DNA of 64,000 nucleotides from Candidatus Omnitrophota bacterium (lineage in GTDB: Bacteria; Omnitrophota; Gorgyraeia; Zapsychrales; JANLHA01), in assembly GCA_020632535.1 (NCBI GenBank), contig JACKFJ010000002.1:318331-382330 (forward strand), in the 5' to 3' direction. Each line of letters begins with the position of its first letter. Positions within the stretch are counted from its first letter, which is position 1. The position numbers and the translations under genes are program-made. The notes beneath the pieces were generated by a model. The model did not search any database. It worked only from the letters and a program-made list of their open reading frames with translations, and was not told where the DNA came from. Below are positions 1 to 64,000 of this stretch, piece by piece.

Positions 1-18
1 TTATATTTATTAATCTTT

Positions 19-1110
19 TTGGGTGTGTTTGTTCGGGTAAGCCGAATTATGGCAATTTGTGTTTTGACGGCATTGCCTTTGTTTTTTCTTATTTTGACTG
101 TTGGGTCGGGATTTCACCGCTTTGTTTTTGAGCATGTTTTTTATTTTAAATTAATACGCAACATGCATTTTTTCCTGCCTTTTTTCTTGGCGGCTATGGT
201 GTTGCTGGCAACGGAACAGTTTCGCGTTATTTTTGATAACAGAAAAGTATTAACTAGCAAATATCGAACGCTGTTTTTATTACATATTGTTGTTGTTCAT
301 GCGGGGCTTGCTATATTCTTACGGGAACAGCAAAATATTGTTTTTTCGTCATATTTGACAATAGCTTTGAGTTTCTTGTTTTGGCTTACTTTTGTTTTTC
401 AAAAGCGTTCTTATTCTTATTTACTATCCATCCTTTTGTTTTTATGCATTATGGTTCAGCCGGTGGAAGTTGTTTGGCATCATAATCAACGCGCTTTAAG
501 TCTTACAACTGTTACAAATAAAAATGTTGTTGAAGATTGTATTAAATCACCGTCGGTAAAACCGGTGTTTGCTTATGTGCGTCCGATTGCTGATCATGAA
601 GTTGGCAATGATGATACGGCACGAGCGCGTATTACTATGACTGACACGTCACGATTTTATGGCGCGGGGTTTCCTATATTTTGGTCTTATGATTTGTCGC
701 TCAAAGAGTCGTTTGATGATATACAGCAATTTACAAAATATAAGTTTTATATTTATGATAATCAGCAAAGAGCTATTTCTGTTTTGGAGCCATCGGAGCA
801 GTTTGCGGTGACGGATTTTGACACCAATTCACTTAAAATTAAAACAAATTATCTTAGTGAAAAGTTTTTGGTTTATACCGATAGCTTTCATGATGATTGG
901 AAGGCGTATGTTAATGGGCGGATTACAAAAATACATCGGGTGCATACGGCATTTAAGGGTATATCTTTGCCGGCTGGTCCTAATGAAGTGGTATTCCGTT
1001 ATTCGCCCTCGGGTGTAGTGGTGATGTCTTTTGCTGTGAGTGTGGCTTTTTTGTTTTTAGCGGTATTGATGATTTGGTTTTGGCGTAAGGAAAAATATGG
1101 CAAAGACTAA
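19..1110 (+). CDS. Polytopic membrane protein. Probably the C-terminal part of a larger YfhO/ArnT-like membrane protein, with the 5' end possibly outside the window.
   Basis: ORF track 19..1110. The frame has no stop back to base 1, so the gene may be cut by the window edge. Several hydrophobic helices fill the first ~160 aa, followed by a soluble segment and a terminal TM helix (VVVMSFAVSVAFLFLAVLMIWFW). The C-terminal pattern WKAYVNG...FKGISLPAGPNEVVFRY resembles YfhO-type C-termini by eye. Not searched. Confidence 0.4.
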   Translation: MGVFVRVSRIMAICVLTALPLFFLILTVGSGFHRFVFEHVFYFKLIRNMHFFLPFFLAAMVLLATEQFRVIFDNRKVLTSKYRTLFLLHIVVVHAGLAIFLREQQNIVFSSYLTIALSFLFWLTFVFQKRSYSYLLSILLFLCIMVQPVEVVWHHNQRALSLTTVTNKNVVEDCIKSPSVKPVFAYVRPIADHEVGNDDTARARITMTDTSRFYGAGFPIFWSYDLSLKESFDDIQQFTKYKFYIYDNQQRAISVLEPSEQFAVTDFDTNSLKIKTNYLSEKFLVYTDSFHDDWKAYVNGRITKIHRVHTAFKGISLPAGPNEVVFRYSPSGVVVMSFAVSVAFLFLAVLMIWFWRKEKYGKD

Positions 1111-2626
1111 GTTGGGGCAAAAATTAGGTCTTGTTGTCTTAGGCGTTCTTTTGGCTTTGGTGCTTTTAGAAATTGGTCTTCGGGTGGGGGAAAGACTTTA
1201 TTTGAGTATTCAGGACCATCAAAATCGATCATCGCAAAACATTCTTAAAACAAAACCGGGTCGTGTGTATCGCATTCTTTGTCTTGGGGAGTCAACAACT
1301 GCTTTTGGCGGTGAAAATTCTTATCCACGTCAATTGGCGAAAATTTTAAATGAAAAAAATGTTGGGCAGTTTATCGTGATTAATAAAGGTTTGCCAGCGA
1401 CTACCACTGACAAAATTGTTGAAAAGTTGGACAATTATCTTAAGGAATATAAGCCTGACATTGTCACGGCTATGATTGGCGTTAATGATTTGAAGACTAC
1501 GCCGGTTTTTGTTGATGGAAAGGCGCGTTATTTTGGCTTACGCTTTAAAGTTGTGAAATTATTCCAGATGCTCACACAGCATTTGCAAGCGCGTCGAGAG
1601 GAGATTAAGAATAGCGAAAAAGAACAGGCGCTTTATCGAGCGGTAGCTTTGTCTCCGGACAATTATAGGGCGCGTTTGCAGTTGGCTGAATATTATGTGG
1701 AAATCGAATCATATGATAAGGCTCAGGAGCAATTCAAGAAAGTTTTATCGTTGGCATCGGTGCCGAGTGTGTTTAAGCTCGGTGCTTTGTTTGCTTTGGC
1801 GGAATGTTATGTGAGCGCAAAAAAATATGATCAGGCCGAAGGGATTTATCAGCATTTGTTGCAGAATTTTACATCAGCAAATAATAAGGAAAAAGTTTTG
1901 TTCTACAATTTATTGATTGAGCTTTACTTGGAAGCCCAAAAACCAAGGCAAGCTATTGCGACGTTCGCTCAAAGAAATGTGCTGGATCCGACGGGAGTAG
2001 CAATGTACATGAAAATTGCGTACGCTTACCGTGAATTAAAACGTTTTGATGAGTTGGAGAACATTTTACGTCAAGGGTTGGCAGCGCATTCCTCGAATAC
2101 AAAGCATTATGTTTTTCTTTATTCGGAATTGGGTTATTGTTTGCTTGAAAATAAAAAATATAAGCAGGCGCATGATGTTTTTCAAAAGATTCTTAGTTTA
2201 AATTCTCAGGAGCAAGATGATTTTCGTGTTGATGTCAATTATGGCCTTGAATTGGCGGCAAAAGGTCTTGGCGGACAGACGATCAAAGACGCGATGATTC
2301 CGGTACACAGGGAAGAATATTATTTGCCAGCAACGATTGCCAATTACAATCAACTTAAGGACACTGTTTTAAAACGCGGTATTAAGCTGATTGCTATTCA
2401 ATATCCGATGCGACCGTTAAAACCATTGCAGGAAATTCTAAATTTTGATTCGCGGATTGTTTTTGTTGATAATGAAATGCTGTTTAAGAATAAAGTTGCC
2501 GCCTCAGAATACTCGCAATATTTTGTGGATCACTTTGGTGGCGATTTTGGTCATTGTACAGCTCAGGGCAATGCGCTTCTGGCTGGAAATTTGGCGTCGG
2601 CAATTTGGGGAGTTAGTTTTAAATGA
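1097..2626 (+). CDS. Membrane-anchored SGNH/GDSL-type hydrolase-like protein with an internal TPR-like repeat region
   Basis: N-terminal hydrophobic helix (LGLVVLGVLLALVLLEIGL). Block I-like ILCLGESTTAFGG, block III-like MIGVNDL and C-terminal DxxH-like GDFGH. The central ~200 aa look like TPR helices (AEYYVEIESYDKAQEQFKKVL, AECYVSAKKYDQAEGIYQHLL). Overlaps both neighbouring ORFs. Confidence 0.5.
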   Translation: MAKTKLGQKLGLVVLGVLLALVLLEIGLRVGERLYLSIQDHQNRSSQNILKTKPGRVYRILCLGESTTAFGGENSYPRQLAKILNEKNVGQFIVINKGLPATTTDKIVEKLDNYLKEYKPDIVTAMIGVNDLKTTPVFVDGKARYFGLRFKVVKLFQMLTQHLQARREEIKNSEKEQALYRAVALSPDNYRARLQLAEYYVEIESYDKAQEQFKKVLSLASVPSVFKLGALFALAECYVSAKKYDQAEGIYQHLLQNFTSANNKEKVLFYNLLIELYLEAQKPRQAIATFAQRNVLDPTGVAMYMKIAYAYRELKRFDELENILRQGLAAHSSNTKHYVFLYSELGYCLLENKKYKQAHDVFQKILSLNSQEQDDFRVDVNYGLELAAKGLGGQTIKDAMIPVHREEYYLPATIANYNQLKDTVLKRGIKLIAIQYPMRPLKPLQEILNFDSRIVFVDNEMLFKNKVAASEYSQYFVDHFGGDFGHCTAQGNALLAGNLASAIWGVSFK

Positions 2627-3468
2627 GAAATGTCTTTAAGCATATTTTTACAACGATGGCCATTTATTATGTACTTATCGGCGGCATTATTGTGTTGAGT
2701 TTGAATGTCGATCGGATCACAATGGCTCGTCTTAACTATTTAAAAGAATCGGCGCAGTATCCGGTTCTTTTTCTAAATAACGAGGCCGTGTTTAGTCAAA
2801 TGCAATTTCGTTATGCGCGGCATTATTATCAAACATTAATTGATGCTGTCTCACTGTATTCGAAGGATGATACTATTTTTTCAACCACGACTTTAAGTCG
2901 TGCTTATAATATGCTTGCCATTTGTGAATATTATCTTGGAAACCATAAAAATGTTGCATCGTATTTTAAGAAAGCATTGATTTTGGAGCCGAGACATTAT
3001 TGGTTGAATTATAATCTTGGGGTTATTGCTTTTGAATCTGGTGATGATTCGGCGGCGTTGACGTATTTTAAAAATTCCTTTTCGTTGACTAAAAATCAAC
3101 TTGATGAGAGTATGCATTTGGATTATTTTGAATTTTGGGAGCCGTCTTTAGGAAAAAAATTCAAGGACACGAGTACGGTTCAGTTTTATGCGATGATTAA
3201 GAACAGTTATAAATTGTCGATTTTAGCGTATGATCGTATGGGTCAGCTTGCTACGGCCAAAAAGTTGACATTGATGGTTACGGAGGCGGGAATGGGGCAG
3301 CAAGATTCTTTTTATGATTATTACAAGGGAATTAGTTCGCAAAAAGTCAGTCCTCCGGATTCGGCTTTTAAGCTAATGTTTAACCCTTCACTTTACTTTG
3401 TTCCAGTTGGTCAGGAAAGATTATTTGTTAACCGGCAGGTTTCTGAAAGATTAAATAATGCGAAATAA
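2623..3468 (+). CDS. Membrane-anchored TPR-repeat protein
   Basis: ATGA overlap with the upstream gene. N-terminal TM helix (MAIYYVLIGGIIVLSL). TPR-like segments (AICEYYLGNHKNVASYFKKALILEP, LGVIAFESGDDSAALTYFKNSF). Confidence 0.5.
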   Translation: MRNVFKHIFTTMAIYYVLIGGIIVLSLNVDRITMARLNYLKESAQYPVLFLNNEAVFSQMQFRYARHYYQTLIDAVSLYSKDDTIFSTTTLSRAYNMLAICEYYLGNHKNVASYFKKALILEPRHYWLNYNLGVIAFESGDDSAALTYFKNSFSLTKNQLDESMHLDYFEFWEPSLGKKFKDTSTVQFYAMIKNSYKLSILAYDRMGQLATAKKLTLMVTEAGMGQQDSFYDYYKGISSQKVSPPDSAFKLMFNPSLYFVPVGQERLFVNRQVSERLNNAK

Positions 3469-5611
3469 AATTTTTATTTTGATTGGCACGATTTTAGCAA
3501 TTTCCGGATGCGCAGGCTTGTCGGATGCAAAGCCGTTTTATCAGGCGCATACACAGGTTGAGTTAATCTCTCCGACGAAGAGCATTAAGCCGGGCGAGCC
3601 GTTGTTGATCGGTTTGCGTTTGAAAATGGATCCTCAGTGGCACGTGTATTGGAAAAATCCCGGTGATTCCGGCTTATCACCGACAATTGCGTGGGATCTC
3701 CCTGAAGGATTTATTGCCGGAGAAATTATTTGGCCATATCCGCAAATGATTAATGTTGTTCCTTTGCGGACGTATGGTTATGAAAACGAGGTGTTTTTGT
3801 TTTCATCGATACAAACACCTGCCAAGATAGATGTTTCTAATATTGTTATTAAAGCTAGGGTTGATTGGTTGGCATGTAAACTTGAATGCGTTCCCGGTCG
3901 TGCCCAATTGCAATTGCACTTGCCGGTGAGCAAGCAAGCGCCGGTTGTGAATCCAATATGGCAAAAAGCTTTGGATGAGAGTCGTAAAAAATGGCCATTA
4001 AATTTAGAAAACATTCATGTGGCGGCGTACGAAAACAAGGGAGAAGTGATTTTTGAGTTTTCGCCACCGTCGGTGATTAAGCCGAATTCACAGATTTATT
4101 TCTTTCCTGAGAGTTCTGAGGTTATAGAACATGCCAGTGAACAGGTTCTTGCAAAGACAGAAGATAAGCACGTGCTTACTGTTAAGAAATCACACTTAGC
4201 GACGGAATCTTTAAATTTTATTTCTGGTATTGTCGTGAATCAATTAGGATGGGAAAATGTTGATTATGCTCAAGCATTAGTGGTTAATACACATGTGGAT
4301 GTTGTTGAATCTCCGGTTTCGGGAATGACAACGGATACACAAGGCAAGAGTACTGCGGGGAATGTATCTCTGACTTTGTTGGTAGCTTGTTTTTTCGCGT
4401 TTTTAGGCGGATTGATCCTTAATTTAATGCCGTGTGTTTTGCCGGTTTTATCACTCAAAGTTTTGCATCTTATTGAACAATCACATACGCGAAGAAATTT
4501 GTTTTTAAATGGCCTTGTTTTTGGCGCAGGTGTTTTGATTTCCTTTTGGATTCTTGCGTTGGGTTTGATTGCATTGCGTTCTTTGGGCGCGAACATTGGC
4601 TGGGGATTTCAGTTCCAATCGCCGGCGTTTGTCGCCTTGATCGCGATGGTGCTTTTTGTATTCGCGCTAAATTTATTTGGGTTATTTGAGGTAGGTGTTG
4701 GCTTGACAGCATTAGGAAATGCCGCATGGGGCAAGAAAGGATATTCCGCTAGTTTTGCCGCAGGTGTTTTGGCAACCATTGTGGCAACACCGTGTACCGC
4801 GCCATTTATGGGAACAGCTTTAAGTTTTGCCTTAAGCCGGAGTTCTTGGGAAGCGTTTCTTATTTTTACATTTTTAGGTATCGGCATGGCTTTTCCCGTC
4901 GTGTTCTTGTCCTATTTTCCGAAATTATTAAAGCGAATTCCAAAGCCCGGCGCGTGGATGCTAACACTCAAGAACTTGTTAGGCTTTTCTCTTTTGCTTT
5001 CCGTGATTTGGTTAATATGGGTATTTGGTTTGCAAAAAGGGATTAATGCGGTTGCTGAATTGTTAATCGCGTTTTTATCTTTGAGTGTCGGTTTATATTT
5101 TTATGGAAAATCGCAGGTCAAAACCAAACAATCTTTTTTGATAAAGTACAATTTCTTTATTTTTATTATTCTCGGGATCATTTTGATTATGGGCGCGATA
5201 AGTCGGCCATCGTCTGTTGTGAAAAGCATTGATGGTCAAAGCGAAAATAATACGGCTTTAGCGTGGCAGGAATATTCGCCACAATTGATGCAGGAATTAA
5301 AAAATCAGGATCGGCCGATTTTTTTAGATTTTACTGCAGCGTGGTGTTTGAGCTGTCAGGTCAATGATCGTTTGGCGCTAAGCGATGCGCAAGTCATCGC
5401 GGCTTTTAAAACGTATGATATTGTCCCTGTCAAAGCGGATTGGACAAATAATGATCCGATGATTACGGCCGCTTTGCATGAATATGGCCGCAATAGTATT
5501 CCTTTATATGTCCTTTACCCCGGCAGAGGTGTTGCCCCAGTTTTTTTGCCGGAAGTGATTACACCCGGTGTGGTTTTGAATTATTTTCGTAAACACTTAG
5601 AAAGAAATTGA
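3458..5611 (+). CDS. dsbD: DsbD-family protein-disulfide reductase: N-terminal periplasmic domain, CcdA-like membrane core and C-terminal thioredoxin domain
   Basis: 717 aa. Lipoprotein-like signal (ILAISGCAG). N-domain motifs HVYWKNPGDSGLSP and WLACKLECVPG. Membrane core with LNLMPCVLPVL and ATPCTAPFMG. C-terminal thioredoxin motif FTAAWCLSCQ. Confidence 0.85.
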   Translation: MRNKIFILIGTILAISGCAGLSDAKPFYQAHTQVELISPTKSIKPGEPLLIGLRLKMDPQWHVYWKNPGDSGLSPTIAWDLPEGFIAGEIIWPYPQMINVVPLRTYGYENEVFLFSSIQTPAKIDVSNIVIKARVDWLACKLECVPGRAQLQLHLPVSKQAPVVNPIWQKALDESRKKWPLNLENIHVAAYENKGEVIFEFSPPSVIKPNSQIYFFPESSEVIEHASEQVLAKTEDKHVLTVKKSHLATESLNFISGIVVNQLGWENVDYAQALVVNTHVDVVESPVSGMTTDTQGKSTAGNVSLTLLVACFFAFLGGLILNLMPCVLPVLSLKVLHLIEQSHTRRNLFLNGLVFGAGVLISFWILALGLIALRSLGANIGWGFQFQSPAFVALIAMVLFVFALNLFGLFEVGVGLTALGNAAWGKKGYSASFAAGVLATIVATPCTAPFMGTALSFALSRSSWEAFLIFTFLGIGMAFPVVFLSYFPKLLKRIPKPGAWMLTLKNLLGFSLLLSVIWLIWVFGLQKGINAVAELLIAFLSLSVGLYFYGKSQVKTKQSFLIKYNFFIFIILGIILIMGAISRPSSVVKSIDGQSENNTALAWQEYSPQLMQELKNQDRPIFLDFTAAWCLSCQVNDRLALSDAQVIAAFKTYDIVPVKADWTNNDPMITAALHEYGRNSIPLYVLYPGRGVAPVFLPEVITPGVVLNYFRKHLERN

Positions 5612-5657
5612 TTTTTAATAAGAATCAAGCATAATGCTCAAAAAGGAGATCATGATT

Positions 5658-6269
5658 ATGAAAAGTAAAATAGTTTTGTTTATTGCAATGCTTAGTGCTG
5701 CAATGGTTTTTGTTTCTGTCGCTCATGCTCAGGTCACGGTGGGTCAAGCTGCTCCGAATTTTACGTTAACAGATTCAAACGGTGAGACTGTAGCATTGTC
5801 TAAGTATGCTGGTAAATTTGTCGTCCTCGAATGGACAAATCACGATTGCCCATTTGTTAAGAAGCACTATGACAGCAGTAATATGCAGAATTTACAAAGT
5901 GAGTATACGTCGCAAGACGTCGTCTGGTTATCAATCAATTCATCCGCCGAGGGTAAGCAGGGTCATGTGGATGGTGAGCAGGCTAATGCTTTGATTGAAG
6001 AAAAAGGTGCGTCTCCGACAGCGTATCTTTTAGATCCGCAGGGCACCGTCGGAAAATTGTACGCGGCTCAGACAACACCACATATGTATATTATCGATCC
6101 TAAAGGGATTTTGATTTATCAGGGCGCTATTGATGATAAGGCAAGTGCAGATCCAGAAGATATCGCTACATCGAAGAATTATGTTCATGATGCTCTTGCC
6201 GCGGCGATGGCCGGACAAGCAGTCACGACGGCGACGACCAAGGCGTATGGCTGCTCAGTGAAGTATTAA
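5658..6269 (+). CDS. Secreted thioredoxin-fold (redoxin/TlpA-like) protein
   Basis: AAGGAG at 5643-5648 is best spaced for the ATG at 5658. Signal peptide MKSKIVLFIAMLSAAMVFVSVAHA. Motif VVLEWTNHDCPFVKKHY is typical of single-Cys redoxin-fold proteins. Sits directly downstream of dsbD. Confidence 0.7.
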   Translation: MKSKIVLFIAMLSAAMVFVSVAHAQVTVGQAAPNFTLTDSNGETVALSKYAGKFVVLEWTNHDCPFVKKHYDSSNMQNLQSEYTSQDVVWLSINSSAEGKQGHVDGEQANALIEEKGASPTAYLLDPQGTVGKLYAAQTTPHMYIIDPKGILIYQGAIDDKASADPEDIATSKNYVHDALAAAMAGQAVTTATTKAYGCSVKY

Positions 6270-6285
6270 TTGATAAGGAGAAATT

Positions 6286-6915
6286 ATGTTTTTTAAATTT
6301 TTACCTGAAGATTTTAATTTCTTTGATCTTTTTGATAAGCAGGTTGATCGTGCGGTAGAAGCCGCAAAAACGCTTAAGGGTATTGCGAATACTCCGGGTC
6401 TGCTTGATGAAGCAGTTTTTAAGAAAATTCAAATTATTGAACATCAGGGTGATGAGGCTTCGCATGGCATCATGGAACAGCTCAATAAATCGTTTATTAC
6501 GCCTTTCGATCGTGAAGATATTCATGCATTGACCAAAGAGATCGATGATATTATTGATACCATTGATGGCCTTGTCAGTCGGATTAAGATTTATAAAATA
6601 AAAGGCGGAGATAAGCAGCTTATTCGTTTCGTGGAGCTTATTGAAGAATCGGTTTGGTCAGTTGCTTCCGCGGTGCGCGGTTTGCGTTCAATGAAGAATT
6701 CAAAATCTATTCGCGAAGCTTGTATCGAGGTTAATCGTCTTGAAAATGTTGGTGACGCTTTGCGCGACAAAGTTCTTGGTGAGCTTTTTGAAACAGCAAC
6801 GGATCCCATCACGTTGATTAAGTGGAAAGAAATATATGAAGATGCGGAAACCGTTCTTGATATTTGTGAAGATGTCGCCCATGTTGTTGAGTCCATTTTG
6901 GTGAAGCACGCTTAA
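6286..6915 (+). CDS. DUF47/PhoU-like phosphate transport regulator-related protein
   Basis: 209 aa helical protein immediately upstream of a PiT transporter (the classic DUF47-PiT pair). Begins FLPEDFNFFDLFDKQ and contains EHQGDE and FDREDIH segments typical of the family, judged by eye. Confidence 0.75.
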   Translation: MFFKFLPEDFNFFDLFDKQVDRAVEAAKTLKGIANTPGLLDEAVFKKIQIIEHQGDEASHGIMEQLNKSFITPFDREDIHALTKEIDDIIDTIDGLVSRIKIYKIKGGDKQLIRFVELIEESVWSVASAVRGLRSMKNSKSIREACIEVNRLENVGDALRDKVLGELFETATDPITLIKWKEIYEDAETVLDICEDVAHVVESILVKHA

Positions 6916-6917
6916 TT

Positions 6918-7913
6918 ATGACAGAAAGTATTATTTTCCTTGTTGCCCTTGCCCTGCTGTTTGATTTTCTAAATGGCTTTCACGATTCCGCAAATTCAAT
7001 TGCTACAATTGTTTCCACTCGCGTTCTTTCGCCACGTTATGCCGTAGCTTGGGCCGCTTTTTTTAATTTTGCCGCATATTTTTTCTTTGGACATCATGTC
7101 GCGAATACTATTGGAAAAGGTATTATTGATATTGAAGTCATTGATCAAGCTATTATTTTTGGCACTTTGATTGGCGCTTGTGGATGGAATATTATTACTT
7201 GGTATTTTGGTTTGCCGACAAGTTCTTCGCATGCTTTAATTGGCGGCATGATTGGTGCCGCATTGGTTAAGGCTGGGCCGGGAGCTTTAGTTACAAAAGG
7301 AATTGCAAAAACAGTGGCTTTTATTTTTGTTTCACCATTTGTCGGGCTTTTTCTGGGACTTTTCTTTGGCATTCTCGTCCATTGGATTTTTCGTAAAAGT
7401 GTGCCCATAAAGGTGGAACATCTTTTTCGCAAAGGTCAGCTGGTTTCTGCCGCATTTTACAGTATGGGACACGGAGGAAATGACGCACAAAAAACAATGG
7501 GGATTATCGCGAGTCTTTTGTTTAGTGCCGGATTGTTGGGTGAAAAATTTTATATTCCCGCATGGGTTGTTTTTGTTTGTTATACCGCTATTTCTTTGGG
7601 AACGATGTTTGGTGGATGGCGTATTGTTAAGACCATGGGACAAAAGGTTGCAAAGTTGCGTCCTGTTGACGGTTTTTGCGCGGAATCGGGAGCGGCTGTG
7701 ACTTTGTTTATGTCATCTGCAATGGGTATTCCTGTAAGTACGACGCACACTATTACCGGTGCTATTATGGGGGTCGGATCTTTAAAGCGATTGAGTGCTG
7801 TTCGTTGGGGTGTTGCCGGTCGAATTGTTTGGGCATGGATTATTACAATTCCATGCGCTGCTGCGATCTCGGCTCTGGCTTATGTTGTGGGTCGCAATAT
7901 TTTTCTTCATTAA
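6918..7913 (+). CDS. pit: Inorganic phosphate transporter, PiT family
   Basis: 331 aa polytopic protein. PiT signatures FDFLNGFHDSANSIAT and HGGNDAQKTMG, plus the second-half repeat PVSTTHTITGAIMGVG. Confidence 0.9.
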   Translation: MTESIIFLVALALLFDFLNGFHDSANSIATIVSTRVLSPRYAVAWAAFFNFAAYFFFGHHVANTIGKGIIDIEVIDQAIIFGTLIGACGWNIITWYFGLPTSSSHALIGGMIGAALVKAGPGALVTKGIAKTVAFIFVSPFVGLFLGLFFGILVHWIFRKSVPIKVEHLFRKGQLVSAAFYSMGHGGNDAQKTMGIIASLLFSAGLLGEKFYIPAWVVFVCYTAISLGTMFGGWRIVKTMGQKVAKLRPVDGFCAESGAAVTLFMSSAMGIPVSTTHTITGAIMGVGSLKRLSAVRWGVAGRIVWAWIITIPCAAAISALAYVVGRNIFLH

Positions 7914-7965
7914 ACTATACCTACCAAAGCTTTAAGCGTCGATTTTAAAAACCAAGAAAATATTC

Positions 7966-7994
7966 TTGACAAATTTTTGTATTAATTGTATTCT
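7966..7994 (+). promoter_or_regulatory. Sigma70-like promoter upstream of the Rrf2/sulfate operon
   Basis: TTGACA (7966-7971), 17 nt spacer, TATTCT (7989-7994), in the 109-nt gap before the Rrf2 gene. Confidence 0.5.
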
Positions 7995-8022
7995 CTACTA
8001 AATCCATAGGGATTATAGATAT

Positions 8023-8478
8023 ATGATTTCGAAAAAAACAAAATACGGATTACACGCTTTGATTTATTTGGCCAATCACTATGATGGTGGTTCGGTGCTG
8101 ATTTCTGATTTAGCAAGGGAAGAGCGTATTCCTAAAAAGTTTTTGGAAGCAATTTTGCTGGATCTCAAAAAGCAAGGGTTATTGGAAAGTAAAAAAGGCA
8201 AAGGTGGCGGATATTCCCTTTCTAAGCACCCATCAGACATAAAAGTGGGTCAAATTGTAAGGATACTTGACGGAACATTGGCTCCAGTGGCGTGTGTAAG
8301 CCAGACTGCTTATCGTAAATGTGATGAATGTCGTGATGAAAATTGTTGTGGCATACGCATTGTTATGAAAGAGGTCAGAGATGCTATTGCAAATATTTTA
8401 GATAAAACAAGTTTAGAAGATGTTATTCAAAAAACTGAAAGCAAAAATTTAGCAATGAATTTGAATTATCACATTTGA
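8023..8478 (+). CDS. Rrf2-family transcriptional regulator (IscR/CymR-like) with a Cys cluster
   Basis: N-terminal wHTH ([13 protein letters not shown]...[40 protein letters not shown]). Cysteines at ACVS, CDEC and NCCG could ligate an Fe-S cluster. Confidence 0.9.
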
Positions 8479-9503
8479 ACAAAGGGTTGATGGGAAAAAT
8501 GCGTAAAGTATTATTTATTATTTTGGCAGGATTTATTTGGGGAGTAAGTGTTTCAGACATTTATGCGGCAAAGAAAATCACGTTGTTAAATGTTTCATAT
8601 GACCCGACGCGCGAATTGTACGAAGAATACAACAAAATATTCATTAAGCATTGGCAGAAAAAGACTGGCGAAGCGGTTGAAATTTATCAATCACATGGTG
8701 GATCCGGAAAGCAGGCGCGTGGTGTTATTGATGGTTTGGACGCGGATATTGTCACTCTTGCATTGGCGTATGATATTGATTCTATTGCTGAAAGATCTGG
8801 ATTGATTGCAGCAAATTGGCAACAACGTTTACCGCAAAAAAGCGCTCCATACACGTCAACGATTGTTCTTTTGGTTCGCAAAGGAAATCCTAAAAATATC
8901 AAAGATTGGGATGATTTGGCTAAACCCGGCATTTTGGTTGTTACCCCAAATCCTAAAACATCGGGTGGTGCGCGTTGGAATTATTTGGCTGCGTGGGGGT
9001 ATGCTCTTTATAAGTGGAATAATGATCAAGCTAAGGCGCAGGAATTTTTAAAAGCGATTTATAAGAATGTGGCGGTTTTAGATTCAGGCGCGCGCGGATC
9101 TACGACGACATTCGTTGAGCGCGGGATCGGTGATGTTCTTATTTCATGGGAAAATGAAGCGTATTTGGCGGTCAAAGAATTGGGTTTGGATAAGCTTGAA
9201 ATTATTATTCCTTCTGTGACCATTTTGGCGGAGCCTCCCGTCGCTGCTGTTGATCGCAATGTCAGCCGTCATGGGACAATTCAGGTCGTTGATGAATATT
9301 TGCGCTATCTTTATTCTGAAGAAGGACAGGAAATCGCGGCCAAGAATTATTATCGTCCGCGTTCCGAAACCGTTGCCAAACGTTATCAAGATCAATTCAA
9401 GCCGGTTAAATTGTTTACAATTGATGAGATTTTTGGTGGCTGGCAAAAGGCACAAAAAACACATTTCGCAGACAAAGGTACGTTCGACCAAATTTACCAA
9501 TGA
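8475..9503 (+). CDS. sbp: Sulfate/thiosulfate ABC transporter substrate-binding protein
   Basis: Signal peptide, then the sulfate-binding family look ([58 protein letters not shown]). The true start may be the ATG at 8490 or 8499. Confidence 0.9.
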
Positions 9504-10336
9504 TCAAATTACTTAAAACAAAATCCACGCTTCCGGGTTTTCATATCGCGTTCGGGTATACGATTTTTTATTTGGGGCTGATTGTCTTGATTCCATTGTC
9601 GATGCTTTTTGCAAAAACATCCACGATGGGGTTTGGAGAATTCTGGAGTGTTGTCACTCATCCTCGAACATTGGCAGCGTTACGGTTGAGTTTTGGCGCT
9701 AGCTTGATTGCGGGGTTGATCAATGTTGTTTTTGGATTTTTGATTGCTTGGGTTTTGGCGAGGTATCGTTTTCCGGGTAAAAAGATTGTTGATGCTTTTG
9801 TTGACTTTCCTTTCGCGTTGCCGACGGCAGTAACTGGTATAGCTTTGACGGCTCTTTATTCACAAAACGGCTGGATCGGAAAGCACCTTTATGCTTTGGG
9901 CATTGAATCCGCTTACAGTCCGTTGGGAATTACATTGGCTTTGATTTTTATTGGTTTACCGTTTGTTGTTCGTACTGTTGAGCCGGTTTTGCAGGAACTC
10001 GATGTTGAATTGGAAGACGCGGCGGCAAGTTTGGGTGCAAATCGCTGGCAAACGTTTACGAAAGTACTTTTTCCCAACGTGGTCCCTGCGCTTATTACGG
10101 GTTTTACTCTTGCTTTCGCGCGCGCGATTGGTGAATATGGTTCAGTTATTTTTATTGCTGGGAACATGCCGGGGAAAACAGAAATTGCTCCGCTTTTGAT
10201 TATGACAAAGCTTGAGCAGTATGATTATTCCGGCGCGGCTGCGATCGCGGTGGTTATGTTGATAGTTTCTTTCACGCTTTTATCCGCGACGAATTTCTTG
10301 CAGTGGTTTTTTTCAAAGAAAATAGGAATGAATTGA
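9500..10336 (+). CDS. cysT: Sulfate ABC transporter permease CysT
   Basis: ATGA overlap with sbp. Polytopic. EAA-loop region [22 protein letters not shown]. Confidence 0.9.
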
Positions 10337-10337
10337 T

Positions 10338-11183
10338 ATGGCAACGCGCACAGAAAATCCGTGGATTCGACGAACATTAATTGGGATCGCTTTGCTGTAT
10401 TTGGGGTTGTTCATATTTTTACCTTTGGTCGTTGTTTTTTATACGGGTTTAAGCAAAGGACTTGCTGTTTATTTTCAATCTTTTTCTGATCCGGCTGCTT
10501 TATCCGCGATTCGTTTGACGGTATTGACGGCTTTGATTGCGGTGCCTTTAAATTTGGTTTTTGGAATTGCGGCGTCATGGGCGATTGCAAAATTTGATTT
10601 TTGGGGTAAGAATTTATTAACGACTTTGATTGATTTGCCGTTGTCGGTTTCGCCGGTTATTTCCGGTTTAATTTTTATTCTTTTGTTTGGCGCGCAAGGA
10701 GCGTTTGGTCCGTGGTTGATGGATCATGGTATCAAAGTTATTTTTGCTCCGCCGGCCATTATTTTAGCGACAATTTTTGTTACGTTTCCGATGGTGGCGC
10801 GTGAGCTTATTCCGGTTATGAAAGCTCAGGGAAATGAAGAGGAGGAAGCAGCTTTGACGCTTGGCGCGAGTGGATTTCAAACCTTTTGGCGCATCACTTT
10901 ACCGAATATTAAATGGGGTCTTTTGTATGGTGTGATTCTTTGTAATGCGCGCGCGATGGGCGAGTTTGGCGCCGTGTCCGTCGTGTCTGGCCATATTCGT
11001 GGGCAAACAAACACGTTGCCTTTGCATATCGAAATTTTGTATAACGAGTATAATTTTACCGCAGCCTTCGCGGCCGCTTCATTATTAGCCTTGTTGGCAC
11101 TTGTGACACTTTTTTTGAAATCCATTGTTGAATATCGGTACCGCGCTGAACTTAAGGCGGCCGTAAGGACGGAGAATGTATGA
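10338..11183 (+). CDS. cysW: Sulfate ABC transporter permease CysW
   Basis: Second permease paralog. [27 protein letters not shown]. Confidence 0.9.
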
Positions 11184-12184
11184 GTATCGATGTCAAACAG
11201 ATTAGCAAAACGTTTGGGACATTTAAGGCACTTGATAATATCGAATTAAAAATTGCAACTGGAGAATTGATTGCTTTGCTCGGCCCATCAGGGTCGGGCA
11301 AGACGACGCTTCTGCGCATTATTGCTGGTTTAGAAAAAGCGGATCATGGTGAAATATACTTTCATGGTAAAGATGTCAGGACGGAGGAGACCAAAGATCG
11401 TAATGTTGGATTTGTTTTTCAGCATTATGCCCTGTTTCGTCATATGACGGTTTTTGAAAATATTGCATTTGGGTTGAAAGTCAAACCAAAAGCTATTCGT
11501 CCGTCACCAGAAAAAATCAAAGCCAAGGTTCATGAATTATTAAAATTGGTGCAATTGGAGTGGGTTGCGGACCGCTATCCCTCTGAGCTTTCTGGTGGGC
11601 AGCGTCAGCGTATTGCTTTGGCGCGGGCTTTGGCGATTGAGCCGCGTGTCCTTTTGCTTGATGAGCCATTTGGTTCGCTGGACGCCAAAGTTCGTAAAGA
11701 GCTTCGGCAATGGTTGAGACGTTTTCATGATGATTTGCACATTACGACACTGTTTGTTACGCATGATCAGGAAGAAGCGTTGGAAGTTGCTGATCGTGTT
11801 GTTGTCATGAATAAAGGCAAGATTGAGCAAGCTGGAACTCCGGAAGAGGTTTACCATAATCCTGCATCTGTATTTGTTCTTAATTTTTTGGGAAATGTGA
11901 ATCTTTTTCACGGCCGCGTCGAAGAAACGAAGGCGACGAAAATGTATGTTCGTCCGCACGAATTGACAGTGTCGCGCAATCCGATTTCAGCCAACTCGAT
12001 TAAAGCTAAGATTTCATTTATTAATCCAGCCGGATCAGTCGTCAAGATTGACGCGCAAACGAGTGATGGGCAATTGATTCAGGCGGAGATTGCGCAGGAA
12101 GAATATAAGAGTTTGAAGCTTAAACGAAATGAAGAGATTTGTTTGACGCCGAAGAATATTACTTATAGCGAATATGATATTTGA
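11180..12184 (+). CDS. cysA: Sulfate ABC transporter ATP-binding protein CysA
   Basis: Walker [10 protein letters not shown], signature LSGGQRQR, Walker [12 protein letters not shown], and a C-terminal TOBE-like tail. Confidence 0.9.
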
Positions 12185-12210
12185 AAAGGACAAAAAGAAA
12201 GGAAGTAGAA

Positions 12211-13146
12211 ATGAAAATCGCAAATAATATTACGGAATTAATCGGTAATACACCACTGGTTCGTTTGAATAAAATGAATGAAGGACTTCACGCGGATATT
12301 GTTTTAAAATTGGAATTTTTTAATCCTTTGAGTTCTGTCAAAGATCGCATTGGTTTGGCGATGGTCGAAGCTGGGGAAAAGGCTGGCAAAATAATTAAAG
12401 GTCAAACGACGTTGGTAGAACCCACGTCTGGAAATACTGGAATTGCGCTCGCATTTGTTTGTGCGGTTAAGGGATACAAGTTGATTTTAACGATGCCCGA
12501 AACCATGAGTTTGGAGCGTCGTGCTTTATTGCGGGCGCTGGGCGCGACATTGATTTTAACCCCGGGTTCGGAGGGCATGAAGGGTGCTATCGCTAAAGCG
12601 AAAGAATTAACCGCTTCGGATCCAAGCTATTTTCAACCGCAGCAATTTGATAATTTGGCAAATCCCGAAGTGCATCGTAAGACAACCGCTGAGGAAATTT
12701 GGCGTGATACCGATGGCAAGGTTGATATTTTGATTTCCGGAATTGGAACGGGTGGAACTTTGACAGGGGTGGCGAGTGTTATTAAGGAGCGCAAACCGTC
12801 TTTTAAGGCGATTGCGATTGAACCAAAAGGGTCTCCGGTATTATCGGGAGGTGCGCCGGGTCCGCATAAAATTCAAGGAATTGGCGCGGGTTTTGTGCCG
12901 AGTATTTTGGATACCAAACTTATTGATGAAGTTATTCAAGTTGAAAATGATCATGCTTTCGCTTATGCAAAACGTTTGATTCGTGAAGAAGGGATTCTTT
13001 GCGGTATTTCATCGGGCGCGGCGGTTTATGCTGCGATAGAAGTCGCTAAACGCCCCGAGAATAAAGGTAAATTGATTGTCGCGATTATTCCGAGTACAGG
13101 CGAACGATATTTATCAACGGATCTTTTTGCAGAATTTCGAAGCTAG
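12211..13146 (+). CDS. cysK: Cysteine synthase A (O-acetylserine sulfhydrylase)
   Basis: The ATG at 12211 is preceded by [25 protein letters not shown]-lysine region [19 protein letters not shown] and [10 protein letters not shown]. Confidence 0.9.
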
Positions 13147-13183
13147 GAAGTGTAGAAGTATTTCATAATAGCTTAATTTGTTT

Positions 13184-13192
13184 TGTTATAAT
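13184..13192 (+). promoter_or_regulatory. Extended -10 promoter (TGtTATAAT)
   Basis: TG at 13184-13185 and TATAAT at 13187-13192. The ATG at 13199 lies 7 nt after the hexamer, i.e. at the expected +1, so the mRNA may be leaderless. Confidence 0.35.
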
Positions 13193-13198
13193 GTCGCT

Positions 13199-13543
13199 AT
13201 GCGTATGTTGAGAAATATTTTTATTGTTTTTGCATTTGTCCTCTGGATTCTACCACTGGGTGTTTTTATTAAGCCCATTGATGAGAAAAAAGTCTGCGAT
13301 GGCAAGCGTGCAATTTGTATGTGTTCTCATATGGTCAAAACCAAGACAGGTGCTGCAAAGAAATTCTTAAAAGTACATGTTCCCATATCTGAAAAGGATA
13401 CTTCCTCCAGCGGGAGCAGTAACTATTTGGCCGCTGAACTCAAAGATATCAATTCTTTTTCGGGATCCCAGTTTTTAAACCATATTCCCAACTTGTATTC
13501 CTTCGCAGTCTCAAAATCCGTTGAGCACGTCCCAAAAGTTTAG
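13199..13543 (+). CDS. Small membrane-anchored hypothetical protein with a CxxxxxxCxC segment
   Basis: In-frame ATGs at 13199 and 13205 within ORF 13178..13543. TM helix IFIVFAFVLWILPLGVFI, then VCDGKRAICMCSHM. I recognise no family. Confidence 0.4.
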   Translation: MRMLRNIFIVFAFVLWILPLGVFIKPIDEKKVCDGKRAICMCSHMVKTKTGAAKKFLKVHVPISEKDTSSSGSSNYLAAELKDINSFSGSQFLNHIPNLYSFAVSKSVEHVPKV

Positions 13544-13631
13544 CCTTCCCCATATATAGTTTTTCAAAACACACATGAAGCTTAGTTTGGTATTCAACTA
13601 AGGACAAGTTTTTAATTTTCTATTGGAGAAT

Positions 13632-14591
13632 ATGATGAAAAATAAATTTTTCTTTATTTTATATTTGTTTTTGGGTTTAATGTTGGTGAATGCCACTAGC
13701 GTTTTGGCATGTGAGTCTTGTCTTTTGTCTCGAACTGGACGTGATGAGAGTCAAGTCAACGCAAAAAGTGCAGATAGTAGGTTATTATTTAAATATTGGT
13801 TTGAGCGGCAAGATTGGAAAAGTATGGATCTAAACGCCGCTCATGAATTGCATCATGATGGACACCATGTTCATGTCAAGACATCGGAGAGTATTCAGCA
13901 TTTAGGCGCTGGATATATTTGGAATAAGCATTTTTTGACAACTTTGGATTTGCCTTATGTGAGACGAAAGTCTTTAGAAGTTCACAGTCATGCTAATATG
14001 GGTAAGGAATATACATCTCAGGGTTTTGGTGACGTGACGGTGTCAGGAATTTATGATTTTTGGAAAACGAAGCAGCGAGACATAGGAGTTGTTGTTGGTG
14101 TAAAAGTGCCCACAGGTTCAACTCATGAAATCAATCCGCAGGGAGCACGTTTTGAGTCAGAGATGCAGCCGGGAACAGGATCTTGGGATTATCATCTCGG
14201 TGGAGTTTATCAACAAAGCTTTACGCACCTTGATTTAACGGCGAACATGCTGTACGTTTTTAAAAATGAAGGAGCACAGAATTATCAATTCGGGAACGTT
14301 TTTTCGACGACAGTATTCATTGATTATATTCCTCCACAAAACACTGTGTTAAAGAATGTCCGACCAGGAATCATGATGAATTGGAAAGATGAAGCTCGCC
14401 ATGAGGATCGCGGAGAGAAAGAAAGTGATTCTGGTGGTTCGACGGTTTTCTTAGGACCAGAATTGTCGCTGAGCACAAATGATTATTTTAAAGTGTTTGT
14501 CAATTTTCAATGGCCGGTTTATCAAGATCTTGGTGGCGTTCATCAGGAAGTTGATAAAATTTGGAATTTGGGAACACAGGTTAGATGGTAA
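13632..14591 (+). CDS. Outer-membrane beta-barrel protein (MetA-pathway/transporter-like family) with a His-rich N-terminal segment
   Basis: Signal peptide. Alternating beta-strand pattern. GFGDVTVSG, VKVPTGST and QPGTGSWDY resemble the Phenol_MetA_deg-type OM channel family. Aromatic C-terminus (GTQVRW). His-rich HELHHDGHHVHV. Confidence 0.5.
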   Translation: MMKNKFFFILYLFLGLMLVNATSVLACESCLLSRTGRDESQVNAKSADSRLLFKYWFERQDWKSMDLNAAHELHHDGHHVHVKTSESIQHLGAGYIWNKHFLTTLDLPYVRRKSLEVHSHANMGKEYTSQGFGDVTVSGIYDFWKTKQRDIGVVVGVKVPTGSTHEINPQGARFESEMQPGTGSWDYHLGGVYQQSFTHLDLTANMLYVFKNEGAQNYQFGNVFSTTVFIDYIPPQNTVLKNVRPGIMMNWKDEARHEDRGEKESDSGGSTVFLGPELSLSTNDYFKVFVNFQWPVYQDLGGVHQEVDKIWNLGTQVRW

Positions 14592-14661
14592 AGATAATTC
14601 ACAATTTTTATTTTTTTTGAGGCAGAATAAAAGAAGCATTTAACTATTTGGAGTTAATTTT

Positions 14662-15963
14662 ATGACCGATTTGCTTTTTGCCCGTTCGCAAATGGCCATT
14701 TCGCTTGGCTTTCATATTGTTTTTGCATGCATTGGTATGACGATGCCGTTTTTTATGGCTATTGCCCATTGGAAATGGCTTAAGACGGGCGATGAGGTTT
14801 ATTTGCGATTAACGAAAGCGTGGTCTAAGGGTGTCGCGATTTTGTTTGCGACCGGTGCGGTGTCTGGCACTTTGCTTTCGTTTGAGCTTGGCTTGTTGTG
14901 GCCAAAGTTTATGGAACATGCTGGGCCGATTTTCGGAATGCCGTTCTCTCTCGAGGGGACGGCATTCTTTTTAGAAGCGATCGCGCTAGGTGTTTATCTT
15001 TATGGATGGAAAAAAATTCCCCAATATATACATTGGGCATTTGGTGTTCTTGTTGGTGTTTCCGGTATTCTTTCGGGAATTTTTGTTGTGGCCGCGAACG
15101 CGTGGATGAATAGTCCCGCAGGTTTCGATTGGGTCAATGGACAGGCAATAAATATTGATCCTGTGAAAGCCATGTTTAATGACGCGTGGTTTACGCAGGC
15201 ACTGCATATGACTATCGCCGCTTTTGCCGCGACTGCTTTTGCTGTCGCCGGTGTTCATGCGTATTATTTGAAAAAAGATCCTAGTAGCAGCATACACAAA
15301 AAAGCTTTGAATATTGTGATATGGTTTGCGGTTATTGCTGCGTTGCTTCAGCCAGTCAGTGGAGATTTAAGCGCAAAAGATATTGCGAAAAGACAGCCGG
15401 CAAAACTAGCCGCCGCTGAAGCGTTGTTTGAAACACAATCGCGTGCTCCATTGTTGATTGGCGGAATACCGAACATTAAGGAGAAGAGGGTCGATTATGC
15501 GATTGCAATTCCTGGCTTGTTGAGTTTTCTTGCGCACGGCGATTTTAATAAGGAAGTCGTTGGTTTAGACAGAATTCCTATCGATGAACAACCTCCAATA
15601 GCTGTTGTACATTATGCTTTTCAAATTATGGTGGGGATCGGCATTTTTTTGCTTGGTATCGCGCTGTATTTTCTTTTTCGAAAATTTATTATTAAAAAAG
15701 AACCTTTTACACCACGCTTATTAAAACTTTTGGTTTTCGCGGCTCCAATGGGATTTATTGCTGTGGAAGCTGGATGGACGGTGACTGAGGTTGGTCGACA
15801 GCCGTGGATTTTATATGGGATTCTGCGAACAAAAGATTCATTGACTCCTATGCCGGGGTTGGTTTTTCCGTTTATGCTCACCACGGGAGTTTATATTTTC
15901 TTGGCGATTATTGTTACATGGCTCATGGTTCGTCAGTTTAAATCCATTACGCGAAAGGTTTAA
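14662..15963 (+). CDS. cydA: Cytochrome bd ubiquinol oxidase subunit I
   Basis: 433 aa polytopic protein. N-terminus LLFARSQMAISLGFHIVFA. Conserved GWTVTEVGRQPW near the C-terminus. Confidence 0.9.
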   Translation: MTDLLFARSQMAISLGFHIVFACIGMTMPFFMAIAHWKWLKTGDEVYLRLTKAWSKGVAILFATGAVSGTLLSFELGLLWPKFMEHAGPIFGMPFSLEGTAFFLEAIALGVYLYGWKKIPQYIHWAFGVLVGVSGILSGIFVVAANAWMNSPAGFDWVNGQAINIDPVKAMFNDAWFTQALHMTIAAFAATAFAVAGVHAYYLKKDPSSSIHKKALNIVIWFAVIAALLQPVSGDLSAKDIAKRQPAKLAAAEALFETQSRAPLLIGGIPNIKEKRVDYAIAIPGLLSFLAHGDFNKEVVGLDRIPIDEQPPIAVVHYAFQIMVGIGIFLLGIALYFLFRKFIIKKEPFTPRLLKLLVFAAPMGFIAVEAGWTVTEVGRQPWILYGILRTKDSLTPMPGLVFPFMLTTGVYIFLAIIVTWLMVRQFKSITRKV

Positions 15964-15965
15964 AG

Positions 15966-16982
15966 ATGGAATGGGTTGTGCTTTTCTTTTTGGCAACATC
16001 CGTTTTCCTCTATTGTTTATTGGGCGGCGCGGATTTTGGCGTCGGTGTCCACGAATGGCTTGTGCCAGCGAATAAAAAGCGGCGGCATGAAGAAGTTGTT
16101 GCTTACGCTATGGGGCCCGTCTGGGAAGCTAATCACATGTGGCTTATTATTGTGGTTGTGATTCTTTTTATCGCTTTTCCGCGGGTTTATTCGCAGGTTT
16201 CAATTTATTTACACATTCCTCTTACATTGATGTTAATTGGGATTATTATTCGCGGCTGTGCTTTTTCTTTTCGACATTACGATTCGGTGGAAGATGGATC
16301 GCGAAAATATTATTCGTGGGCGTTTTCTTTTTCCAGCCTTTTGACACCCATTGCTTTTGGCGTGATTATTGCAGCATTAATGCTGGGGAAAATACCACCG
16401 CAACCAACGGATTATTATTCGACTTATGTGCAGCCATGGTGCAACATTTTTTCTTTAGTGACAGGATTTTTTGTTTTAAGCATTTTTACATTTATTGCTG
16501 GTGTTTTTATGGTTGGGGAAGAAACGATTGGTGACTTACGTGAAAATTATGTTCGTCGTACTAAGTTTTTGCATATTGTTATGATTATTATGGGGGCATT
16601 GGTTTTCTTTGCCGCGAGATTTGAAGGTTTTGATCTTGGCGCGCGATTTTTTAGTCATCCTTTTGCCTTGACTGCGATGGCGTTAGCTACTGTTTCCCAT
16701 TTCTTATTGTGGCCGCTTTTTAGGGTCAGCCGACGGTGGCGTTTACGTCTTTTAGCCGGATTTCAGCTGTTTATGGTGGTTGCGGCTTGGCTGGCGGTTA
16801 TTTTTCCTGATGTAATTTTTTATAACAATGGAACAACGCTAACGCTTTTTGAACACATGGCTCCAGAAAAAACATTGATTGCTTTAGGCGTCGCCCTTAT
16901 TGTGGGTGCCACATTGTTTCTCCCTTTGCTAGGCTATCTCTTTTTTATGTTTAAGAAGGCTTCAGGCAACTTGAATAACTAA
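15966..16982 (+). CDS. cydB: Cytochrome bd ubiquinol oxidase subunit II
   Basis: Starts 2 nt after cydA. 338 aa polytopic protein. N-terminal GGADFGVG motif. Confidence 0.85.
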   Translation: MEWVVLFFLATSVFLYCLLGGADFGVGVHEWLVPANKKRRHEEVVAYAMGPVWEANHMWLIIVVVILFIAFPRVYSQVSIYLHIPLTLMLIGIIIRGCAFSFRHYDSVEDGSRKYYSWAFSFSSLLTPIAFGVIIAALMLGKIPPQPTDYYSTYVQPWCNIFSLVTGFFVLSIFTFIAGVFMVGEETIGDLRENYVRRTKFLHIVMIIMGALVFFAARFEGFDLGARFFSHPFALTAMALATVSHFLLWPLFRVSRRWRLRLLAGFQLFMVVAAWLAVIFPDVIFYNNGTTLTLFEHMAPEKTLIALGVALIVGATLFLPLLGYLFFMFKKASGNLNN

Positions 16983-17073
16983 GTTATTTAGCAACTTATA
17001 ATTTCTTTTTGTCGAACAATCCCAAAGGTATTAAAAAATATTCATAATGTTGGTTTTCTCTTGGAGATAACTC

Positions 17074-17101
17074 TTGACAATTCAAATCGATTTGATAAAT
17101 T
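17074..17101 (+). promoter_or_regulatory. Candidate sigma70-like promoter in the cydB-feoA spacer
   Basis: TTGACA (17074-17079), 16 nt spacer, TAAATT (17096-17101). The -10 is weak. Confidence 0.3.
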
Positions 17102-17167
17102 ATTGATATCATATACGTCTTATAAAGCCTTATATCAATTGTTGAGGTCAAAGATTGTTGCTTAGAG

Positions 17168-17193
17168 CCCATACAAAAATCGTGTGGGTTTTT
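17168..17193 (+). terminator. Intrinsic terminator-like hairpin inside the feoA upstream region
   Basis: CCCATAC (17168-17174), loop AAAAATC, GTGTGGG (17182-17188, one G.U pair), followed by TTTTT at 17189-17193. Confidence 0.5.
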
Positions 17194-17214
17194 GTTTATT
17201 AAAAGTTAAAAATT

Positions 17215-17247
17215 CTTAACAATTATATGTAATAAGAAATTGTTGAG
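17215..17247 (+). promoter_or_regulatory. 10-bp inverted repeat/hairpin in the feoA leader
   Basis: CTTAACAATT (17215-17224) pairs with AATTGTTGAG (17238-17247), with one G.U pair in RNA and a 13-nt loop. An identical AATTGTTGAG is also present at 17137-17146. Confidence 0.35.
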
Positions 17248-17345
17248 TATTTGTAGTTTTTAGAAGGTAACTGTTCAATTTTGCGAAATATTGGAGCTGT
17301 CCTAATTTTCAAGGGAGACTTGCATACTATAAGGCTGAGGTAAAT

Positions 17346-17591
17346 ATGAAAAAAGTACCATTAAATGAGTTGAAAGTTGGACAAACTGGAGTTGTTGAAG
17401 AGGTGCGCGATCAGGGGTTTTTGTCTCAGCGCCTTTTGGAAATGGGCATTATTCGCGGGACACCGATTGAAGTGATCCGTTTTGCCCCGATGGGTGACCC
17501 CATTGATATTAAGATTCGAGGTTATCATTTGTCTTTGCGTGGAGAAGAGGCCAACGGTATTATTGTTTCTATTTCGGATGATGTAAATTAA
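17346..17591 (+). CDS. feoA: Ferrous iron transport protein A
   Basis: 81 aa. FeoA SH3-like pattern LNELKVGQTGVVEEV...LLEMGIIRGTPIEVIRFAPMGDPI. Confidence 0.85.
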   Translation: MKKVPLNELKVGQTGVVEEVRDQGFLSQRLLEMGIIRGTPIEVIRFAPMGDPIDIKIRGYHLSLRGEEANGIIVSISDDVN

Positions 17592-17609
17592 TTTGAGGAG
17601 TGCTTGGTA

Positions 17610-19712
17610 ATGCCAGAAGCTTTAGTCAATCCGCCGACAGAACAAAAAGCGATTATCGTTGCTTTGGCTGGGAATCCTAATTCGGGAAAGACAACAGTTT
17701 TTAATGCTTTAACGAAACTGCGTCAAAAAGTTGGCAATTATTCCGGTGTAACGGTTGAAAAGAAATTAGGTCGTATTATTTATGCCGATAATCGCGAGAT
17801 CGATGTTCTTGATCTTCCCGGAACGTATAGTCTTGATGTTCGTTCTCCTGATGAGAAAGTCGCGCGTGATGTTCTTTTGGGTCAAATGAGAAATACCCCT
17901 CGACCGGATATCGTTATCTGTGTTGTTGATGCTACCAACTTGGAACGCAATCTTTATTTATTTAGTCAAATTCAAGATCTTGGCTTGCCGGTTATTATTT
18001 ATCTGAACATGATGGATGAAGTTGAAAAGCAAGGAAAGAAAATCGATGTGATTAAGCTTTCACAATCTTTGCATGCGCCTGTTATTGAGGGCGTTGCTAT
18101 TCACGGCAAAGGTATCGAAGAATTAAAGAATATGATTAGTCTTGCAATTGCACCTGCAGATCGTCGACTATGGCGCATGCCTGAGCAGGTCGAGTCGCGT
18201 ATTGAACAATTAATGATTTTGCTTTGGCGCGAAGAAGGCATGGCCAAGTCTGATACTTTTTCTGAAGCTATAATTTTATTATCCAAAGAAGAACGTGTGC
18301 TTAAAGAAATGTTGAAGGGGCGGCCAAAAGTCATTGATTGTGTGCGCGGCATTCAAACCGATTTGACGGAATGGGGTATCAATTGGCGGTCGGTCGCAAT
18401 AGAGTCGCGGTATGACTGGCTTTCTAAGGTTTTAAAAGGCGTTGTTTTAGAAAAATCAGGAAAAAAAGAAATAACGGTTACCGATCGTATTGATGCGATT
18501 GTCACGCACAAAATTTGGGGTTGGTTGATTTTCTTTGGATTAATGGCATTGATGTTTTATTCGATTTTTACATTCGCGACTATTCCGATGGACTGGATTG
18601 ATTCATTCTTTTCTCTTTTATCTGGTTGGGTTAAACAATGGATGCCACCGGGAGATGTTCGAGATTTAGTTACGGGGGGAGTCATTGCGGGTGTAGGTGC
18701 TGTGGTGATTTTCTTGCCGCAAATATTAATTCTTTTTTTCTTTATTGGTCTTTTGCAAGATACGGGTTATATGGCTCGTGCCGCGTTTATTATGGATCGA
18801 CTAATGAGCAAGGCTGGCTTGCATGGAAAATCTTTTATTCCTATGCTCAGCTCTTTTGCGTGTGCAATTCCCGGGGTTATGGCTGCACGCGCGATTGAAA
18901 GTCCCAAAGACCGTTTGACTACGATTTTGGTTGCACCACTAATGAGCTGTTCTGCGCGTTTGCCGGTGTATACGATTATCATTGCCGTTTTAATTCCCGG
19001 CGCGATCGCATGGCAAAAGGCTGGCATTATGTTGGGTCTTTATTTGGCCGGTATCATTGGTGCTTTTGCAATGGCTTGGGTTTTTAAGAAAACATTGTTA
19101 CGCAGCGAGACGCCTGTTTTTATTATGGAATTGCCGCCGTATCGATGGCCGCCTTTTAAAGATGTCATGTTGCATATGTGGGAACGGGCTTTGATCTTTT
19201 TAAGAAGAGCAGGAACAGTGATTTTTGCTCTGTCGATTATTCTTTGGGGATTGATGACGTATCCCAAGCATGATCATTTGGATCCCGGGGAAGCCTTAAA
19301 GCATAGTTTTGCCGGTCAGGCGGGATTGCTTATTGAACCTGTTATTAAACCTTTAGGGTTTGATTGGCGCGTGGGCATTGGTTTGATTGGTTCTTTTGCT
19401 GCGAGAGAAGTTTTTGTTAGTACGATGAACATTGTCTTTAATATTGAAAATGAAGGTGAAGGGGACCATTTGCGCGAAGCGTTTCAAAACGCAACTTGGC
19501 CAGATGGCCGTGCTCTTTTTACACCGCTTTCGTGCATCAGTTTGATGATTTTCTTTGTGTTTGCGATGCAATGTATTAGCACCGTGGCCGTTGTGCGGCG
19601 AGAAACCAATAGTTGGAAATGGCCATTATTTCAAATTTTTTATATGACGGGCTTAGCGTATGTCATTTCCTTGCTTGTGTATCAGGGTGGTCTGCTGCTT
19701 GGTTTTCACTAG
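17610..19712 (+). CDS. feoB: Ferrous iron transporter FeoB
   Basis: The ATG at 17610 lies 9 nt after GAGGAG. G-domain G1 GNPNSGKTT, DLPGTYSL and NMMD. Large polytopic C-terminal permease domain. Confidence 0.95.
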   Translation: MPEALVNPPTEQKAIIVALAGNPNSGKTTVFNALTKLRQKVGNYSGVTVEKKLGRIIYADNREIDVLDLPGTYSLDVRSPDEKVARDVLLGQMRNTPRPDIVICVVDATNLERNLYLFSQIQDLGLPVIIYLNMMDEVEKQGKKIDVIKLSQSLHAPVIEGVAIHGKGIEELKNMISLAIAPADRRLWRMPEQVESRIEQLMILLWREEGMAKSDTFSEAIILLSKEERVLKEMLKGRPKVIDCVRGIQTDLTEWGINWRSVAIESRYDWLSKVLKGVVLEKSGKKEITVTDRIDAIVTHKIWGWLIFFGLMALMFYSIFTFATIPMDWIDSFFSLLSGWVKQWMPPGDVRDLVTGGVIAGVGAVVIFLPQILILFFFIGLLQDTGYMARAAFIMDRLMSKAGLHGKSFIPMLSSFACAIPGVMAARAIESPKDRLTTILVAPLMSCSARLPVYTIIIAVLIPGAIAWQKAGIMLGLYLAGIIGAFAMAWVFKKTLLRSETPVFIMELPPYRWPPFKDVMLHMWERALIFLRRAGTVIFALSIILWGLMTYPKHDHLDPGEALKHSFAGQAGLLIEPVIKPLGFDWRVGIGLIGSFAAREVFVSTMNIVFNIENEGEGDHLREAFQNATWPDGRALFTPLSCISLMIFFVFAMQCISTVAVVRRETNSWKWPLFQIFYMTGLAYVISLLVYQGGLLLGFH

Positions 19713-19723
19713 GAGGTAATAAT

Positions 19724-19879
19724 ATGGAAAATTTGCAATCGATTATCGCTGTTATAATTGTTTTGGTTACTGCCGGGATTGTGCTTTACCGTGCTTTTGG
19801 AAAGAAGAAATCTGGGTGTGGTTCTGGCTGTGGCTGTGCTGGTGAAACAAAGAAATTCCCTTCCGCAAAAAAGAAGTAA
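19724..19879 (+). CDS. FeoB-associated Cys-rich small membrane protein
   Basis: The ATG at 19724 follows AGGAGG (19711-19716). 51 aa: MENLQSIIAVIIVLVTAGIVLYRAF, then KKKSGCGSGCGCAG. The ORF track's longer 19613 start overlaps feoB and is unlikely. Confidence 0.75.
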   Translation: MENLQSIIAVIIVLVTAGIVLYRAFGKKKSGCGSGCGCAGETKKFPSAKKK

Positions 19880-19920
19880 CTTGTAGTCCTTTCAGTAGTT
19901 AAAAAATTCCTAAAATAAAT

Positions 19921-19949
19921 GAAACTTTTTAAAGTTTTACTGTGTCTAA
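19921..19949 (+). promoter_or_regulatory. Candidate ECF-type promoter (GAAACTT-N17-TCTAA)
   Basis: TGAAACTT at 19920-19927 and TCTAA at 19945-19949 resemble sigmaE/ECF -35 (GGAACTT) and -10 (TCTAA) elements. Lies upstream of the gene string that contains the ECF sigma gene. Confidence 0.35.
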
Positions 19950-19995
19950 CCTAGTGAAGTGGGGAGAAACGAGTTTTAATTTTAGGAGGTTAGTC

Positions 19996-20634
19996 ATGAT
20001 AAGTCAGAAAAATGTTGTTCAGGTTTTTGTTGGTGGGTTTTTAGTGTTGTTGGTTTTAGTTCCAACTCAAGCTTATGCGGATAGGGGTCGCGATCGGAAT
20101 GTTAGTAAACACCACAATTCGAATAAGCATCGTCATTTTAATCATTATCGGCATCACACGTATCCACGGTATGGTGAAACACGAATATCTCTGCCGGGAG
20201 CATTTCTTTCAATTTCAATTGGTGGCGGCAAATATTATTATTGCGATGGAGTATACTATCGTCGGCATGCGCGACGATACGTTGTTGTAGCTCCGCCGCG
20301 CGGTGCGGTGATTCAACACATTCCGGCGTATTATCAACCAGTCATTATCAATGGTGCGACGTATTACACGCAAGATGGGATTTATTATCAATCGACACCG
20401 CAAGGATATGTTGTTGCGCAGCCGCCACAGATTGCTCCAATGCTTGCGAGTAGAACAGTAAATTCAGTCGAAAATAATGACGGTTCATTTCTAATCAATA
20501 TTCCTAATCTTAAGGGGAGTGGTTATACGGGAGTGACTTTAAAAAGATCTGGAGATGGTTATGTGGGACCGCAGGGAGAATTTTACTCTGAATTTCCCAA
20601 GGTCGCGCAATTGCAGTCGATGTATGTACATTAA
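19996..20634 (+). CDS. Secreted His- and Tyr-rich hypothetical protein
   Basis: The ATG at 19996 follows AGGAGG. Signal-like VQVFVGGFLVLLVLVPTQAYA. His-rich KHHNSNKHRHFNHYRHHTYPRY. Repeated YYY/GVYY...YVVV..PP segments. Confidence 0.55.
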   Translation: MISQKNVVQVFVGGFLVLLVLVPTQAYADRGRDRNVSKHHNSNKHRHFNHYRHHTYPRYGETRISLPGAFLSISIGGGKYYYCDGVYYRRHARRYVVVAPPRGAVIQHIPAYYQPVIINGATYYTQDGIYYQSTPQGYVVAQPPQIAPMLASRTVNSVENNDGSFLINIPNLKGSGYTGVTLKRSGDGYVGPQGEFYSEFPKVAQLQSMYVH

Positions 20635-20737
20635 GTTTTGCTGAGCTTCACAATGTTTATATATTGGGGTACTATGTTTAAAATGATTATTTCAAAATCA
20701 TTCTTCTTATTTATCAGTAACAATATAGAAAGTATTA

Positions 20738-21298
20738 ATGCGCGAGATTACCAACGATATTATTTTGTTAGCTTCGCAAGGCGATTTGCAGTCTTTCGAA
20801 ATTATTTACAAAGCGATGTCAGGTTTTGTGTATAACGTTGCTTTACGAATAATGAATAATAGAGAAGATGCGGAGGAAGTTACGCAGGAAGTTTTCCTAA
20901 CAACTTATCGTAAGCTTCAGGGTTTTCGGCTTGAGTCATCACTGAAAACATGGGTTTATCGTATAACGGTTAATTGTGCGATTAATTTTGGACGAAAAAA
21001 AACAGTGATAAATAATAAAATAAAAACATATGATGAATCTGCTGCAGAAGCGATGGTCGAGGGAGACGTTCAGAAGGAAATTGAGAAAGAACACACAAAT
21101 AAAGTTGTTAATAATATTTTAAGTGTTTTGAATTTAGAGCAGCGCGTGTGTGTGGTTCTCAGAAATATTGAAGGATTAAGTTATGAGGAAATTGCAGAAG
21201 CATTGAACATCAATATTAATACTGTGCGCTCGCGACTCAAGAGAGCGCGAGAAAAGATTTTATCGTTAAGGAAGCAGGTGGATTATGAATACTTGTAA
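20738..21298 (+). CDS. ECF-family RNA polymerase sigma factor
   Basis: Region 2 (EDAEEVTQEVFLTTYRKLQGF...TWVYRITVNCAINF) and region 4 HTH (LRNIEGLSYEEIAEALNININTVRSRLKRAREKI). Confidence 0.9.
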   Translation: MREITNDIILLASQGDLQSFEIIYKAMSGFVYNVALRIMNNREDAEEVTQEVFLTTYRKLQGFRLESSLKTWVYRITVNCAINFGRKKTVINNKIKTYDESAAEAMVEGDVQKEIEKEHTNKVVNNILSVLNLEQRVCVVLRNIEGLSYEEIAEALNININTVRSRLKRAREKILSLRKQVDYEYL

Positions 21299-21758
21299 AA
21301 ATATAAAAGATTTAATTCTGACGGACTATATGGATTCTGAAGTAGATCTGTCAACGAGAGAGCAGATTAGCAGCCATTTGTTGAATTGTTCACATTGTCG
21401 ACGCTTTGCGGCAGAAGCAGAAAAGAATTTGGCTGTTCCGTTTAAGGGGAAGATTCGCGAAGATGTTCCTGAACACGTTTGGTCGTCGATTCGTCAAAGC
21501 ATTGAGAATGCAGCCATGGCGAACACCCAATCAAAAAGTTTTATCAATAATTTCATCCAGATTTTTTCGTTTCCTAAATTAGCGCCAGCTTTGGGAGGTT
21601 TTGTCGTTCTTTTATTAATGGGGACGTTTATTCTTAATTCTCATCAGATTAAGCAAGTGAAAGAAAAAGAACAGGGAGAATATTTAGCTTCGCTTTGGAA
21701 AACAGTAGATTTTGAGAATAGTGATTTAAGAACACCAATAGAAGAATATTTTTTATAA
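21285..21758 (+). CDS. Anti-sigma factor (zf-HC2 type, single-pass membrane)
   Basis: 14-nt overlap with the sigma gene. HLLNCSHCRRF zinc-finger motif. Central TM helix LAPALGGFVVLLLMGTFIL. Confidence 0.75.
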   Translation: MNTCKNIKDLILTDYMDSEVDLSTREQISSHLLNCSHCRRFAAEAEKNLAVPFKGKIREDVPEHVWSSIRQSIENAAMANTQSKSFINNFIQIFSFPKLAPALGGFVVLLLMGTFILNSHQIKQVKEKEQGEYLASLWKTVDFENSDLRTPIEEYFL

Positions 21759-21773
21759 AACAGGGGGGTTGAG

Positions 21774-22232
21774 ATGTTACTTAAGCGGTTAATTGTTTTG
21801 TCAGTTTTAATGATGAGCCTTTCGGTAATATCTGTGGCGGATGCCAATGATGATTTGTCTTTTCAGTCTCGACGAGAAAGAAGAGAAAAGAATATTCAGG
21901 AGGTTTATAATCAGCTTAGTTTGACAGATGCGCAAAAGCAGCAACTCGAACAGAATAAAATTAATAATCAGGGCAAGAAGAAAGACTTGTATGAAAAAAT
22001 ACGTTCTTACAAAGAGATGCTTAATCAGGAACTCATGAAGATTGATTTGGATATGACAAAAATCAATAATATTCAAGGTAGTATTAAAGCTTTACAAATG
22101 CAAATATTGGATGATCGCTTGAATTCTATTTTAGAAGTTCGCAAGATTTTAACACCTGAGCAATTTACAAAATTTATTGGTTTTATGAAGGAAGCACGAC
22201 AAGAACGTTTTAAAAATGATGAAAAGCAATAA
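21774..22232 (+). CDS. Periplasmic Spy/CpxP-family (LTxxQ) protein
   Basis: Signal peptide. LTxxQ motifs LSLTDAQKQQL and LTPEQFTKF. Helical and charged. Confidence 0.7.
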   Translation: MLLKRLIVLSVLMMSLSVISVADANDDLSFQSRRERREKNIQEVYNQLSLTDAQKQQLEQNKINNQGKKKDLYEKIRSYKEMLNQELMKIDLDMTKINNIQGSIKALQMQILDDRLNSILEVRKILTPEQFTKFIGFMKEARQERFKNDEKQ

Positions 22233-22247
22233 AAAAGGGTAAGTCAG

Positions 22248-22391
22248 ATGTTCTTAATTCTGAGAAATTTTGTGTTAAGTTTTGCATTGGTTGTTGGATA
22301 TTTTTCGGATGAGAGTGCGCTTGAACAATTGAGCTGGCAGGATTGTTTACGTGAAGCCGCAAAGAATCATCCGGATTTAATCGTCGCGTAA
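22248..22391 (+). pseudogene. Remnant: N-terminal 47 codons of a TolC-like outer-membrane efflux protein
   Basis: Translating from the ATG at 22248 gives MFLILRNFVLSFALVVGYFSDESALEQLSWQDCLREAAKNHPDLIVA then a stop. The signal peptide plus L-S-W-Q-D-C-L-R-E-A-x-x-N-H-P-D-L is the typical start of TolC/OprM-family proteins. These are normally over 400 aa. Confidence 0.6.
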
Positions 22392-22399
22392 GAAAATGT

Positions 22400-22495
22400 T
22401 CTGCTTTTTCTGTGACCGTCGTTATTATTTTTGGATTATGGCCAGCTTAGAAAGCAGCACGATTAAATCCGTTCGAAGCTTTAAGGTATGAATAG
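22400..22495 (+). pseudogene. Remnant: last TM helix and C-terminal tail of an FtsX/MacB-type ABC permease, with an in-frame stop
   Basis: This frame reads SAFSVTVVIIFGLWPA, then TAG at 22448-22450, then KAARLNPFEALRYE and a stop at 22493-22495. G-L-x-P-A-x-K-A-A-R-L-x-P-x-E-A-L-R-Y-E is the canonical FtsX-family C-terminus. Confidence 0.65.
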
Positions 22496-22507
22496 AAGCA
22501 GGAATTT

Positions 22508-23062
22508 TTAGACGATTTGTTTATAGAATCTTTCTTTAGCATCTTCAATTGCTTTGATCGCGGCCGGCAAATTATCCCAACCTTCAATGCCGGTTTTCTT
22601 TTCTTCCAAATCTTTATAGATTTTGAAAAAGTGTTCAATTTCTTTGAGCAAATGAGGCGGAATGTCATTGAGGTCTTTGATGTGATTCCAGAGAGGGTCG
22701 CGCACTGGCACACAAAGAATTTTTTCATCCGGTCCTTTTTCGTCCCACATTTTGAACAGTCCAACAGGTTTGGCCTCAATCATACAACCCGGAAATGTTG
22801 GTTCCCAAACTAAAACCAATGCGTCCAAAGGATCACCGTCGAGAGCGAGGGTGTCAGGAATAAAACCATAATCGCTGGGATAGTGGACAGCGGAAAAAAG
22901 CATGCGGTCAAATTTCAAGACTTTGCGTTTGATATCATATTCATATTTATTGCGGCTACCTTTAGGAATTTCGATCATAACCGAAACCGTTTGTACGGGT
23001 TTAGAGGATTTTACGCGACGAAATTTTTGTAACTTTGTTTTTTTGATTATTTTTGCGGACAT
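22508..23062 (-). CDS. ppa: Inorganic pyrophosphatase (family I)
   Basis: EIPKGSRNKYEYD, ALDGDPLDALV and DEKILCVPVRDP. 184 aa with a short basic N-terminal extension, so the true start may be internal. Confidence 0.9.
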   Translation of the reverse strand: MSAKIIKKTKLQKFRRVKSSKPVQTVSVMIEIPKGSRNKYEYDIKRKVLKFDRMLFSAVHYPSDYGFIPDTLALDGDPLDALVLVWEPTFPGCMIEAKPVGLFKMWDEKGPDEKILCVPVRDPLWNHIKDLNDIPPHLLKEIEHFFKIYKDLEEKKTGIEGWDNLPAAIKAIEDAKERFYKQIV

Positions 23063-23201
23063 GATATTTTCCTTAAACGTATTAAATTTGAAAGGTAATC
23101 TATAATAGCTTTTTGATTCTATTTTATCTTTTGGCTTTTGTCGAGAAGATTGATTATAATCATGGGACTTAAGAGGATAATTGTTTTAGGAGAAATATTA
23201 T

Positions 23202-23576
23202 ATGGAAAAATGGCTATATTTGATCGCGGGTGGGATTGTTGGGACGGTTTCTCGGTATGCTTTGGCGGGTGTGGTTTCGCAAAAAGTAGGTACAGCTTTC
23301 CCTTGGGGGACATTGGCGGTCAATTTGGTTGGGTGTTTTGTGATTGGGTTTCTCGACGTGATTTTTGAGAGAAAATTCTTGATTATACATAACTACCGCA
23401 TTCTTTTAATGACTGGTTTTTGTGGAGCATTTACAACTCTTTCTGGCATAATGTTAGAGATTTCGGATCTTGCTAAGAAAAACGAATATGGTTATGTGTG
23501 TGGTTATGTTGTGCTTACGATTTGTGTTGGGTTTATTCTTTTTAAAGTTGGCGCGGCTTTCGCAGAACTTCTTTAA
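23202..23576 (+). CDS. crcB: Fluoride ion channel CrcB/FluC
   Basis: 124 aa with 4 TM helices. GTLAVNLVGCFVIGF and GFCGAFTTLS motifs. Confidence 0.85.
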   Translation: MEKWLYLIAGGIVGTVSRYALAGVVSQKVGTAFPWGTLAVNLVGCFVIGFLDVIFERKFLIIHNYRILLMTGFCGAFTTLSGIMLEISDLAKKNEYGYVCGYVVLTICVGFILFKVGAAFAELL

Positions 23577-23662
23577 GTTTTTGTTTTGTGTTTTTAATAA
23601 AGAGTGTTAAAACTGCACAAGTGCGATAGATGTTTTAGTTAATTAAAATAGGGAGAATTTCC

Positions 23663-24283
23663 ATGACATTATGGCAGCTTTTTCAGGCGGGTGGATTTAC
23701 GATGTATCTTTTAATGGCGTGTTCAGCGCTTTCGCTCGGGATTATTGTCGAAAGAATTATTTATTTTCGTTTGCGCGCGAGCATTGATCGACGGGAATTT
23801 ATGGAACAAATCAGTAAAGAATTAGGAAAAGGTAACATAAAAAACGCTTTAGAAATGTGTAAAAAGGCCAAAGCTTCTTTTGCTAATGTCGCAGCAGCAG
23901 GATTGCATTTGCACGGGCATAATGAAGTTGTTATTTCTAATGCGATGCAACGTGAAGTCACGATCGAAACCATGAAATTGGAACGATATACAGGTGTTGT
24001 TGGAACAATTGGGAGTACTGCAGTTTATGTTGGTCTTTTTGGTACGGTTTTAGGTATCATGCGGGCTTTTCAGGATATTGCCGCGAGTGGATTTGGCGGC
24101 ATTAATGTTGTTATTAATGGTATTGCCGAGGCATTGGTTTGCACAGCCGCGGGGTTAGCAGTTGCTGTTCCTGCGGTTATTGCGTTTAATTATTTTTCTC
24201 GCACCATTGATAATTTTATTACCGATATGGAGCTTTGTGCTTCTGAAACTATGGATCTCTTGAATGCTACCAAGAACGATTAG
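23663..24283 (+). CDS. MotA/TolQ/ExbB-family proton channel protein
   Basis: 206 aa with 3 TM helices. GLFGTVLGIMRAF and GIAEALVCTAAGLAVAVPAVIAFN. Confidence 0.85.
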   Translation: MTLWQLFQAGGFTMYLLMACSALSLGIIVERIIYFRLRASIDRREFMEQISKELGKGNIKNALEMCKKAKASFANVAAAGLHLHGHNEVVISNAMQREVTIETMKLERYTGVVGTIGSTAVYVGLFGTVLGIMRAFQDIAASGFGGINVVINGIAEALVCTAAGLAVAVPAVIAFNYFSRTIDNFITDMELCASETMDLLNATKND

Positions 24284-24695
24284 AAAATCTCGCAAGCAGC
24301 GGCTTGTGTCCGAGATCAATATTACGCCTTTTACCGACGTGATTCTTGTTCTTCTCATCATTTTTATGGTAACAACTCCGTTGATTTCTCAGTCGACGCT
24401 TAAGGTTAAGTTGCCAGAAGCCAAAAGTAGTCAGCCGATGGAGACAGGCAATCAAAAGAAGGCCTATGTTACGATTAATAATGAAGGGCTGCTTTATCTC
24501 GATAGCAAAATTGTCACGCGTAAGGAATTAAAGGAAAAACTTGGTGCTTTGCGTGCCGCACATCCGGAGATTGGGGTGATTCTTCGCGCTGACAAATCCT
24601 CGCGATTTAAAGATGTTGTGGAGGTTTTAGACTCGTTGAATGAACTTAATATTGCCAAGTTGGATATTGAAACATTGACCCAAACACTACGGTGA
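24264..24695 (+). CDS. ExbD/TolR-family biopolymer transport protein
   Basis: 20-nt overlap with the upstream gene. INITPFTDVILVLLIIFMV TM helix. C-terminal periplasmic domain with VILRADKSSRFKDVVEVLD. Confidence 0.85.
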   Translation: MLPRTIRKSRKQRLVSEINITPFTDVILVLLIIFMVTTPLISQSTLKVKLPEAKSSQPMETGNQKKAYVTINNEGLLYLDSKIVTRKELKEKLGALRAAHPEIGVILRADKSSRFKDVVEVLDSLNELNIAKLDIETLTQTLR

Positions 24696-24710
24696 CGGTG
24701 TGGGTTTTTT
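24679..24710 (+). terminator. Hairpin plus T-tract at the convergent exbD/dedA junction
   Basis: CCCA-AA-CAC (24679-24687) pairs with GTG-TGGG (24698-24704) and is followed by TTTTTT (24705-24710). The two convergent genes overlap by 9 nt here. Confidence 0.4.
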
Positions 24711-25334
24711 GTGTTTGTAATATTCCCAAACACCGGGCAAGAGGGAAACAAAAATAATTCCAAAAATAACGAGGGTGAAGTTCTTTTTAACAAACGCGAT
24801 ATTGCCAAAGAAGTATCCCGCCAAAACAAATAGAAATATCCACAAAAACGCGCCAATCACATTATAAAGAAGAAATCGTTTGTAACTCATTTTCCCGACT
24901 CCGGCGAGAAAAGGTGCAAATGTGCGGATGATGGGAAAAAAGCGGGCAAGGATAATAGCTTTGCCGCCGTATTTTTCAAAAAAGCTTTGAGTTCGTGCTA
25001 AATATTCTGGTTTAAGAAAGCGGCGGTACTTTTCACTAAAGATTTTAGGGCCTAAAATATGTCCTATCCAGTAATTGACAGTGTCGCCGAGAATAGCCGC
25101 TATGCATAAAAGTCCTAGTACTGTACCAAGGTCTAGTGCTTTTGTGGCGGTGATTGCTCCAGTCACGAAAAGGAGCGAATCTCCGGGGAGAAACGGTGTG
25201 ATGACTAAACCTGTTTCACAAAAAATAATGAGGAAGAGAATAAGATATGACCAGACGCCATAGTCTTGAACTACAAGAAAAAGATGTTTGTCGAGATGGA
25301 TAAAAAAATCGAGAACGTGTTTTAGGATTTCCAT
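24687..25334 (-). CDS. dedA: DedA-family (SNARE-associated) membrane protein
   Basis: Internal ATG at 25334 (MEILKHVLDFF). LPGDSLLFVTG and ARFFPIIRTFAPFLAGVGKM motifs. Confidence 0.85.
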   Translation of the reverse strand: MEILKHVLDFFIHLDKHLFLVVQDYGVWSYLILFLIIFCETGLVITPFLPGDSLLFVTGAITATKALDLGTVLGLLCIAAILGDTVNYWIGHILGPKIFSEKYRRFLKPEYLARTQSFFEKYGGKAIILARFFPIIRTFAPFLAGVGKMSYKRFLLYNVIGAFLWIFLFVLAGYFFGNIAFVKKNFTLVIFGIIFVSLLPGVWEYYKHKKPTPSP

Positions 25335-25410
25335 GGCAAGTATGATAGCATCGACCTCGAATTTTGGTAAGTTAAAATATAAAAAAGAGCCAAGTCCGTT
25401 TCTTGACATT

Positions 25411-25419
25411 TGGTATAAT
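25411..25419 (+). promoter_or_regulatory. Extended -10 promoter (TGgTATAAT) upstream of the lipoprotein gene
   Basis: TG at 25411-25412 and TATAAT at 25414-25419, in the divergent dedA/lipoprotein spacer. A TTGACA lies only 5 nt upstream, so it is not a functional -35 for this -10. Confidence 0.4.
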
Positions 25420-25549
25420 TTCGATAGAATTAACGCAATATTGGTTTGAGAATTTTTGTGGTGTATCTCATATATTTAGTTTAAAAAAACAAGTAAATTT
25501 AACCGTTGCGGAGCAAGACATTGTTCTGCTAAAGAAAGTTGAGATTCAG

Positions 25550-26023
25550 ATGAACATGTTGAAAGTTTGTGTTGGTGTTGTCGCGTCCGTTATTCTTGTG
25601 TCTGGTTGTCAGAAAAAAGAAAATGTTGCTTCGCTTCCGCCTGAGCAGATTTTGACTGGTAATGCGATTTTAGCGCCGCAGTCTGTGACGCTTGAAGCTC
25701 ACGGTGTAGCTATGCAGGTGAGTCCTTATAATGCTTCGATGACTGCCCCGATGGATTCTAGCTCACTTGAATTGACAAGTGCGCCAGTTACAGATAAGCC
25801 AACTAACAAAGATATACAGCAGGCCCTTAAGAACGCTGGGACATACAATGGTCCAATCGATGGAAGTATTGGTCCTAAAACCAAGAAAGCGATTCGTGAT
25901 TTTCAGGTTCAAACAGGTTTGAACGCTGATGGAAAAGTTGGACCAAGAACTTGGAAAAAGCTTTCGTCACATTTAAACGCTGTCTCGGTTGAATCCGCTG
26001 AGCCGATGACAATTTCGAATTAA
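25550..26023 (+). CDS. Lipoprotein with a C-terminal peptidoglycan-binding (PG_binding_1-like) domain
   Basis: The ATG at 25550 gives MNMLKVCVGVVASVILVSGC (lipobox). C-terminal IQQALKNAGTYNGPIDGSIGPKTKKAIRDFQVQTGLNADGKVGPRTW. Confidence 0.75.
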   Translation: MNMLKVCVGVVASVILVSGCQKKENVASLPPEQILTGNAILAPQSVTLEAHGVAMQVSPYNASMTAPMDSSSLELTSAPVTDKPTNKDIQQALKNAGTYNGPIDGSIGPKTKKAIRDFQVQTGLNADGKVGPRTWKKLSSHLNAVSVESAEPMTISN

Positions 26024-26033
26024 AAGGTGCTAT

Positions 26034-26129
26034 ATGGCCACGACAAAAAAAGTAAAAAAGCCAATTAAGAAAACCACAAAGAAAGTCGTGACATCATCGT
26101 GCGGATCTTCGTCCTGTGGTTGTCATTGA
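26034..26129 (+). CDS. Uncalled 31-aa Lys-rich, Cys-rich micro-ORF
   Basis: AAGGTG (26024-26029) sits 4 nt before the ATG at 26034. Product: MATTKKVKKPIKKTTKKVVTSSCGSSSCGCH, with the stop at 26127-26129. Too short for the ORF track. Starts 10 nt after the upstream stop codon. Confidence 0.4.
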   Translation: MATTKKVKKPIKKTTKKVVTSSCGSSSCGCH

Positions 26130-26269
26130 TTTCTGAAAAATTCGCTGCCTTTCTTCGGCTAAAATCAGTGTTTTGTGTCTCGCCAAAATTTTAAGTCCCT
26201 ACCTGTTGATTTCTGGCGGTTTTCCCACTGGAACTTTCTTTTTACCTTTTAAGCTCAAGAGGGTATACT

Positions 26270-26869
26270 GTGGACATGATTATTCCAGCCCATCAAAGTG
26301 AAAAAATAAAGAATGTTTTGCGGGTTTATGATCAACTCGACGTTGAAATTACTGAATTTCAAGCGTCTAGTTTTCTGAAATGTGAAAATGGATGCGGTCG
26401 ATGTTGCGATAATCCCAAGATTACGGCAACAATTTTAGAAGTTCTTCCTTTAGCTCAAGAATTGTGTAGAAATAGTACTGTTGAGCAAGCTTTGTCGAAG
26501 GTGACAAAAACCAAAGACAATGACGTTTGTGTTTTTTATCAACCAGATGTTTTTATTGCCGGTTATGGACGATGTTCCGTGTATCCATGGCGACCATTGC
26601 TTTGCCGACTTTTTGGATATTCGACTAAAAGAAATAAATCCGGCACGTCAGAAATTATGACATGTTCGACGATAAAGCGACGCAACGTTAAGGAATATGA
26701 GTTGGCAAAGGTCTTAGTGCAAGAAGAAAGAATTGTGGCACCATGCGCGCAAGATTATGCCATGCAGGTTTCACATATTGATTCGTACCTTGGTATTGAA
26801 CAATTCCCTATTAATCAGGCAGTTCGGAATGCTTTAGAAAAAATGAGTTTGTATGAAAAAACGGTATAA
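26270..26869 (+). CDS. YkgJ-family (CxxCxxCC-type) cysteine-cluster protein
   Basis: CENGCGRCCDNP motif near the N-terminus, plus a later CSVYPWRPLLCRLFG segment typical of the family. The start is GTG at 26270 or ATG at 26276. Confidence 0.65.
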   Translation: MDMIIPAHQSEKIKNVLRVYDQLDVEITEFQASSFLKCENGCGRCCDNPKITATILEVLPLAQELCRNSTVEQALSKVTKTKDNDVCVFYQPDVFIAGYGRCSVYPWRPLLCRLFGYSTKRNKSGTSEIMTCSTIKRRNVKEYELAKVLVQEERIVAPCAQDYAMQVSHIDSYLGIEQFPINQAVRNALEKMSLYEKTV

Positions 26870-28133
26870 ATTTTCTATAGGTTTTGTAATCGCGCTTCTT
26901 CTGGCTTTTTGCGTGGTACTCTTTTTTACATCAACTCGACAAGGAATTCGTTTAGTAACAAAGAAGTTTCTTTCTGATTTTGTCGCGGCCGATGATATTC
27001 AAGTTGGATCGATGACTGGTCAGCTTTCGGATGAATTGATATTCAGCAATATTGAGCTTAAGAATCTCAAGTGGTTTCCAACGGATACGGTCATTCGAAT
27101 TCAGCGTTTGATAATCAGCCTTAAGTCGTTTAACCCACAAGATATACAAGTCCATTTTGAAAATATTCGTGTTTTTATGCCATATAGTGATCCGATTGTT
27201 TTGTCGGGGCATTTTAAACAGGGTCAATTGACGTGTAATGCTTATTCAAGCAATGTTTCTATCGATGAGTTTTTGACTCTTTTGCCGCAAAAAATTGCCA
27301 GCAATCCCAAAGGTGTTCTTAAAGACGTTGATTTGTATTTGGAGGGGCCGCCAAACGCGATCAATATCAAGGGGACGTTCTTAATTGATTCTTTAGAAAT
27401 GCCCAAATTTACGCTGAGTGACGCCCCGGGAGATCTTTCGTTATTGTTTAAACGTATAGCGAGTGGTTTTGCTCCTTATGGGGAGTTGCGGGTGACAGAG
27501 GGCAAGGTCACGACAAAAAACGCATTGTTGAAATTGGAAAAAAGTCATTTGTATTTTTCGGGCACTTTTGCTGAACCGAGATTTGATATTAAGGGAGGCG
27601 CGTCAATTGGCAAGGTGGACATTGATCTTGCGCTTTTAGGGACGCCTAAGGCTCCGCAATGGCGTTTTAGTTCTGACCCGCCAAAGGCTGAGGGAGTTTT
27701 GATGTTGATGTTTTTGACGGGAAAAAACTTAGAAGGAGTTCAGACTTCTGTTGAAGAAAATCGGCTCACGCCAGATTTAGCTAAGGATCTTATTGATTAT
27801 TTTCTTTTAGGCGGAGAAGGTGGACGGCTTGCCCAGAAACTTGGAATTAAAGAGGTTTCGATTATTTACGATAAAGAAAAAGAAGTCGCTGGTATTGGTG
27901 TGAAAAAAGAAGTGACAAATTTTTTTGATGTTGGTTATCAGTTTGAGCAGCAGGGCCTTAATAAAGCTGAAACTGCCGATCATAAACATACTCTTGGTGC
28001 CGAATTAAAATTGAATCGTCATTTTTCCGTGGAAGTCGATAGAGAACTTTATCAATCACATAATCAAGAACGGTTTAATGAGCCCATCAAGACGGATGAT
28101 AAAGTCTTGTTTAAATACAAAACGCGGTTTTAA
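26853..28133 (+). CDS. Short TamB/AsmA-like protein: N-terminal anchor plus a DUF490-like C-terminus
   Basis: 17-nt overlap with the upstream gene. N-terminal TM anchor, then a repetitive beta-rich region. C-terminal part WRFSSDPPKAEGVLMLMFLTGKNLEG...GAELKLNRHFSVEVDRE...LFKYKTRF resembles the TamB C-terminal domain and ends in Phe. Confidence 0.5.
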   Translation: MKKRYKFSIGFVIALLLAFCVVLFFTSTRQGIRLVTKKFLSDFVAADDIQVGSMTGQLSDELIFSNIELKNLKWFPTDTVIRIQRLIISLKSFNPQDIQVHFENIRVFMPYSDPIVLSGHFKQGQLTCNAYSSNVSIDEFLTLLPQKIASNPKGVLKDVDLYLEGPPNAINIKGTFLIDSLEMPKFTLSDAPGDLSLLFKRIASGFAPYGELRVTEGKVTTKNALLKLEKSHLYFSGTFAEPRFDIKGGASIGKVDIDLALLGTPKAPQWRFSSDPPKAEGVLMLMFLTGKNLEGVQTSVEENRLTPDLAKDLIDYFLLGGEGGRLAQKLGIKEVSIIYDKEKEVAGIGVKKEVTNFFDVGYQFEQQGLNKAETADHKHTLGAELKLNRHFSVEVDRELYQSHNQERFNEPIKTDDKVLFKYKTRF

Positions 28134-28173
28134 CTTCAAATTGTTTCAAGGAATAGAAAAACGGTTTTAACGA

Positions 28174-28683
28174 GTGGCTAAAGTTGTTAGAAAAATTTCG
28201 AATGAAACTGCTCGTATTGATCCCAAAAAAGCTGTCGTCTTTGGTTCGGATGCGCGGACGCTTAGACAAATTTGTGATCAGTTGGGGAAGAAACATCTGC
28301 GTGTTTGGTCGCTTAGTGATGAGAAACAATTGTTGGCCAAACTCAATGAGGCAGATCCAGATTTAATATTTGTAGAAATCAACGCGACAACATATAAGCC
28401 AATCGATAAGATTGTTGGTGATATTTTTATTTGGATGCGTGCGCGTGCGCGAGCGATCAATAAAATTCTCGAAAGCCCTAGTCAATATCTTTGGCAGCGG
28501 TCGAAAGTTATTCTTTTTAAAAGCGACAGTGAGATAACTGCGACTGGATCATTGTCGGCGGATGTCGCTGATATCGATGATGTTGTTCGACAATGTTCAT
28601 TTTATGGCGACGTGAAGTATATTGGGCTTTATGCGCCAATGTCATTCATATCAAAGATTAGACCATTAATTGATTCAATTTAA
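28174..28683 (+). CDS. Hypothetical cytoplasmic protein, paralog A (receiver-like layout)
   Basis: GTG start. 169 aa. No signal peptide. Aligns along its full length with the next ORF. Confidence 0.6.
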   Translation: MAKVVRKISNETARIDPKKAVVFGSDARTLRQICDQLGKKHLRVWSLSDEKQLLAKLNEADPDLIFVEINATTYKPIDKIVGDIFIWMRARARAINKILESPSQYLWQRSKVILFKSDSEITATGSLSADVADIDDVVRQCSFYGDVKYIGLYAPMSFISKIRPLIDSI

Positions 28684-28694
28684 GGACGAAGTTT

Positions 28695-29195
28695 ATGGAC
28701 GCAGATAAAGAAATATCAAAGGAGCCATTGCGAGCGCTTATTTTTGGTTCTCAGGCGGATCAAGTGCGACAAATGTCAGATCAGCTGACGAGGAAAAAAA
28801 TTGTGGTTCGTGCCGTTCTTGATGAAAAACTGCTTTTGTCGCGACTGTCTGAATTTAATCCGGATTTGATATTCATTGAAATTAACGGTGTCACGCGCAG
28901 CCCTGTTGAGCAAATTGTTAAAATTGTTTTCTTGTGGACAACGAATTACGCTCGCAAAGTCAACAAGGCTCTTAATAGTCCTTCGGCGCGTCTGTGGACC
29001 AACGCGAGAGTTATTATGTACAAAAGTGATGTGGAAGGCGACATCGCTAATCCGGCGGGAGTCACAATTACGGATCTTGATGAGGTTTTATTCAAATGTA
29101 AGGAAATAGGCGATATTAAGTATATTGGACTTTACTCTTCATGGTCTTTTTATTCTAAAATTGAACCTTTATTGGTGGCTGATAATGCTCATTAA
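28695..29195 (+). CDS. Hypothetical cytoplasmic protein, paralog B (receiver-like layout)
   Basis: ATG preceded by AAGGA. 166 aa. Shares FGS, PDLIF(V/I)EIN, (I/V)(L/M)(F/Y)KSD and GD(V/I)KYIGLY blocks with paralog A. Confidence 0.6.
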   Translation: MDADKEISKEPLRALIFGSQADQVRQMSDQLTRKKIVVRAVLDEKLLLSRLSEFNPDLIFIEINGVTRSPVEQIVKIVFLWTTNYARKVNKALNSPSARLWTNARVIMYKSDVEGDIANPAGVTITDLDEVLFKCKEIGDIKYIGLYSSWSFYSKIEPLLVADNAH

Positions 29196-29721
29196 GAAAT
29201 ATTTCATTATGATATTTGTTTGTGTGGTTTCATTCCTGAGTTTGTCGGGGTGCGATTTTATTTATAGTATTTTACAAAAAGAGGGAGCGGAAGAAAAGCA
29301 GATATTGGGGCCAATTGTCCCGATGGAGGCCAATGAGCAAGTTCGAAGAGTTCAGATTCTTTTAAAACTCTATGGTTATAGTGTTGGGAGTCCCGACGGG
29401 ACTCTTGGACCCAACACGCGCATTGCAGTTGGTAATTTTCAAGAGGATAATAACTTAAAAGTCACGCGTTTTGTTGATAATGAGACGTGGGGGCGTTTAA
29501 TCTTTTTTGAAGATATCGGGTTGATCAAGGATAACGAGATTCATATTCTTGCAGTACAAAAAGCGTTGAAAGCGGCAGGGTTTGATCCGGGCAAAATTGA
29601 TGGGCGTGCTGGAAAAAATACGTGGGAAGCACTTAAAGCTTTTCAGAAAGCTAAAGGACTTAAGCCCGACGGGCGTGTAGGCTTGAAAACCATGAGGGAA
29701 TTAGCACAGTATCTTGTTTAA
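29185..29721 (+). CDS. Lipoprotein with two peptidoglycan-binding (PG_binding_1-like) repeats
   Basis: The ATG at 29185 gives MLIKKYFIMIFVCVVSFLSLSGC (lipobox). Repeats VQILLKLYGYSVGSPDGTLGPNTRIAVGNFQ and VQKALKAAGFDPGKIDGRAGKNTWEALKAFQKAKGLKPDGRVG. 11-nt overlap with paralog B. Confidence 0.75.
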   Translation: MLIKKYFIMIFVCVVSFLSLSGCDFIYSILQKEGAEEKQILGPIVPMEANEQVRRVQILLKLYGYSVGSPDGTLGPNTRIAVGNFQEDNNLKVTRFVDNETWGRLIFFEDIGLIKDNEIHILAVQKALKAAGFDPGKIDGRAGKNTWEALKAFQKAKGLKPDGRVGLKTMRELAQYLV

Positions 29722-29730
29722 TCTTTTCTT

Positions 29731-29759
29731 TTGACATTGGTTTGGCGCACATGTATGCT
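29731..29759 (+). promoter_or_regulatory. Sigma70-like promoter upstream of sucC
   Basis: TTGACA (29731-29736), 17 nt spacer, TATGCT (29754-29759). Confidence 0.5.
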
Positions 29760-29797
29760 TTTTAAAACTTAGATAAAGATTTTTTAATAAATTTCTT

Positions 29798-30931
29798 ATG
29801 AAAATCCACGAATATCAAGCGATACAACTTTTTAAGAATGTTGGCATACCAACGCCCGGCGGTGAGACCGTATCAACATTAGATGATGGTTTGGCGGTCG
29901 CGAAACGACTTGGGTTTCCTGTTGTTTTAAAATCGCAGGTTCTTGTCGGTGGACGCGGCAAGGCTGGCGGTATCAAGGTTGTTAATAATGATGTGGAGTT
30001 CAAAGAGCATTTTATTCGCATCAGAGCGTTAAAGATTAAAGGATATTCTGTTGAGAAGATTTTTATTGTTCCAGCTGTTGATATCAAAAAGGAATTTTAC
30101 GCTGCTGTCGCTATTGATAATATTAAATCTGACGTTGTTCTGATTGTTAGCGCTGAAGGTGGTGTTGATATTGAGGAAACCGCCAAAAAGAATCCACAGG
30201 CTATTAAGAAGTTCTATTTAAACGGCCAGAAAACAATTGATACGGCTCGTTGGCCAGAATTTGTTAAAAGTATTTTTTCTGACGAAGCAGATCAGAAAAT
30301 CGCCACGGGTGTTTTACAAAAGCTGCTTGCCGTTTTCTTCACGAATGATTGTTCAATCGCGGAAATTAATCCACTTGTTAAAGATGCAAAGGGTCAGTGG
30401 TTTGCGGCGGACGCAAAAGTCAATTTTGATGATAATGCTATTTTTCGACATGTTGAGCTTGAATCCTTGCGTGATCTTTCGTATGAAGACGCGGATGAAA
30501 TTGAAGCTAAGAATTTGAATTTGAGTTTTGTAAAGATGGATGGGACAGTAGGCTGTATTGTTAATGGCGCGGGGCTGGCCATGGCGACGCTGGACACGAT
30601 TAAGCTTCTTGGCGGCGAACCAGCTAATTTTCTCGACGTTGGAGGGAGCTCAAATTCAGCCAAGGTTTTAAACGCATTAAAGATTATTCTGCGTAATAAA
30701 AACGTAAAATCAATTTTAGTCAATATTTTTGGTGGAATTACGCGTTGTGACGATATTGCTAACGGTATTATTGAAGCGCGCAAACAGCTTAATATTCAAG
30801 TTCCCATGTCTGTGCGTTTGATTGGGACGAATGAAAAAGAAGCCGCAGAAATTTTAAAGCGTGAAAACATTATTTCGCATCCGACAATGCGTTCCGCGGT
30901 TGAAGAAGCCGTAAAATTAGCAAAAAGATAA
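29798..30931 (+). CDS. sucC: Succinyl-CoA synthetase (ADP-forming) beta subunit or a close acyl-CoA ligase homolog
   Basis: [23 protein letters not shown]-grasp [19 protein letters not shown], and [32 protein letters not shown]...[10 protein letters not shown]. Confidence 0.85.
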
Positions 30932-30933
30932 TT

Positions 30934-31800
30934 ATGAGTATTTTAATCGATAAAAACACGAAGTTGCTTGTTCAGGGCATTACTGGCCGTGATGGTTCAT
31001 TTCACGCGCAAAAAATGCTTGAGTACGGCACGAGTGTCGTCGCGGGAGTTACGCCCGGTAAAGGCGGACAAGATGTCGCTGGTATTCCAGTTTTTAATTC
31101 TGTGGCAGAAGCGAAAGCCAAAACCAACGCTAATACTGCGGTTATTTATGTTCCGGCAAAGTTTGCCAAAGACGCGATTTTAGAAGATATCAAAGCAGGT
31201 ATTGATTTGGTGATTTGTATTACGGAAGGTCTTCCAGTTTTGGATATGGTTGAAGTTATGCGTGAGTTGCGCAATACCAAAACGCGCTTGATTGGCCCCA
31301 ATTGCCCGGGATTGATTTCTCCAGAAAAATCTAAGGTTGGTATCATGCCGGGTCATATTCATAAAGCCGGACCGATTGGTGTTATTTCTCGTAGTGGGAC
31401 ATTGACATATGAAGTGGTTGATAATTTGACGCGTGCTGGCATTGGGCAATCAACATGTATCGGTTTGGGTGGTGATCCAATTATTGGAACTCGTTTTACA
31501 GATATTTTACAACTTTTTGAAGATGATCCGGACACCAAAGGTATTGTTCTCGTTGGTGAAATTGGTGGTGAAGATGAGCAGTTGGCTGCGAAATATATTA
31601 AGCAACATATTAAAAAGCCGATTGTCGGTTTTATTGCAGGCAAAACCGCTCCGGAAGGTAAGCGCATGGGACATGCTGGCGCGATTATTTCCGGTGGGGA
31701 CACGACTGCTAAGTCAAAAATTGAAGCTTTAGTTGGTGCTGGGGTCACAGTCGTTGACTTCACAGACGAAATTCCATCGATTTTCAAAAAACTCCTCTAA
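30934..31800 (+). CDS. sucD: Succinyl-CoA synthetase alpha subunit
   Basis: [30 protein letters not shown], and the phosphohistidine loop [11 protein letters not shown]. Confidence 0.9.
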
Positions 31801-31842
31801 AATTTTGCTTTTCCCCGTCTTATCTGTAAAATAACAATTACT

Positions 31843-32940
31843 ATGAAGAAAATTAAGAATATCTTTATTTCCTCGATTTATCAAAATGCGGGAAAGACTA
31901 CGGTTTCTTTAGGACTTTATAAGATTTTTCAAGAACGTGGTCTTAAACCCGCGTTTCTTAAACCAGTGGGTCAGCAAACTGTTAGTGTCGGGCAAGCCGA
32001 TGTGGATAAAGACAGTTATTTGATGGGTGAAGTTTACCGCTGTCGCAAGCAGCTTAAAGATATGAGCCCAGTTACAATCGGCCCGGGTTATACAGAACAA
32101 TATATTTTCAATCCGCAGAATGAATTGTTGCGTGATAGGATTTTATCGTCTTTTAATCGACTTACGAAAAGAAAAAATTCCATCATTATTGAAGGCACGG
32201 GCCACGCCGGTGTTGGATCGGTCATAGATCTTTCGAATGCTGACGTTGCGCAGATGTTAGGTTCAAAGGTTTTAATTGTTAGTGAAGGTGGAATCGGTCG
32301 TAGTATTGATGAGATTATGCTGAATAAAGCACTTTTTGATACACGACAGGTTGAAGTCGTTGGTGTTATTCTTAATAAAGTTCTTCCTAATAAAATGGAA
32401 AGGATTAAGAAAGTTGTTGCTGCCGGCTTAAAGCGTAAAGGTCTGCGGCTTTTAGGCGCGATTCCTTTTGATCCACTGTTGCGCGACCCTACCATTGGAC
32501 AAATTATGCATTTTTTGAAACTTGAAACTCTTTGCGGCAAGGAATATCTTTCTCGACGTGTTCAAAATACGATTGTCGCTGCTATGGAACCGTATAATAT
32601 GGTCAATTATTTAACCAATGGAACGCTTGTTCTTACGTCGGGTGACCGAGTTGATAATATTCTTGTCGCGGTGAGTACGCATCTTGTTACGCAGGGCAAT
32701 AAGGATCAGATCGCGGGGATCATTCTCACGGGTGGACTTATGCCGAATGCTAAAATCATGGAGCTTTTACAAAAAAGTCGTATTCCTGTTTTCCTTTCGA
32801 ATGAAGATACGTACACCGTCGCTGGTAAAATCGATCACCTTATCTGTAAAATTCAAAAGACTGATAAGGATAAAATTACCGAAGCTCGTCAGATGGTCAA
32901 AAAGTTTGTTGATGTCGACGCAATCATAGCTAATTTGTAA
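31843..32940 (+). CDS. Phosphotransacetylase N-terminal-region-like protein (BioD/AAA-like plus DRTGG-like domains) without a PTA catalytic domain
   Basis: The N-terminus IFISSIYQNAGKTTVSLGLYKIFQERGLKPAFLKPVGQ resembles the N-terminal regulatory half of long Pta proteins. VLTSGDRVDNILVA fits the DRTGG region. At 365 aa the protein is too short to include the catalytic domain. Confidence 0.6.
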   Translation: MKKIKNIFISSIYQNAGKTTVSLGLYKIFQERGLKPAFLKPVGQQTVSVGQADVDKDSYLMGEVYRCRKQLKDMSPVTIGPGYTEQYIFNPQNELLRDRILSSFNRLTKRKNSIIIEGTGHAGVGSVIDLSNADVAQMLGSKVLIVSEGGIGRSIDEIMLNKALFDTRQVEVVGVILNKVLPNKMERIKKVVAAGLKRKGLRLLGAIPFDPLLRDPTIGQIMHFLKLETLCGKEYLSRRVQNTIVAAMEPYNMVNYLTNGTLVLTSGDRVDNILVAVSTHLVTQGNKDQIAGIILTGGLMPNAKIMELLQKSRIPVFLSNEDTYTVAGKIDHLICKIQKTDKDKITEARQMVKKFVDVDAIIANL

Positions 32941-32948
32941 TTACTCTT

Positions 32949-34127
32949 ATGCCTGCCAGTTTATTTAATAAAGAATCGATTTATATTCTTGATGCTGTTC
33001 GTACGGCTGTCGCTAGTCCTTTCAAAAGTTTAAAAGATTTTTCTGCGGGACAGTTGGGTGGGTATGTCATTGTCAATCTTTTGAAACGTCAGAATTTTAA
33101 TCCTGCTTTGGTTGATGAAGTGATCTTCGGCAATACGGTTATGGCGGGCAATGGACAAAATTCTGCTCGTCAGGCCAGTATTCGTGGTGGACTTTTACCG
33201 TCGACGACGGCTTATACCGTCAATAATGTTTGTGGTGCTGGCTTGCAGTCGGTGATCTTGGCGGGTCAGGCGATTTATTCTGGTACAAGTCAATGTGTGA
33301 TTGCCGGTGGCAGCGAAAGCGCAAGTCGTACGCCGCAGCTTTTTTCTAAATTGGTTGAAACACCTTTTGATCAGCGCGATCCGGTTGATAGTTTGCTTTA
33401 TGATGGATTGTGGTGCGCCTTAAGCGGCAAGCATATGGGTGAATTATGTGAAAAGCTTGCCGGGAAAGCAAAGATCACTCGGAAAATGCAAGACAGATAC
33501 TCCTTGGAAAGTCACCGCAAAGCTGCGATCGGAAAATTTAATAAGGAAATAATTCGTGTACCCTTCGCGGATGGTAAATTTTTTTGCGTCGATGAGCGTA
33601 TTCGTCGACGAGTTGGCATTGAGAACTTTGAAACTTTACCGCCAGCTTTTGTGGAAAACGGCACAATAACTTCCGGAAATTCTTCAGTTCCTTCTGATGG
33701 GAGTGCGGGTGTTTGTGTTGTGGGGGAAAATTTTGTCCGTACGCAAAAAGTTAAACCTTTGGCGCGTATTTTGGGTTATGCTTCAATTGCTGTTGAACCA
33801 CAGCTGACTTTTTCTGCTGGTGTTCCAGCCATTGAAGTGTGTTTAAAGACATGTAATTTAAAACTCAAAGATATTGATCTTTTTGAAGTGAGCGAAGCTT
33901 TTAGCGCGCAAGCGATATTCACAAGAGATACATTAAATATCCCATCAGATAAAATTAATATTTATGGCGGTGATATAGCGTTAGGACACCCATTGGGCGC
34001 GGCCGGCGCGCGTATTTTGGTTACCCTTGTTCACGCCTTACAAACCGAAGGGAAAAAATTGGGAATGGCAGCGATTTGTTACGGCGGCGGTGGAGCTATG
34101 GCTATGATCATTGAGAATTTGCAATGA
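32949..34127 (+). CDS. Acetyl-CoA C-acetyltransferase (thiolase II)
   Basis: Active-site Cys in VNNVCGAGLQS. NIYGGDIALGHPLGAAGARIL. C-terminal AAICYGGGGAMAMIIE. Confidence 0.9.
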   Translation: MPASLFNKESIYILDAVRTAVASPFKSLKDFSAGQLGGYVIVNLLKRQNFNPALVDEVIFGNTVMAGNGQNSARQASIRGGLLPSTTAYTVNNVCGAGLQSVILAGQAIYSGTSQCVIAGGSESASRTPQLFSKLVETPFDQRDPVDSLLYDGLWCALSGKHMGELCEKLAGKAKITRKMQDRYSLESHRKAAIGKFNKEIIRVPFADGKFFCVDERIRRRVGIENFETLPPAFVENGTITSGNSSVPSDGSAGVCVVGENFVRTQKVKPLARILGYASIAVEPQLTFSAGVPAIEVCLKTCNLKLKDIDLFEVSEAFSAQAIFTRDTLNIPSDKINIYGGDIALGHPLGAAGARILVTLVHALQTEGKKLGMAAICYGGGGAMAMIIENLQ

Positions 34128-34834
34128 TAAATAATACAAATTTTTTTATTAACAATCCGATTTTTGTAAAATTTAAGAAGCGTTTTGATTTTTTGACACT
34201 TCGGTCAGTTCCGGTGTTGAAATCGGTGCATATTAATGAACGTATTGTTGAAATACCCTTTGCAATTTCGTCTGTGTCACAGTTGCCAAAAGGCGCAAAG
34301 GTTTTAGATTTGGGTTGCACGGAAAGTCCTTTGCCTTTGCAGTTGGCTACTTTGGGTTTTCAAGTTACGGGATTCGATTTTAGGACATATCCGTACGCTC
34401 ACCCAAATCTGACTTTTGTTCAGGGCGATATGACAAAACTTCCTTTTGATGATGAAAGTTTTGACGTGGTCTTGAGTATTTCGACGTTAGAGCATATCGG
34501 TATTGGTTTTTATAAGGATCCGAAAGAAATTGATGATGCGGATAAAAAGGCTTTAGGCGAAGCGGTGCGGGTTTTAAAACATAATGGGCTTTTTATTTTA
34601 ACCGCGCCTTATGGTATTGCCAATCGAACGGATCAACAGCGTATTTATGATGCAAAGAGTCTTGATGAGTTGCTTTCGCCGTTTAATATTGAGACAATTC
34701 GCTATTTTAAGTCCGCTCAATTGGATCAATCTGTGGGAAATACGTGGATCGAAATTACTAAAACGGATGCTGCCGCTATTGCCAGCCCAAATGCCACGAC
34801 ATGCGTGTGTTTGGTTCGTGCCAAAAAACAATGA
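34124..34834 (+). CDS. Class I SAM-dependent methyltransferase
   Basis: ATGA overlap with the thiolase gene. Motif I VLDLGCTESP. Post-I FDFR. DVVLSISTLEHIG. Confidence 0.7.
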   Translation: MINNTNFFINNPIFVKFKKRFDFLTLRSVPVLKSVHINERIVEIPFAISSVSQLPKGAKVLDLGCTESPLPLQLATLGFQVTGFDFRTYPYAHPNLTFVQGDMTKLPFDDESFDVVLSISTLEHIGIGFYKDPKEIDDADKKALGEAVRVLKHNGLFILTAPYGIANRTDQQRIYDAKSLDELLSPFNIETIRYFKSAQLDQSVGNTWIEITKTDAAAIASPNATTCVCLVRAKKQ

Positions 34835-34868
34835 GTAAATCGAAGGCTTTCTGATAAAATACCCCATT

Positions 34869-36122
34869 ATGACTGCGACAAAAATAGTAAAAAAATCTAG
34901 GCTTCCTATAAGTTCTAAACTGAATATTTCTCGTGAAGAAGAGTTGAAAATTCTTCGTCGCATTGTTGATATTACGTGTTCAGATTTGGGTTTGAGAGGA
35001 ATTCTCGATGAAGTTGTCGGCATTGTCAATGAAATGACCAAGGCGGATTCAATTTTTATTTATTTGTTTGAAAGCGGCAAGAAGAGTTTGGCGCTTATGG
35101 CGTCCAAGACCGGTTCCAAAAAGATTTTGGGAAAAATCAATTTGCGCGTCGGCGAAGGGATTACTGGCTGGGTCGCGGAGCACAATAAGCCTGTCGCGAT
35201 TACAAAAAATGCGTATCAAGATCCTCGCTTTAAAGGTTTTGATGTCCTTCCAGAAGATCGCTATGAAGCTTTTCTTTCGGTTCCGATTATATATAAGGGA
35301 AGAGTTAGCGGCGTTATCAATGTCCAGCATAAGCGACCGCATGAATATTCTGTGGGTTCGGTCAATCTTCTTAATACCATTGCTAAGCAGGTTGGCGGTG
35401 TTATTGAGCATGCTCGGTTATTTGAAGATACCAAACAGAAAGCCAGTCAATTTGACAGTCTCGTTAAGGTAAGTCATTCTATTACGTCAGAGCGCTATCT
35501 TGATGAAATTTTAAGTTTGATTGTAGTTGTGACCGCAGAAATGCTGAATTCTAAAATTTGCTCGATTATGCTTTTGGATGAAAAGAGCGAAGAACTTAGA
35601 ATTAAGGCGACACAGAGTTTGAGCGAAGAATATAAAAAGAAGCCGAGCGTGAAAGTTCATAGTAGTTTGGTTGGTGATGTTGTTAAAACTAAAAAACCTT
35701 TGATTGTCACCGATGTTCGCGAAGAAACACGCTATGTTTATCGCGATTTGGCGATTAAAGAAAATCTTTCGTCAATGGTCGCGGTGCCGATGGTTGTTAA
35801 AGATAAAGCGATAGGTGTCATTAATGTGTATACGAAAGAGATGCATCAATTCTCTGATGAGGAAGTTAATGTTTTGCAAATGGTCGCAAATCAAGCTGCC
35901 GTTGCCGTCGAGAATACCAAGCTTGTTGAGGAAGCGTCTAAGACTCGCGAGGCTCTCGAGACGCGCAAACTTGTTGAGCGCGCTAAAGGCATTTTGATGC
36001 GTATGAATAGTCTTGATGAAGAAGCGGCGCATCGTCTTATTCATAAAAAGAGTATGGACACTTGTAAATCGATGAAAGAAATCGCGGAATCGATTATTTT
36101 GATGGATGAATTCCGAAAATAA
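34869..36122 (+). CDS. GAF-GAF-ANTAR RNA-binding antiterminator-type regulator
   Basis: Two GAF-like modules (GEGITGWVAEHNKPVAI...SFLSVPIIYKGRVSGVINV, and a second ...MVAVPMVVKDKAIGVINVY). C-terminal ANTAR-like helices ALETRKLVERAKGILMRMNSLDEEAAHRLIHKKSMDTCKSMKEIAESII. Confidence 0.8.
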   Translation: MTATKIVKKSRLPISSKLNISREEELKILRRIVDITCSDLGLRGILDEVVGIVNEMTKADSIFIYLFESGKKSLALMASKTGSKKILGKINLRVGEGITGWVAEHNKPVAITKNAYQDPRFKGFDVLPEDRYEAFLSVPIIYKGRVSGVINVQHKRPHEYSVGSVNLLNTIAKQVGGVIEHARLFEDTKQKASQFDSLVKVSHSITSERYLDEILSLIVVVTAEMLNSKICSIMLLDEKSEELRIKATQSLSEEYKKKPSVKVHSSLVGDVVKTKKPLIVTDVREETRYVYRDLAIKENLSSMVAVPMVVKDKAIGVINVYTKEMHQFSDEEVNVLQMVANQAAVAVENTKLVEEASKTREALETRKLVERAKGILMRMNSLDEEAAHRLIHKKSMDTCKSMKEIAESIILMDEFRK

Positions 36123-36150
36123 ATATATTCAATACATCTTTAAAAAAAGA

Positions 36151-36179
36151 TTGACAAAATAATATTGTAAGCATATACT
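36151..36179 (+). promoter_or_regulatory. Sigma70-like promoter of the amtB-glnB unit
   Basis: TTGACA (36151-36156), 17 nt spacer, TATACT (36174-36179). Predicts a leader of about 210 nt. Confidence 0.55.
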
Positions 36180-36189
36180 TTCAAAGTCT

Positions 36190-36243
36190 CTAAAGGCGAC
36201 GAAGTCTTTAGGTGGAGTATAAGAAGTACGGGCAAAGATGTCC
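36190..36243 (+). promoter_or_regulatory. Two hexaloop hairpins in the amtB leader (candidate ANTAR target)
   Basis: P1 is CTAAAGGC (36190-36197), loop GACGAA, GTCTTTAG (36204-36211): 8 bp with one G.U. P2 is GGGC (36230-36233), loop AAAGAT, GTCC (36240-36243). The P2 3' arm overlaps the 5' arm of the downstream terminator. Confidence 0.4.
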
Positions 36244-36289
36244 TCTAGTAAGCCATTGATTGGTAATGGTTGCTGGGGGATTTTTTTTT
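36241..36289 (+). terminator. Strong intrinsic terminator inside the amtB 5' leader (attenuator)
   Basis: TCCTCTAGTAAGCCATT (36241-36257) pairs with AATGGTTGCTGGGGGA (36265-36280). About 16 bp with one bulge and some G.U pairs, loop GATTGGT, followed by nine T (36281-36289). Lies 105 nt before the amtB ATG. Confidence 0.7.
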
Positions 36290-36394
36290 GACACAGGCGA
36301 TGAGGCCTATCGTAAGTCAGCCTAAAGCTTCAAAGGCGTCATGGATTTAGGGATAAGAACAAGTTAATCGTTTCAAAGCAAAGGAGAATGTACC

Positions 36395-37642
36395 ATGGAT
36401 CCAAATCCAATTAATACAGGAGATACAGCTTGGGTGTTGGCGAGCGCTGCGCTTGTGCTTTTGATGACACCCGGACTTGCTTTTTTTTATGGTGGGATGG
36501 TTCGCCGTAAAAATGTTTTAGGTATTTTAATGCAATGTTTTATGTTAATGAGTATTATCACGATTCAATGGATCTTGTTTGGGTATAGTTTATCTTTCGG
36601 TGATGGTGGTGGATTAAATAAATTCATCGGTGGATTGGGATGGTTTGGATTAAACGGCGTTGGTCAAGATCCAAGCACGAGTTATGGAACAACGATTCCC
36701 CATGTTCTTTTTATGGCGTTTCAAGGTATGTTTGCCGTGATTACTCCGGCTTTGATCATCGGATCAATCGCGGAACGTATGAAATTTGCGGGTTTTGTTG
36801 TTTTTATGCTGTTATGGTCAACGTTAGTCTATGATCCGATTTGCCACATGGTTTGGGCCGTCGGTGGATTTTTAAGTACGATGGGAGCATTGGATTTTGC
36901 CGGTGGTACGGTTGTTCATATCAATGCGGGTGTGGCTGGTCTTGTGATTGCCATGATGTTAGGCAGAAGATTGGGTTATGAAAACAGAGGAATGTCAATT
37001 CATAATATGCCGTTTGTCGTATTAGGTGCAGGGTTGCTTTGGTTCGGGTGGTTTGGCTTTAATTCTGGAAGTGCTTTGGGTGCTAATGGTTTGGCCGCTC
37101 ATGCATTTGTTACGACCAATATTGCCGCCGCTGCAGCAGGTTTGAGCTGGGCTTTGATTGAATGGAAGATCAGTGGAAAGCCGACGATGTTTGGGGTGGT
37201 GACGGGTATTGTTGCAGGTTTGGTTGCGATTACACCTGCCGCAGGTTTTGTGGATGCGATGGGTGCTCTTGCAATCGGTTTATCCGTTAGTGTTATTTGC
37301 TTCTTAGCTGTCGGGTATTTAAAACCAAAGTTTGGTTATGATGATTCACTCGATGCTTTTGGTGTGCACGGCATCGGTGGTCTTTGGGGTGCTTTAATGA
37401 CGGGTATTTTTGCCAATCCGGCTGTTAATTCTGCGGGGACAGGTTTGCTTTACGGCAATCCCAAGCAGTTATATATTCAAGCGGTAGCTTGTTTGATTAC
37501 GATCGCTTACACCGCGATTGCTACGGCTCTTATTTTCTGGGTTGTGAATATGATTGTCGGCATGAGAGTCAACCAAGAAGATGAAGTTATTGGACTTGAT
37601 TTGAGCCAACATCACGAACGGGCTTACACTATTATTGAATAA
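36395..37642 (+). CDS. amtB: Ammonium transporter AmtB
   Basis: LAFFYGGMVR, DFAGGTVVHINAGVAGL and DAFGVHGIGGLWG. 415 aa polytopic protein. Confidence 0.95.
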   Translation: MDPNPINTGDTAWVLASAALVLLMTPGLAFFYGGMVRRKNVLGILMQCFMLMSIITIQWILFGYSLSFGDGGGLNKFIGGLGWFGLNGVGQDPSTSYGTTIPHVLFMAFQGMFAVITPALIIGSIAERMKFAGFVVFMLLWSTLVYDPICHMVWAVGGFLSTMGALDFAGGTVVHINAGVAGLVIAMMLGRRLGYENRGMSIHNMPFVVLGAGLLWFGWFGFNSGSALGANGLAAHAFVTTNIAAAAAGLSWALIEWKISGKPTMFGVVTGIVAGLVAITPAAGFVDAMGALAIGLSVSVICFLAVGYLKPKFGYDDSLDAFGVHGIGGLWGALMTGIFANPAVNSAGTGLLYGNPKQLYIQAVACLITIAYTAIATALIFWVVNMIVGMRVNQEDEVIGLDLSQHHERAYTIIE

Positions 37643-37690
37643 ATTTAACCAGAACTCTTTTTGAAAGAGAATCCAAGGAGGATGTCTCAC

Positions 37691-38032
37691 ATGAAACTGA
37701 TAACAGCAATTATCCAGCCGCATCGGTTGGACGATGTTAAAAAAGAACTCTATAAAGAAGATATTAACCTTATAACAGTAAGCGAGGTTTTGGGGCATGG
37801 TCGTCAAAAGGGCGTCGATGAGTTTTACCGAGGCGTCAAAGAAACGGGTAATCTTCTTCGCAAATACAAGGTAGAAATTGCCGTTAATGAAAACTTCGTT
37901 GATAAAGCAATTAAAGCCATTATTCGCGGGGCGCGTACCGGTAAAATTGGCGACGGTAAAATTTTCGTCGTGGAATTGCCGCGGTGTATTCGTATTCGTA
38001 CGGGTGATGAAGGCCCCGAAGCCATTGGTTAA
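37691..38032 (+). CDS. glnB: PII nitrogen regulatory protein (GlnB/GlnK)
   Basis: The ATG at 37691 follows AAGGAGGA. MKLITAIIQPHRLDDVKKEL...GHGRQKG...TGKIGDGKIFV...IRIRTGDEG. 113 aa. Confidence 0.9.
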   Translation: MKLITAIIQPHRLDDVKKELYKEDINLITVSEVLGHGRQKGVDEFYRGVKETGNLLRKYKVEIAVNENFVDKAIKAIIRGARTGKIGDGKIFVVELPRCIRIRTGDEGPEAIG

Positions 38033-38051
38033 TATCCTTTGAGCGAATAAG

Positions 38052-38102
38052 ATGAGGTGAGCGGGTGAACTTGTTTAAAAAGTTTGCCCGCTTACCTCAT
38101 TT
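38052..38102 (+). terminator. Long hairpin after glnB (terminator or stabiliser; short U-tract)
   Basis: ATGAGGTGAGCGGG (38052-38065) pairs with CCCGCTTACCTCAT (38087-38100), with one G.U pair. Inner AACTT/AAGTT pairing is also possible. Only TT follows. Confidence 0.45.
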
Positions 38103-38163
38103 AGACCGAAGATCGCCGCGCGATGCTTAAAGGAATGTTGGGATTTTGCTCGAAGTGTTTAGA

Positions 38164-38192
38164 TTGACAGTAGGAAAGCACATTGGTAGAAT
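38164..38192 (+). promoter_or_regulatory. Sigma70-like promoter upstream of the type III GS gene
   Basis: TTGACA (38164-38169), 17 nt spacer, TAGAAT (38187-38192). Confidence 0.55.
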
Positions 38193-38266
38193 ACAGCCTT
38201 ATTGATTTTCTCCTGTAATAGTAAATTTTCTCAAAAAGATCAGTTCATACAAAGGAGAGTTGCAAA

Positions 38267-40414
38267 ATGAGTAATGTTAATCGTACAAAAGAAGTACAAA
38301 CCACCTCGATACGTAATTTTATAGGAGAGACAGGTATGAGCGACGTTGAAGAAAATGGTAACGCGAAATCGATTCCTGAATATTTTGGGAAAAATGTATT
38401 TAATTTTAAAGTGATGCGCCAATATCTTTCGGATAAGGCACTTAAAAGTTTAAGCGCTACGATCAAGGAAGGTGGCCGTTTAGATCCAGAAATTGCCGAT
38501 GAAGTCGCAGAAGCGATGAAGACATGGGCGGTTTCTAAAGGAGCCACGCATTTTACGCATTGGTTCCAGCCCTTGACTGGTACAACCGCAGAAAAGCACG
38601 ATTCTTTTATTACTTGGAATGACGAAGGTAATATCATTTTAAGTTTTGGTGGTAAAGAATTGATTCAGGGTGAGCCAGATGCGTCATCATTTCCGTCGGG
38701 TGGATTGCGTGCAACGTTTGAAGCGCGTGGCTATACGGGGTGGGATCCGACATCACCAGCGTTTATTAAAGAAGGTCCAGAAGCTACGACGCTTTGCATT
38801 CCCACATTTTATATTGGGTATCATGGTGAAGCGTTAGACAAGAAAACACCATTACTTCGTTCAATGAATGTTTTGTCAAAACAGGTTTGCCGTTTGGCGA
38901 GTCTTTTTGGCATTGATGTGAAAGGCAAGCGTGCCTATTGCACATTGGGACCAGAACAAGAATATTTTTTGATTGATAAAGCTGATTTTGAATCTCGCAT
39001 TGATTTGGTTCAAACAGGACGTACTCTTTTTGGTCGAAAGCCAGCAAAGCATCAACAGCAGGAAGATCATTATTTTGGCGCCATTAAGCCGCGCGTTATG
39101 GCTTTCATGGAAGATCTCGATCGCAAACTGTGGGAATTAGGAATGCCTTCGAAAACTCGTCATAATGAAGTTGCTCCCGCGCAATATGAAATTGCTCCGA
39201 TTTATGAAGATTTAAATATTGCGGTTGATCACAATATGATGTGTATGGAAGTTATGCGTCAAACTGCAGATCGATTAGGTTTGGTTTGTTTGCTACATGA
39301 AAAGCCGTTTGCCGGTATCAATGGTTCTGGTAAACATAATAATTGGTCAATTGTTGGACCGGATGGGAAGAATTGGTTATATCCGGGAAAAACTCCGCAC
39401 GAAAATGCCAAATTTTTGACAACACTTTGCGCGATTATTAAGGCTGTTGACACATACGCGGATCTTTTGCGTGTTACCGTAGCTACAGCTGGCAATGATC
39501 ATCGTTTAGGAGCTAATGAAGCGCCTCCGGCAATTGTTTCTATTTTCTTGGGCGAGCAGTTGTATGATATTGTTGAGCAAATCGAAAAAGGTGGCGCTAA
39601 AACTTCGAAAGAAGGCGGCACGATTAGTGTTGGTGTCGATTCATTGCCGAGCTTGGCTCGTGATACGACGGATCGTAATCGAACATCGCCGTTTGCTTTT
39701 ACCGGTGCTAAATTTGAGTTTCGTGCCTTAGGTTCGAATCAAAATCCATCAGCGGCAAATATGGTTTTAAATACTATTGTCGCGCAGGCATTGAAGGAAA
39801 TCTGCGATCAATTAGAAGCTGATAAGAAAGCCGGCAAAGATTTTAATAAATCTTTACAGGCGATCTTACAGGCCATTATTAAAAAGCATAAGCGTGTTTT
39901 GTTTAGCGGCGACGGTTATAGTCAAGAATGGCACGCGGAAGCTAAGAAGCGTGGTTTGCCGAATATGAAATCGACTCCAGAAGCTCTAGAGACTTTAAAG
40001 CTTCAAAAGAACATTGATGTTTTATCTAAAAACGGTGTTCTTTCGGAAATTGAAATTGTTTCTCGATATGAAATTAATAAACACGCGTACAATACAGTCA
40101 TCGCTCTTGAAGGTGAATGCGCCTTAACCATGGCTCGCACGCAATTGATTCCGGCTGGTTTGGATTTTCAGGAACAACTTTCTTCTGTCAAGTCTGTCAC
40201 GCAGAAGAAATTGTTAAAGCAGGTGTCATCGCTTATTGATTCTGCGCTCAAAGCCGCGGATGCATTGGATGCGGCCATTGAGAAGCATGATTCGGCTAAG
40301 ACCTTAGCTGGCATGAATAAATTGCGTGAGGTCATTGATGAATTAGAAGGCGTGGTTCCGGCAAATATGTGGCCGATACCGAGCTATGCACAAATGTTGT
40401 TAATGAATGCTTAA
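38267..40414 (+). CDS. glnN: Glutamine synthetase, type III
   Basis: 715 aa, which is type III length. N-terminal PEYFGKNVFNFKVMRQYL...GATHFTHWFQPLTGTTAEKHDSF. Catalytic region NEVAPAQYEIAPIYE and HEKPFAGINGSGKHNNWS. Confidence 0.9.
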   Translation: MSNVNRTKEVQTTSIRNFIGETGMSDVEENGNAKSIPEYFGKNVFNFKVMRQYLSDKALKSLSATIKEGGRLDPEIADEVAEAMKTWAVSKGATHFTHWFQPLTGTTAEKHDSFITWNDEGNIILSFGGKELIQGEPDASSFPSGGLRATFEARGYTGWDPTSPAFIKEGPEATTLCIPTFYIGYHGEALDKKTPLLRSMNVLSKQVCRLASLFGIDVKGKRAYCTLGPEQEYFLIDKADFESRIDLVQTGRTLFGRKPAKHQQQEDHYFGAIKPRVMAFMEDLDRKLWELGMPSKTRHNEVAPAQYEIAPIYEDLNIAVDHNMMCMEVMRQTADRLGLVCLLHEKPFAGINGSGKHNNWSIVGPDGKNWLYPGKTPHENAKFLTTLCAIIKAVDTYADLLRVTVATAGNDHRLGANEAPPAIVSIFLGEQLYDIVEQIEKGGAKTSKEGGTISVGVDSLPSLARDTTDRNRTSPFAFTGAKFEFRALGSNQNPSAANMVLNTIVAQALKEICDQLEADKKAGKDFNKSLQAILQAIIKKHKRVLFSGDGYSQEWHAEAKKRGLPNMKSTPEALETLKLQKNIDVLSKNGVLSEIEIVSRYEINKHAYNTVIALEGECALTMARTQLIPAGLDFQEQLSSVKSVTQKKLLKQVSSLIDSALKAADALDAAIEKHDSAKTLAGMNKLREVIDELEGVVPANMWPIPSYAQMLLMNA

Positions 40415-40452
40415 GTATTTCGTAGGGCGTAAGCAGACATAAATAAAACTGG

Positions 40453-40490
40453 TAAGCGGAGGGGGGCGGTCAAACGCTTTTCTCCGCTTA
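40453..40490 (+). terminator. Hairpin after glnN (weak terminator candidate)
   Basis: TAAGCGGAG (40453-40461) pairs with CTCCGCTTA (40482-40490). The loop is 20 nt and the T-tract is poor. Confidence 0.3.
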
Positions 40491-40516
40491 ACTTTGGTTT
40501 ACCATCGTGAAAAATT

Positions 40517-41221
40517 ATGATCCTTTATCTTAAACACGTCGATATCGAAGGCCCGGAAACGATTGCCCCCTTTTTTGAAAAGCATGGGTACGCAACAAAA
40601 GTCCTTGAATTATATAATGGTGATATTTTGCCACAAAAATTCGATGATATTGACGCTGTCGTTTGTTTGGGCGGGCCAATGAATGTGTATGAAGAAGACA
40701 AGTATCCTTTTTTGAAAGACGAGAATATTTTTATACAACGTGTGCTTGAAAATAAGATTCCTTTTTTGGGTATTTGCTTAGGCTCGCAGTTATTAGCAAA
40801 AGCGGCTGGCGGGAAAGTTACTCGTTCTCCAGTGGAGGAAATTGGTTGGCGCACGGTACAGTTAACGGATGAGGGGGGTAAGGACGCTTTATTAAAGAAT
40901 TTGCCAGCTGAGCTTGTTGTGTATCAATGGCATGGCGACACTTTTTCGATTCCACCAAACGGAATTTGTTTGGTCAATGGCTTGGACTGTCCTCGTCAGG
41001 CATTGAAGGTTGGCTCAGTAGCTTATGGTTTTCAGTTCCATATTGAAATTACGGACAAAAGCATTCACGAATGGTCAGACGAATATTTTAAAGATTCTCC
41101 TTCGCTATTAAGAGAAAAAAAAGATATGATGCTAAAAGAATACACTAAGTATAAAATGCTTTTTAAAAAAGAAGCAGAAACCATTTATAGCAATTTTCTT
41201 AATTTATTGCAGTCACAATAA
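40517..41221 (+). CDS. Class I glutamine amidotransferase-like protein
   Basis: Nucleophile elbow FLGICLGSQLL. GFQFHIE His-Glu region. 234 aa stand-alone GATase1. Confidence 0.75.
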   Translation: MILYLKHVDIEGPETIAPFFEKHGYATKVLELYNGDILPQKFDDIDAVVCLGGPMNVYEEDKYPFLKDENIFIQRVLENKIPFLGICLGSQLLAKAAGGKVTRSPVEEIGWRTVQLTDEGGKDALLKNLPAELVVYQWHGDTFSIPPNGICLVNGLDCPRQALKVGSVAYGFQFHIEITDKSIHEWSDEYFKDSPSLLREKKDMMLKEYTKYKMLFKKEAETIYSNFLNLLQSQ

Positions 41222-41245
41222 CTTTTTAGTCCGACCTAATATCAT

Positions 41246-42931
41246 ATGCTACGCATAGCCATCGCCCAGATTAATGTTACCGTCGGAGACCTTCCCGGAA
41301 ACCAGAAGAAAATCCTCGAATATTTACAAAAAGCTAAGATGCTTAAGTCCGATATGGTGGTTTTTCCTGAACTTGCTTTGACAGGTTATCCGCCGGAAGA
41401 TCTCTTACATAAAGAGCATTTTGTCCGAGATAATTTAAAAGTTTTAAAAAAGATCGCTTTTCAAGTCAAAGATATCATTATGGTCGTCGGTTTTGTCGAT
41501 ATTGATCGTAACAAAAACTTATACAATGCCGCGGCGGTTATCGCGAAAGGAAAAGTTAGGGGCGTTTATCATAAGCATGATTTGCCTAATTATGGGGTTT
41601 TTGATGAGAAAAGATATTTTGCTGAAGGTAATCAGCATCCTCTTTTCTTATTTAATGATATTTGTTTTGGTGTCAATATTTGCGAGGATATTTGGCAAGA
41701 CGAAGGGATTTATTTGAGTCAGGCACAAAGGGGCGCGTCTTTACTTATTAATATTTCGTCATCGCCGTACGATTATGAAAAACTTGAGCGCCGTGAACGT
41801 TTGCTCAGCAATCGTGCTAAGGAATCCAAAGCTTATATTTGCTATGCTAACTTAGTTGGTGGGCAAGATGAACTTGTTTTTGATGGAGGAAGTTTTGTCG
41901 TGAGTCCGCGCGGAAGAATATTAGCGCGCGCAGAACAATTTAATGAAGATATGCTAGTGGTGGATTTACCAATTGATGATGAACGTAAGAAGCGGCGGGA
42001 TAGTAAACAATTTATTCAGCTTCCTACTGATGGCGAATTGATTGGTCGTATCGTGGCGCATAAAAATATTATGCCGCGCATGACACAGGATGAGCGTATT
42101 TTTAAGGCTTTGATTTTAGGGACGCGTGACTATGTTTGGAAAAATGGTTTTAAAAAAGTTGTCATTGGGCTAAGCGGTGGAATTGATTCTTCTTTAGTCG
42201 CGGTCATCGCGCGAGAAGCTGTTGGTTGTGAGAATGTTATTGGGATTACGATGCCTTCGCCATTCTCATCGCCGGAGACGCGTCGTGACGCGCAGGCTTT
42301 AGCGGAGAATTTAGGAATTGAATTTAAAGAAATCGCGATTAAAGAAATTTATGAAGTCTATTTAAAATCTTTATCTTCAGGATTTGCGGGGTTGCCGAGT
42401 AATGTCGCGGAGGAAAATCTTCAGGCGCGGGTTCGTGGCAATATTTTGATGGCATTTTCGAATAAATTCGGCTGGTTACTTTTAACGACGGGAAATAAAA
42501 GTGAAATTGCGGTTGGTTATTGCACATTGTATGGGGATATGTCAGGCGGTTTTGCTGTTATCAAAGATTTGCCAAAAGGAAAAGTTTATGAAATTAGCCG
42601 TTTGGCGAATAATATTATTGGTCCAGTGATTCCCGAAAGTGTCTTTGACCGCCCTCCAAGCGCAGAATTGCGGCCTAATCAAAAGGATCAGGATTCTTTG
42701 CCTCCTTATGAGGTTTTGGATAAAATTTTAAAAATGTACGTTGAAGATCATCGTTCATGTGCTGCGATTGTGAAGAAATTTGGTAATCTACAGATCGTCA
42801 AAGATGTGATAGCCATGGTTGACCGCAGTGAATACAAGCGTCGCCAAGCTCCCCCCGGTATTAAGATTACTCCGCGTGCTTTTGGCAAAGATTGGCGTCT
42901 GCCAATGACAAATAAATACCGAGAAGCTTAA
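41246..42931 (+). CDS. nadE: Glutamine-dependent NAD+ synthetase
   Basis: N-terminal CN-hydrolase domain (FPELALTGYPPEDL, NICEDIW). C-terminal PP-loop VVIGLSGGIDSS and TTGNKSEIAVGYCTLYGDM. Confidence 0.9.
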   Translation: MLRIAIAQINVTVGDLPGNQKKILEYLQKAKMLKSDMVVFPELALTGYPPEDLLHKEHFVRDNLKVLKKIAFQVKDIIMVVGFVDIDRNKNLYNAAAVIAKGKVRGVYHKHDLPNYGVFDEKRYFAEGNQHPLFLFNDICFGVNICEDIWQDEGIYLSQAQRGASLLINISSSPYDYEKLERRERLLSNRAKESKAYICYANLVGGQDELVFDGGSFVVSPRGRILARAEQFNEDMLVVDLPIDDERKKRRDSKQFIQLPTDGELIGRIVAHKNIMPRMTQDERIFKALILGTRDYVWKNGFKKVVIGLSGGIDSSLVAVIAREAVGCENVIGITMPSPFSSPETRRDAQALAENLGIEFKEIAIKEIYEVYLKSLSSGFAGLPSNVAEENLQARVRGNILMAFSNKFGWLLLTTGNKSEIAVGYCTLYGDMSGGFAVIKDLPKGKVYEISRLANNIIGPVIPESVFDRPPSAELRPNQKDQDSLPPYEVLDKILKMYVEDHRSCAAIVKKFGNLQIVKDVIAMVDRSEYKRRQAPPGIKITPRAFGKDWRLPMTNKYREA

Positions 42932-43037
42932 TTTTGAAGATATTGGGCTTGCGATATTAATCTAAAGCTGCCAATTTTTACTATATTTCTTCCCTTGTTA
43001 TTGAGTCTATCGACGGTGGTAAATCCCAAATATTTCG

Positions 43038-43066
43038 TTGCAAGTTGATAGGAAAACCAGTAAAAT
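43038..43066 (+). promoter_or_regulatory. Candidate promoter upstream of gltB
   Basis: TTGCAA (43038-43043), 17 nt spacer, TAAAAT (43061-43066). Confidence 0.4.
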
Positions 43067-43148
43067 ACGCACTTGCAAATTTGGAAGCAATAATTTTATC
43101 TGAACCCAAAGTTTTTAATTTAAATATAGTTATGGAGATTTTAATTCT

Positions 43149-46100
43149 GTGAGTGACCCGTTTCTTCCTAAAAAACAAGGTCTTTATGATCCCAGCTTTG
43201 AACACGATAGCTGTGGTGTGGGGTTTGTTGTTAATATTAAAGGAAAAAAGACTCATAGTATAGTCCGTGATGGTGTTCAAATTCTTGAGAATTTAGCTCA
43301 TCGTGGTGCTTGTGGCTGTGATCCTGAAACAGGTGATGGCGCAGGCATTTTGATTCAAATGCCGGATGAATTTTTCCGCAAAGAGTGTTCCAAAAGTAAT
43401 ATTTCATTGCCGGTTTTGGGTGATTATGGCGCCGGAATTGTTTTTTTGCCACCCAATGTGAGTGATCGTAATATTATAGAGCAGTGGACTGAGCACATTA
43501 TTCGTGAAGAAGGTCAAAAGTTTTTGGGCTGGCGCGAAGTTCCGCATGAGCCGATGAAGGTTGGGCATGTTGCGCGGTCTGTTATGCCAGCTTTCAAACA
43601 ACTATTTATCGGTCGTGGTAAAAATACCAAGCCGGAAGAATTTGACCGTAAGTTGTATGTGATTCGTAAAAGACTTTATAATAAAGTGCAGAATTCAACG
43701 CTTTCTCAGCGTAATTTTTATTATTTTTGCAGTCTCGCTTCAAGAACTCTCGTCTATAAGGGCCAGTTAATGGCAGAGCAGGTGGATCGTTTTTTTCCTG
43801 ATTTGGCTGATCCGCTCATGACATCAGCTTTGGCCATGATTCATTCCCGATACAGCACGAATACTTTTCCGTCGTGGGCTTTGGCTCATCCGTATCGCAT
43901 GATTGCGCATAATGGCGAAATTAATACATTGCGCGGTAATATCAATTATATGCACGCGCGTGAGATGCAGTTTATTTCCAAAGCGTTTGGCAATGATTTG
44001 CAAAAGGTTTTGTCGATCGTTGTCCCGCACGGCAGCGATTCGGCAACGTTTGATAATGTTTTGGAAATGCTTGTTTTGAGTGGGCGATCTTTGCCTCACG
44101 CGATGATGATGATGGTTCCTGAAGCTTGGAGCGCGCATGAATCCATGTCTCCTGAAAAGAAAGCTTTTTATGAATACCATTCATGTTTGATGGAACCGTG
44201 GGACGGACCTGCTTCGATCGCGTTTAGTGATGGCCGGTACATTGGTGCGCTTTTAGATCGCAATGGTCTGCGTCCGTCACGATATTGGGTTACGAATGAC
44301 GATACGGTCATTATGGCTTCCGAAACAGGTGTGCTTCCGGTTGCTCAGGAAAATGTGGTTAAAAAAGGCCGCTTGGAACCCGGTAAAATGTTTTTGATCG
44401 ATACGGTCGAGGGTCGTATTATTGATGATTCTGAAATCAAACATACGTACGCGAGTCGACAACCTTATGGTCAATGGCTTGACGAAAATGTCATTGATCT
44501 CAAAGATCTTCCTTCTCCTCGTCGTGTACATGGGCTTGATGAAAAAACTTTGATCGAGCGCCAGCGCGCGTTTGGGTACACGCTTGAAGATTTAAGTATT
44601 ATTCTTGATCCGATGGCACTCAATGGTGAAGAGGCGACCGGTTCTATGGGCGCGGATACGCCTCTTGCTGTTTTGAGTCAACGACCGCAACCTTTGTATA
44701 ATTATTTTAAACAGCTTTTCGCGCAGGTGACCAACCCACCTGTTGATGCCATTCGCGAAGAAATTGTAATGGCTGAGAATGTTATGCTTGGCGCTGAAGG
44801 TAATCTTCTTGAGGAAACTCCGACGCATTGTCATCGTTTACGTGTTGCTCGGCCGATTGTGACCAATGAAGAGTTGGAAAAAATTCGTGAAATCAATCAG
44901 GGTAATTTGCGCGCGACAACAATTCCGGTGGTGTTTAACAAAGCTGATGGCGTGCAAAGTTTAGAAGCTAGCCTTGAAGGTGTTTTTCAGGCTGCGGATG
45001 TGGCGATTGAAAAAGGATTTTCGATTCTTGTTCTTTCAGATCGAGGTGTTGATAAAAACCATGCGCCAATCCCGACGCTGTTAGCCTGTTCGGGTTTGCA
45101 TCAGCATTTGATTCGTCAAGGGACGCGGACAAAGGTGAGTTTGGTTTTAGAAACAGGTGAGGCGCGTGAAATGCACCATTTTGCCTGTTTGATTGGTTAT
45201 GGCGCGAATGTGATTAATCCATATTTGGTTTTTGAAACAATTGAGGCGCAATTAAAAGAAGGTCGTTATCTTTCAACAATAACATTTAAGGACGCGCAAA
45301 AGAATTATATGAAGGCCACGCGCAAAGGTCTTTTCAAGGTTATTTCAAAAATGGGTATTTCGACGATTCAGTCGTATTGTGGCGCGCAGATTTTTGAAGC
45401 GGTTGGACTTGGTGAAGCATTTATTGAAAAATATTTTACCGCGACACCGTCACGGATTGGCGGCATCGGTATTGAAACTGTCGCGGAGGAAAGTCTTGCT
45501 CGACATAAGGAAGCCTATCCTGAAGACAATATTTATGATCGATTGCTCGACGTGGGTGGTGATTATGCTTGGCGCGCGCAAGGTGAGCATCATCAATTTA
45601 ATCCGCAGACTATTGCCTTGTTGCAGCATTCTGTTCGTTCAAATGACTTTAAGATTTTTAAGAAATTTTCCGAACTCATTAATAATCAAGCGACTAATTT
45701 GGCAACAATTCGCGGACTTTTAACATTTAAAAAGCGCAATTCGATTCCGCTTGCCGATGTCGAACCTGCTAAAGAAATTGTTAAGCGTTTTGCGACGGGT
45801 GCGATGAGTTATGGTTCGATTTCCAAAGAGGCTCATGAAACGCTCGCAATTGCCATGAATCGTATGGGTGGTTTTTCAAATACCGGCGAGGGTGGAGAAG
45901 ATCCTGAGCGTTTTAAAGCGTTGCCAAATGGTGATTTGAAACGCAGTCGTATTAAGCAAGTTGCGCAAGGACGTTTTGGTGTTACGATCGAATATCTTGT
46001 TAATGCCGATCAATTGCAGATTAAAATGGCGCAAGGTGCTAAGCCCGGTGAAGGTGGACAGCTTCCCGGCCACAAGGTTAGCAAGGATATTGCCAAGACA

Positions 46101-47708
46101 CGTTATACGACGCCCGGCGTGCAATTGATTTCGCCGCCTCCTCATCATGACATTTATTCTATTGAAGATCTTGCGCAATTGATTCACGATTTGAAAAATG
46201 CGAATAATAAAGCTGATGTTTCGGTCAAGCTTGTCTCAGAAATTGGTGTCGGAACCATTGCCGCTGGTGTTTCAAAGGGTAAGGCAGATCATGTTCTTAT
46301 CAGTGGATATGAAGGCGGAACAGGGGCTTCGCCGCAAACTTCGATTAAACATGCGGGTCTTCCTATGGAATTAGGCATTGCAGAAACACAGCAAGTTTTG
46401 GTGCTTAATGATTTGCGCGGTCGTATTCGTGTTCAAACAGATGGACAATTAAAAACTGGTCGTGACGTTGTGATTGCAGGCATGCTCGGCGCGGATGAAT
46501 TTGGTTTTTCTACGATTGCGCTTGTGTCGATGGGTTGTATTATGCTTCGCAAATGTCATTTGAACACTTGTTCGGTTGGTATTGCAACGCAGGATCCGCA
46601 ATTGCGTAAGCTTTTTCCCGGTCAGCCCGAGCATGTGATTAACTATTTTATGTTTGTTGCGGAAGAAGTGCGTGAGTTAATGGCAGAAATGGGTTTTAAG
46701 AAATTTGATGACTTGATTGGTCGTGTCGATTGTTTGGATACGCGAGACGTAATCAATCATTGGAAAATCAAAGGCATTGATCTTACGAATATTTTGCACA
46801 AACCGGATGTGCCGTCAAATGTTGCGATTTATCATGTGGATCGTCAAGATCATGGTTTAGACAAAGCTTTAGATAATGAATTGATTTCGCGATGCAAAGA
46901 CGCGCTTATTAACAAAAAGCCTGTAAATTTTGCAGTACAAATCCATAATATTAATCGTACCGCCGGAACAATGCTTAGCGCTGAGATTGCGCGCGCGTAT
47001 GGTTTGACGGGTTTGCCAGAAAATACAATTCAAATCAAATTTGAAGGTTCGGCTGGTCAAAGTTTTGGCGCTTTTCTTGCGCATGGTGTGACTTTGACGC
47101 TTGAAGGCGATTCGAATGATTATGTCGGGAAAGGCTTGTCTGGCGGGCGGATTATTATTTTTCCTTCAAAAAAGGCGAATTTTATTGCGGAAGATAATAT
47201 TGTTGTGGGGAATGTGGTATTGTATGGCGCGATTATGGGGGAGGCGTTTTTCCGTGGAATGGCTGGGGAACGCTTTTGTGTGCGTAATAGCGGGGCGCAT
47301 ACGGTCGTTGAAGGTGTTGGCGATCATGGGTGCGAGTATATGACTGGCGGACGTGTTGTGGTTCTTGGTTTAACGGGAAGAAATTTTGCGGCAGGCATGA
47401 GTGGTGGTTTGGCTTATGTTTGGGATAAAAATGGTGATTTTAAAAATCGTTGTAATCTCGGGATGGTCGAACTTTTTCCTATAACGGATGCCGCTGACGA
47501 AAAAGAATTAAAGACTTTGATTGAAAAACATGCAAAGTACACGGATAGTGACGTTGCAAAGAAAATTTTGGCCGATTGGAAAAACACTTTATCGCAATTC
47601 GTAAAAGTTTATCCGACGGATTATCGTCGAATTGTTGAAGAGGCAGTTGCTGCAGGTGCGAAAATTCGAGGCGAACTTGAACGCAACATCGTTATGCCTA
47701 AGCATTAA
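43149..47708 (+). CDS. gltB: Glutamate synthase large subunit
   Basis: GTG start 11 nt after GGAG. 1519 aa. Propeptide, then the Ntn Cys in [11 protein letters not shown]. Central and FMN domains ([19 protein letters not shown]). C-terminal beta-helix ([11 protein letters not shown]). Confidence 0.95.
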
Positions 47709-47783
47709 AATTATTACGTTCGTGTGAGACGAGGGCTTTCGCACCTGTGGCAACAAATATAAATTGCATAGGAAAAGTATTTT

Positions 47784-49223
47784 ATGGGTGATATCAAAGG
47801 TTTCATGAAATTTAAGCGCGAGGATTTTACGAACGAGCCTGCGCAAGAACGCATTAAGCATTTTAAGGAATTTCACCTTCATATGCCTGAGGACAAGCTG
47901 CGTGAGCAGGGTGCTCGTTGTATGGATTGCGGAGTTCCGTTTTGTCAGTCTGGTTGTCCAATTAATAATATTATTCCGGATTGGAATGATCTTGTTTATA
48001 AGGATCGTTGGGACTTAGCTAGTGAGCGTTTGCAAAAGACTAATAATTTTCCAGAATTTACTGGCCGTGTTTGTCCTGCGCCATGCGAAAATGCTTGTGT
48101 TCTGGCTATCAATTCTTCATCAGTGACGATCAAAAATATCGAAGTTTCGATCGTTGAAAAAGCTTACGAAGAAAATTGGCTAAAACCACAACCACCAGTT
48201 CATCGTTTGGGCCAGAAAGTTGCGGTAATTGGTGGTGGCCCGGCGGGATTAGCTGCCGCTGACCAATTAAATAAGATCGGATATCATGTCACGGTTTATG
48301 AAAAGAATGAAGTTGTTGGCGGACTTTTAGCCTTAGGCATTCCAGATTTTAAATTGGAAAAATGGGTCATTGAGCGTCGCGTAAAGCGTATGCGCGATGA
48401 AGGAGTAAAGATTAAGACAAAGGTTCATGTTGGGAAAGACATTTCAGCCAAAGAGTTGGTCGCGCAATATGACGCAGTTGTTTTGTCGGGTGGAGCAGAA
48501 TGGCCACGTGATCTTCCTGTGCCGGGTCGTGAGTTAAAAGGTGTCCATTTTGCTATGGATTTCTTGACACAGCAGAATCGTGAAAATCAAGGGCAGAAAA
48601 TTCCTGCGGCTGATCGTATTCTCGCGACGGGTAAAAAGGTTGTTGTTCTTGGTGGCGGTGACACCGGCTCCGATTGCATTGGTACATCCAATCGTCAAGG
48701 TGCAACCATTGTGCGGAATTTTGAGCTTTTGACCAAGCCACCTAAGGAAAGGAGCAAAGACAATCCGTGGCCGAACTGGGCATTTATTGAACGGACTTCG
48801 TCGTCCCATGAAGAAGGTGTTGAACGTGATTATGGGATTTTAACTAAGAAATTTTCTGGTGAAAATGGTGTTGTGAAAAAGTTGCATGCGGTGCGTGTGG
48901 AATTTGGGCCCAAGGATCCTGTGACAGGGCGTAGCGCAATGAAGGAAATTCCGGGATCAGAGTTTGAAATAGAAGCTGATCTGGTGCTTTTAGCTTTAGG
49001 GTTTTTGGGGCCGATTAAGAACGGAATGATTGAAGAATTGGGTGTGGCATTAGATGAACGCGGGAATGTTCAAACGAATGGTAATCGTATGACGAGTGTT
49101 GCTGGCGTTTTTGCTGCTGGTGATATGCGTCGTGGTCAATCGCTTGTCGTTTGGGCTATTAATGAAGGTCGGATGGCTGCCGAAGGTGTCCATAGGTATT
49201 TGGTTTCGATGGCTAAGGTATAG
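47784..49223 (+). CDS. gltD: Glutamate synthase small subunit (NAD(P)H-dependent)
   Basis: Fe-S motifs CMDCGVPFC and CPAPCENAC. Dinucleotide folds VAVIGGGPAGLAAA and VVVLGGGDTGSDC. Confidence 0.9.
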   Translation: MGDIKGFMKFKREDFTNEPAQERIKHFKEFHLHMPEDKLREQGARCMDCGVPFCQSGCPINNIIPDWNDLVYKDRWDLASERLQKTNNFPEFTGRVCPAPCENACVLAINSSSVTIKNIEVSIVEKAYEENWLKPQPPVHRLGQKVAVIGGGPAGLAAADQLNKIGYHVTVYEKNEVVGGLLALGIPDFKLEKWVIERRVKRMRDEGVKIKTKVHVGKDISAKELVAQYDAVVLSGGAEWPRDLPVPGRELKGVHFAMDFLTQQNRENQGQKIPAADRILATGKKVVVLGGGDTGSDCIGTSNRQGATIVRNFELLTKPPKERSKDNPWPNWAFIERTSSSHEEGVERDYGILTKKFSGENGVVKKLHAVRVEFGPKDPVTGRSAMKEIPGSEFEIEADLVLLALGFLGPIKNGMIEELGVALDERGNVQTNGNRMTSVAGVFAAGDMRRGQSLVVWAINEGRMAAEGVHRYLVSMAKV

Positions 49224-49249
49224 TTTGGTATTTAGATAAAGGAGGACGT

Positions 49250-49762
49250 ATGAGAAAAAGTTTGTTGATTATGATGATTGTTGCGATTTTTGCTGGATGT
49301 GGTGAAGCAAAAAAAGCGGATAATGCTCAGCCCAGTTCCATGATGAAGGATAAAAAAATGATGGCGCAGCAATCTTCGCAATCGCCGAGAGAGGAAATTG
49401 CGGCAGGGATGCAGTTTCTTCGAGATGGTGATCTGAAAATGGCGATTAAAAGTTTCGACGAAGCTATTCGTGAAAATCCACGAGATGTCGAGGGTTATTT
49501 GATTCTTGGTCAAACATATATGCATTTGAAAGATTACAATCGCGCGATCGACACTTTTATTGTGGCGACACGGGTTGCTCCGGATAATGGTCAAGCGCAT
49601 TATTTACTCGCGACAAATTTGGGGTTAGCCGGAAATTATCCAATGGCTCGTTTGCAAGCGCAAAAATGTGTTGAAATCTTTCGTAAGAATAAGGATGAAG
49701 AGAATTTCAAGCGTTCCGTTGCTCTTTTGCAAGGATTACCGGATTCTTCAGCAAAGCAATAA
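49250..49762 (+). CDS. TPR-repeat lipoprotein
   Basis: AAGGAGG RBS. Lipobox IFAGC. TPR helices (GYLILGQTYMHLKDYNRAIDTFIVATRVAP). Confidence 0.6.
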   Translation: MRKSLLIMMIVAIFAGCGEAKKADNAQPSSMMKDKKMMAQQSSQSPREEIAAGMQFLRDGDLKMAIKSFDEAIRENPRDVEGYLILGQTYMHLKDYNRAIDTFIVATRVAPDNGQAHYLLATNLGLAGNYPMARLQAQKCVEIFRKNKDEENFKRSVALLQGLPDSSAKQ

Positions 49763-49772
49763 ATCAATTTAA

Positions 49773-49813
49773 AACCGGCTCTTGGGATTGAATTTACCGA
49801 GGGCCGGTTTTTT
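49773..49813 (+). terminator. Intrinsic terminator after the gltBD-TPR unit
   Basis: AACCGGCTC (49773-49781) pairs with GGGCCGGTT (49801-49809) and runs into TTTTTT (49808-49813). It lies inside the ORF-track TTG-start version of lnt, which argues for a later lnt start. Confidence 0.75.
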
Positions 49814-49832
49814 GTCGAATAGAGATATTGTC

Positions 49833-51335
49833 ATGATACTGCTTGTTCTTATTTCTGCTTTTCTTTTTTATCTGTCTTTTCCAAATTTTATTTCGATTGT
49901 CGGTTTTTCCTTCCTCGCGTGGGTTTTCGCAATTCCATTTTTTATTTGCCTTGAAAACAAGAAGCCCTTAGAGCGTCTGGGTATTGGCTTTGCTTTTGGT
50001 TTTATTGCTAATCTTTTGGCAGTCAATTGGATGATTCCATATAGTGGGCCGGGATATTTTTTGCTTAGTTTTATTCTTGCCGGTCAGGCGGTGATTTTTG
50101 CAATTTTGTATCGGCCATTGAACAATAAAACATTGCTAAATATTTTATATGTTCCTTCCCTGTGGGTCGCGTCAGAATATTTGAGAAAATCGTTGATGAT
50201 GGGTGAATCATGGGATTTGGGTCATAGTCAAAGTTTTGATATTCATTTGATACAAGTCGCGAATCTGTTTGGATCATCCGGCATCTCGTTTGTTTTGATT
50301 CTTATTAATTATGTTGCCTATTTGGTTCTTTTTCAAAGCAAAGATTTGCGAAGTAAGGTTTCCGGATTGATTACAATGGTAGTTGTGTTAGTAATGGTTT
50401 ATTCGTACGGTTTTATTTCTTTGCAAGCAAAGGATCAAAGCCAAGCAAGCGAGTTTAAGATTTGTGTTTTGCAGCCTAATATTGATTATCGCGGTGATTT
50501 AACGAAAAAGCGAATTGTTGATATTGTTGATGCGTATATTGTTTTAACGCGTGAGGCTGTGAAGGATACTCGTTTGGATTTGATTGTATGGCCGGAAACT
50601 GCGATTCCGACGGATTTTATGCGTGATTCAGCGTTACAAAAAAAGATTATGTCTTTAGTTCGTGATACGCGTATCCCTTTTCTGATCGGCTCTATTCGAG
50701 AGGACAATAATGGTTTGCATAATAGTGCTATTTTTGTCGACGCTAACGGTAATATTAAGCAAGTGTATGATAAGCGTCATTTAATCCCATTGACGGAATT
50801 TATTCCGGATTCATTGTTTTGGAAGAAATTCGCGCAAATATTTGATGTGGACAGCCCTCATCTTGTAGCGGGAGTTAGGGCAGGAATGATGGATTTGCAA
50901 TCGCAAAGGCAGGGTGACAAAATTCGTTTTGGTGTCGCGATTTGCTCGGAGGATAATGTTTCACAAGTTTTTCGTGATTATTCTCAAGGGGGCGCGGGTT
51001 TTGTTATCGTGCTATTAAATAATGGTTGGTTTTCACAAAAAGCAGGTTTTGTTATGCATGGTCAGCATTCTGTTATCCATAGCGTCGAGAACTCGATTCC
51101 AACAATTCGGGTGGCTAATAGCGGATGGTCTGTCTTGATTGATGATGCGGGTCGTGTTCCTCGCGATTCTTTACTTACTTTACAGCAGAAAGAATTTTTA
51201 TACTTTAATGTGACGCCAAATACCCGCCGGAGTCTCTATAATATTATTGGTGATACCTTTTGCCTCCTTTGCGTGGGGTTTGTTATAATGTTTCAGTTTA
51301 TTACGAGAAAGTTTAGTATAAGGAAAAGTGGATGA
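49833..51335 (+). CDS. lnt: Apolipoprotein N-acyltransferase
   Basis: The first ATG after the terminator is at 49833. N-terminal polytopic region. CN-hydrolase domain with VWPETAIP, DKRHLIPLTEFIP and the catalytic Cys in VAICSEDN. Confidence 0.8.
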   Translation: MILLVLISAFLFYLSFPNFISIVGFSFLAWVFAIPFFICLENKKPLERLGIGFAFGFIANLLAVNWMIPYSGPGYFLLSFILAGQAVIFAILYRPLNNKTLLNILYVPSLWVASEYLRKSLMMGESWDLGHSQSFDIHLIQVANLFGSSGISFVLILINYVAYLVLFQSKDLRSKVSGLITMVVVLVMVYSYGFISLQAKDQSQASEFKICVLQPNIDYRGDLTKKRIVDIVDAYIVLTREAVKDTRLDLIVWPETAIPTDFMRDSALQKKIMSLVRDTRIPFLIGSIREDNNGLHNSAIFVDANGNIKQVYDKRHLIPLTEFIPDSLFWKKFAQIFDVDSPHLVAGVRAGMMDLQSQRQGDKIRFGVAICSEDNVSQVFRDYSQGGAGFVIVLLNNGWFSQKAGFVMHGQHSVIHSVENSIPTIRVANSGWSVLIDDAGRVPRDSLLTLQQKEFLYFNVTPNTRRSLYNIIGDTFCLLCVGFVIMFQFITRKFSIRKSG

Positions 51336-51919
51336 TTAGAATTATATTTTTTATTTTAGGCGCGATTTTAGTTTCTGCCAATATTGCGTACAGTGGTGCG
51401 GCGGTTGCGATGCAGAATAAAAAAGGCGCGGGTGGAAAACCTCAGCAAGCCCGTCCGCCGCAATTACCACCGGGATATGTCATGGGGCCTAATGGTCCGC
51501 AGAAAGTTTTGGAAGTTCAAGAGCCGGATAGCTCTGTTGAAGAGGAAGAAGAAGCAGCTGTTTCGCAAGATGACGCTGATTTGGATCAAATCGTTGAAGT
51601 TTTAAAAATCTCCAGTCAATCATGGGCTCTCATTATTCGAAAAGCTGATAAGGCTGTCGTCGTCGATGAATTTATTAAATTATTTCAAGAGCAGGGCGTG
51701 GCAATTCAAAAGCCAGCCGAATTTTATGTGAACTTTATTGATCAGATGGCAGAGGGAAGTCCTGAAATGTTGGATATGCCGTTTGAGCGTGTTCTGCAGG
51801 TTGTTTCGGTGATGGAATATGATTTTGATAATGGTCAAAACAAGGATATGCTCGCACAAAAGATTCTCGGCCAACAGGTTTATGAAAAAAATAAAAAGCG
51901 GCTTATGAATACTCAATAA
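51332..51919 (+). CDS. Secreted hypothetical protein with an acidic linker
   Basis: ATGA overlap with lnt and TAATG overlap with glpK. Signal-like N-terminus. Pro/Gly-rich segment, then an acidic segment (SSVEEEEEAAVSQDDADLD). I recognise no family. Confidence 0.45.
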   Translation: MIRIIFFILGAILVSANIAYSGAAVAMQNKKGAGGKPQQARPPQLPPGYVMGPNGPQKVLEVQEPDSSVEEEEEAAVSQDDADLDQIVEVLKISSQSWALIIRKADKAVVVDEFIKLFQEQGVAIQKPAEFYVNFIDQMAEGSPEMLDMPFERVLQVVSVMEYDFDNGQNKDMLAQKILGQQVYEKNKKRLMNTQ

Positions 51920-53406
51920 TGAAAAAGTTTATTCTTGCTATCGATCAGGGAACAACAGGGTCACGTGCATATATTTTTGATAGTCGCGCTCAAGTTGTAG
52001 CTAGCGCTTATCAGGAATTCAAACAATATTATCCTCACCCCGGATGGGTCGAGCATGATGCTGAGGAAATTTGGCGTTCATGCGTTTATGTTATTCGTGC
52101 CGCAATCCGTAAAGCAAAAATTTCTTCGACCGAAATCAGCGCCATAGGCATTACCAATCAACGTGAAACAACAGTGCTTTGGGATCGAAAAACGTCCAAG
52201 CCGGTCAGTCGTGCTATTGTCTGGCAATGTCGACGTACATCAAGTCTTTGCGCAAGTTCTGCGTACAAAAAATTTATTCCACAAATTCGTCAGAAAACCG
52301 GTCTTGTTCTTGACGCGTATTTTTCTGGAACAAAGATCAAATGGCTCTTAGATCATGTTAAAGGATTGCGTCAGCGAGCCAGTAAAGGTGAAATTTGTTT
52401 TGGGACTATTGATAGTTGGCTGATTTGGAAGTTGAGTGGTGGTCAATCACACGTGACGGATATGACCAATGCTTCCCGCACATTGCTTTTTAACATTCGT
52501 AAGAAAAAGTGGGATCTCCAATTGTTAAAGATCTTTAATGTTCCCGAGAGTGTTTTGCCGAAGGTACAAAAATCAGGATCAATCTTTGGTAAAGCTCATA
52601 ATAAGGAAACGGGTTTATACAATGTCCCGATTAGTGGCGTCATGGGTGATCAGCAGGCAGCGTTGTATGGTCAGGGTTGTCACGCCAGTGGTATGAGTAA
52701 AAATACGTATGGAACAGGATGTTTTCTTGTTTTAAACACTGCAAGCCGATTTATTCATTCAACAAAGGGATTGCTCACAACTTTAGCATGTGATGCTAAA
52801 GGTCAGCCGGTTTATGCGCTTGAAGGTTCAATTTTTATTGGTGGGGCTGTAGTTCAATGGTTGCGTGATGAGATGAAAGTTATTAAAACATCGTCGGGTG
52901 TTGAGAACTTGATTAAAGGCTTAAAAGATACGAATGGCATTTATGTTGTTCCCGCTTTTGCGGGACTGGGCGCTCCGTATTGGGATAGTAATGCTCGCGG
53001 TATTATTACGGGTCTGACACGAGGTGCAAATGTGCGGCATGTGACTCGTGCGGCTGTGGAATCCATCGCGTATCAAGTTAAGGATATTTTTGATGTGATG
53101 GAAAAGGAATTTGGCAAAAAAATTCTTTTTTTGAATGTTGATGGCGGCGCTTGCAAAAATGATTTTTTAATGCAATTTCAGTCTGACATTTTAAATCGTC
53201 GTATTATTCGTCCAGCAATGATCGACACAACAGCTAAGGGAGCAGCACTTTTGGCGGGTGTTACTGTTGGGATGTGGAATTCTAAAACGGATTTGAGGAA
53301 ATTACAGAAAGTGGAAAAGACTTTTACACCAAGGTCTTCGGCTGCGAAGACTAAAGAGCTTTATGCCGGTTGGCAAAAAGCCGTGAGACAAGCCCGACAA
53401 AATTGA
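51919..53406 (+). CDS. glpK: Glycerol kinase
   Basis: AIDQGTTGSRA, GITNQRETTVLWD, GDQQAALYGQ and GAALLAG. Confidence 0.95.
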   Translation: MKKFILAIDQGTTGSRAYIFDSRAQVVASAYQEFKQYYPHPGWVEHDAEEIWRSCVYVIRAAIRKAKISSTEISAIGITNQRETTVLWDRKTSKPVSRAIVWQCRRTSSLCASSAYKKFIPQIRQKTGLVLDAYFSGTKIKWLLDHVKGLRQRASKGEICFGTIDSWLIWKLSGGQSHVTDMTNASRTLLFNIRKKKWDLQLLKIFNVPESVLPKVQKSGSIFGKAHNKETGLYNVPISGVMGDQQAALYGQGCHASGMSKNTYGTGCFLVLNTASRFIHSTKGLLTTLACDAKGQPVYALEGSIFIGGAVVQWLRDEMKVIKTSSGVENLIKGLKDTNGIYVVPAFAGLGAPYWDSNARGIITGLTRGANVRHVTRAAVESIAYQVKDIFDVMEKEFGKKILFLNVDGGACKNDFLMQFQSDILNRRIIRPAMIDTTAKGAALLAGVTVGMWNSKTDLRKLQKVEKTFTPRSSAAKTKELYAGWQKAVRQARQN

Positions 53407-53408
53407 GA

Positions 53409-53505
53409 TTCCGATTGTTGGCGAAACATTTCGGCTCTATGAACGATCCCCTGCTGCGCAGGGGCTGCGTTCAAATCGCCGGCAGGTTTCCCCAAGCAAT
53501 CGGAA
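53409..53505 (+). other. GC-rich multi-stem structured element in the glpK-glpD spacer
   Basis: Outer stem TTCCGATTG (53409-53417) with CAATCGGAA (53497-53505). Inner GGCGA (53420-53424) with TCGCC (53476-53480). Central hairpin CCCCTGC (53448-53454), loop TGC, GCAGGGG (53458-53464). Confidence 0.35.
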
Positions 53506-53521
53506 ATGGAGATTATACGTT

Positions 53522-55021
53522 TTGCGCGACTTAAAAACAATTTTTAATAAAGAAGAATATGATGTCCTCATTATTGGGGGCGGTATTAATGGCGCCGCGA
53601 TTGCTAACATTGCCTCGCGACAAGGCCTCAGTGTCGCGCTTGTTGAAAAGGAAGACTTTGCCAGCGGCACTTCAAGCCGTTCTACGAAACTTGTTCACGG
53701 TGGTTTGCGTTATTTAGAAAATTTTGAGTTTGATCTTGTCCGTGAATCTTTACGCGAACGTTATATCCAGTGGAAAAGTGTCCCGCATTTGGTTAAGCCT
53801 TTACGTTTTATTATTCCTGTTTATAAAGGTGATCGTCGACCATTATGGATGATGAAGCTGGGTGTTTTTTTGTATGATTTTTTAAGCGGTAAATATGTTG
53901 TTGAAAAACATCAGACATTGACGACTAAAGATGTTATTGCGGCTATTCCTCACATTAAGCGCGAAGGACTTGTTGGCGGTGTTGCATATAGCGATTGTCG
54001 CATGGATGATGCAAGGCTTTGCTTGGAAAATATTTTGAGCGCGCGCGAAAGCGGTGCACACATTGCCAATTACGCCGAGGCGGTGTCTTTTTTAAAAGTC
54101 GGCACACAGTTGACGGCTGGCGCGAATATTAAGGATATTTTGACTGGCAAGCAAATCACAATTAAGGCACATCATGTTATTTGTGCGGTTGGCCCATGGA
54201 CCAATGAAATTCTGCGTCTTGATACACCGACGGAGCAGGACAAAATTCGCCTAACCAAAGGTGTGCACATTATTTATAAAGATAAAATCGCGGATACCGC
54301 TTTATTGTTGCAGGCCGGCAAAGATCACCGTGTGTTTTTTGTAATTCCTTTTGGTGAACATTCTCTCATCGGGACAACGGATACAGATTATGCTGGGAAG
54401 CCCGATGAAGTTGAAAGTGATCGCGATGATGTGGAATATCTTTTATCAGAAGCCGGAAAATTTTTGCCCAATATCAAACTGCAACGGGAAAATATTGTCG
54501 CAACATTCGCGGGACTGCGCCCATTGGTATTTGCGTCGGGCAATCCTTCCAAGCTTTCGCGTAATCATGTTATCGAAGAAAATAAAAGTGGTGTGATGTA
54601 TATCATGGGTGGAAAATATACGACTTATCGTGCGATCGCGCAGCAATGTGTTGAAAAGGTTCTTTCGGGTAAAAAGTTAAATTTGGGTGAAGATTATCCG
54701 CTATATGGAAGCGGATCGCATGAAATGAACGAGGCGCAACTTGCCAAAACGTTTAATTTGTCTATTGCGACATGCGCGTATTTGCTTTCAAAGTATGGTA
54801 CAAAATGCAAAGACGTTCTTAATTTGGTTTCGCAGGATCGGAAATTGGCAGAGCTTTTATGTCCATGCTCACTCGCAATTAAGGCACAAGTGGTTTACAG
54901 TCTGCAAAGTGAAATGGCTGTAACCGCGGATGACATCATCTGGCGGCGATTGAGTTTAGGTTATCATTTTTGCGCTACCAAACAATGCCGCAAAGTTATC
55001 GACACATTATGCGCGCGTTAA
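53522..55021 (+). CDS. glpD: FAD-dependent glycerol-3-phosphate dehydrogenase/oxidase
   Basis: TTG start per the ORF track. FAD fold YDVLIIGGGINGAAIA. GGLRYLE, GGKYTTYR and a C-terminal alpha-helical domain. Confidence 0.85.
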   Translation: MRDLKTIFNKEEYDVLIIGGGINGAAIANIASRQGLSVALVEKEDFASGTSSRSTKLVHGGLRYLENFEFDLVRESLRERYIQWKSVPHLVKPLRFIIPVYKGDRRPLWMMKLGVFLYDFLSGKYVVEKHQTLTTKDVIAAIPHIKREGLVGGVAYSDCRMDDARLCLENILSARESGAHIANYAEAVSFLKVGTQLTAGANIKDILTGKQITIKAHHVICAVGPWTNEILRLDTPTEQDKIRLTKGVHIIYKDKIADTALLLQAGKDHRVFFVIPFGEHSLIGTTDTDYAGKPDEVESDRDDVEYLLSEAGKFLPNIKLQRENIVATFAGLRPLVFASGNPSKLSRNHVIEENKSGVMYIMGGKYTTYRAIAQQCVEKVLSGKKLNLGEDYPLYGSGSHEMNEAQLAKTFNLSIATCAYLLSKYGTKCKDVLNLVSQDRKLAELLCPCSLAIKAQVVYSLQSEMAVTADDIIWRRLSLGYHFCATKQCRKVIDTLCAR

Positions 55022-55096
55022 TTTCCTGACAATAGATTATTAAATTGACCTTATTAAAATTAAAACAATGGATTATGGAAACGATAGGAGCAACAC

Positions 55097-55936
55097 ATGA
55101 CCGCTATTAGAAAAATGTGGTTTTTCTTTGTTCTCTTGTGTTTTTTGTTTTTTGCAGGATTATTTTTATATTTGCGGATGGAGCATAAGCATTTATTGAA
55201 AATGCAGCAAATCGCAATACAAGAAAAAAAGATTAGTTTTGAGAAAGTTTTAAAATTAAATCAGCGGGCCATTTTTGTTTTGGCTAATGATTATTCTTAT
55301 TGGGATGAACTGGTTACCGCAATTAAGAATGAAGATGTTCAGTGGGCATGGATTAATATTGATTCGGGAATTAAGACATATCAGGCTGATGCGGCGTGGA
55401 TTTATAATATGGACTTTAAGAGAATTTATTCTGTTAATAAATACGCGGATGATCGTCTTAAAGAATTGCCGTTGGATAAGAGTCAAATTGAGCAAATTTT
55501 TGGCGCGCAAGCTTTGGTTCATTTTTATGTTCAGACGCCAGCTGGATATTTGGAAATTCAGGGCGCCACAGTGCATTCTTCAGATGACAGCGAAAGAAAG
55601 ACACCGTCGCAAGGCTATTTCTTTGTTGCGAAATTGTGGGATAAAGAATATTTAAAGACTCTTTCGCAGTTGACGGATATTGAGGTTTCGGTTATTGCGC
55701 CAAAAGATGTGGCTGCAGTTTCGAGTCGAGCAGATGCATTTACTGTTTCCGTTTATGACTGGAGAAAAGCTCCTCTTTTTACCATTGTCGGGGTGATCAA
55801 ATCAGACGGAATTGATCACTTTCAGACTCATTCACGGATATTCCTGAAAATGTTTTTGGTTTATACAGTTATGCAAATGCTTTTTATGCTCTATTTTTTA
55901 CGCCGGTTATTTAGGACACCGCGCAATATTTCTTAA
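55097..55936 (+). CDS. Stand-alone CHASE4-like periplasmic sensor domain flanked by two TM helices
   Basis: N-terminal TM (FFFVLLCFLFFAGLFLYL). Extracytoplasmic region with ANDYSYWDELV and PAGYLEIQGATVHSSDDSERKTPSQGYFFVAKLWDKEYL, resembling CHASE4. C-terminal TM (FLKMFLVYTVMQMLFMLYFL). The protein ends 12 aa later. Confidence 0.45.
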   Translation: MTAIRKMWFFFVLLCFLFFAGLFLYLRMEHKHLLKMQQIAIQEKKISFEKVLKLNQRAIFVLANDYSYWDELVTAIKNEDVQWAWINIDSGIKTYQADAAWIYNMDFKRIYSVNKYADDRLKELPLDKSQIEQIFGAQALVHFYVQTPAGYLEIQGATVHSSDDSERKTPSQGYFFVAKLWDKEYLKTLSQLTDIEVSVIAPKDVAAVSSRADAFTVSVYDWRKAPLFTIVGVIKSDGIDHFQTHSRIFLKMFLVYTVMQMLFMLYFLRRLFRTPRNIS

Positions 55937-55983
55937 AATACTTGATAAAGAATTATGAGAATTTTCGATATCTGAAAGGTTAA

Positions 55984-56829
55984 ATGATAAATCAAATTGT
56001 AGATCATATGATTCAAATTGTTCTTGAGGGTGGGACAATGTCCCTTCAGATCATGCAAAATAGCAAGCCAACGCTAAAACCGGATAGTTCTGTTCTTACT
56101 AAAGCTGATATTGCGATTTCTCGGCATATCCGTAAAAATTTGCAGCCGTATTTAAAAACGAAGAAGCATATTTTAATTGATGAGGAAGATAAGAAAAGTT
56201 CTGACTATTATGATCAGAAATATTTAGAAACGATTCCTTATATTTGGGTTGCTGATCCGATTGATGGTACGCGTAGTTTTGCCAATCGTATGCCTTTTTA
56301 TGGTGTTTCGCTTGGGCTATTGAAAGATTTAAAACCTTGGCTGGGGGTGATTTATTTTCCTGCGCTGGATGAACTTTTTTATTGTAACGGTAAACAGTCG
56401 TTTTTTGTGAAAGGGGCAAATTCTTCTCGACCCAAAAAGATTCGAATCAAATCGACGGATCAGAAAATTACAGCACAGTCTGTTTTTTTTGGCAGTGATG
56501 GGTTTTTTAAGAATTTTAATTGGGATTTTTCGCTTTGTCAGATGATGATTCCATCTTGCGCTGTGCTTGATTTGTGTTTTCCTGCTATCGGTCGCGGTGC
56601 TGGGGCATTTTTTAATGCGCATATTTGGGATTTTGCTGGATCGTGGCCGATTTTTCAGTCCGCGGGTTTGCAATTGCGTAATCTTTCCACAGGTAAAGAG
56701 ATTGATCGGGTAGAAACGTCATTATTTCAGGGTAAAGGTGACAAAACGTGGCGTTTAGCTGACTTTTATATCCTTTCCTCAAGGCGCAATTTTTCTATTA
56801 TTCGTGGCGCGATTTCTAAACGTGTTTAG
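55984..56829 (+). CDS. Inositol monophosphatase/CysQ-family phosphatase
   Basis: LIDEED, WVADPIDGTRSF and a later WDFAGS motif. Confidence 0.8.
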   Translation: MINQIVDHMIQIVLEGGTMSLQIMQNSKPTLKPDSSVLTKADIAISRHIRKNLQPYLKTKKHILIDEEDKKSSDYYDQKYLETIPYIWVADPIDGTRSFANRMPFYGVSLGLLKDLKPWLGVIYFPALDELFYCNGKQSFFVKGANSSRPKKIRIKSTDQKITAQSVFFGSDGFFKNFNWDFSLCQMMIPSCAVLDLCFPAIGRGAGAFFNAHIWDFAGSWPIFQSAGLQLRNLSTGKEIDRVETSLFQGKGDKTWRLADFYILSSRRNFSIIRGAISKRV

Positions 56830-56878
56830 CTTGCGCCGTCGCAGGAGCTCCGGCATCAAACCAAACAGCCCTTGAATA

Positions 56879-56906
56879 TTGACAAAGATTCATTCGATGA
56901 TATAGT
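56879..56906 (+). promoter_or_regulatory. Sigma70-like promoter upstream of carA
   Basis: TTGACA (56879-56884), 16 nt spacer, TATAGT (56901-56906). Confidence 0.45.
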
Positions 56907-56956
56907 TATTCGAAATAATTCATGCCTTTTTAATCTTCTCTAGCACTTGTAGGTTC

Positions 56957-58069
56957 ATGAAAGACGCGATTTTATATCTGGAAGACGGTACGGTTTTTAA
57001 CGGCCAGTCTTTGACGGTCAGTGGAGAAACGACAGGAGAAGTTGTCTTTAATACCGCGATGAGCGGTTATCAAGAAATTTTGACTGATCCATCTTATGCC
57101 GGCCAGATTGTCGTCATGACATATCCTTTGATCGGCAATTATGGCGTTAACGACCAAGATGTCGAATCTTCCAAAGTTCACGTTAAAGGTTTTATTGCCA
57201 AAGAATTTTGCCGTCATCATTCCAATCAGCGCGCCACCAAAAGTCTCATTCAATATTTAGAAGATAATCACATTATCGCCATGGAAGGGTTCGATACTCG
57301 TGCTTTGACGCGTCATCTGCGTGTGTCCGGCGCGATGAAGGGCATGATATCGACGGTAGATTTTGACATAGCCAGTTTGGCAGCCAAGCTCAAGGCATCT
57401 CCATCCATGGAAAATACCGATTGGGTTAAGACTGTTACGAGTCCCAAGTCGTACTTTTGGCCTGCGACCGGTGTTTACAAAGGCGCCCCGCTTTATAAAG
57501 TCGCGGCGATTGATTGTGGCATTAAGACAAATATTTTACGTATTTTAGCTAAACTTGGATGCGATGTGCACGTCTTTCCAGCCGATGCCGCTTTTGAGCA
57601 GATGATGTCCGTTAAACCCGACGGACTGTTTATTTCAAACGGCCCGGGAGATCCAGTGTCCGTTCCATATGTTATGAAAACGGTTCAAAAATTCTTTGGA
57701 AAATTGCCAGTGTTCGGAATTTGTTTGGGTCATCAAATATTAGGATTAGCTTTGGGTGGAAGTACGTATAAATTGAAATTTGGTCACCATGGCGCTAATC
57801 ATCCTGTCAAAGATATGGTTGATAATCGTGTTAGTATTACATCGCAAAATCACAATTATTGCGTCGACATGGACAGTCTTGATTCAAATGAAGTTGAAAT
57901 GATTGATGTGAATTTGAATGATCGCACAGTTGAGGGGTTGAAACATAAAAAGTTTCCGATTTATTCGATTCAATATCATCCCGAATCTTGTCCGGGACCG
58001 CGCGACGCGGAATATTTGTTCAATGGTTTTATTGCTTCAATGAAAGAATATAAAAAAGCGAAAGTCTAA
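56957..58069 (+). CDS. carA: Carbamoyl-phosphate synthase small (glutaminase) subunit
   Basis: [28 protein letters not shown], nucleophile FGICLGHQ and IQYHPE. Confidence 0.95.
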
Positions 58070-58097
58070 CTATTTTAAGAAGCGAAGTATAAGTCCC

Positions 58098-58168
58098 ATT
58101 GCGAGGAGCGAAGCGACGAAGCAACCTGTCAACAGATTGCCGCGTCGCCCTAAAGGGCTCCTCGCAAT
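58098..58168. repeat. 71-nt GC-rich extended palindromic hairpin element between carA and carB
   Basis: Perfect 12-bp outer inverted repeat ATTGCGAGGAGC (58098-58109) with GCTCCTCGCAAT (58157-58168). Nested GCGACG (58113-58118) with CGTCGC (58143-58148), and GCAA (58121-58124) with TTGC (58137-58140). Confidence 0.6.
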
Positions 58169-58178
58169 AATAAAGCAT

Positions 58179-61100
58179 ATGCCAAAACGTACAGACATTA
58201 AAAAGATTTTACTCTTAGGCTCCGGCCCGATTGTTATCGGTCAAGCTTGTGAGTTCGATTATTCAGGAACGCAGGCATGTAAAGCTTTGCGTGAAGAAGG
58301 CTTTCAAATCGTGTTGGCTAATTCCAACCCGGCTACGATTATGACCGATCCCGAATTATCACACGCGACATATATTGAGCCTTTGACACCAGAATTTATT
58401 GAATACATCATTCAGGTTGAACGTCCTGACGCTATTCTTCCGACATTGGGTGGCCAAACTGCTTTGAATCTTGCCATGAAATTGTGGGAAAAAGGTGTTT
58501 TGCAAAAATACAATGTCAAAATGCTTGGCGCCAATTATGACGTCATTAAAAAAGCCGAAGATCGTCAGGAATTTAAAAAGGCAGTTCTTAAAGTTGGGCT
58601 AGATGTTCCGCGTAGTGCGTTTGCGCATAATATGGGCGAAGCTTTGCTTGCCGCGCAGGAAATTGGATATCCCTTGATTGTTCGTCCGTCGTATACATTA
58701 GGCGGGACCGGTGGGGGTATCGCGCGCACTCAGGAAGAATTTGAAAAGATCGCGGCGCTCGGAATCGAAAGTTCAATGATTAATGAGGTTTTGATTGAAG
58801 AATCCATCGAAGGTTGGAAAGAATATGAACTCGAAGTCATGCGTGATAATAAAGACAATGTTGTGATTGTCTGCTCGATTGAAAATTTAGACGCCATGGG
58901 CGTGCATACCGGCGACAGTATCACAGTTGCTCCTGCGCAAACTTTGACGGACCGTGAATATCAAGATATGCGTGACGCGGCGCTTGTTCTGATTCGCGAA
59001 ATTGGTGTTGAGACCGGCGGTTCTAATATTCAGTTTGCTATTGATCCTAAAAGTGGCCGCATGATTGTTATTGAAATGAATCCGCGCGTGTCTCGCAGTT
59101 CTGCTTTGGCTAGCAAGGCGACGGGTTTTCCGATTGCTAAATTTGCCGCTAAACTTGCGGTAGGTTATTCACTCGACGAGATTCAGAATGATATTACACG
59201 CGAAACACCGGCTTCATTTGAACCGGTCATTGATTATTGTGTGGTCAAAGCCCCGCGTTTTACTTTTGAAAAGTTTCCGGAAGCTAAAGATATTTTAGGC
59301 GTACAAATGAAGTCAGTAGGTGAAACGATGGCCATTGGCCGCACGTTTAAAGAAGCTTTGCAAAAAGCTTTGCGCGGTTTGGAAATCAAGCATATCGGTC
59401 TTGATAATAAGCAGGATTTTAATGATATTTCGGATGAAAAGATTCGTTTACGTCTTAAAGAACCTAATGCTTCACGCATTTTTTATGTGAAGTACGCATT
59501 GCAAAAAGGTCTTACGCTCAATGAGATTTATAAGATCAGTTTTATTGATCCGTGGTTTATCGCTCAGATTCAGCAAATCATTGATATGGAAAATAAATTG
59601 GTTGCGGCTTTTGCAAAAGATAAGACTCTCGATGTAAAATTATTGCGTAAGGCTAAAGAATATGGTTTTAGCGATCCGCAATTGGCCGCAATAACAGGTA
59701 AAAGTGAAGTCGAAATTCGTCGCTGGCGTAAAGATTTAGGTATTGTCGCGACTTTTAAACAAGTTGATACTTGCGCGGCTGAATTTGAAGCGCACACACC
59801 TTATTATTATTCGACATATGAATCGGAAGATGAAGCGATTCTTTTTGACGCAAAGATGAACGTTGGGAAAAAGGAAGTTCGTAAAAAGATTATGATTTTA
59901 GGCGGCGGTCCGAATCGTATTGGGCAGGGGATTGAGTTTGATTATTGCTGTTGTCATGCCGCGTTTGCTCTTAAAGATATGGGTTTTGAAACGATTATGG
60001 TTAATTCTAATCCGGAAACGGTTTCCACGGATTATGACACGTCTGATCGATTGTATTTTGAACCACTCACATTTGAAGATGTTATGAATATTATTGACGT
60101 GGAAAAACCCGACGGTGTCATTGTGCAGTATGGTGGGCAGACGCCGTTGAATCTCGCTAAACGTTTGCATGACGCCGGTGTTAAAATCATTGGGACGACG
60201 GTCGATTCGATTGATCTTGCCGAAAATCGTGAACGGTTTTCTGCTTTTATTACGAAACTTGGCATTAGCCAGCCGGCAAATGGTTCTGCCGCATCTGTTG
60301 AAGAGGCCGTATCTGTCGCTCAGCAAATCGGTTATCCAGTTTTAGCGCGTCCGTCGTATGTTTTGGGAGGCCGGGCGATGCGCATTGTTTATGATCGCGA
60401 ATCGTTGTTGGATTTCATTGAAGAAGCTAAAGAAGTTTCGGATGGACATCCTATTCTTATTGATAAATTTGTTGAGGATGCCATTGAGGTTGATGTGGAC
60501 GCGATCTGTGACGGTGAGCACACCTATGTAGCTGGCATCATGGAACATATTGAGAATGCGGGGATTCATTCTGGTGATTCGGCGTGTGTTTTACCGCCAC
60601 ACACCTTAAGCGAGCAAATTGTTCGTGCGATCAAAACTAATACTTGTAAAATTGCCGAGGGATTGAAAGTTGTTGGGCTTTTGAATATACAATTTGCGAT
60701 CAAAGGCAGTAAAATTATGGTGCTAGAAGTCAATCCTCGTGCTTCGCGCACTGTACCGTTTGTAAGTAAAGCGTCCGGTTTACCCGTTGCAAAGATTGCT
60801 GCGCAAATTATGGCTGGGAAGAAAATTAAAGATTTTGACCTGTCCGTGCAATGTGAAGATTTGGCACATGTGGCTGTTAAGGAATCTGTTTTGCCATTTA
60901 GCCGGTTTTCCGGCGTGGATATTGTGCTCGGACCGGAAATGAAGTCTACCGGTGAGGTTATGGGCATCGCGGCAACGTTTGGCGAAGCCTTTGCCAAGTC
61001 GCAAATATCGGCCAATTCAGCCCTGCCGCGCAGTGGGAAGATCTTTGTTAGTGTCAAAGATGATGACAAGCGCAACGTGGCGTTTTTGGCCAAAAAACTC

Positions 61101-61466
61101 ATCGATATGAAGTTTACGATCATCGCGACTCGGGGTACGGCAAAGGTGCTTAAGTCGAGTGGAGTAGACGCGGAAATTGTTGATAAGCATGATGAGGGCA
61201 AAAACAATTTATTGACATTGATCCGAAAAAATGAGATAAACTTGATTATTAATACACCGTCCGGGAAGAAGAGTCAGTCTGATATGCGTTCAATACGGGC
61301 GGATGCGATTTTACATAACGTTCCTTGTATCACGACATTGCAAGGGGCTTGGGCCGCAGTTAACGGTATGGAAGCAATCATTGCTAAACAAATGTCCGTT
61401 CGTTCGCTGCAAAATTACTATAAAGGTAATGCCGTTAAAAAAAGCAATCCTTGTGAGGTTCGTTGA
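58179..61466 (+). CDS. carB: Carbamoyl-phosphate synthase large subunit
   Basis: The ATG at 58179 ([33 protein letters not shown]) lies after the hairpin element. Second half [21 protein letters not shown]. Two ATP-grasp units and an MGS-like C-terminus. Confidence 0.95.
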
Positions 61467-61483
61467 AGTCAAACGAACTTTTT
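61456..61483 (+). terminator. Intrinsic terminator overlapping the carB stop codon
   Basis: GTTCGTT (61458-61464), loop GAAGTCA, AACGAAC (61472-61478), then TTTTT (61479-61483). Confidence 0.7.
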
Positions 61484-61574
61484 GCGACTGAGGACGTAAT
61501 GTCCGAAGAAGTGCCGAGGCCATCCGGCCGAGGCTCATTAAATAGAGACAATAGATCTTTAGGGAGTTAAACTC

Positions 61575-62993
61575 ATGTGCGGTATTATTGGTATTTCCAA
61601 TCATAAAGATGCCGCGAAGATTGCTTTTTTAGGATTATACGCGCTTCAGCATCGTGGGGAAGAAGCTGCTGGCATCGCGACATATGACGGCAAAGACATT
61701 CATCTTGTAAAGAATCCCGGCTTAGTCGCTGACGCTGTTCCTGTCAATTCGCTTGATGAGCTCACGGGTCCGACCGCAATTGGTCACTGCCGTTATTCTA
61801 CGACGGGTTCCAGTAATTTTAAAAACATTCAACCGTTTCTTGTTATTCATCGCAAGCTTCCACTGGCTATTGCTCATAATGGTAATCTGACGAATACGGA
61901 AGAATTGTACCGCAAGTTAGAAGATGGCGGTTCGATTTTTCAGACGTCCATGGATTCAGAAATTATTGTGCATTTATTAGCGCGCACGCAAAATGGCAAT
62001 TATAAACAATGGTTTACGGATGTTCTTTCGCAATTAGAAGGTTCTTTTTCGTTGGTTTTCTTAATTGGTGACACGATTGTTGGCGCGCGCGATATCAAGG
62101 GATTTCGTCCATTGTGTTTAGGTAAGCTTGAAAATAGTTATGTCTTGGCGAGTGAAAGTTCCGCTTTGGATATTATGAAAGCGACATTTATTCGTGAGAT
62201 TGAGCCGGGTGAAATCGTGATTATCAAGGGCGATAAGTTAGAGTCGACATTTTTGCCTGGTCGTGAAAAAGGAAATAAAGCTCATTGTATTTTTGAAAAT
62301 GTGTATTTTGCTCGTCCGGACAGCCATATTTTTGACGATAATGTTTATAATGTCAGAAAACGTTTAGGTGAACAGCTGGCAATTGAGCATCCGGTCAAGA
62401 ATGCGGATTTTGTTATGCCTATTCCGGACTCAGGAATGTATGCGGCGCTCGGGTATTCCAAGAAATTAAACATTCCTTTTGAAATTGGTCTTATTCGCAA
62501 TCATTATATTGGCCGCACTTTTATTCAACCGACACAGTTTATTCGTGATTTTCGCGTGCGCGTTAAGCTGAATCCGATTCGAGATATCCTAAAGGGCAAA
62601 AAGGTTGTCGTTGTGGAGGATTCAATCGTGCGTGGGACAACGAGCCGCAATCGTATTGAGGTTTTGCGTGAAGCTGGTGTAAAGGAAATTCATTTGCGTA
62701 TAAGCTGTCCGCCGATTGTGTCGCCGTGTTTTTATGGCATTGATTTTCCTGATACCAAGGAATTGATTGCGGCAAATAAAAGTGTTAAAGAAATCGCAGA
62801 TTTTATTCAGGTGGATTCTTTAGAATATTTGAGTTTGGAAGGCATGCTTGGTGTTATGAAAAGCAGTAAAGATTTTTGTTCATCATGTTTTACAGGCAAA
62901 TATCCGGTTAAAATTCCTGAGAATACCAGCAAGTTTCTTCTTGAAGGAAAAACCGCAAGTCATTCGCATGGCAATAATCCACATAGTGGGTAA
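61575..62993 (+). CDS. purF: Amidophosphoribosyltransferase
   Basis: Ntn start MCGIIGI, GHCRYSTTG, PRTase loop VVVVEDSIVRGTT, and a C-terminal Cys-rich Fe-S region (CPPIVSPCFYGID...FCSSCFTGKYP). Confidence 0.95.
   Translation: MCGIIGISNHKDAAKIAFLGLYALQHRGEEAAGIATYDGKDIHLVKNPGLVADAVPVNSLDELTGPTAIGHCRYSTTGSSNFKNIQPFLVIHRKLPLAIAHNGNLTNTEELYRKLEDGGSIFQTSMDSEIIVHLLARTQNGNYKQWFTDVLSQLEGSFSLVFLIGDTIVGARDIKGFRPLCLGKLENSYVLASESSALDIMKATFIREIEPGEIVIIKGDKLESTFLPGREKGNKAHCIFENVYFARPDSHIFDDNVYNVRKRLGEQLAIEHPVKNADFVMPIPDSGMYAALGYSKKLNIPFEIGLIRNHYIGRTFIQPTQFIRDFRVRVKLNPIRDILKGKKVVVVEDSIVRGTTSRNRIEVLREAGVKEIHLRISCPPIVSPCFYGIDFPDTKELIAANKSVKEIADFIQVDSLEYLSLEGMLGVMKSSKDFCSSCFTGKYPVKIPENTSKFLLEGKTASHSHGNNPHSG

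Positions 62994-64000
<1,007 letters not shown>

Follow-up and report, generated by a model that had tools for sequence, protein, structure and literature searches.

The leader of the amtB-glnB operon in this Omnitrophota DNA is best explained as an ANTAR antitermination switch run by the GAF-GAF-ANTAR protein that is encoded directly upstream, a reading to which we assign a probability of roughly three in four. Anatomy, exclusivity of the P2 hairpin and the terminator, conservation, covariation, synteny and regulon content were computed, and from these we infer binding of protein to RNA, the identity of the binding protein, its ligand and whether the response is positive or negative. A first-pass annotation had proposed such a switch, and the proposal is now supported by leader anatomy, membership in a covariance-model family, covariation, synteny and a nitrogen regulon in relatives. 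The features of the region are as follows, the window being the whole 64-kb stretch that was analysed.

34869-36122, plus strand: gene for the GAF-GAF-ANTAR one-component regulator, 417 aa (Pfam domain matches)
34938-35438, plus strand: GAF1 of the regulator, about aa 24-190 (Pfam GAF_2)
35499-35912, plus strand: GAF2 of the regulator, about aa 211-348 (Pfam GAF_2)
35940-36098, plus strand: ANTAR domain of the regulator, aa 358-410 (PF03861)
36151-36179, plus strand: sigma-70-type promoter TTGACA-N17-TATACT, 11 of 12 consensus bases
36189-36212, plus strand: P1, a hairpin whose 9-bp stem closes with C-G on the hexaloop GACGAA (36198-36203) (folding)
36213-36229, plus strand: P1-P2 linker, 17 nt, poorly conserved
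36230-36243, plus strand: P2 hairpin GGGC-AAAGAT-GTCC, the antiterminator arm, with A1, G4 and A5 in the loop (sequence and folding)
36240-36289, plus strand: intrinsic terminator, stem 36240-36281 and T9 36281-36289 (folding)
36295-36308, plus strand: third hexaloop hairpin AGGC-GATGAG-GCCT, downstream of the terminator (motif match)
36381-36386, plus strand: AAGGAG, ribosome-binding site 8 nt ahead of the ATG of amtB (read from the sequence)
36395-37642, plus strand: amtB (Pfam Ammonium_transp 4.4e-129; NCBIfam amt 2.5e-142)
37661-38032, plus strand: glnB/P-II (Pfam P-II 4.3e-25)
36395-38032, plus strand: amtB-glnB operon, the candidate regulated unit (Pfam/NCBIfam)

The first-pass annotation had read 34869-36122 as two GAF modules followed by an ANTAR domain, which Pfam bears out, and the promoter, two hexaloop hairpins and strong terminator that it described behind this gene are all present where it had placed them. 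The promoter is the joint best promoter match within 33000-42000; both of its hexamers are unchanged in six close relatives while the spacer between them diverges, and the leaders of distant relatives are likewise preceded by TTGACA promoters. Transcription probably starts near 36185-36187. The P1 core (36190-36211) has the sequence CTAAAGGC-GACGAA-GTCTTTAG and was described earlier as an 8-bp hairpin; its stem lengthens to 9 bp, and P1 is present in every fold computed. The 4-bp P2 hairpin with its AAAGAT hexaloop is present as described; alone it is weak (-5.5 kcal/mol), and RNAfold left to itself closes it one pair further, giving a tetraloop. The terminator, said to overlap the 3' arm of P2, does so: it is a stable, G+C-containing hairpin with a singly bulged stem of about 18 bp and a folding energy of -21.3 kcal/mol (z -5.3, none of 200 shuffles equally stable), followed by a U9 run that ends 105 nt ahead of the amtB ATG. 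A simple consensus terminator scan did not list this structure, which we attribute to the bulge in the stem. The GUCC at 36240-36243 is common to the 3' arm of P2 and the start of the 5' arm of the terminator, making the two folds mutually exclusive, and in the minimum-energy fold of the full leader the terminator beats P2.

These features suggest how the switch may work. Transcription of amtB-glnB would start at a strong, probably constitutive sigma-70-type promoter, with control exerted after initiation. By default, the nascent leader would fold into P1 and the long terminator with its U9 run, and RNA polymerase would halt about 105 nt ahead of amtB. An active regulator, as a dimer of the GAF-GAF-ANTAR protein, would instead bind both hexaloops and keep the weak P2 hairpin closed. 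As the terminator begins its 5' arm with the GUCC that forms the 3' arm of P2, holding P2 would block the terminator and so permit read-through into amtB-glnB. We would anticipate read-through under nitrogen limitation, signalled by sensing of 2-oxoglutarate and/or glutamine by the GAF domains, as their resemblance to the nitrogen-status sensors of PtsP (EI-Ntr) and NifA suggests.

The regulator is 100% identical to an NCBI protein from a Candidatus Omnitrophica MAG, and its best 120 protein matches show 70-100% identity. Its N-terminal signal-input part consists of two GAF domains, matched in two stretches by Pfam GAF_2 (E 3.8e-43), as in the one-component subclass of ANTAR proteins. The C-terminus carries a full-length ANTAR domain (PF03861, E 8.9e-20, 70.7 bits against a gathering score of 27.3; profile positions 2-54 of 54), which aligns with the ANTAR parts of Rv1626 (1s8n), NasR (4akk) and 6wsh. 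GAF1 aligns along its entire length with the PtsP GAF structures 3ci6 (2.6e-23) and 3trc and matches NCBIfam PRK11061 (2.4e-41, profile positions 3-165), while GAF2 is matched best in NCBIfam by the NifA model TIGR01817, in its N-terminal GAF region (5.4e-30, positions 2-199); these PtsP and NifA matches are at the level of the domain, far under the cut-offs for the whole-protein families. Similarity between GAF domains does not by itself fix a ligand. Glutamine acts on EI-Ntr's (PtsP's) GAF domain (PMC4848567), and 2-oxoglutarate is bound by that of NifA (PMC8219145). As GAF1 is PtsP-like and GAF2 is best matched by NifA, our best guess from these sequence matches is that the regulator senses 2-oxoglutarate and/or glutamine.

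Less likely than not, in our view, is that switch and regulator operate as proposed but that the GAF domains, instead of binding 2-oxoglutarate or glutamine, respond to binding of P-II (GlnB), to a cyclic nucleotide or to redox state. In some bacteria, control of the GAF domain of NifA runs through GlnB, and a response to GlnB would close a feedback loop here, glnB being co-transcribed with amtB under the switch. GAF domains bind many ligands, and the PDB matches of the regulator also include the GAFs of a cGMP phosphodiesterase and an adenylate cyclase. However, the best matches of GAF1 are, by a wide margin, the PtsP GAFs, the next family model is NifA, and both are documented sensors of glutamine or 2-oxoglutarate.

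Evidence that the regulator and the leader belong together comes from relatives. Among 54 species-level loci of the orthologous regulator, 32 have a P2-plus-terminator unit no more than 800 nt from the regulator stop codon, and in 22 the regulator is not followed by the element. The element follows the regulator and precedes amtB-glnB, glnN, glnA, nirB, glutamate-synthase-like genes or nadE; its targets in relatives are nitrogen-assimilation genes, and the gene order is regulator then amtB-PII-glnN, or regulator then glnN. The P2 core GGRC-NNNGAN-GTCC recurs ahead of terminators, and the leaders of relatives carry two or three hairpin-terminator units in tandem. Sites in the orthologue loci number 73 on the plus strand against 10 on the minus strand (about 0.15 per kb), as compared with 0.0045 per kb per strand in unrelated metagenome DNA. 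Pairing of regulator and element extends to two MAGs that have relatives of the regulator, L037 (Clostridia) and L044 (Desantisbacteria).

These loci bear on whether the leader, although a real ANTAR target, might be bound by another ANTAR regulator encoded elsewhere, such as a response regulator of the GnfR or NasT type, with the adjacent protein serving other targets. The window covers 64 kb, whereas the contig measures at least 451 kb; ANTAR domains are thought to be unspecialised for their RNA (PMC7496416), and 22 of the 54 loci have the regulator without an adjoining element. Yet in the other 32 loci the element lies directly 3' of the regulator whatever the target (amtB, glnN, nirB or nadE), and the association recurs in the Clostridia and Desantisbacteria MAGs; hence we regard a different binding protein as improbable. 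Since, in other Omnitrophota, the pair of regulator and element also stands at glnN, glnA, nirB, glutamate-synthase-like genes and nadE, it looks like the general nitrogen-assimilation regulator of the phylum. The first-pass annotation had noted that the glnN and gltB leaders lack comparable structures. This holds for the window, where we read both leaders and found no further site by regular expression, by a scan for hairpin plus terminator or with the covariance model R2 described below. However, the glnN leaders of many relatives do carry the element, and the regulon is therefore wider than amtB.

Covariance models place the leader in a family of such elements. Model R2 was built from 13 distant Omnitrophota leaders, none of them from this clade, and gives the amtB leader a score of 35.6 bits (E 4.7e-7), as against 13.2 bits for the runner-up in the window; it has 42 matches in 56 sources, every one on the strand of the regulator. 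Model R1, built from 28 published ANTAR targets that are mostly Firmicutes eut leaders, gives the leader a marginal 10.8 bits, which is rank 3 in the window (E 0.81) and reaches significance (E 0.0035) only when the search is confined to the 272-nt spacer; this counts against the reading. Both models recover P1 and P2. In the loci of relatives, all 10 R1 matches with E < 1 have the same strand as the regulator, and the coordinates of 7 or more coincide with leader sites found independently. The top R1 match in the window (26491-26528, 17.2 bits) lies inside an open reading frame with a CxxCxxCC-type motif, has no convincing terminator hairpin and was judged a chance match.

Covariation among aligned leaders, suggested earlier as a check on P1, P2 and the terminator, was found for P1 and the terminator. 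In an alignment of 42 family members, each of the 6 pairs modelled for P1 shows a compensatory change, with about 97.4-98% of positions paired and none of 500 shuffles doing as well; as the P1 and P2 stems are invariant among close relatives, covariation in these stems derives solely from the model-fitted alignment of distant leaders. In 7 close relatives the terminator has 4 pairs with a compensatory change (1 of 500 shuffles). Within the close clade, P2 is invariant throughout, and P1 has an invariant stem, a loop that varies at positions 1-3 and an invariant GAA at positions 4-6. The linker between the hairpins varies in sequence and length, with a helix-closed segment inserted in L004 and L181; it measures 7-24 nt in the family, apart from one outlier of 35 nt. 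The 17 nt in the window exceed the 5-12 nt of the E. faecalis eut leaders, where linkers of 3 or 14 nt (the latter in a lengthened eutP leader) impaired control by EutV (PMC3369931), and this counts against the reading; published target hits have linkers of up to 18-22 nt (019 and 045).

The loops can be set beside those of the ANTAR type. The family consensus is R-W-U-G-A-N for the first loop and A-W-W-G-A-N for the second, which, as sequence patterns, agree with the published AAHGRH and AAHGDV (Ramesh et al. 2012, PMC3369931). G4 is present in 33/33 first and 38/38 second loops of six nucleotides, although the model itself selects for G4, and a C-G pair closes P1 in 38 of 39 and P2 in 40 of 40 members, as it closes both hairpins of the window; the published closing-pair consensus is ..AC|loop|GU.. 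and ..GC|loop|GC... Both window loops, GACGAA and AAAGAU, have G4 and A5. The first-pass annotation had remarked that the second loop fits A-x-x-G and the first has G at position 4 only. The G at position 1 of the first loop departs from the consensus A, which P2 has, and counts against the reading; it is normal for the lineage, however (A in 18 and G in 14 of 33), and several published targets also have it, GAUGAA and GAUGAU among them. Mutation of A1 to U in the loops weakened control by EutV (PMC3369931).

The motif itself is concentrated in this leader. The pattern RGRCNNNGANGYCY has 4 matches in 128 kb (both strands) against 0.56 expected, and 3 of the 4 are clustered within 115 nt on the plus strand of the amtB leader; the fourth, at 48793, is a palindrome inside gltD and was judged a chance match. 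A metagenome scan with GGGCANAGATGTCCTCT gave 120 matches, of which L089 alone seemed genuine and nearly all others fell in coding DNA by chance, a poor yield that reflects a pattern too short for that collection.

Conservation of the leader weighs against the hairpin and T9 run being simply the terminator of the upstream operon, with P1 and P2 incidental and amtB read from an ordinary promoter. There is no terminator between the regulator stop codon (36122) and the promoter, and the leader terminator would therefore also stop read-through from upstream. However, its position downstream of the promoter means that any amtB transcript has to pass it; the linker and spacer have diverged around conserved P1, P2 and loop positions 4-6; and the R2 score of the leader and the tandem units in relatives also speak against this explanation, which is very improbable. 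Least probable of all is that the leader acts without a protein, as a riboswitch, or belongs to some other known class of cis-regulatory RNA (examples being a glutamine riboswitch, a T-box and a PyrR site), since, although Rfam in E-value mode matched the leader weakly to bglG-cis-reg (23 bits, gathering score 80) and PyrR (16.7 bits, gathering score 54), both of them unrelated terminator/antiterminator leaders, no family reached its gathering score and no ANTAR-target match appeared over the 64-kb window, and conservation is confined to a pair of very small hexaloop hairpins, lacking any core the size of a ligand pocket.

The ANTAR mechanism and its link to nitrogen genes are established (PMC3369931), and the proposed amtB switch shares features with several known systems. 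As in the eut leaders of E. faecalis controlled by EutV (PMC3369931), there are two hexaloop hairpins with G4, A or R at position 1 and a closing C-G pair, the 3' arm of P2 is common to an intrinsic terminator, and several attenuators serve one regulon. However, EutV is a phosphorylated response regulator for ethanolamine use, whereas the present protein is a one-component regulator with two GAFs placed before ammonium uptake; the stems here are GGC/GUC and GGGC/GUCC with a G-U second pair, as opposed to CAC/GUG and AGC/GCU in eut, and the linker exceeds the eut range. NasR, a NIT-ANTAR protein of Klebsiella oxytoca, is likewise a one-component sensor-ANTAR protein encoded beside a nitrogen-assimilation operon, which it antiterminates, and the P2 of its nasF target (GGAU-AAAGGC-GUCC) closely resembles P2 here (GGGC-AAAGAU-GUCC). 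NasR responds to nitrate and nitrite through its NIT domain and controls nitrate assimilation only, in contrast to tandem GAFs and general nitrogen assimilation in the relatives. In Geobacter sulfurreducens, terminator-like signals were described in the leaders of nitrogen genes including glnK-amtB, with ANTAR control proposed for GnfK/GnfR (PMC2995071). GnfR, however, is a two-component response regulator acting atop RpoN/GnfM-activated promoters in a diazotroph, while here a single-protein sensor is combined with a sigma-70-type promoter. Ramesh et al. (2012, Table S2) also predicted ANTAR targets before ammonium transporter and P-II genes, as here, for Desulfotomaculum acetoxidans and for Clostridium thermocellum; these belong to other phyla, are predictions and have no GAF-ANTAR protein linked to them, the term GAF being absent from the supplementary files. 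The GAFs of PtsP and NifA, which those of the regulator resemble in sequence, report nitrogen and carbon status to a phosphotransferase and a sigma-54 activator, respectively, as opposed to the RNA-binding ANTAR output here.

The earlier statement that no characterised GAF-ANTAR regulator is known to control amtB needs a qualification. The GAF-ANTAR subclass is described in the literature as uncharacterised, but ANTAR sites before amtB and P-II genes were predicted in 2012, and premature terminators had been described for Geobacter glnK-amtB. The novelty lies in how the sensor is built and in a regulon that spans the phylum, such sites before amtB/P-II being already known. ANTAR proteins with GAF sensors are among the commonest ANTAR architectures, and none has a known signal or target. 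Our results tie a GAF-GAF-ANTAR protein to a defined RNA element and a coherent set of nitrogen-assimilation genes in dozens of species, and would provide the first functional assignment for the class, with sensor domains that point to testable ligands. They would also show concretely, for the first time, how nitrogen is regulated in Omnitrophota, a phylum that is widespread and uncultivated. The candidate switch is simple and portable, comprising a single protein and a single 100-nt leader, and in vitro tests of it would need no culture of the organism.

A broader proposal, which we hold tentatively and at somewhat less than even odds, is that this regulator is the master nitrogen regulator of the whole of Omnitrophota and of some neighbouring lineages. 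One GAF-GAF-ANTAR protein, reading 2-oxoglutarate and/or glutamine directly, would then control ammonium uptake, both types of glutamine synthetase, nitrite reduction, glutamate synthase and NAD synthetase, with the promoters constitutive and antitermination as the sole means of control. If true, it would be an RNA-level counterpart of NtrC, GlnR or NtcA.

The third hexaloop hairpin, at 36295-36308, had been overlooked in the first-pass annotation and is present, within the close clade, only in the window and L180. A role for it as a translational switch was considered and rejected, the region 36290-36400 of the window having no significant structure by folding (z +1.2). Among relatives, L030 alone has an alternative pairing that is significant (z -3.1), formed with the region where a small open reading frame starts; L012, L015 and L009 have none that is significant. 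The ribosome-binding-site block CAAAGCAAAGGAGAA is kept in close relatives.

ANTAR targets are known to accompany nitrogen genes: most of those predicted by Ramesh et al. 2012 (PMC3369931) precede such genes, and a study of GnfR in Geobacter described premature terminators in the glnK-amtB operon (PMC2995071). GAF-ANTAR proteins were called uncharacterised in papers from 2012 and 2020, a 2025 review names the architecture without describing a characterised example, and our literature searches found no later characterisation of them. The element in the amtB leader thus adds a new lineage-specific member to an RNA class that is already known; the neighbouring regulator is novel in its sensor, and its apparent regulon across the phylum is newly observed.

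The regulator is GAF-GAF-ANTAR by Pfam (ANTAR E 8.9e-20, aa 358-410) and 100% identical to an NCBI protein from a Candidatus Omnitrophica metagenome-assembled genome (451-kb contig). Its neighbours place regulator and leader at the start of an island of nitrogen-assimilation genes:

34869-36122, + strand: regulator gene
36151-36179: promoter TTGACA-17-TATACT
36189-36212: first hexaloop hairpin, P1, at its full 9-bp extension
36230-36243: second hexaloop hairpin, P2
36240-36281: terminator, with a run of nine T behind it ending at 36289
36295-36308: third hexaloop hairpin
36395-37642: amtB, downstream of the regulator
37661-38032: P-II gene (glnB), after amtB
38267-40414: glnN, type III glutamine synthetase, after the P-II gene
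Also downstream in the window: class I amidotransferase, glutamine-dependent NAD synthetase, gltB and gltD

The regulator ORF, promoter, P1, P2 and terminator that the first-pass annotation had described were all found in the sequence where it had placed them. The promoter matches 11 of 12 consensus bases, P1 is CTAAAGGC-GACGAA-GTCTTTAG, with a stem that can be extended to 9 bp, and P2 is GGGC-AAAGAT-GTCC. P1 and P2 share a core pattern, RGRCNNNGANGYCY; the window has four matches to it where 0.56 would be expected, and three of these fall within 115 nt in the amtB leader, on the + strand, the last being the third hexaloop hairpin. The terminator, of about 18 pairs with one bulge, folds at -21.3 kcal/mol (z -5.3; 0 of 200 shuffles as stable), while P2 folded alone reaches just -5.5 kcal/mol. 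Since the minimum-energy fold of the full leader retains P1 and forms the terminator in place of P2, the predicted default state is termination.

The published consensus for ANTAR targets is SYAC-AAHGRH-GUDB for P1 and RRGY-AAHGDV-GCYY for P2, with loop A1, loop G4 and the closing pairs important for function (PMC3369931). P2 of the window fits 12 of 14 positions and is strikingly like that of K. oxytoca nasF (GGAU-AAAGGC-GUCC). P1, in contrast, departs from the consensus with a G at loop position 1, a base also present in some published targets and in nearly half of the Omnitrophota lineage, and the linker is 17 nt, compared with 5-12 nt in E. faecalis (PMC3369931). Because Rfam searches gave no ANTAR-target match, a covariance model, R1, was built from 28 published sequences. 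It scored the leader at 10.8 bits (rank 3 in the window; E ~0.8, or 0.0035 when the spacer alone was searched). R1 gave ten matches with E <1 over 216 kb in the loci of relatives; all of them were on the regulator's strand, and at least seven coincide in coordinates with leader sites found independently. A second model, R2, drew on 13 leaders from Omnitrophota at a greater distance, with the window's clade excluded; it matched the leader (36192-36243) at 35.6 bits (E 4.7e-7), the next match in the window scoring 13.2 bits, and all 42 of its matches over 56 sources were on the regulator's strand. By anatomy the leader belongs to the broad ANTAR-target class, with a marginal cross-phylum R1 score, and it is clearly a member of the lineage-specific R2 family.

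Seven close leaders are identical in the promoter hexamers, the P1 stem, P1 loop positions 4-6 and the whole of P2; they vary in the spacer, the linker and P1 loop positions 1-3. Their terminator helix shows four pairs with compensatory changes and is 94% paired overall (covariation score equalled in 1 of 500 shuffles). In the R2-derived alignment compensatory changes are seen at every one of the six P1 pairs and 97.4% of cells are paired (0 of 500 shuffles equal), figures to be read with the P1/P2 alignments being motif-anchored or, as here, fitted to the model. The closing pairs are C-G almost throughout, and the loop consensus is R-W-U-G-A-N for P1 (position 1: A 18, G 14) and A-W-W-G-A-N for P2 (position 1: A in 34 of 38). 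Two close relatives, L004 and L181, carry an extra segment between P1 and P2 closed by its own helix (L004 5735-5770, CAGGTC/GATCTG; L181 3565-3635, CAGATCC/GGATCTG), which would keep P1 and P2 next to each other even with so long a linker.

Species-representative genomes were scanned and yielded 59 loci, 46 of them, almost all from Omnitrophota, with orthologues or close relatives of the regulator (52-88% identity); exact-protein look-ups added eight further loci. The typical order is the regulator followed by amtB-PII-glnN or by glnN directly. Although the leaders of distant relatives are dissimilar in sequence, they have a common architecture: a TTGACA promoter, a longer hexaloop hairpin and one to three GGRC-NNNGAN-GTCC units, each overlapping a terminator with a T-run. 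In 32 of 54 loci such a unit is found no more than 800 nt past the regulator's stop codon; in orthologue loci 73 are on the regulator's strand and 10 on the opposite one, a density of ~0.15 per kb, compared with 0.0045 per kb on each strand of unrelated metagenome DNA. The genes behind them all serve nitrogen assimilation: amtB-glnB, glnN, glnA (L014), nirB (L007, L017, L039, L185), glutamate-synthase-like genes (L036; L044, a Desantisbacteria MAG) and nadE (L037, a Clostridia MAG).

As to the signal, GAF1 (aa 24-190) aligns along its full length with the GAF domains of PtsP (EI-Ntr; NCBIfam PRK11061 2.4e-41, PDB 3ci6 2.6e-23). For GAF2 the best match is the N-terminal part of the NifA model TIGR01817 (5.4e-30); against solved structures it also matched PtsP GAFs, more weakly. 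The EI-Ntr GAF domain is the site through which glutamine acts (PMC4848567), and the GAF of NifA from A. vinelandii binds 2-oxoglutarate (PMC8219145). Since all targets are assimilation genes, we infer, most simply for both ligand and sign of response, that high 2-oxoglutarate and/or low glutamine would switch on RNA binding; the ANTAR protein would then hold P2 closed, blocking the terminator and allowing read-through into amtB-glnB. A serious alternative to these ligands is control of the regulator through P-II.

In three relatives a second, longer GAF-containing protein directly follows the regulator, before glnN: L018 (1626-3923), L020 (from ~5270) and L021 (from ~5309), and L041-L045 have shorter regulator relatives whose ANTAR domain is joined to a single GAF, the GAF2-like one. 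Just upstream of the regulator gene of L041 lies a hairpin-plus-terminator unit (3819), a hint of autoregulation.

The third hexaloop hairpin (AGGC-GATGAG-GCCT), absent from the first-pass annotation, begins 6 nt past the terminator's T-run, has no terminator behind it and, in the close clade, is found only in the window and L180. Similar terminal hairpins, their loops of the form xxUGAG, come after the last terminator in L009 (5442), L012 (5394), L015 (6930) and L030 (2287). In L030 (2287-2350) the hairpin's loop and 3' arm (GCAUUGAGGU) show complementarity to the sequence around the start codon of a small ORF (ACCUCAAUGU; fold z -3.1, 1 of 200 shuffles as stable), and this hairpin may be an ANTAR-controlled translational switch; L009, L012 and L015 have no comparable start-region pairing. 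Small hydrophobic ORFs of 34-46 aa lie between attenuators and amtB in several relatives (L012 ~5435-5552, L014 ~5495-5600, L030 ~2340-2480, L033 ~5545-5680), those of L012 and L014 having a GLFYA motif in common; the window has none in that position.

Two further sites in the window were set aside. The top R1 match (26491-26528; 17.2 bits, loops GAAGGU and AAUGAC) is probably due to chance; it sits within an ORF bearing a CxxCxxCC-type motif (26270-26869), and downstream there is a short T-run and no convincing terminator hairpin. The palindrome GGACTTCGTCGTCC (48793-48806), inside a gltD-like ORF (47784-49223) and without a terminator, is judged a chance match to the hairpin core. Behind glnB is a 12-bp hairpin without a T-run (38054-38100), and beyond it lies a second near-consensus promoter (TTGACA-17-TAGAAT, extended TG, 38164-38192), for glnN. 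With a short, unstructured 5' UTR, glnN in the window thus stands outside the ANTAR switch, unlike glnN in many relatives, which does carry an ANTAR-type element. The gltB leader (~43040-43078) contains an inverted repeat, TTGCAAGT...ACTTGCAA, a possible operator site of a DNA-binding regulator.
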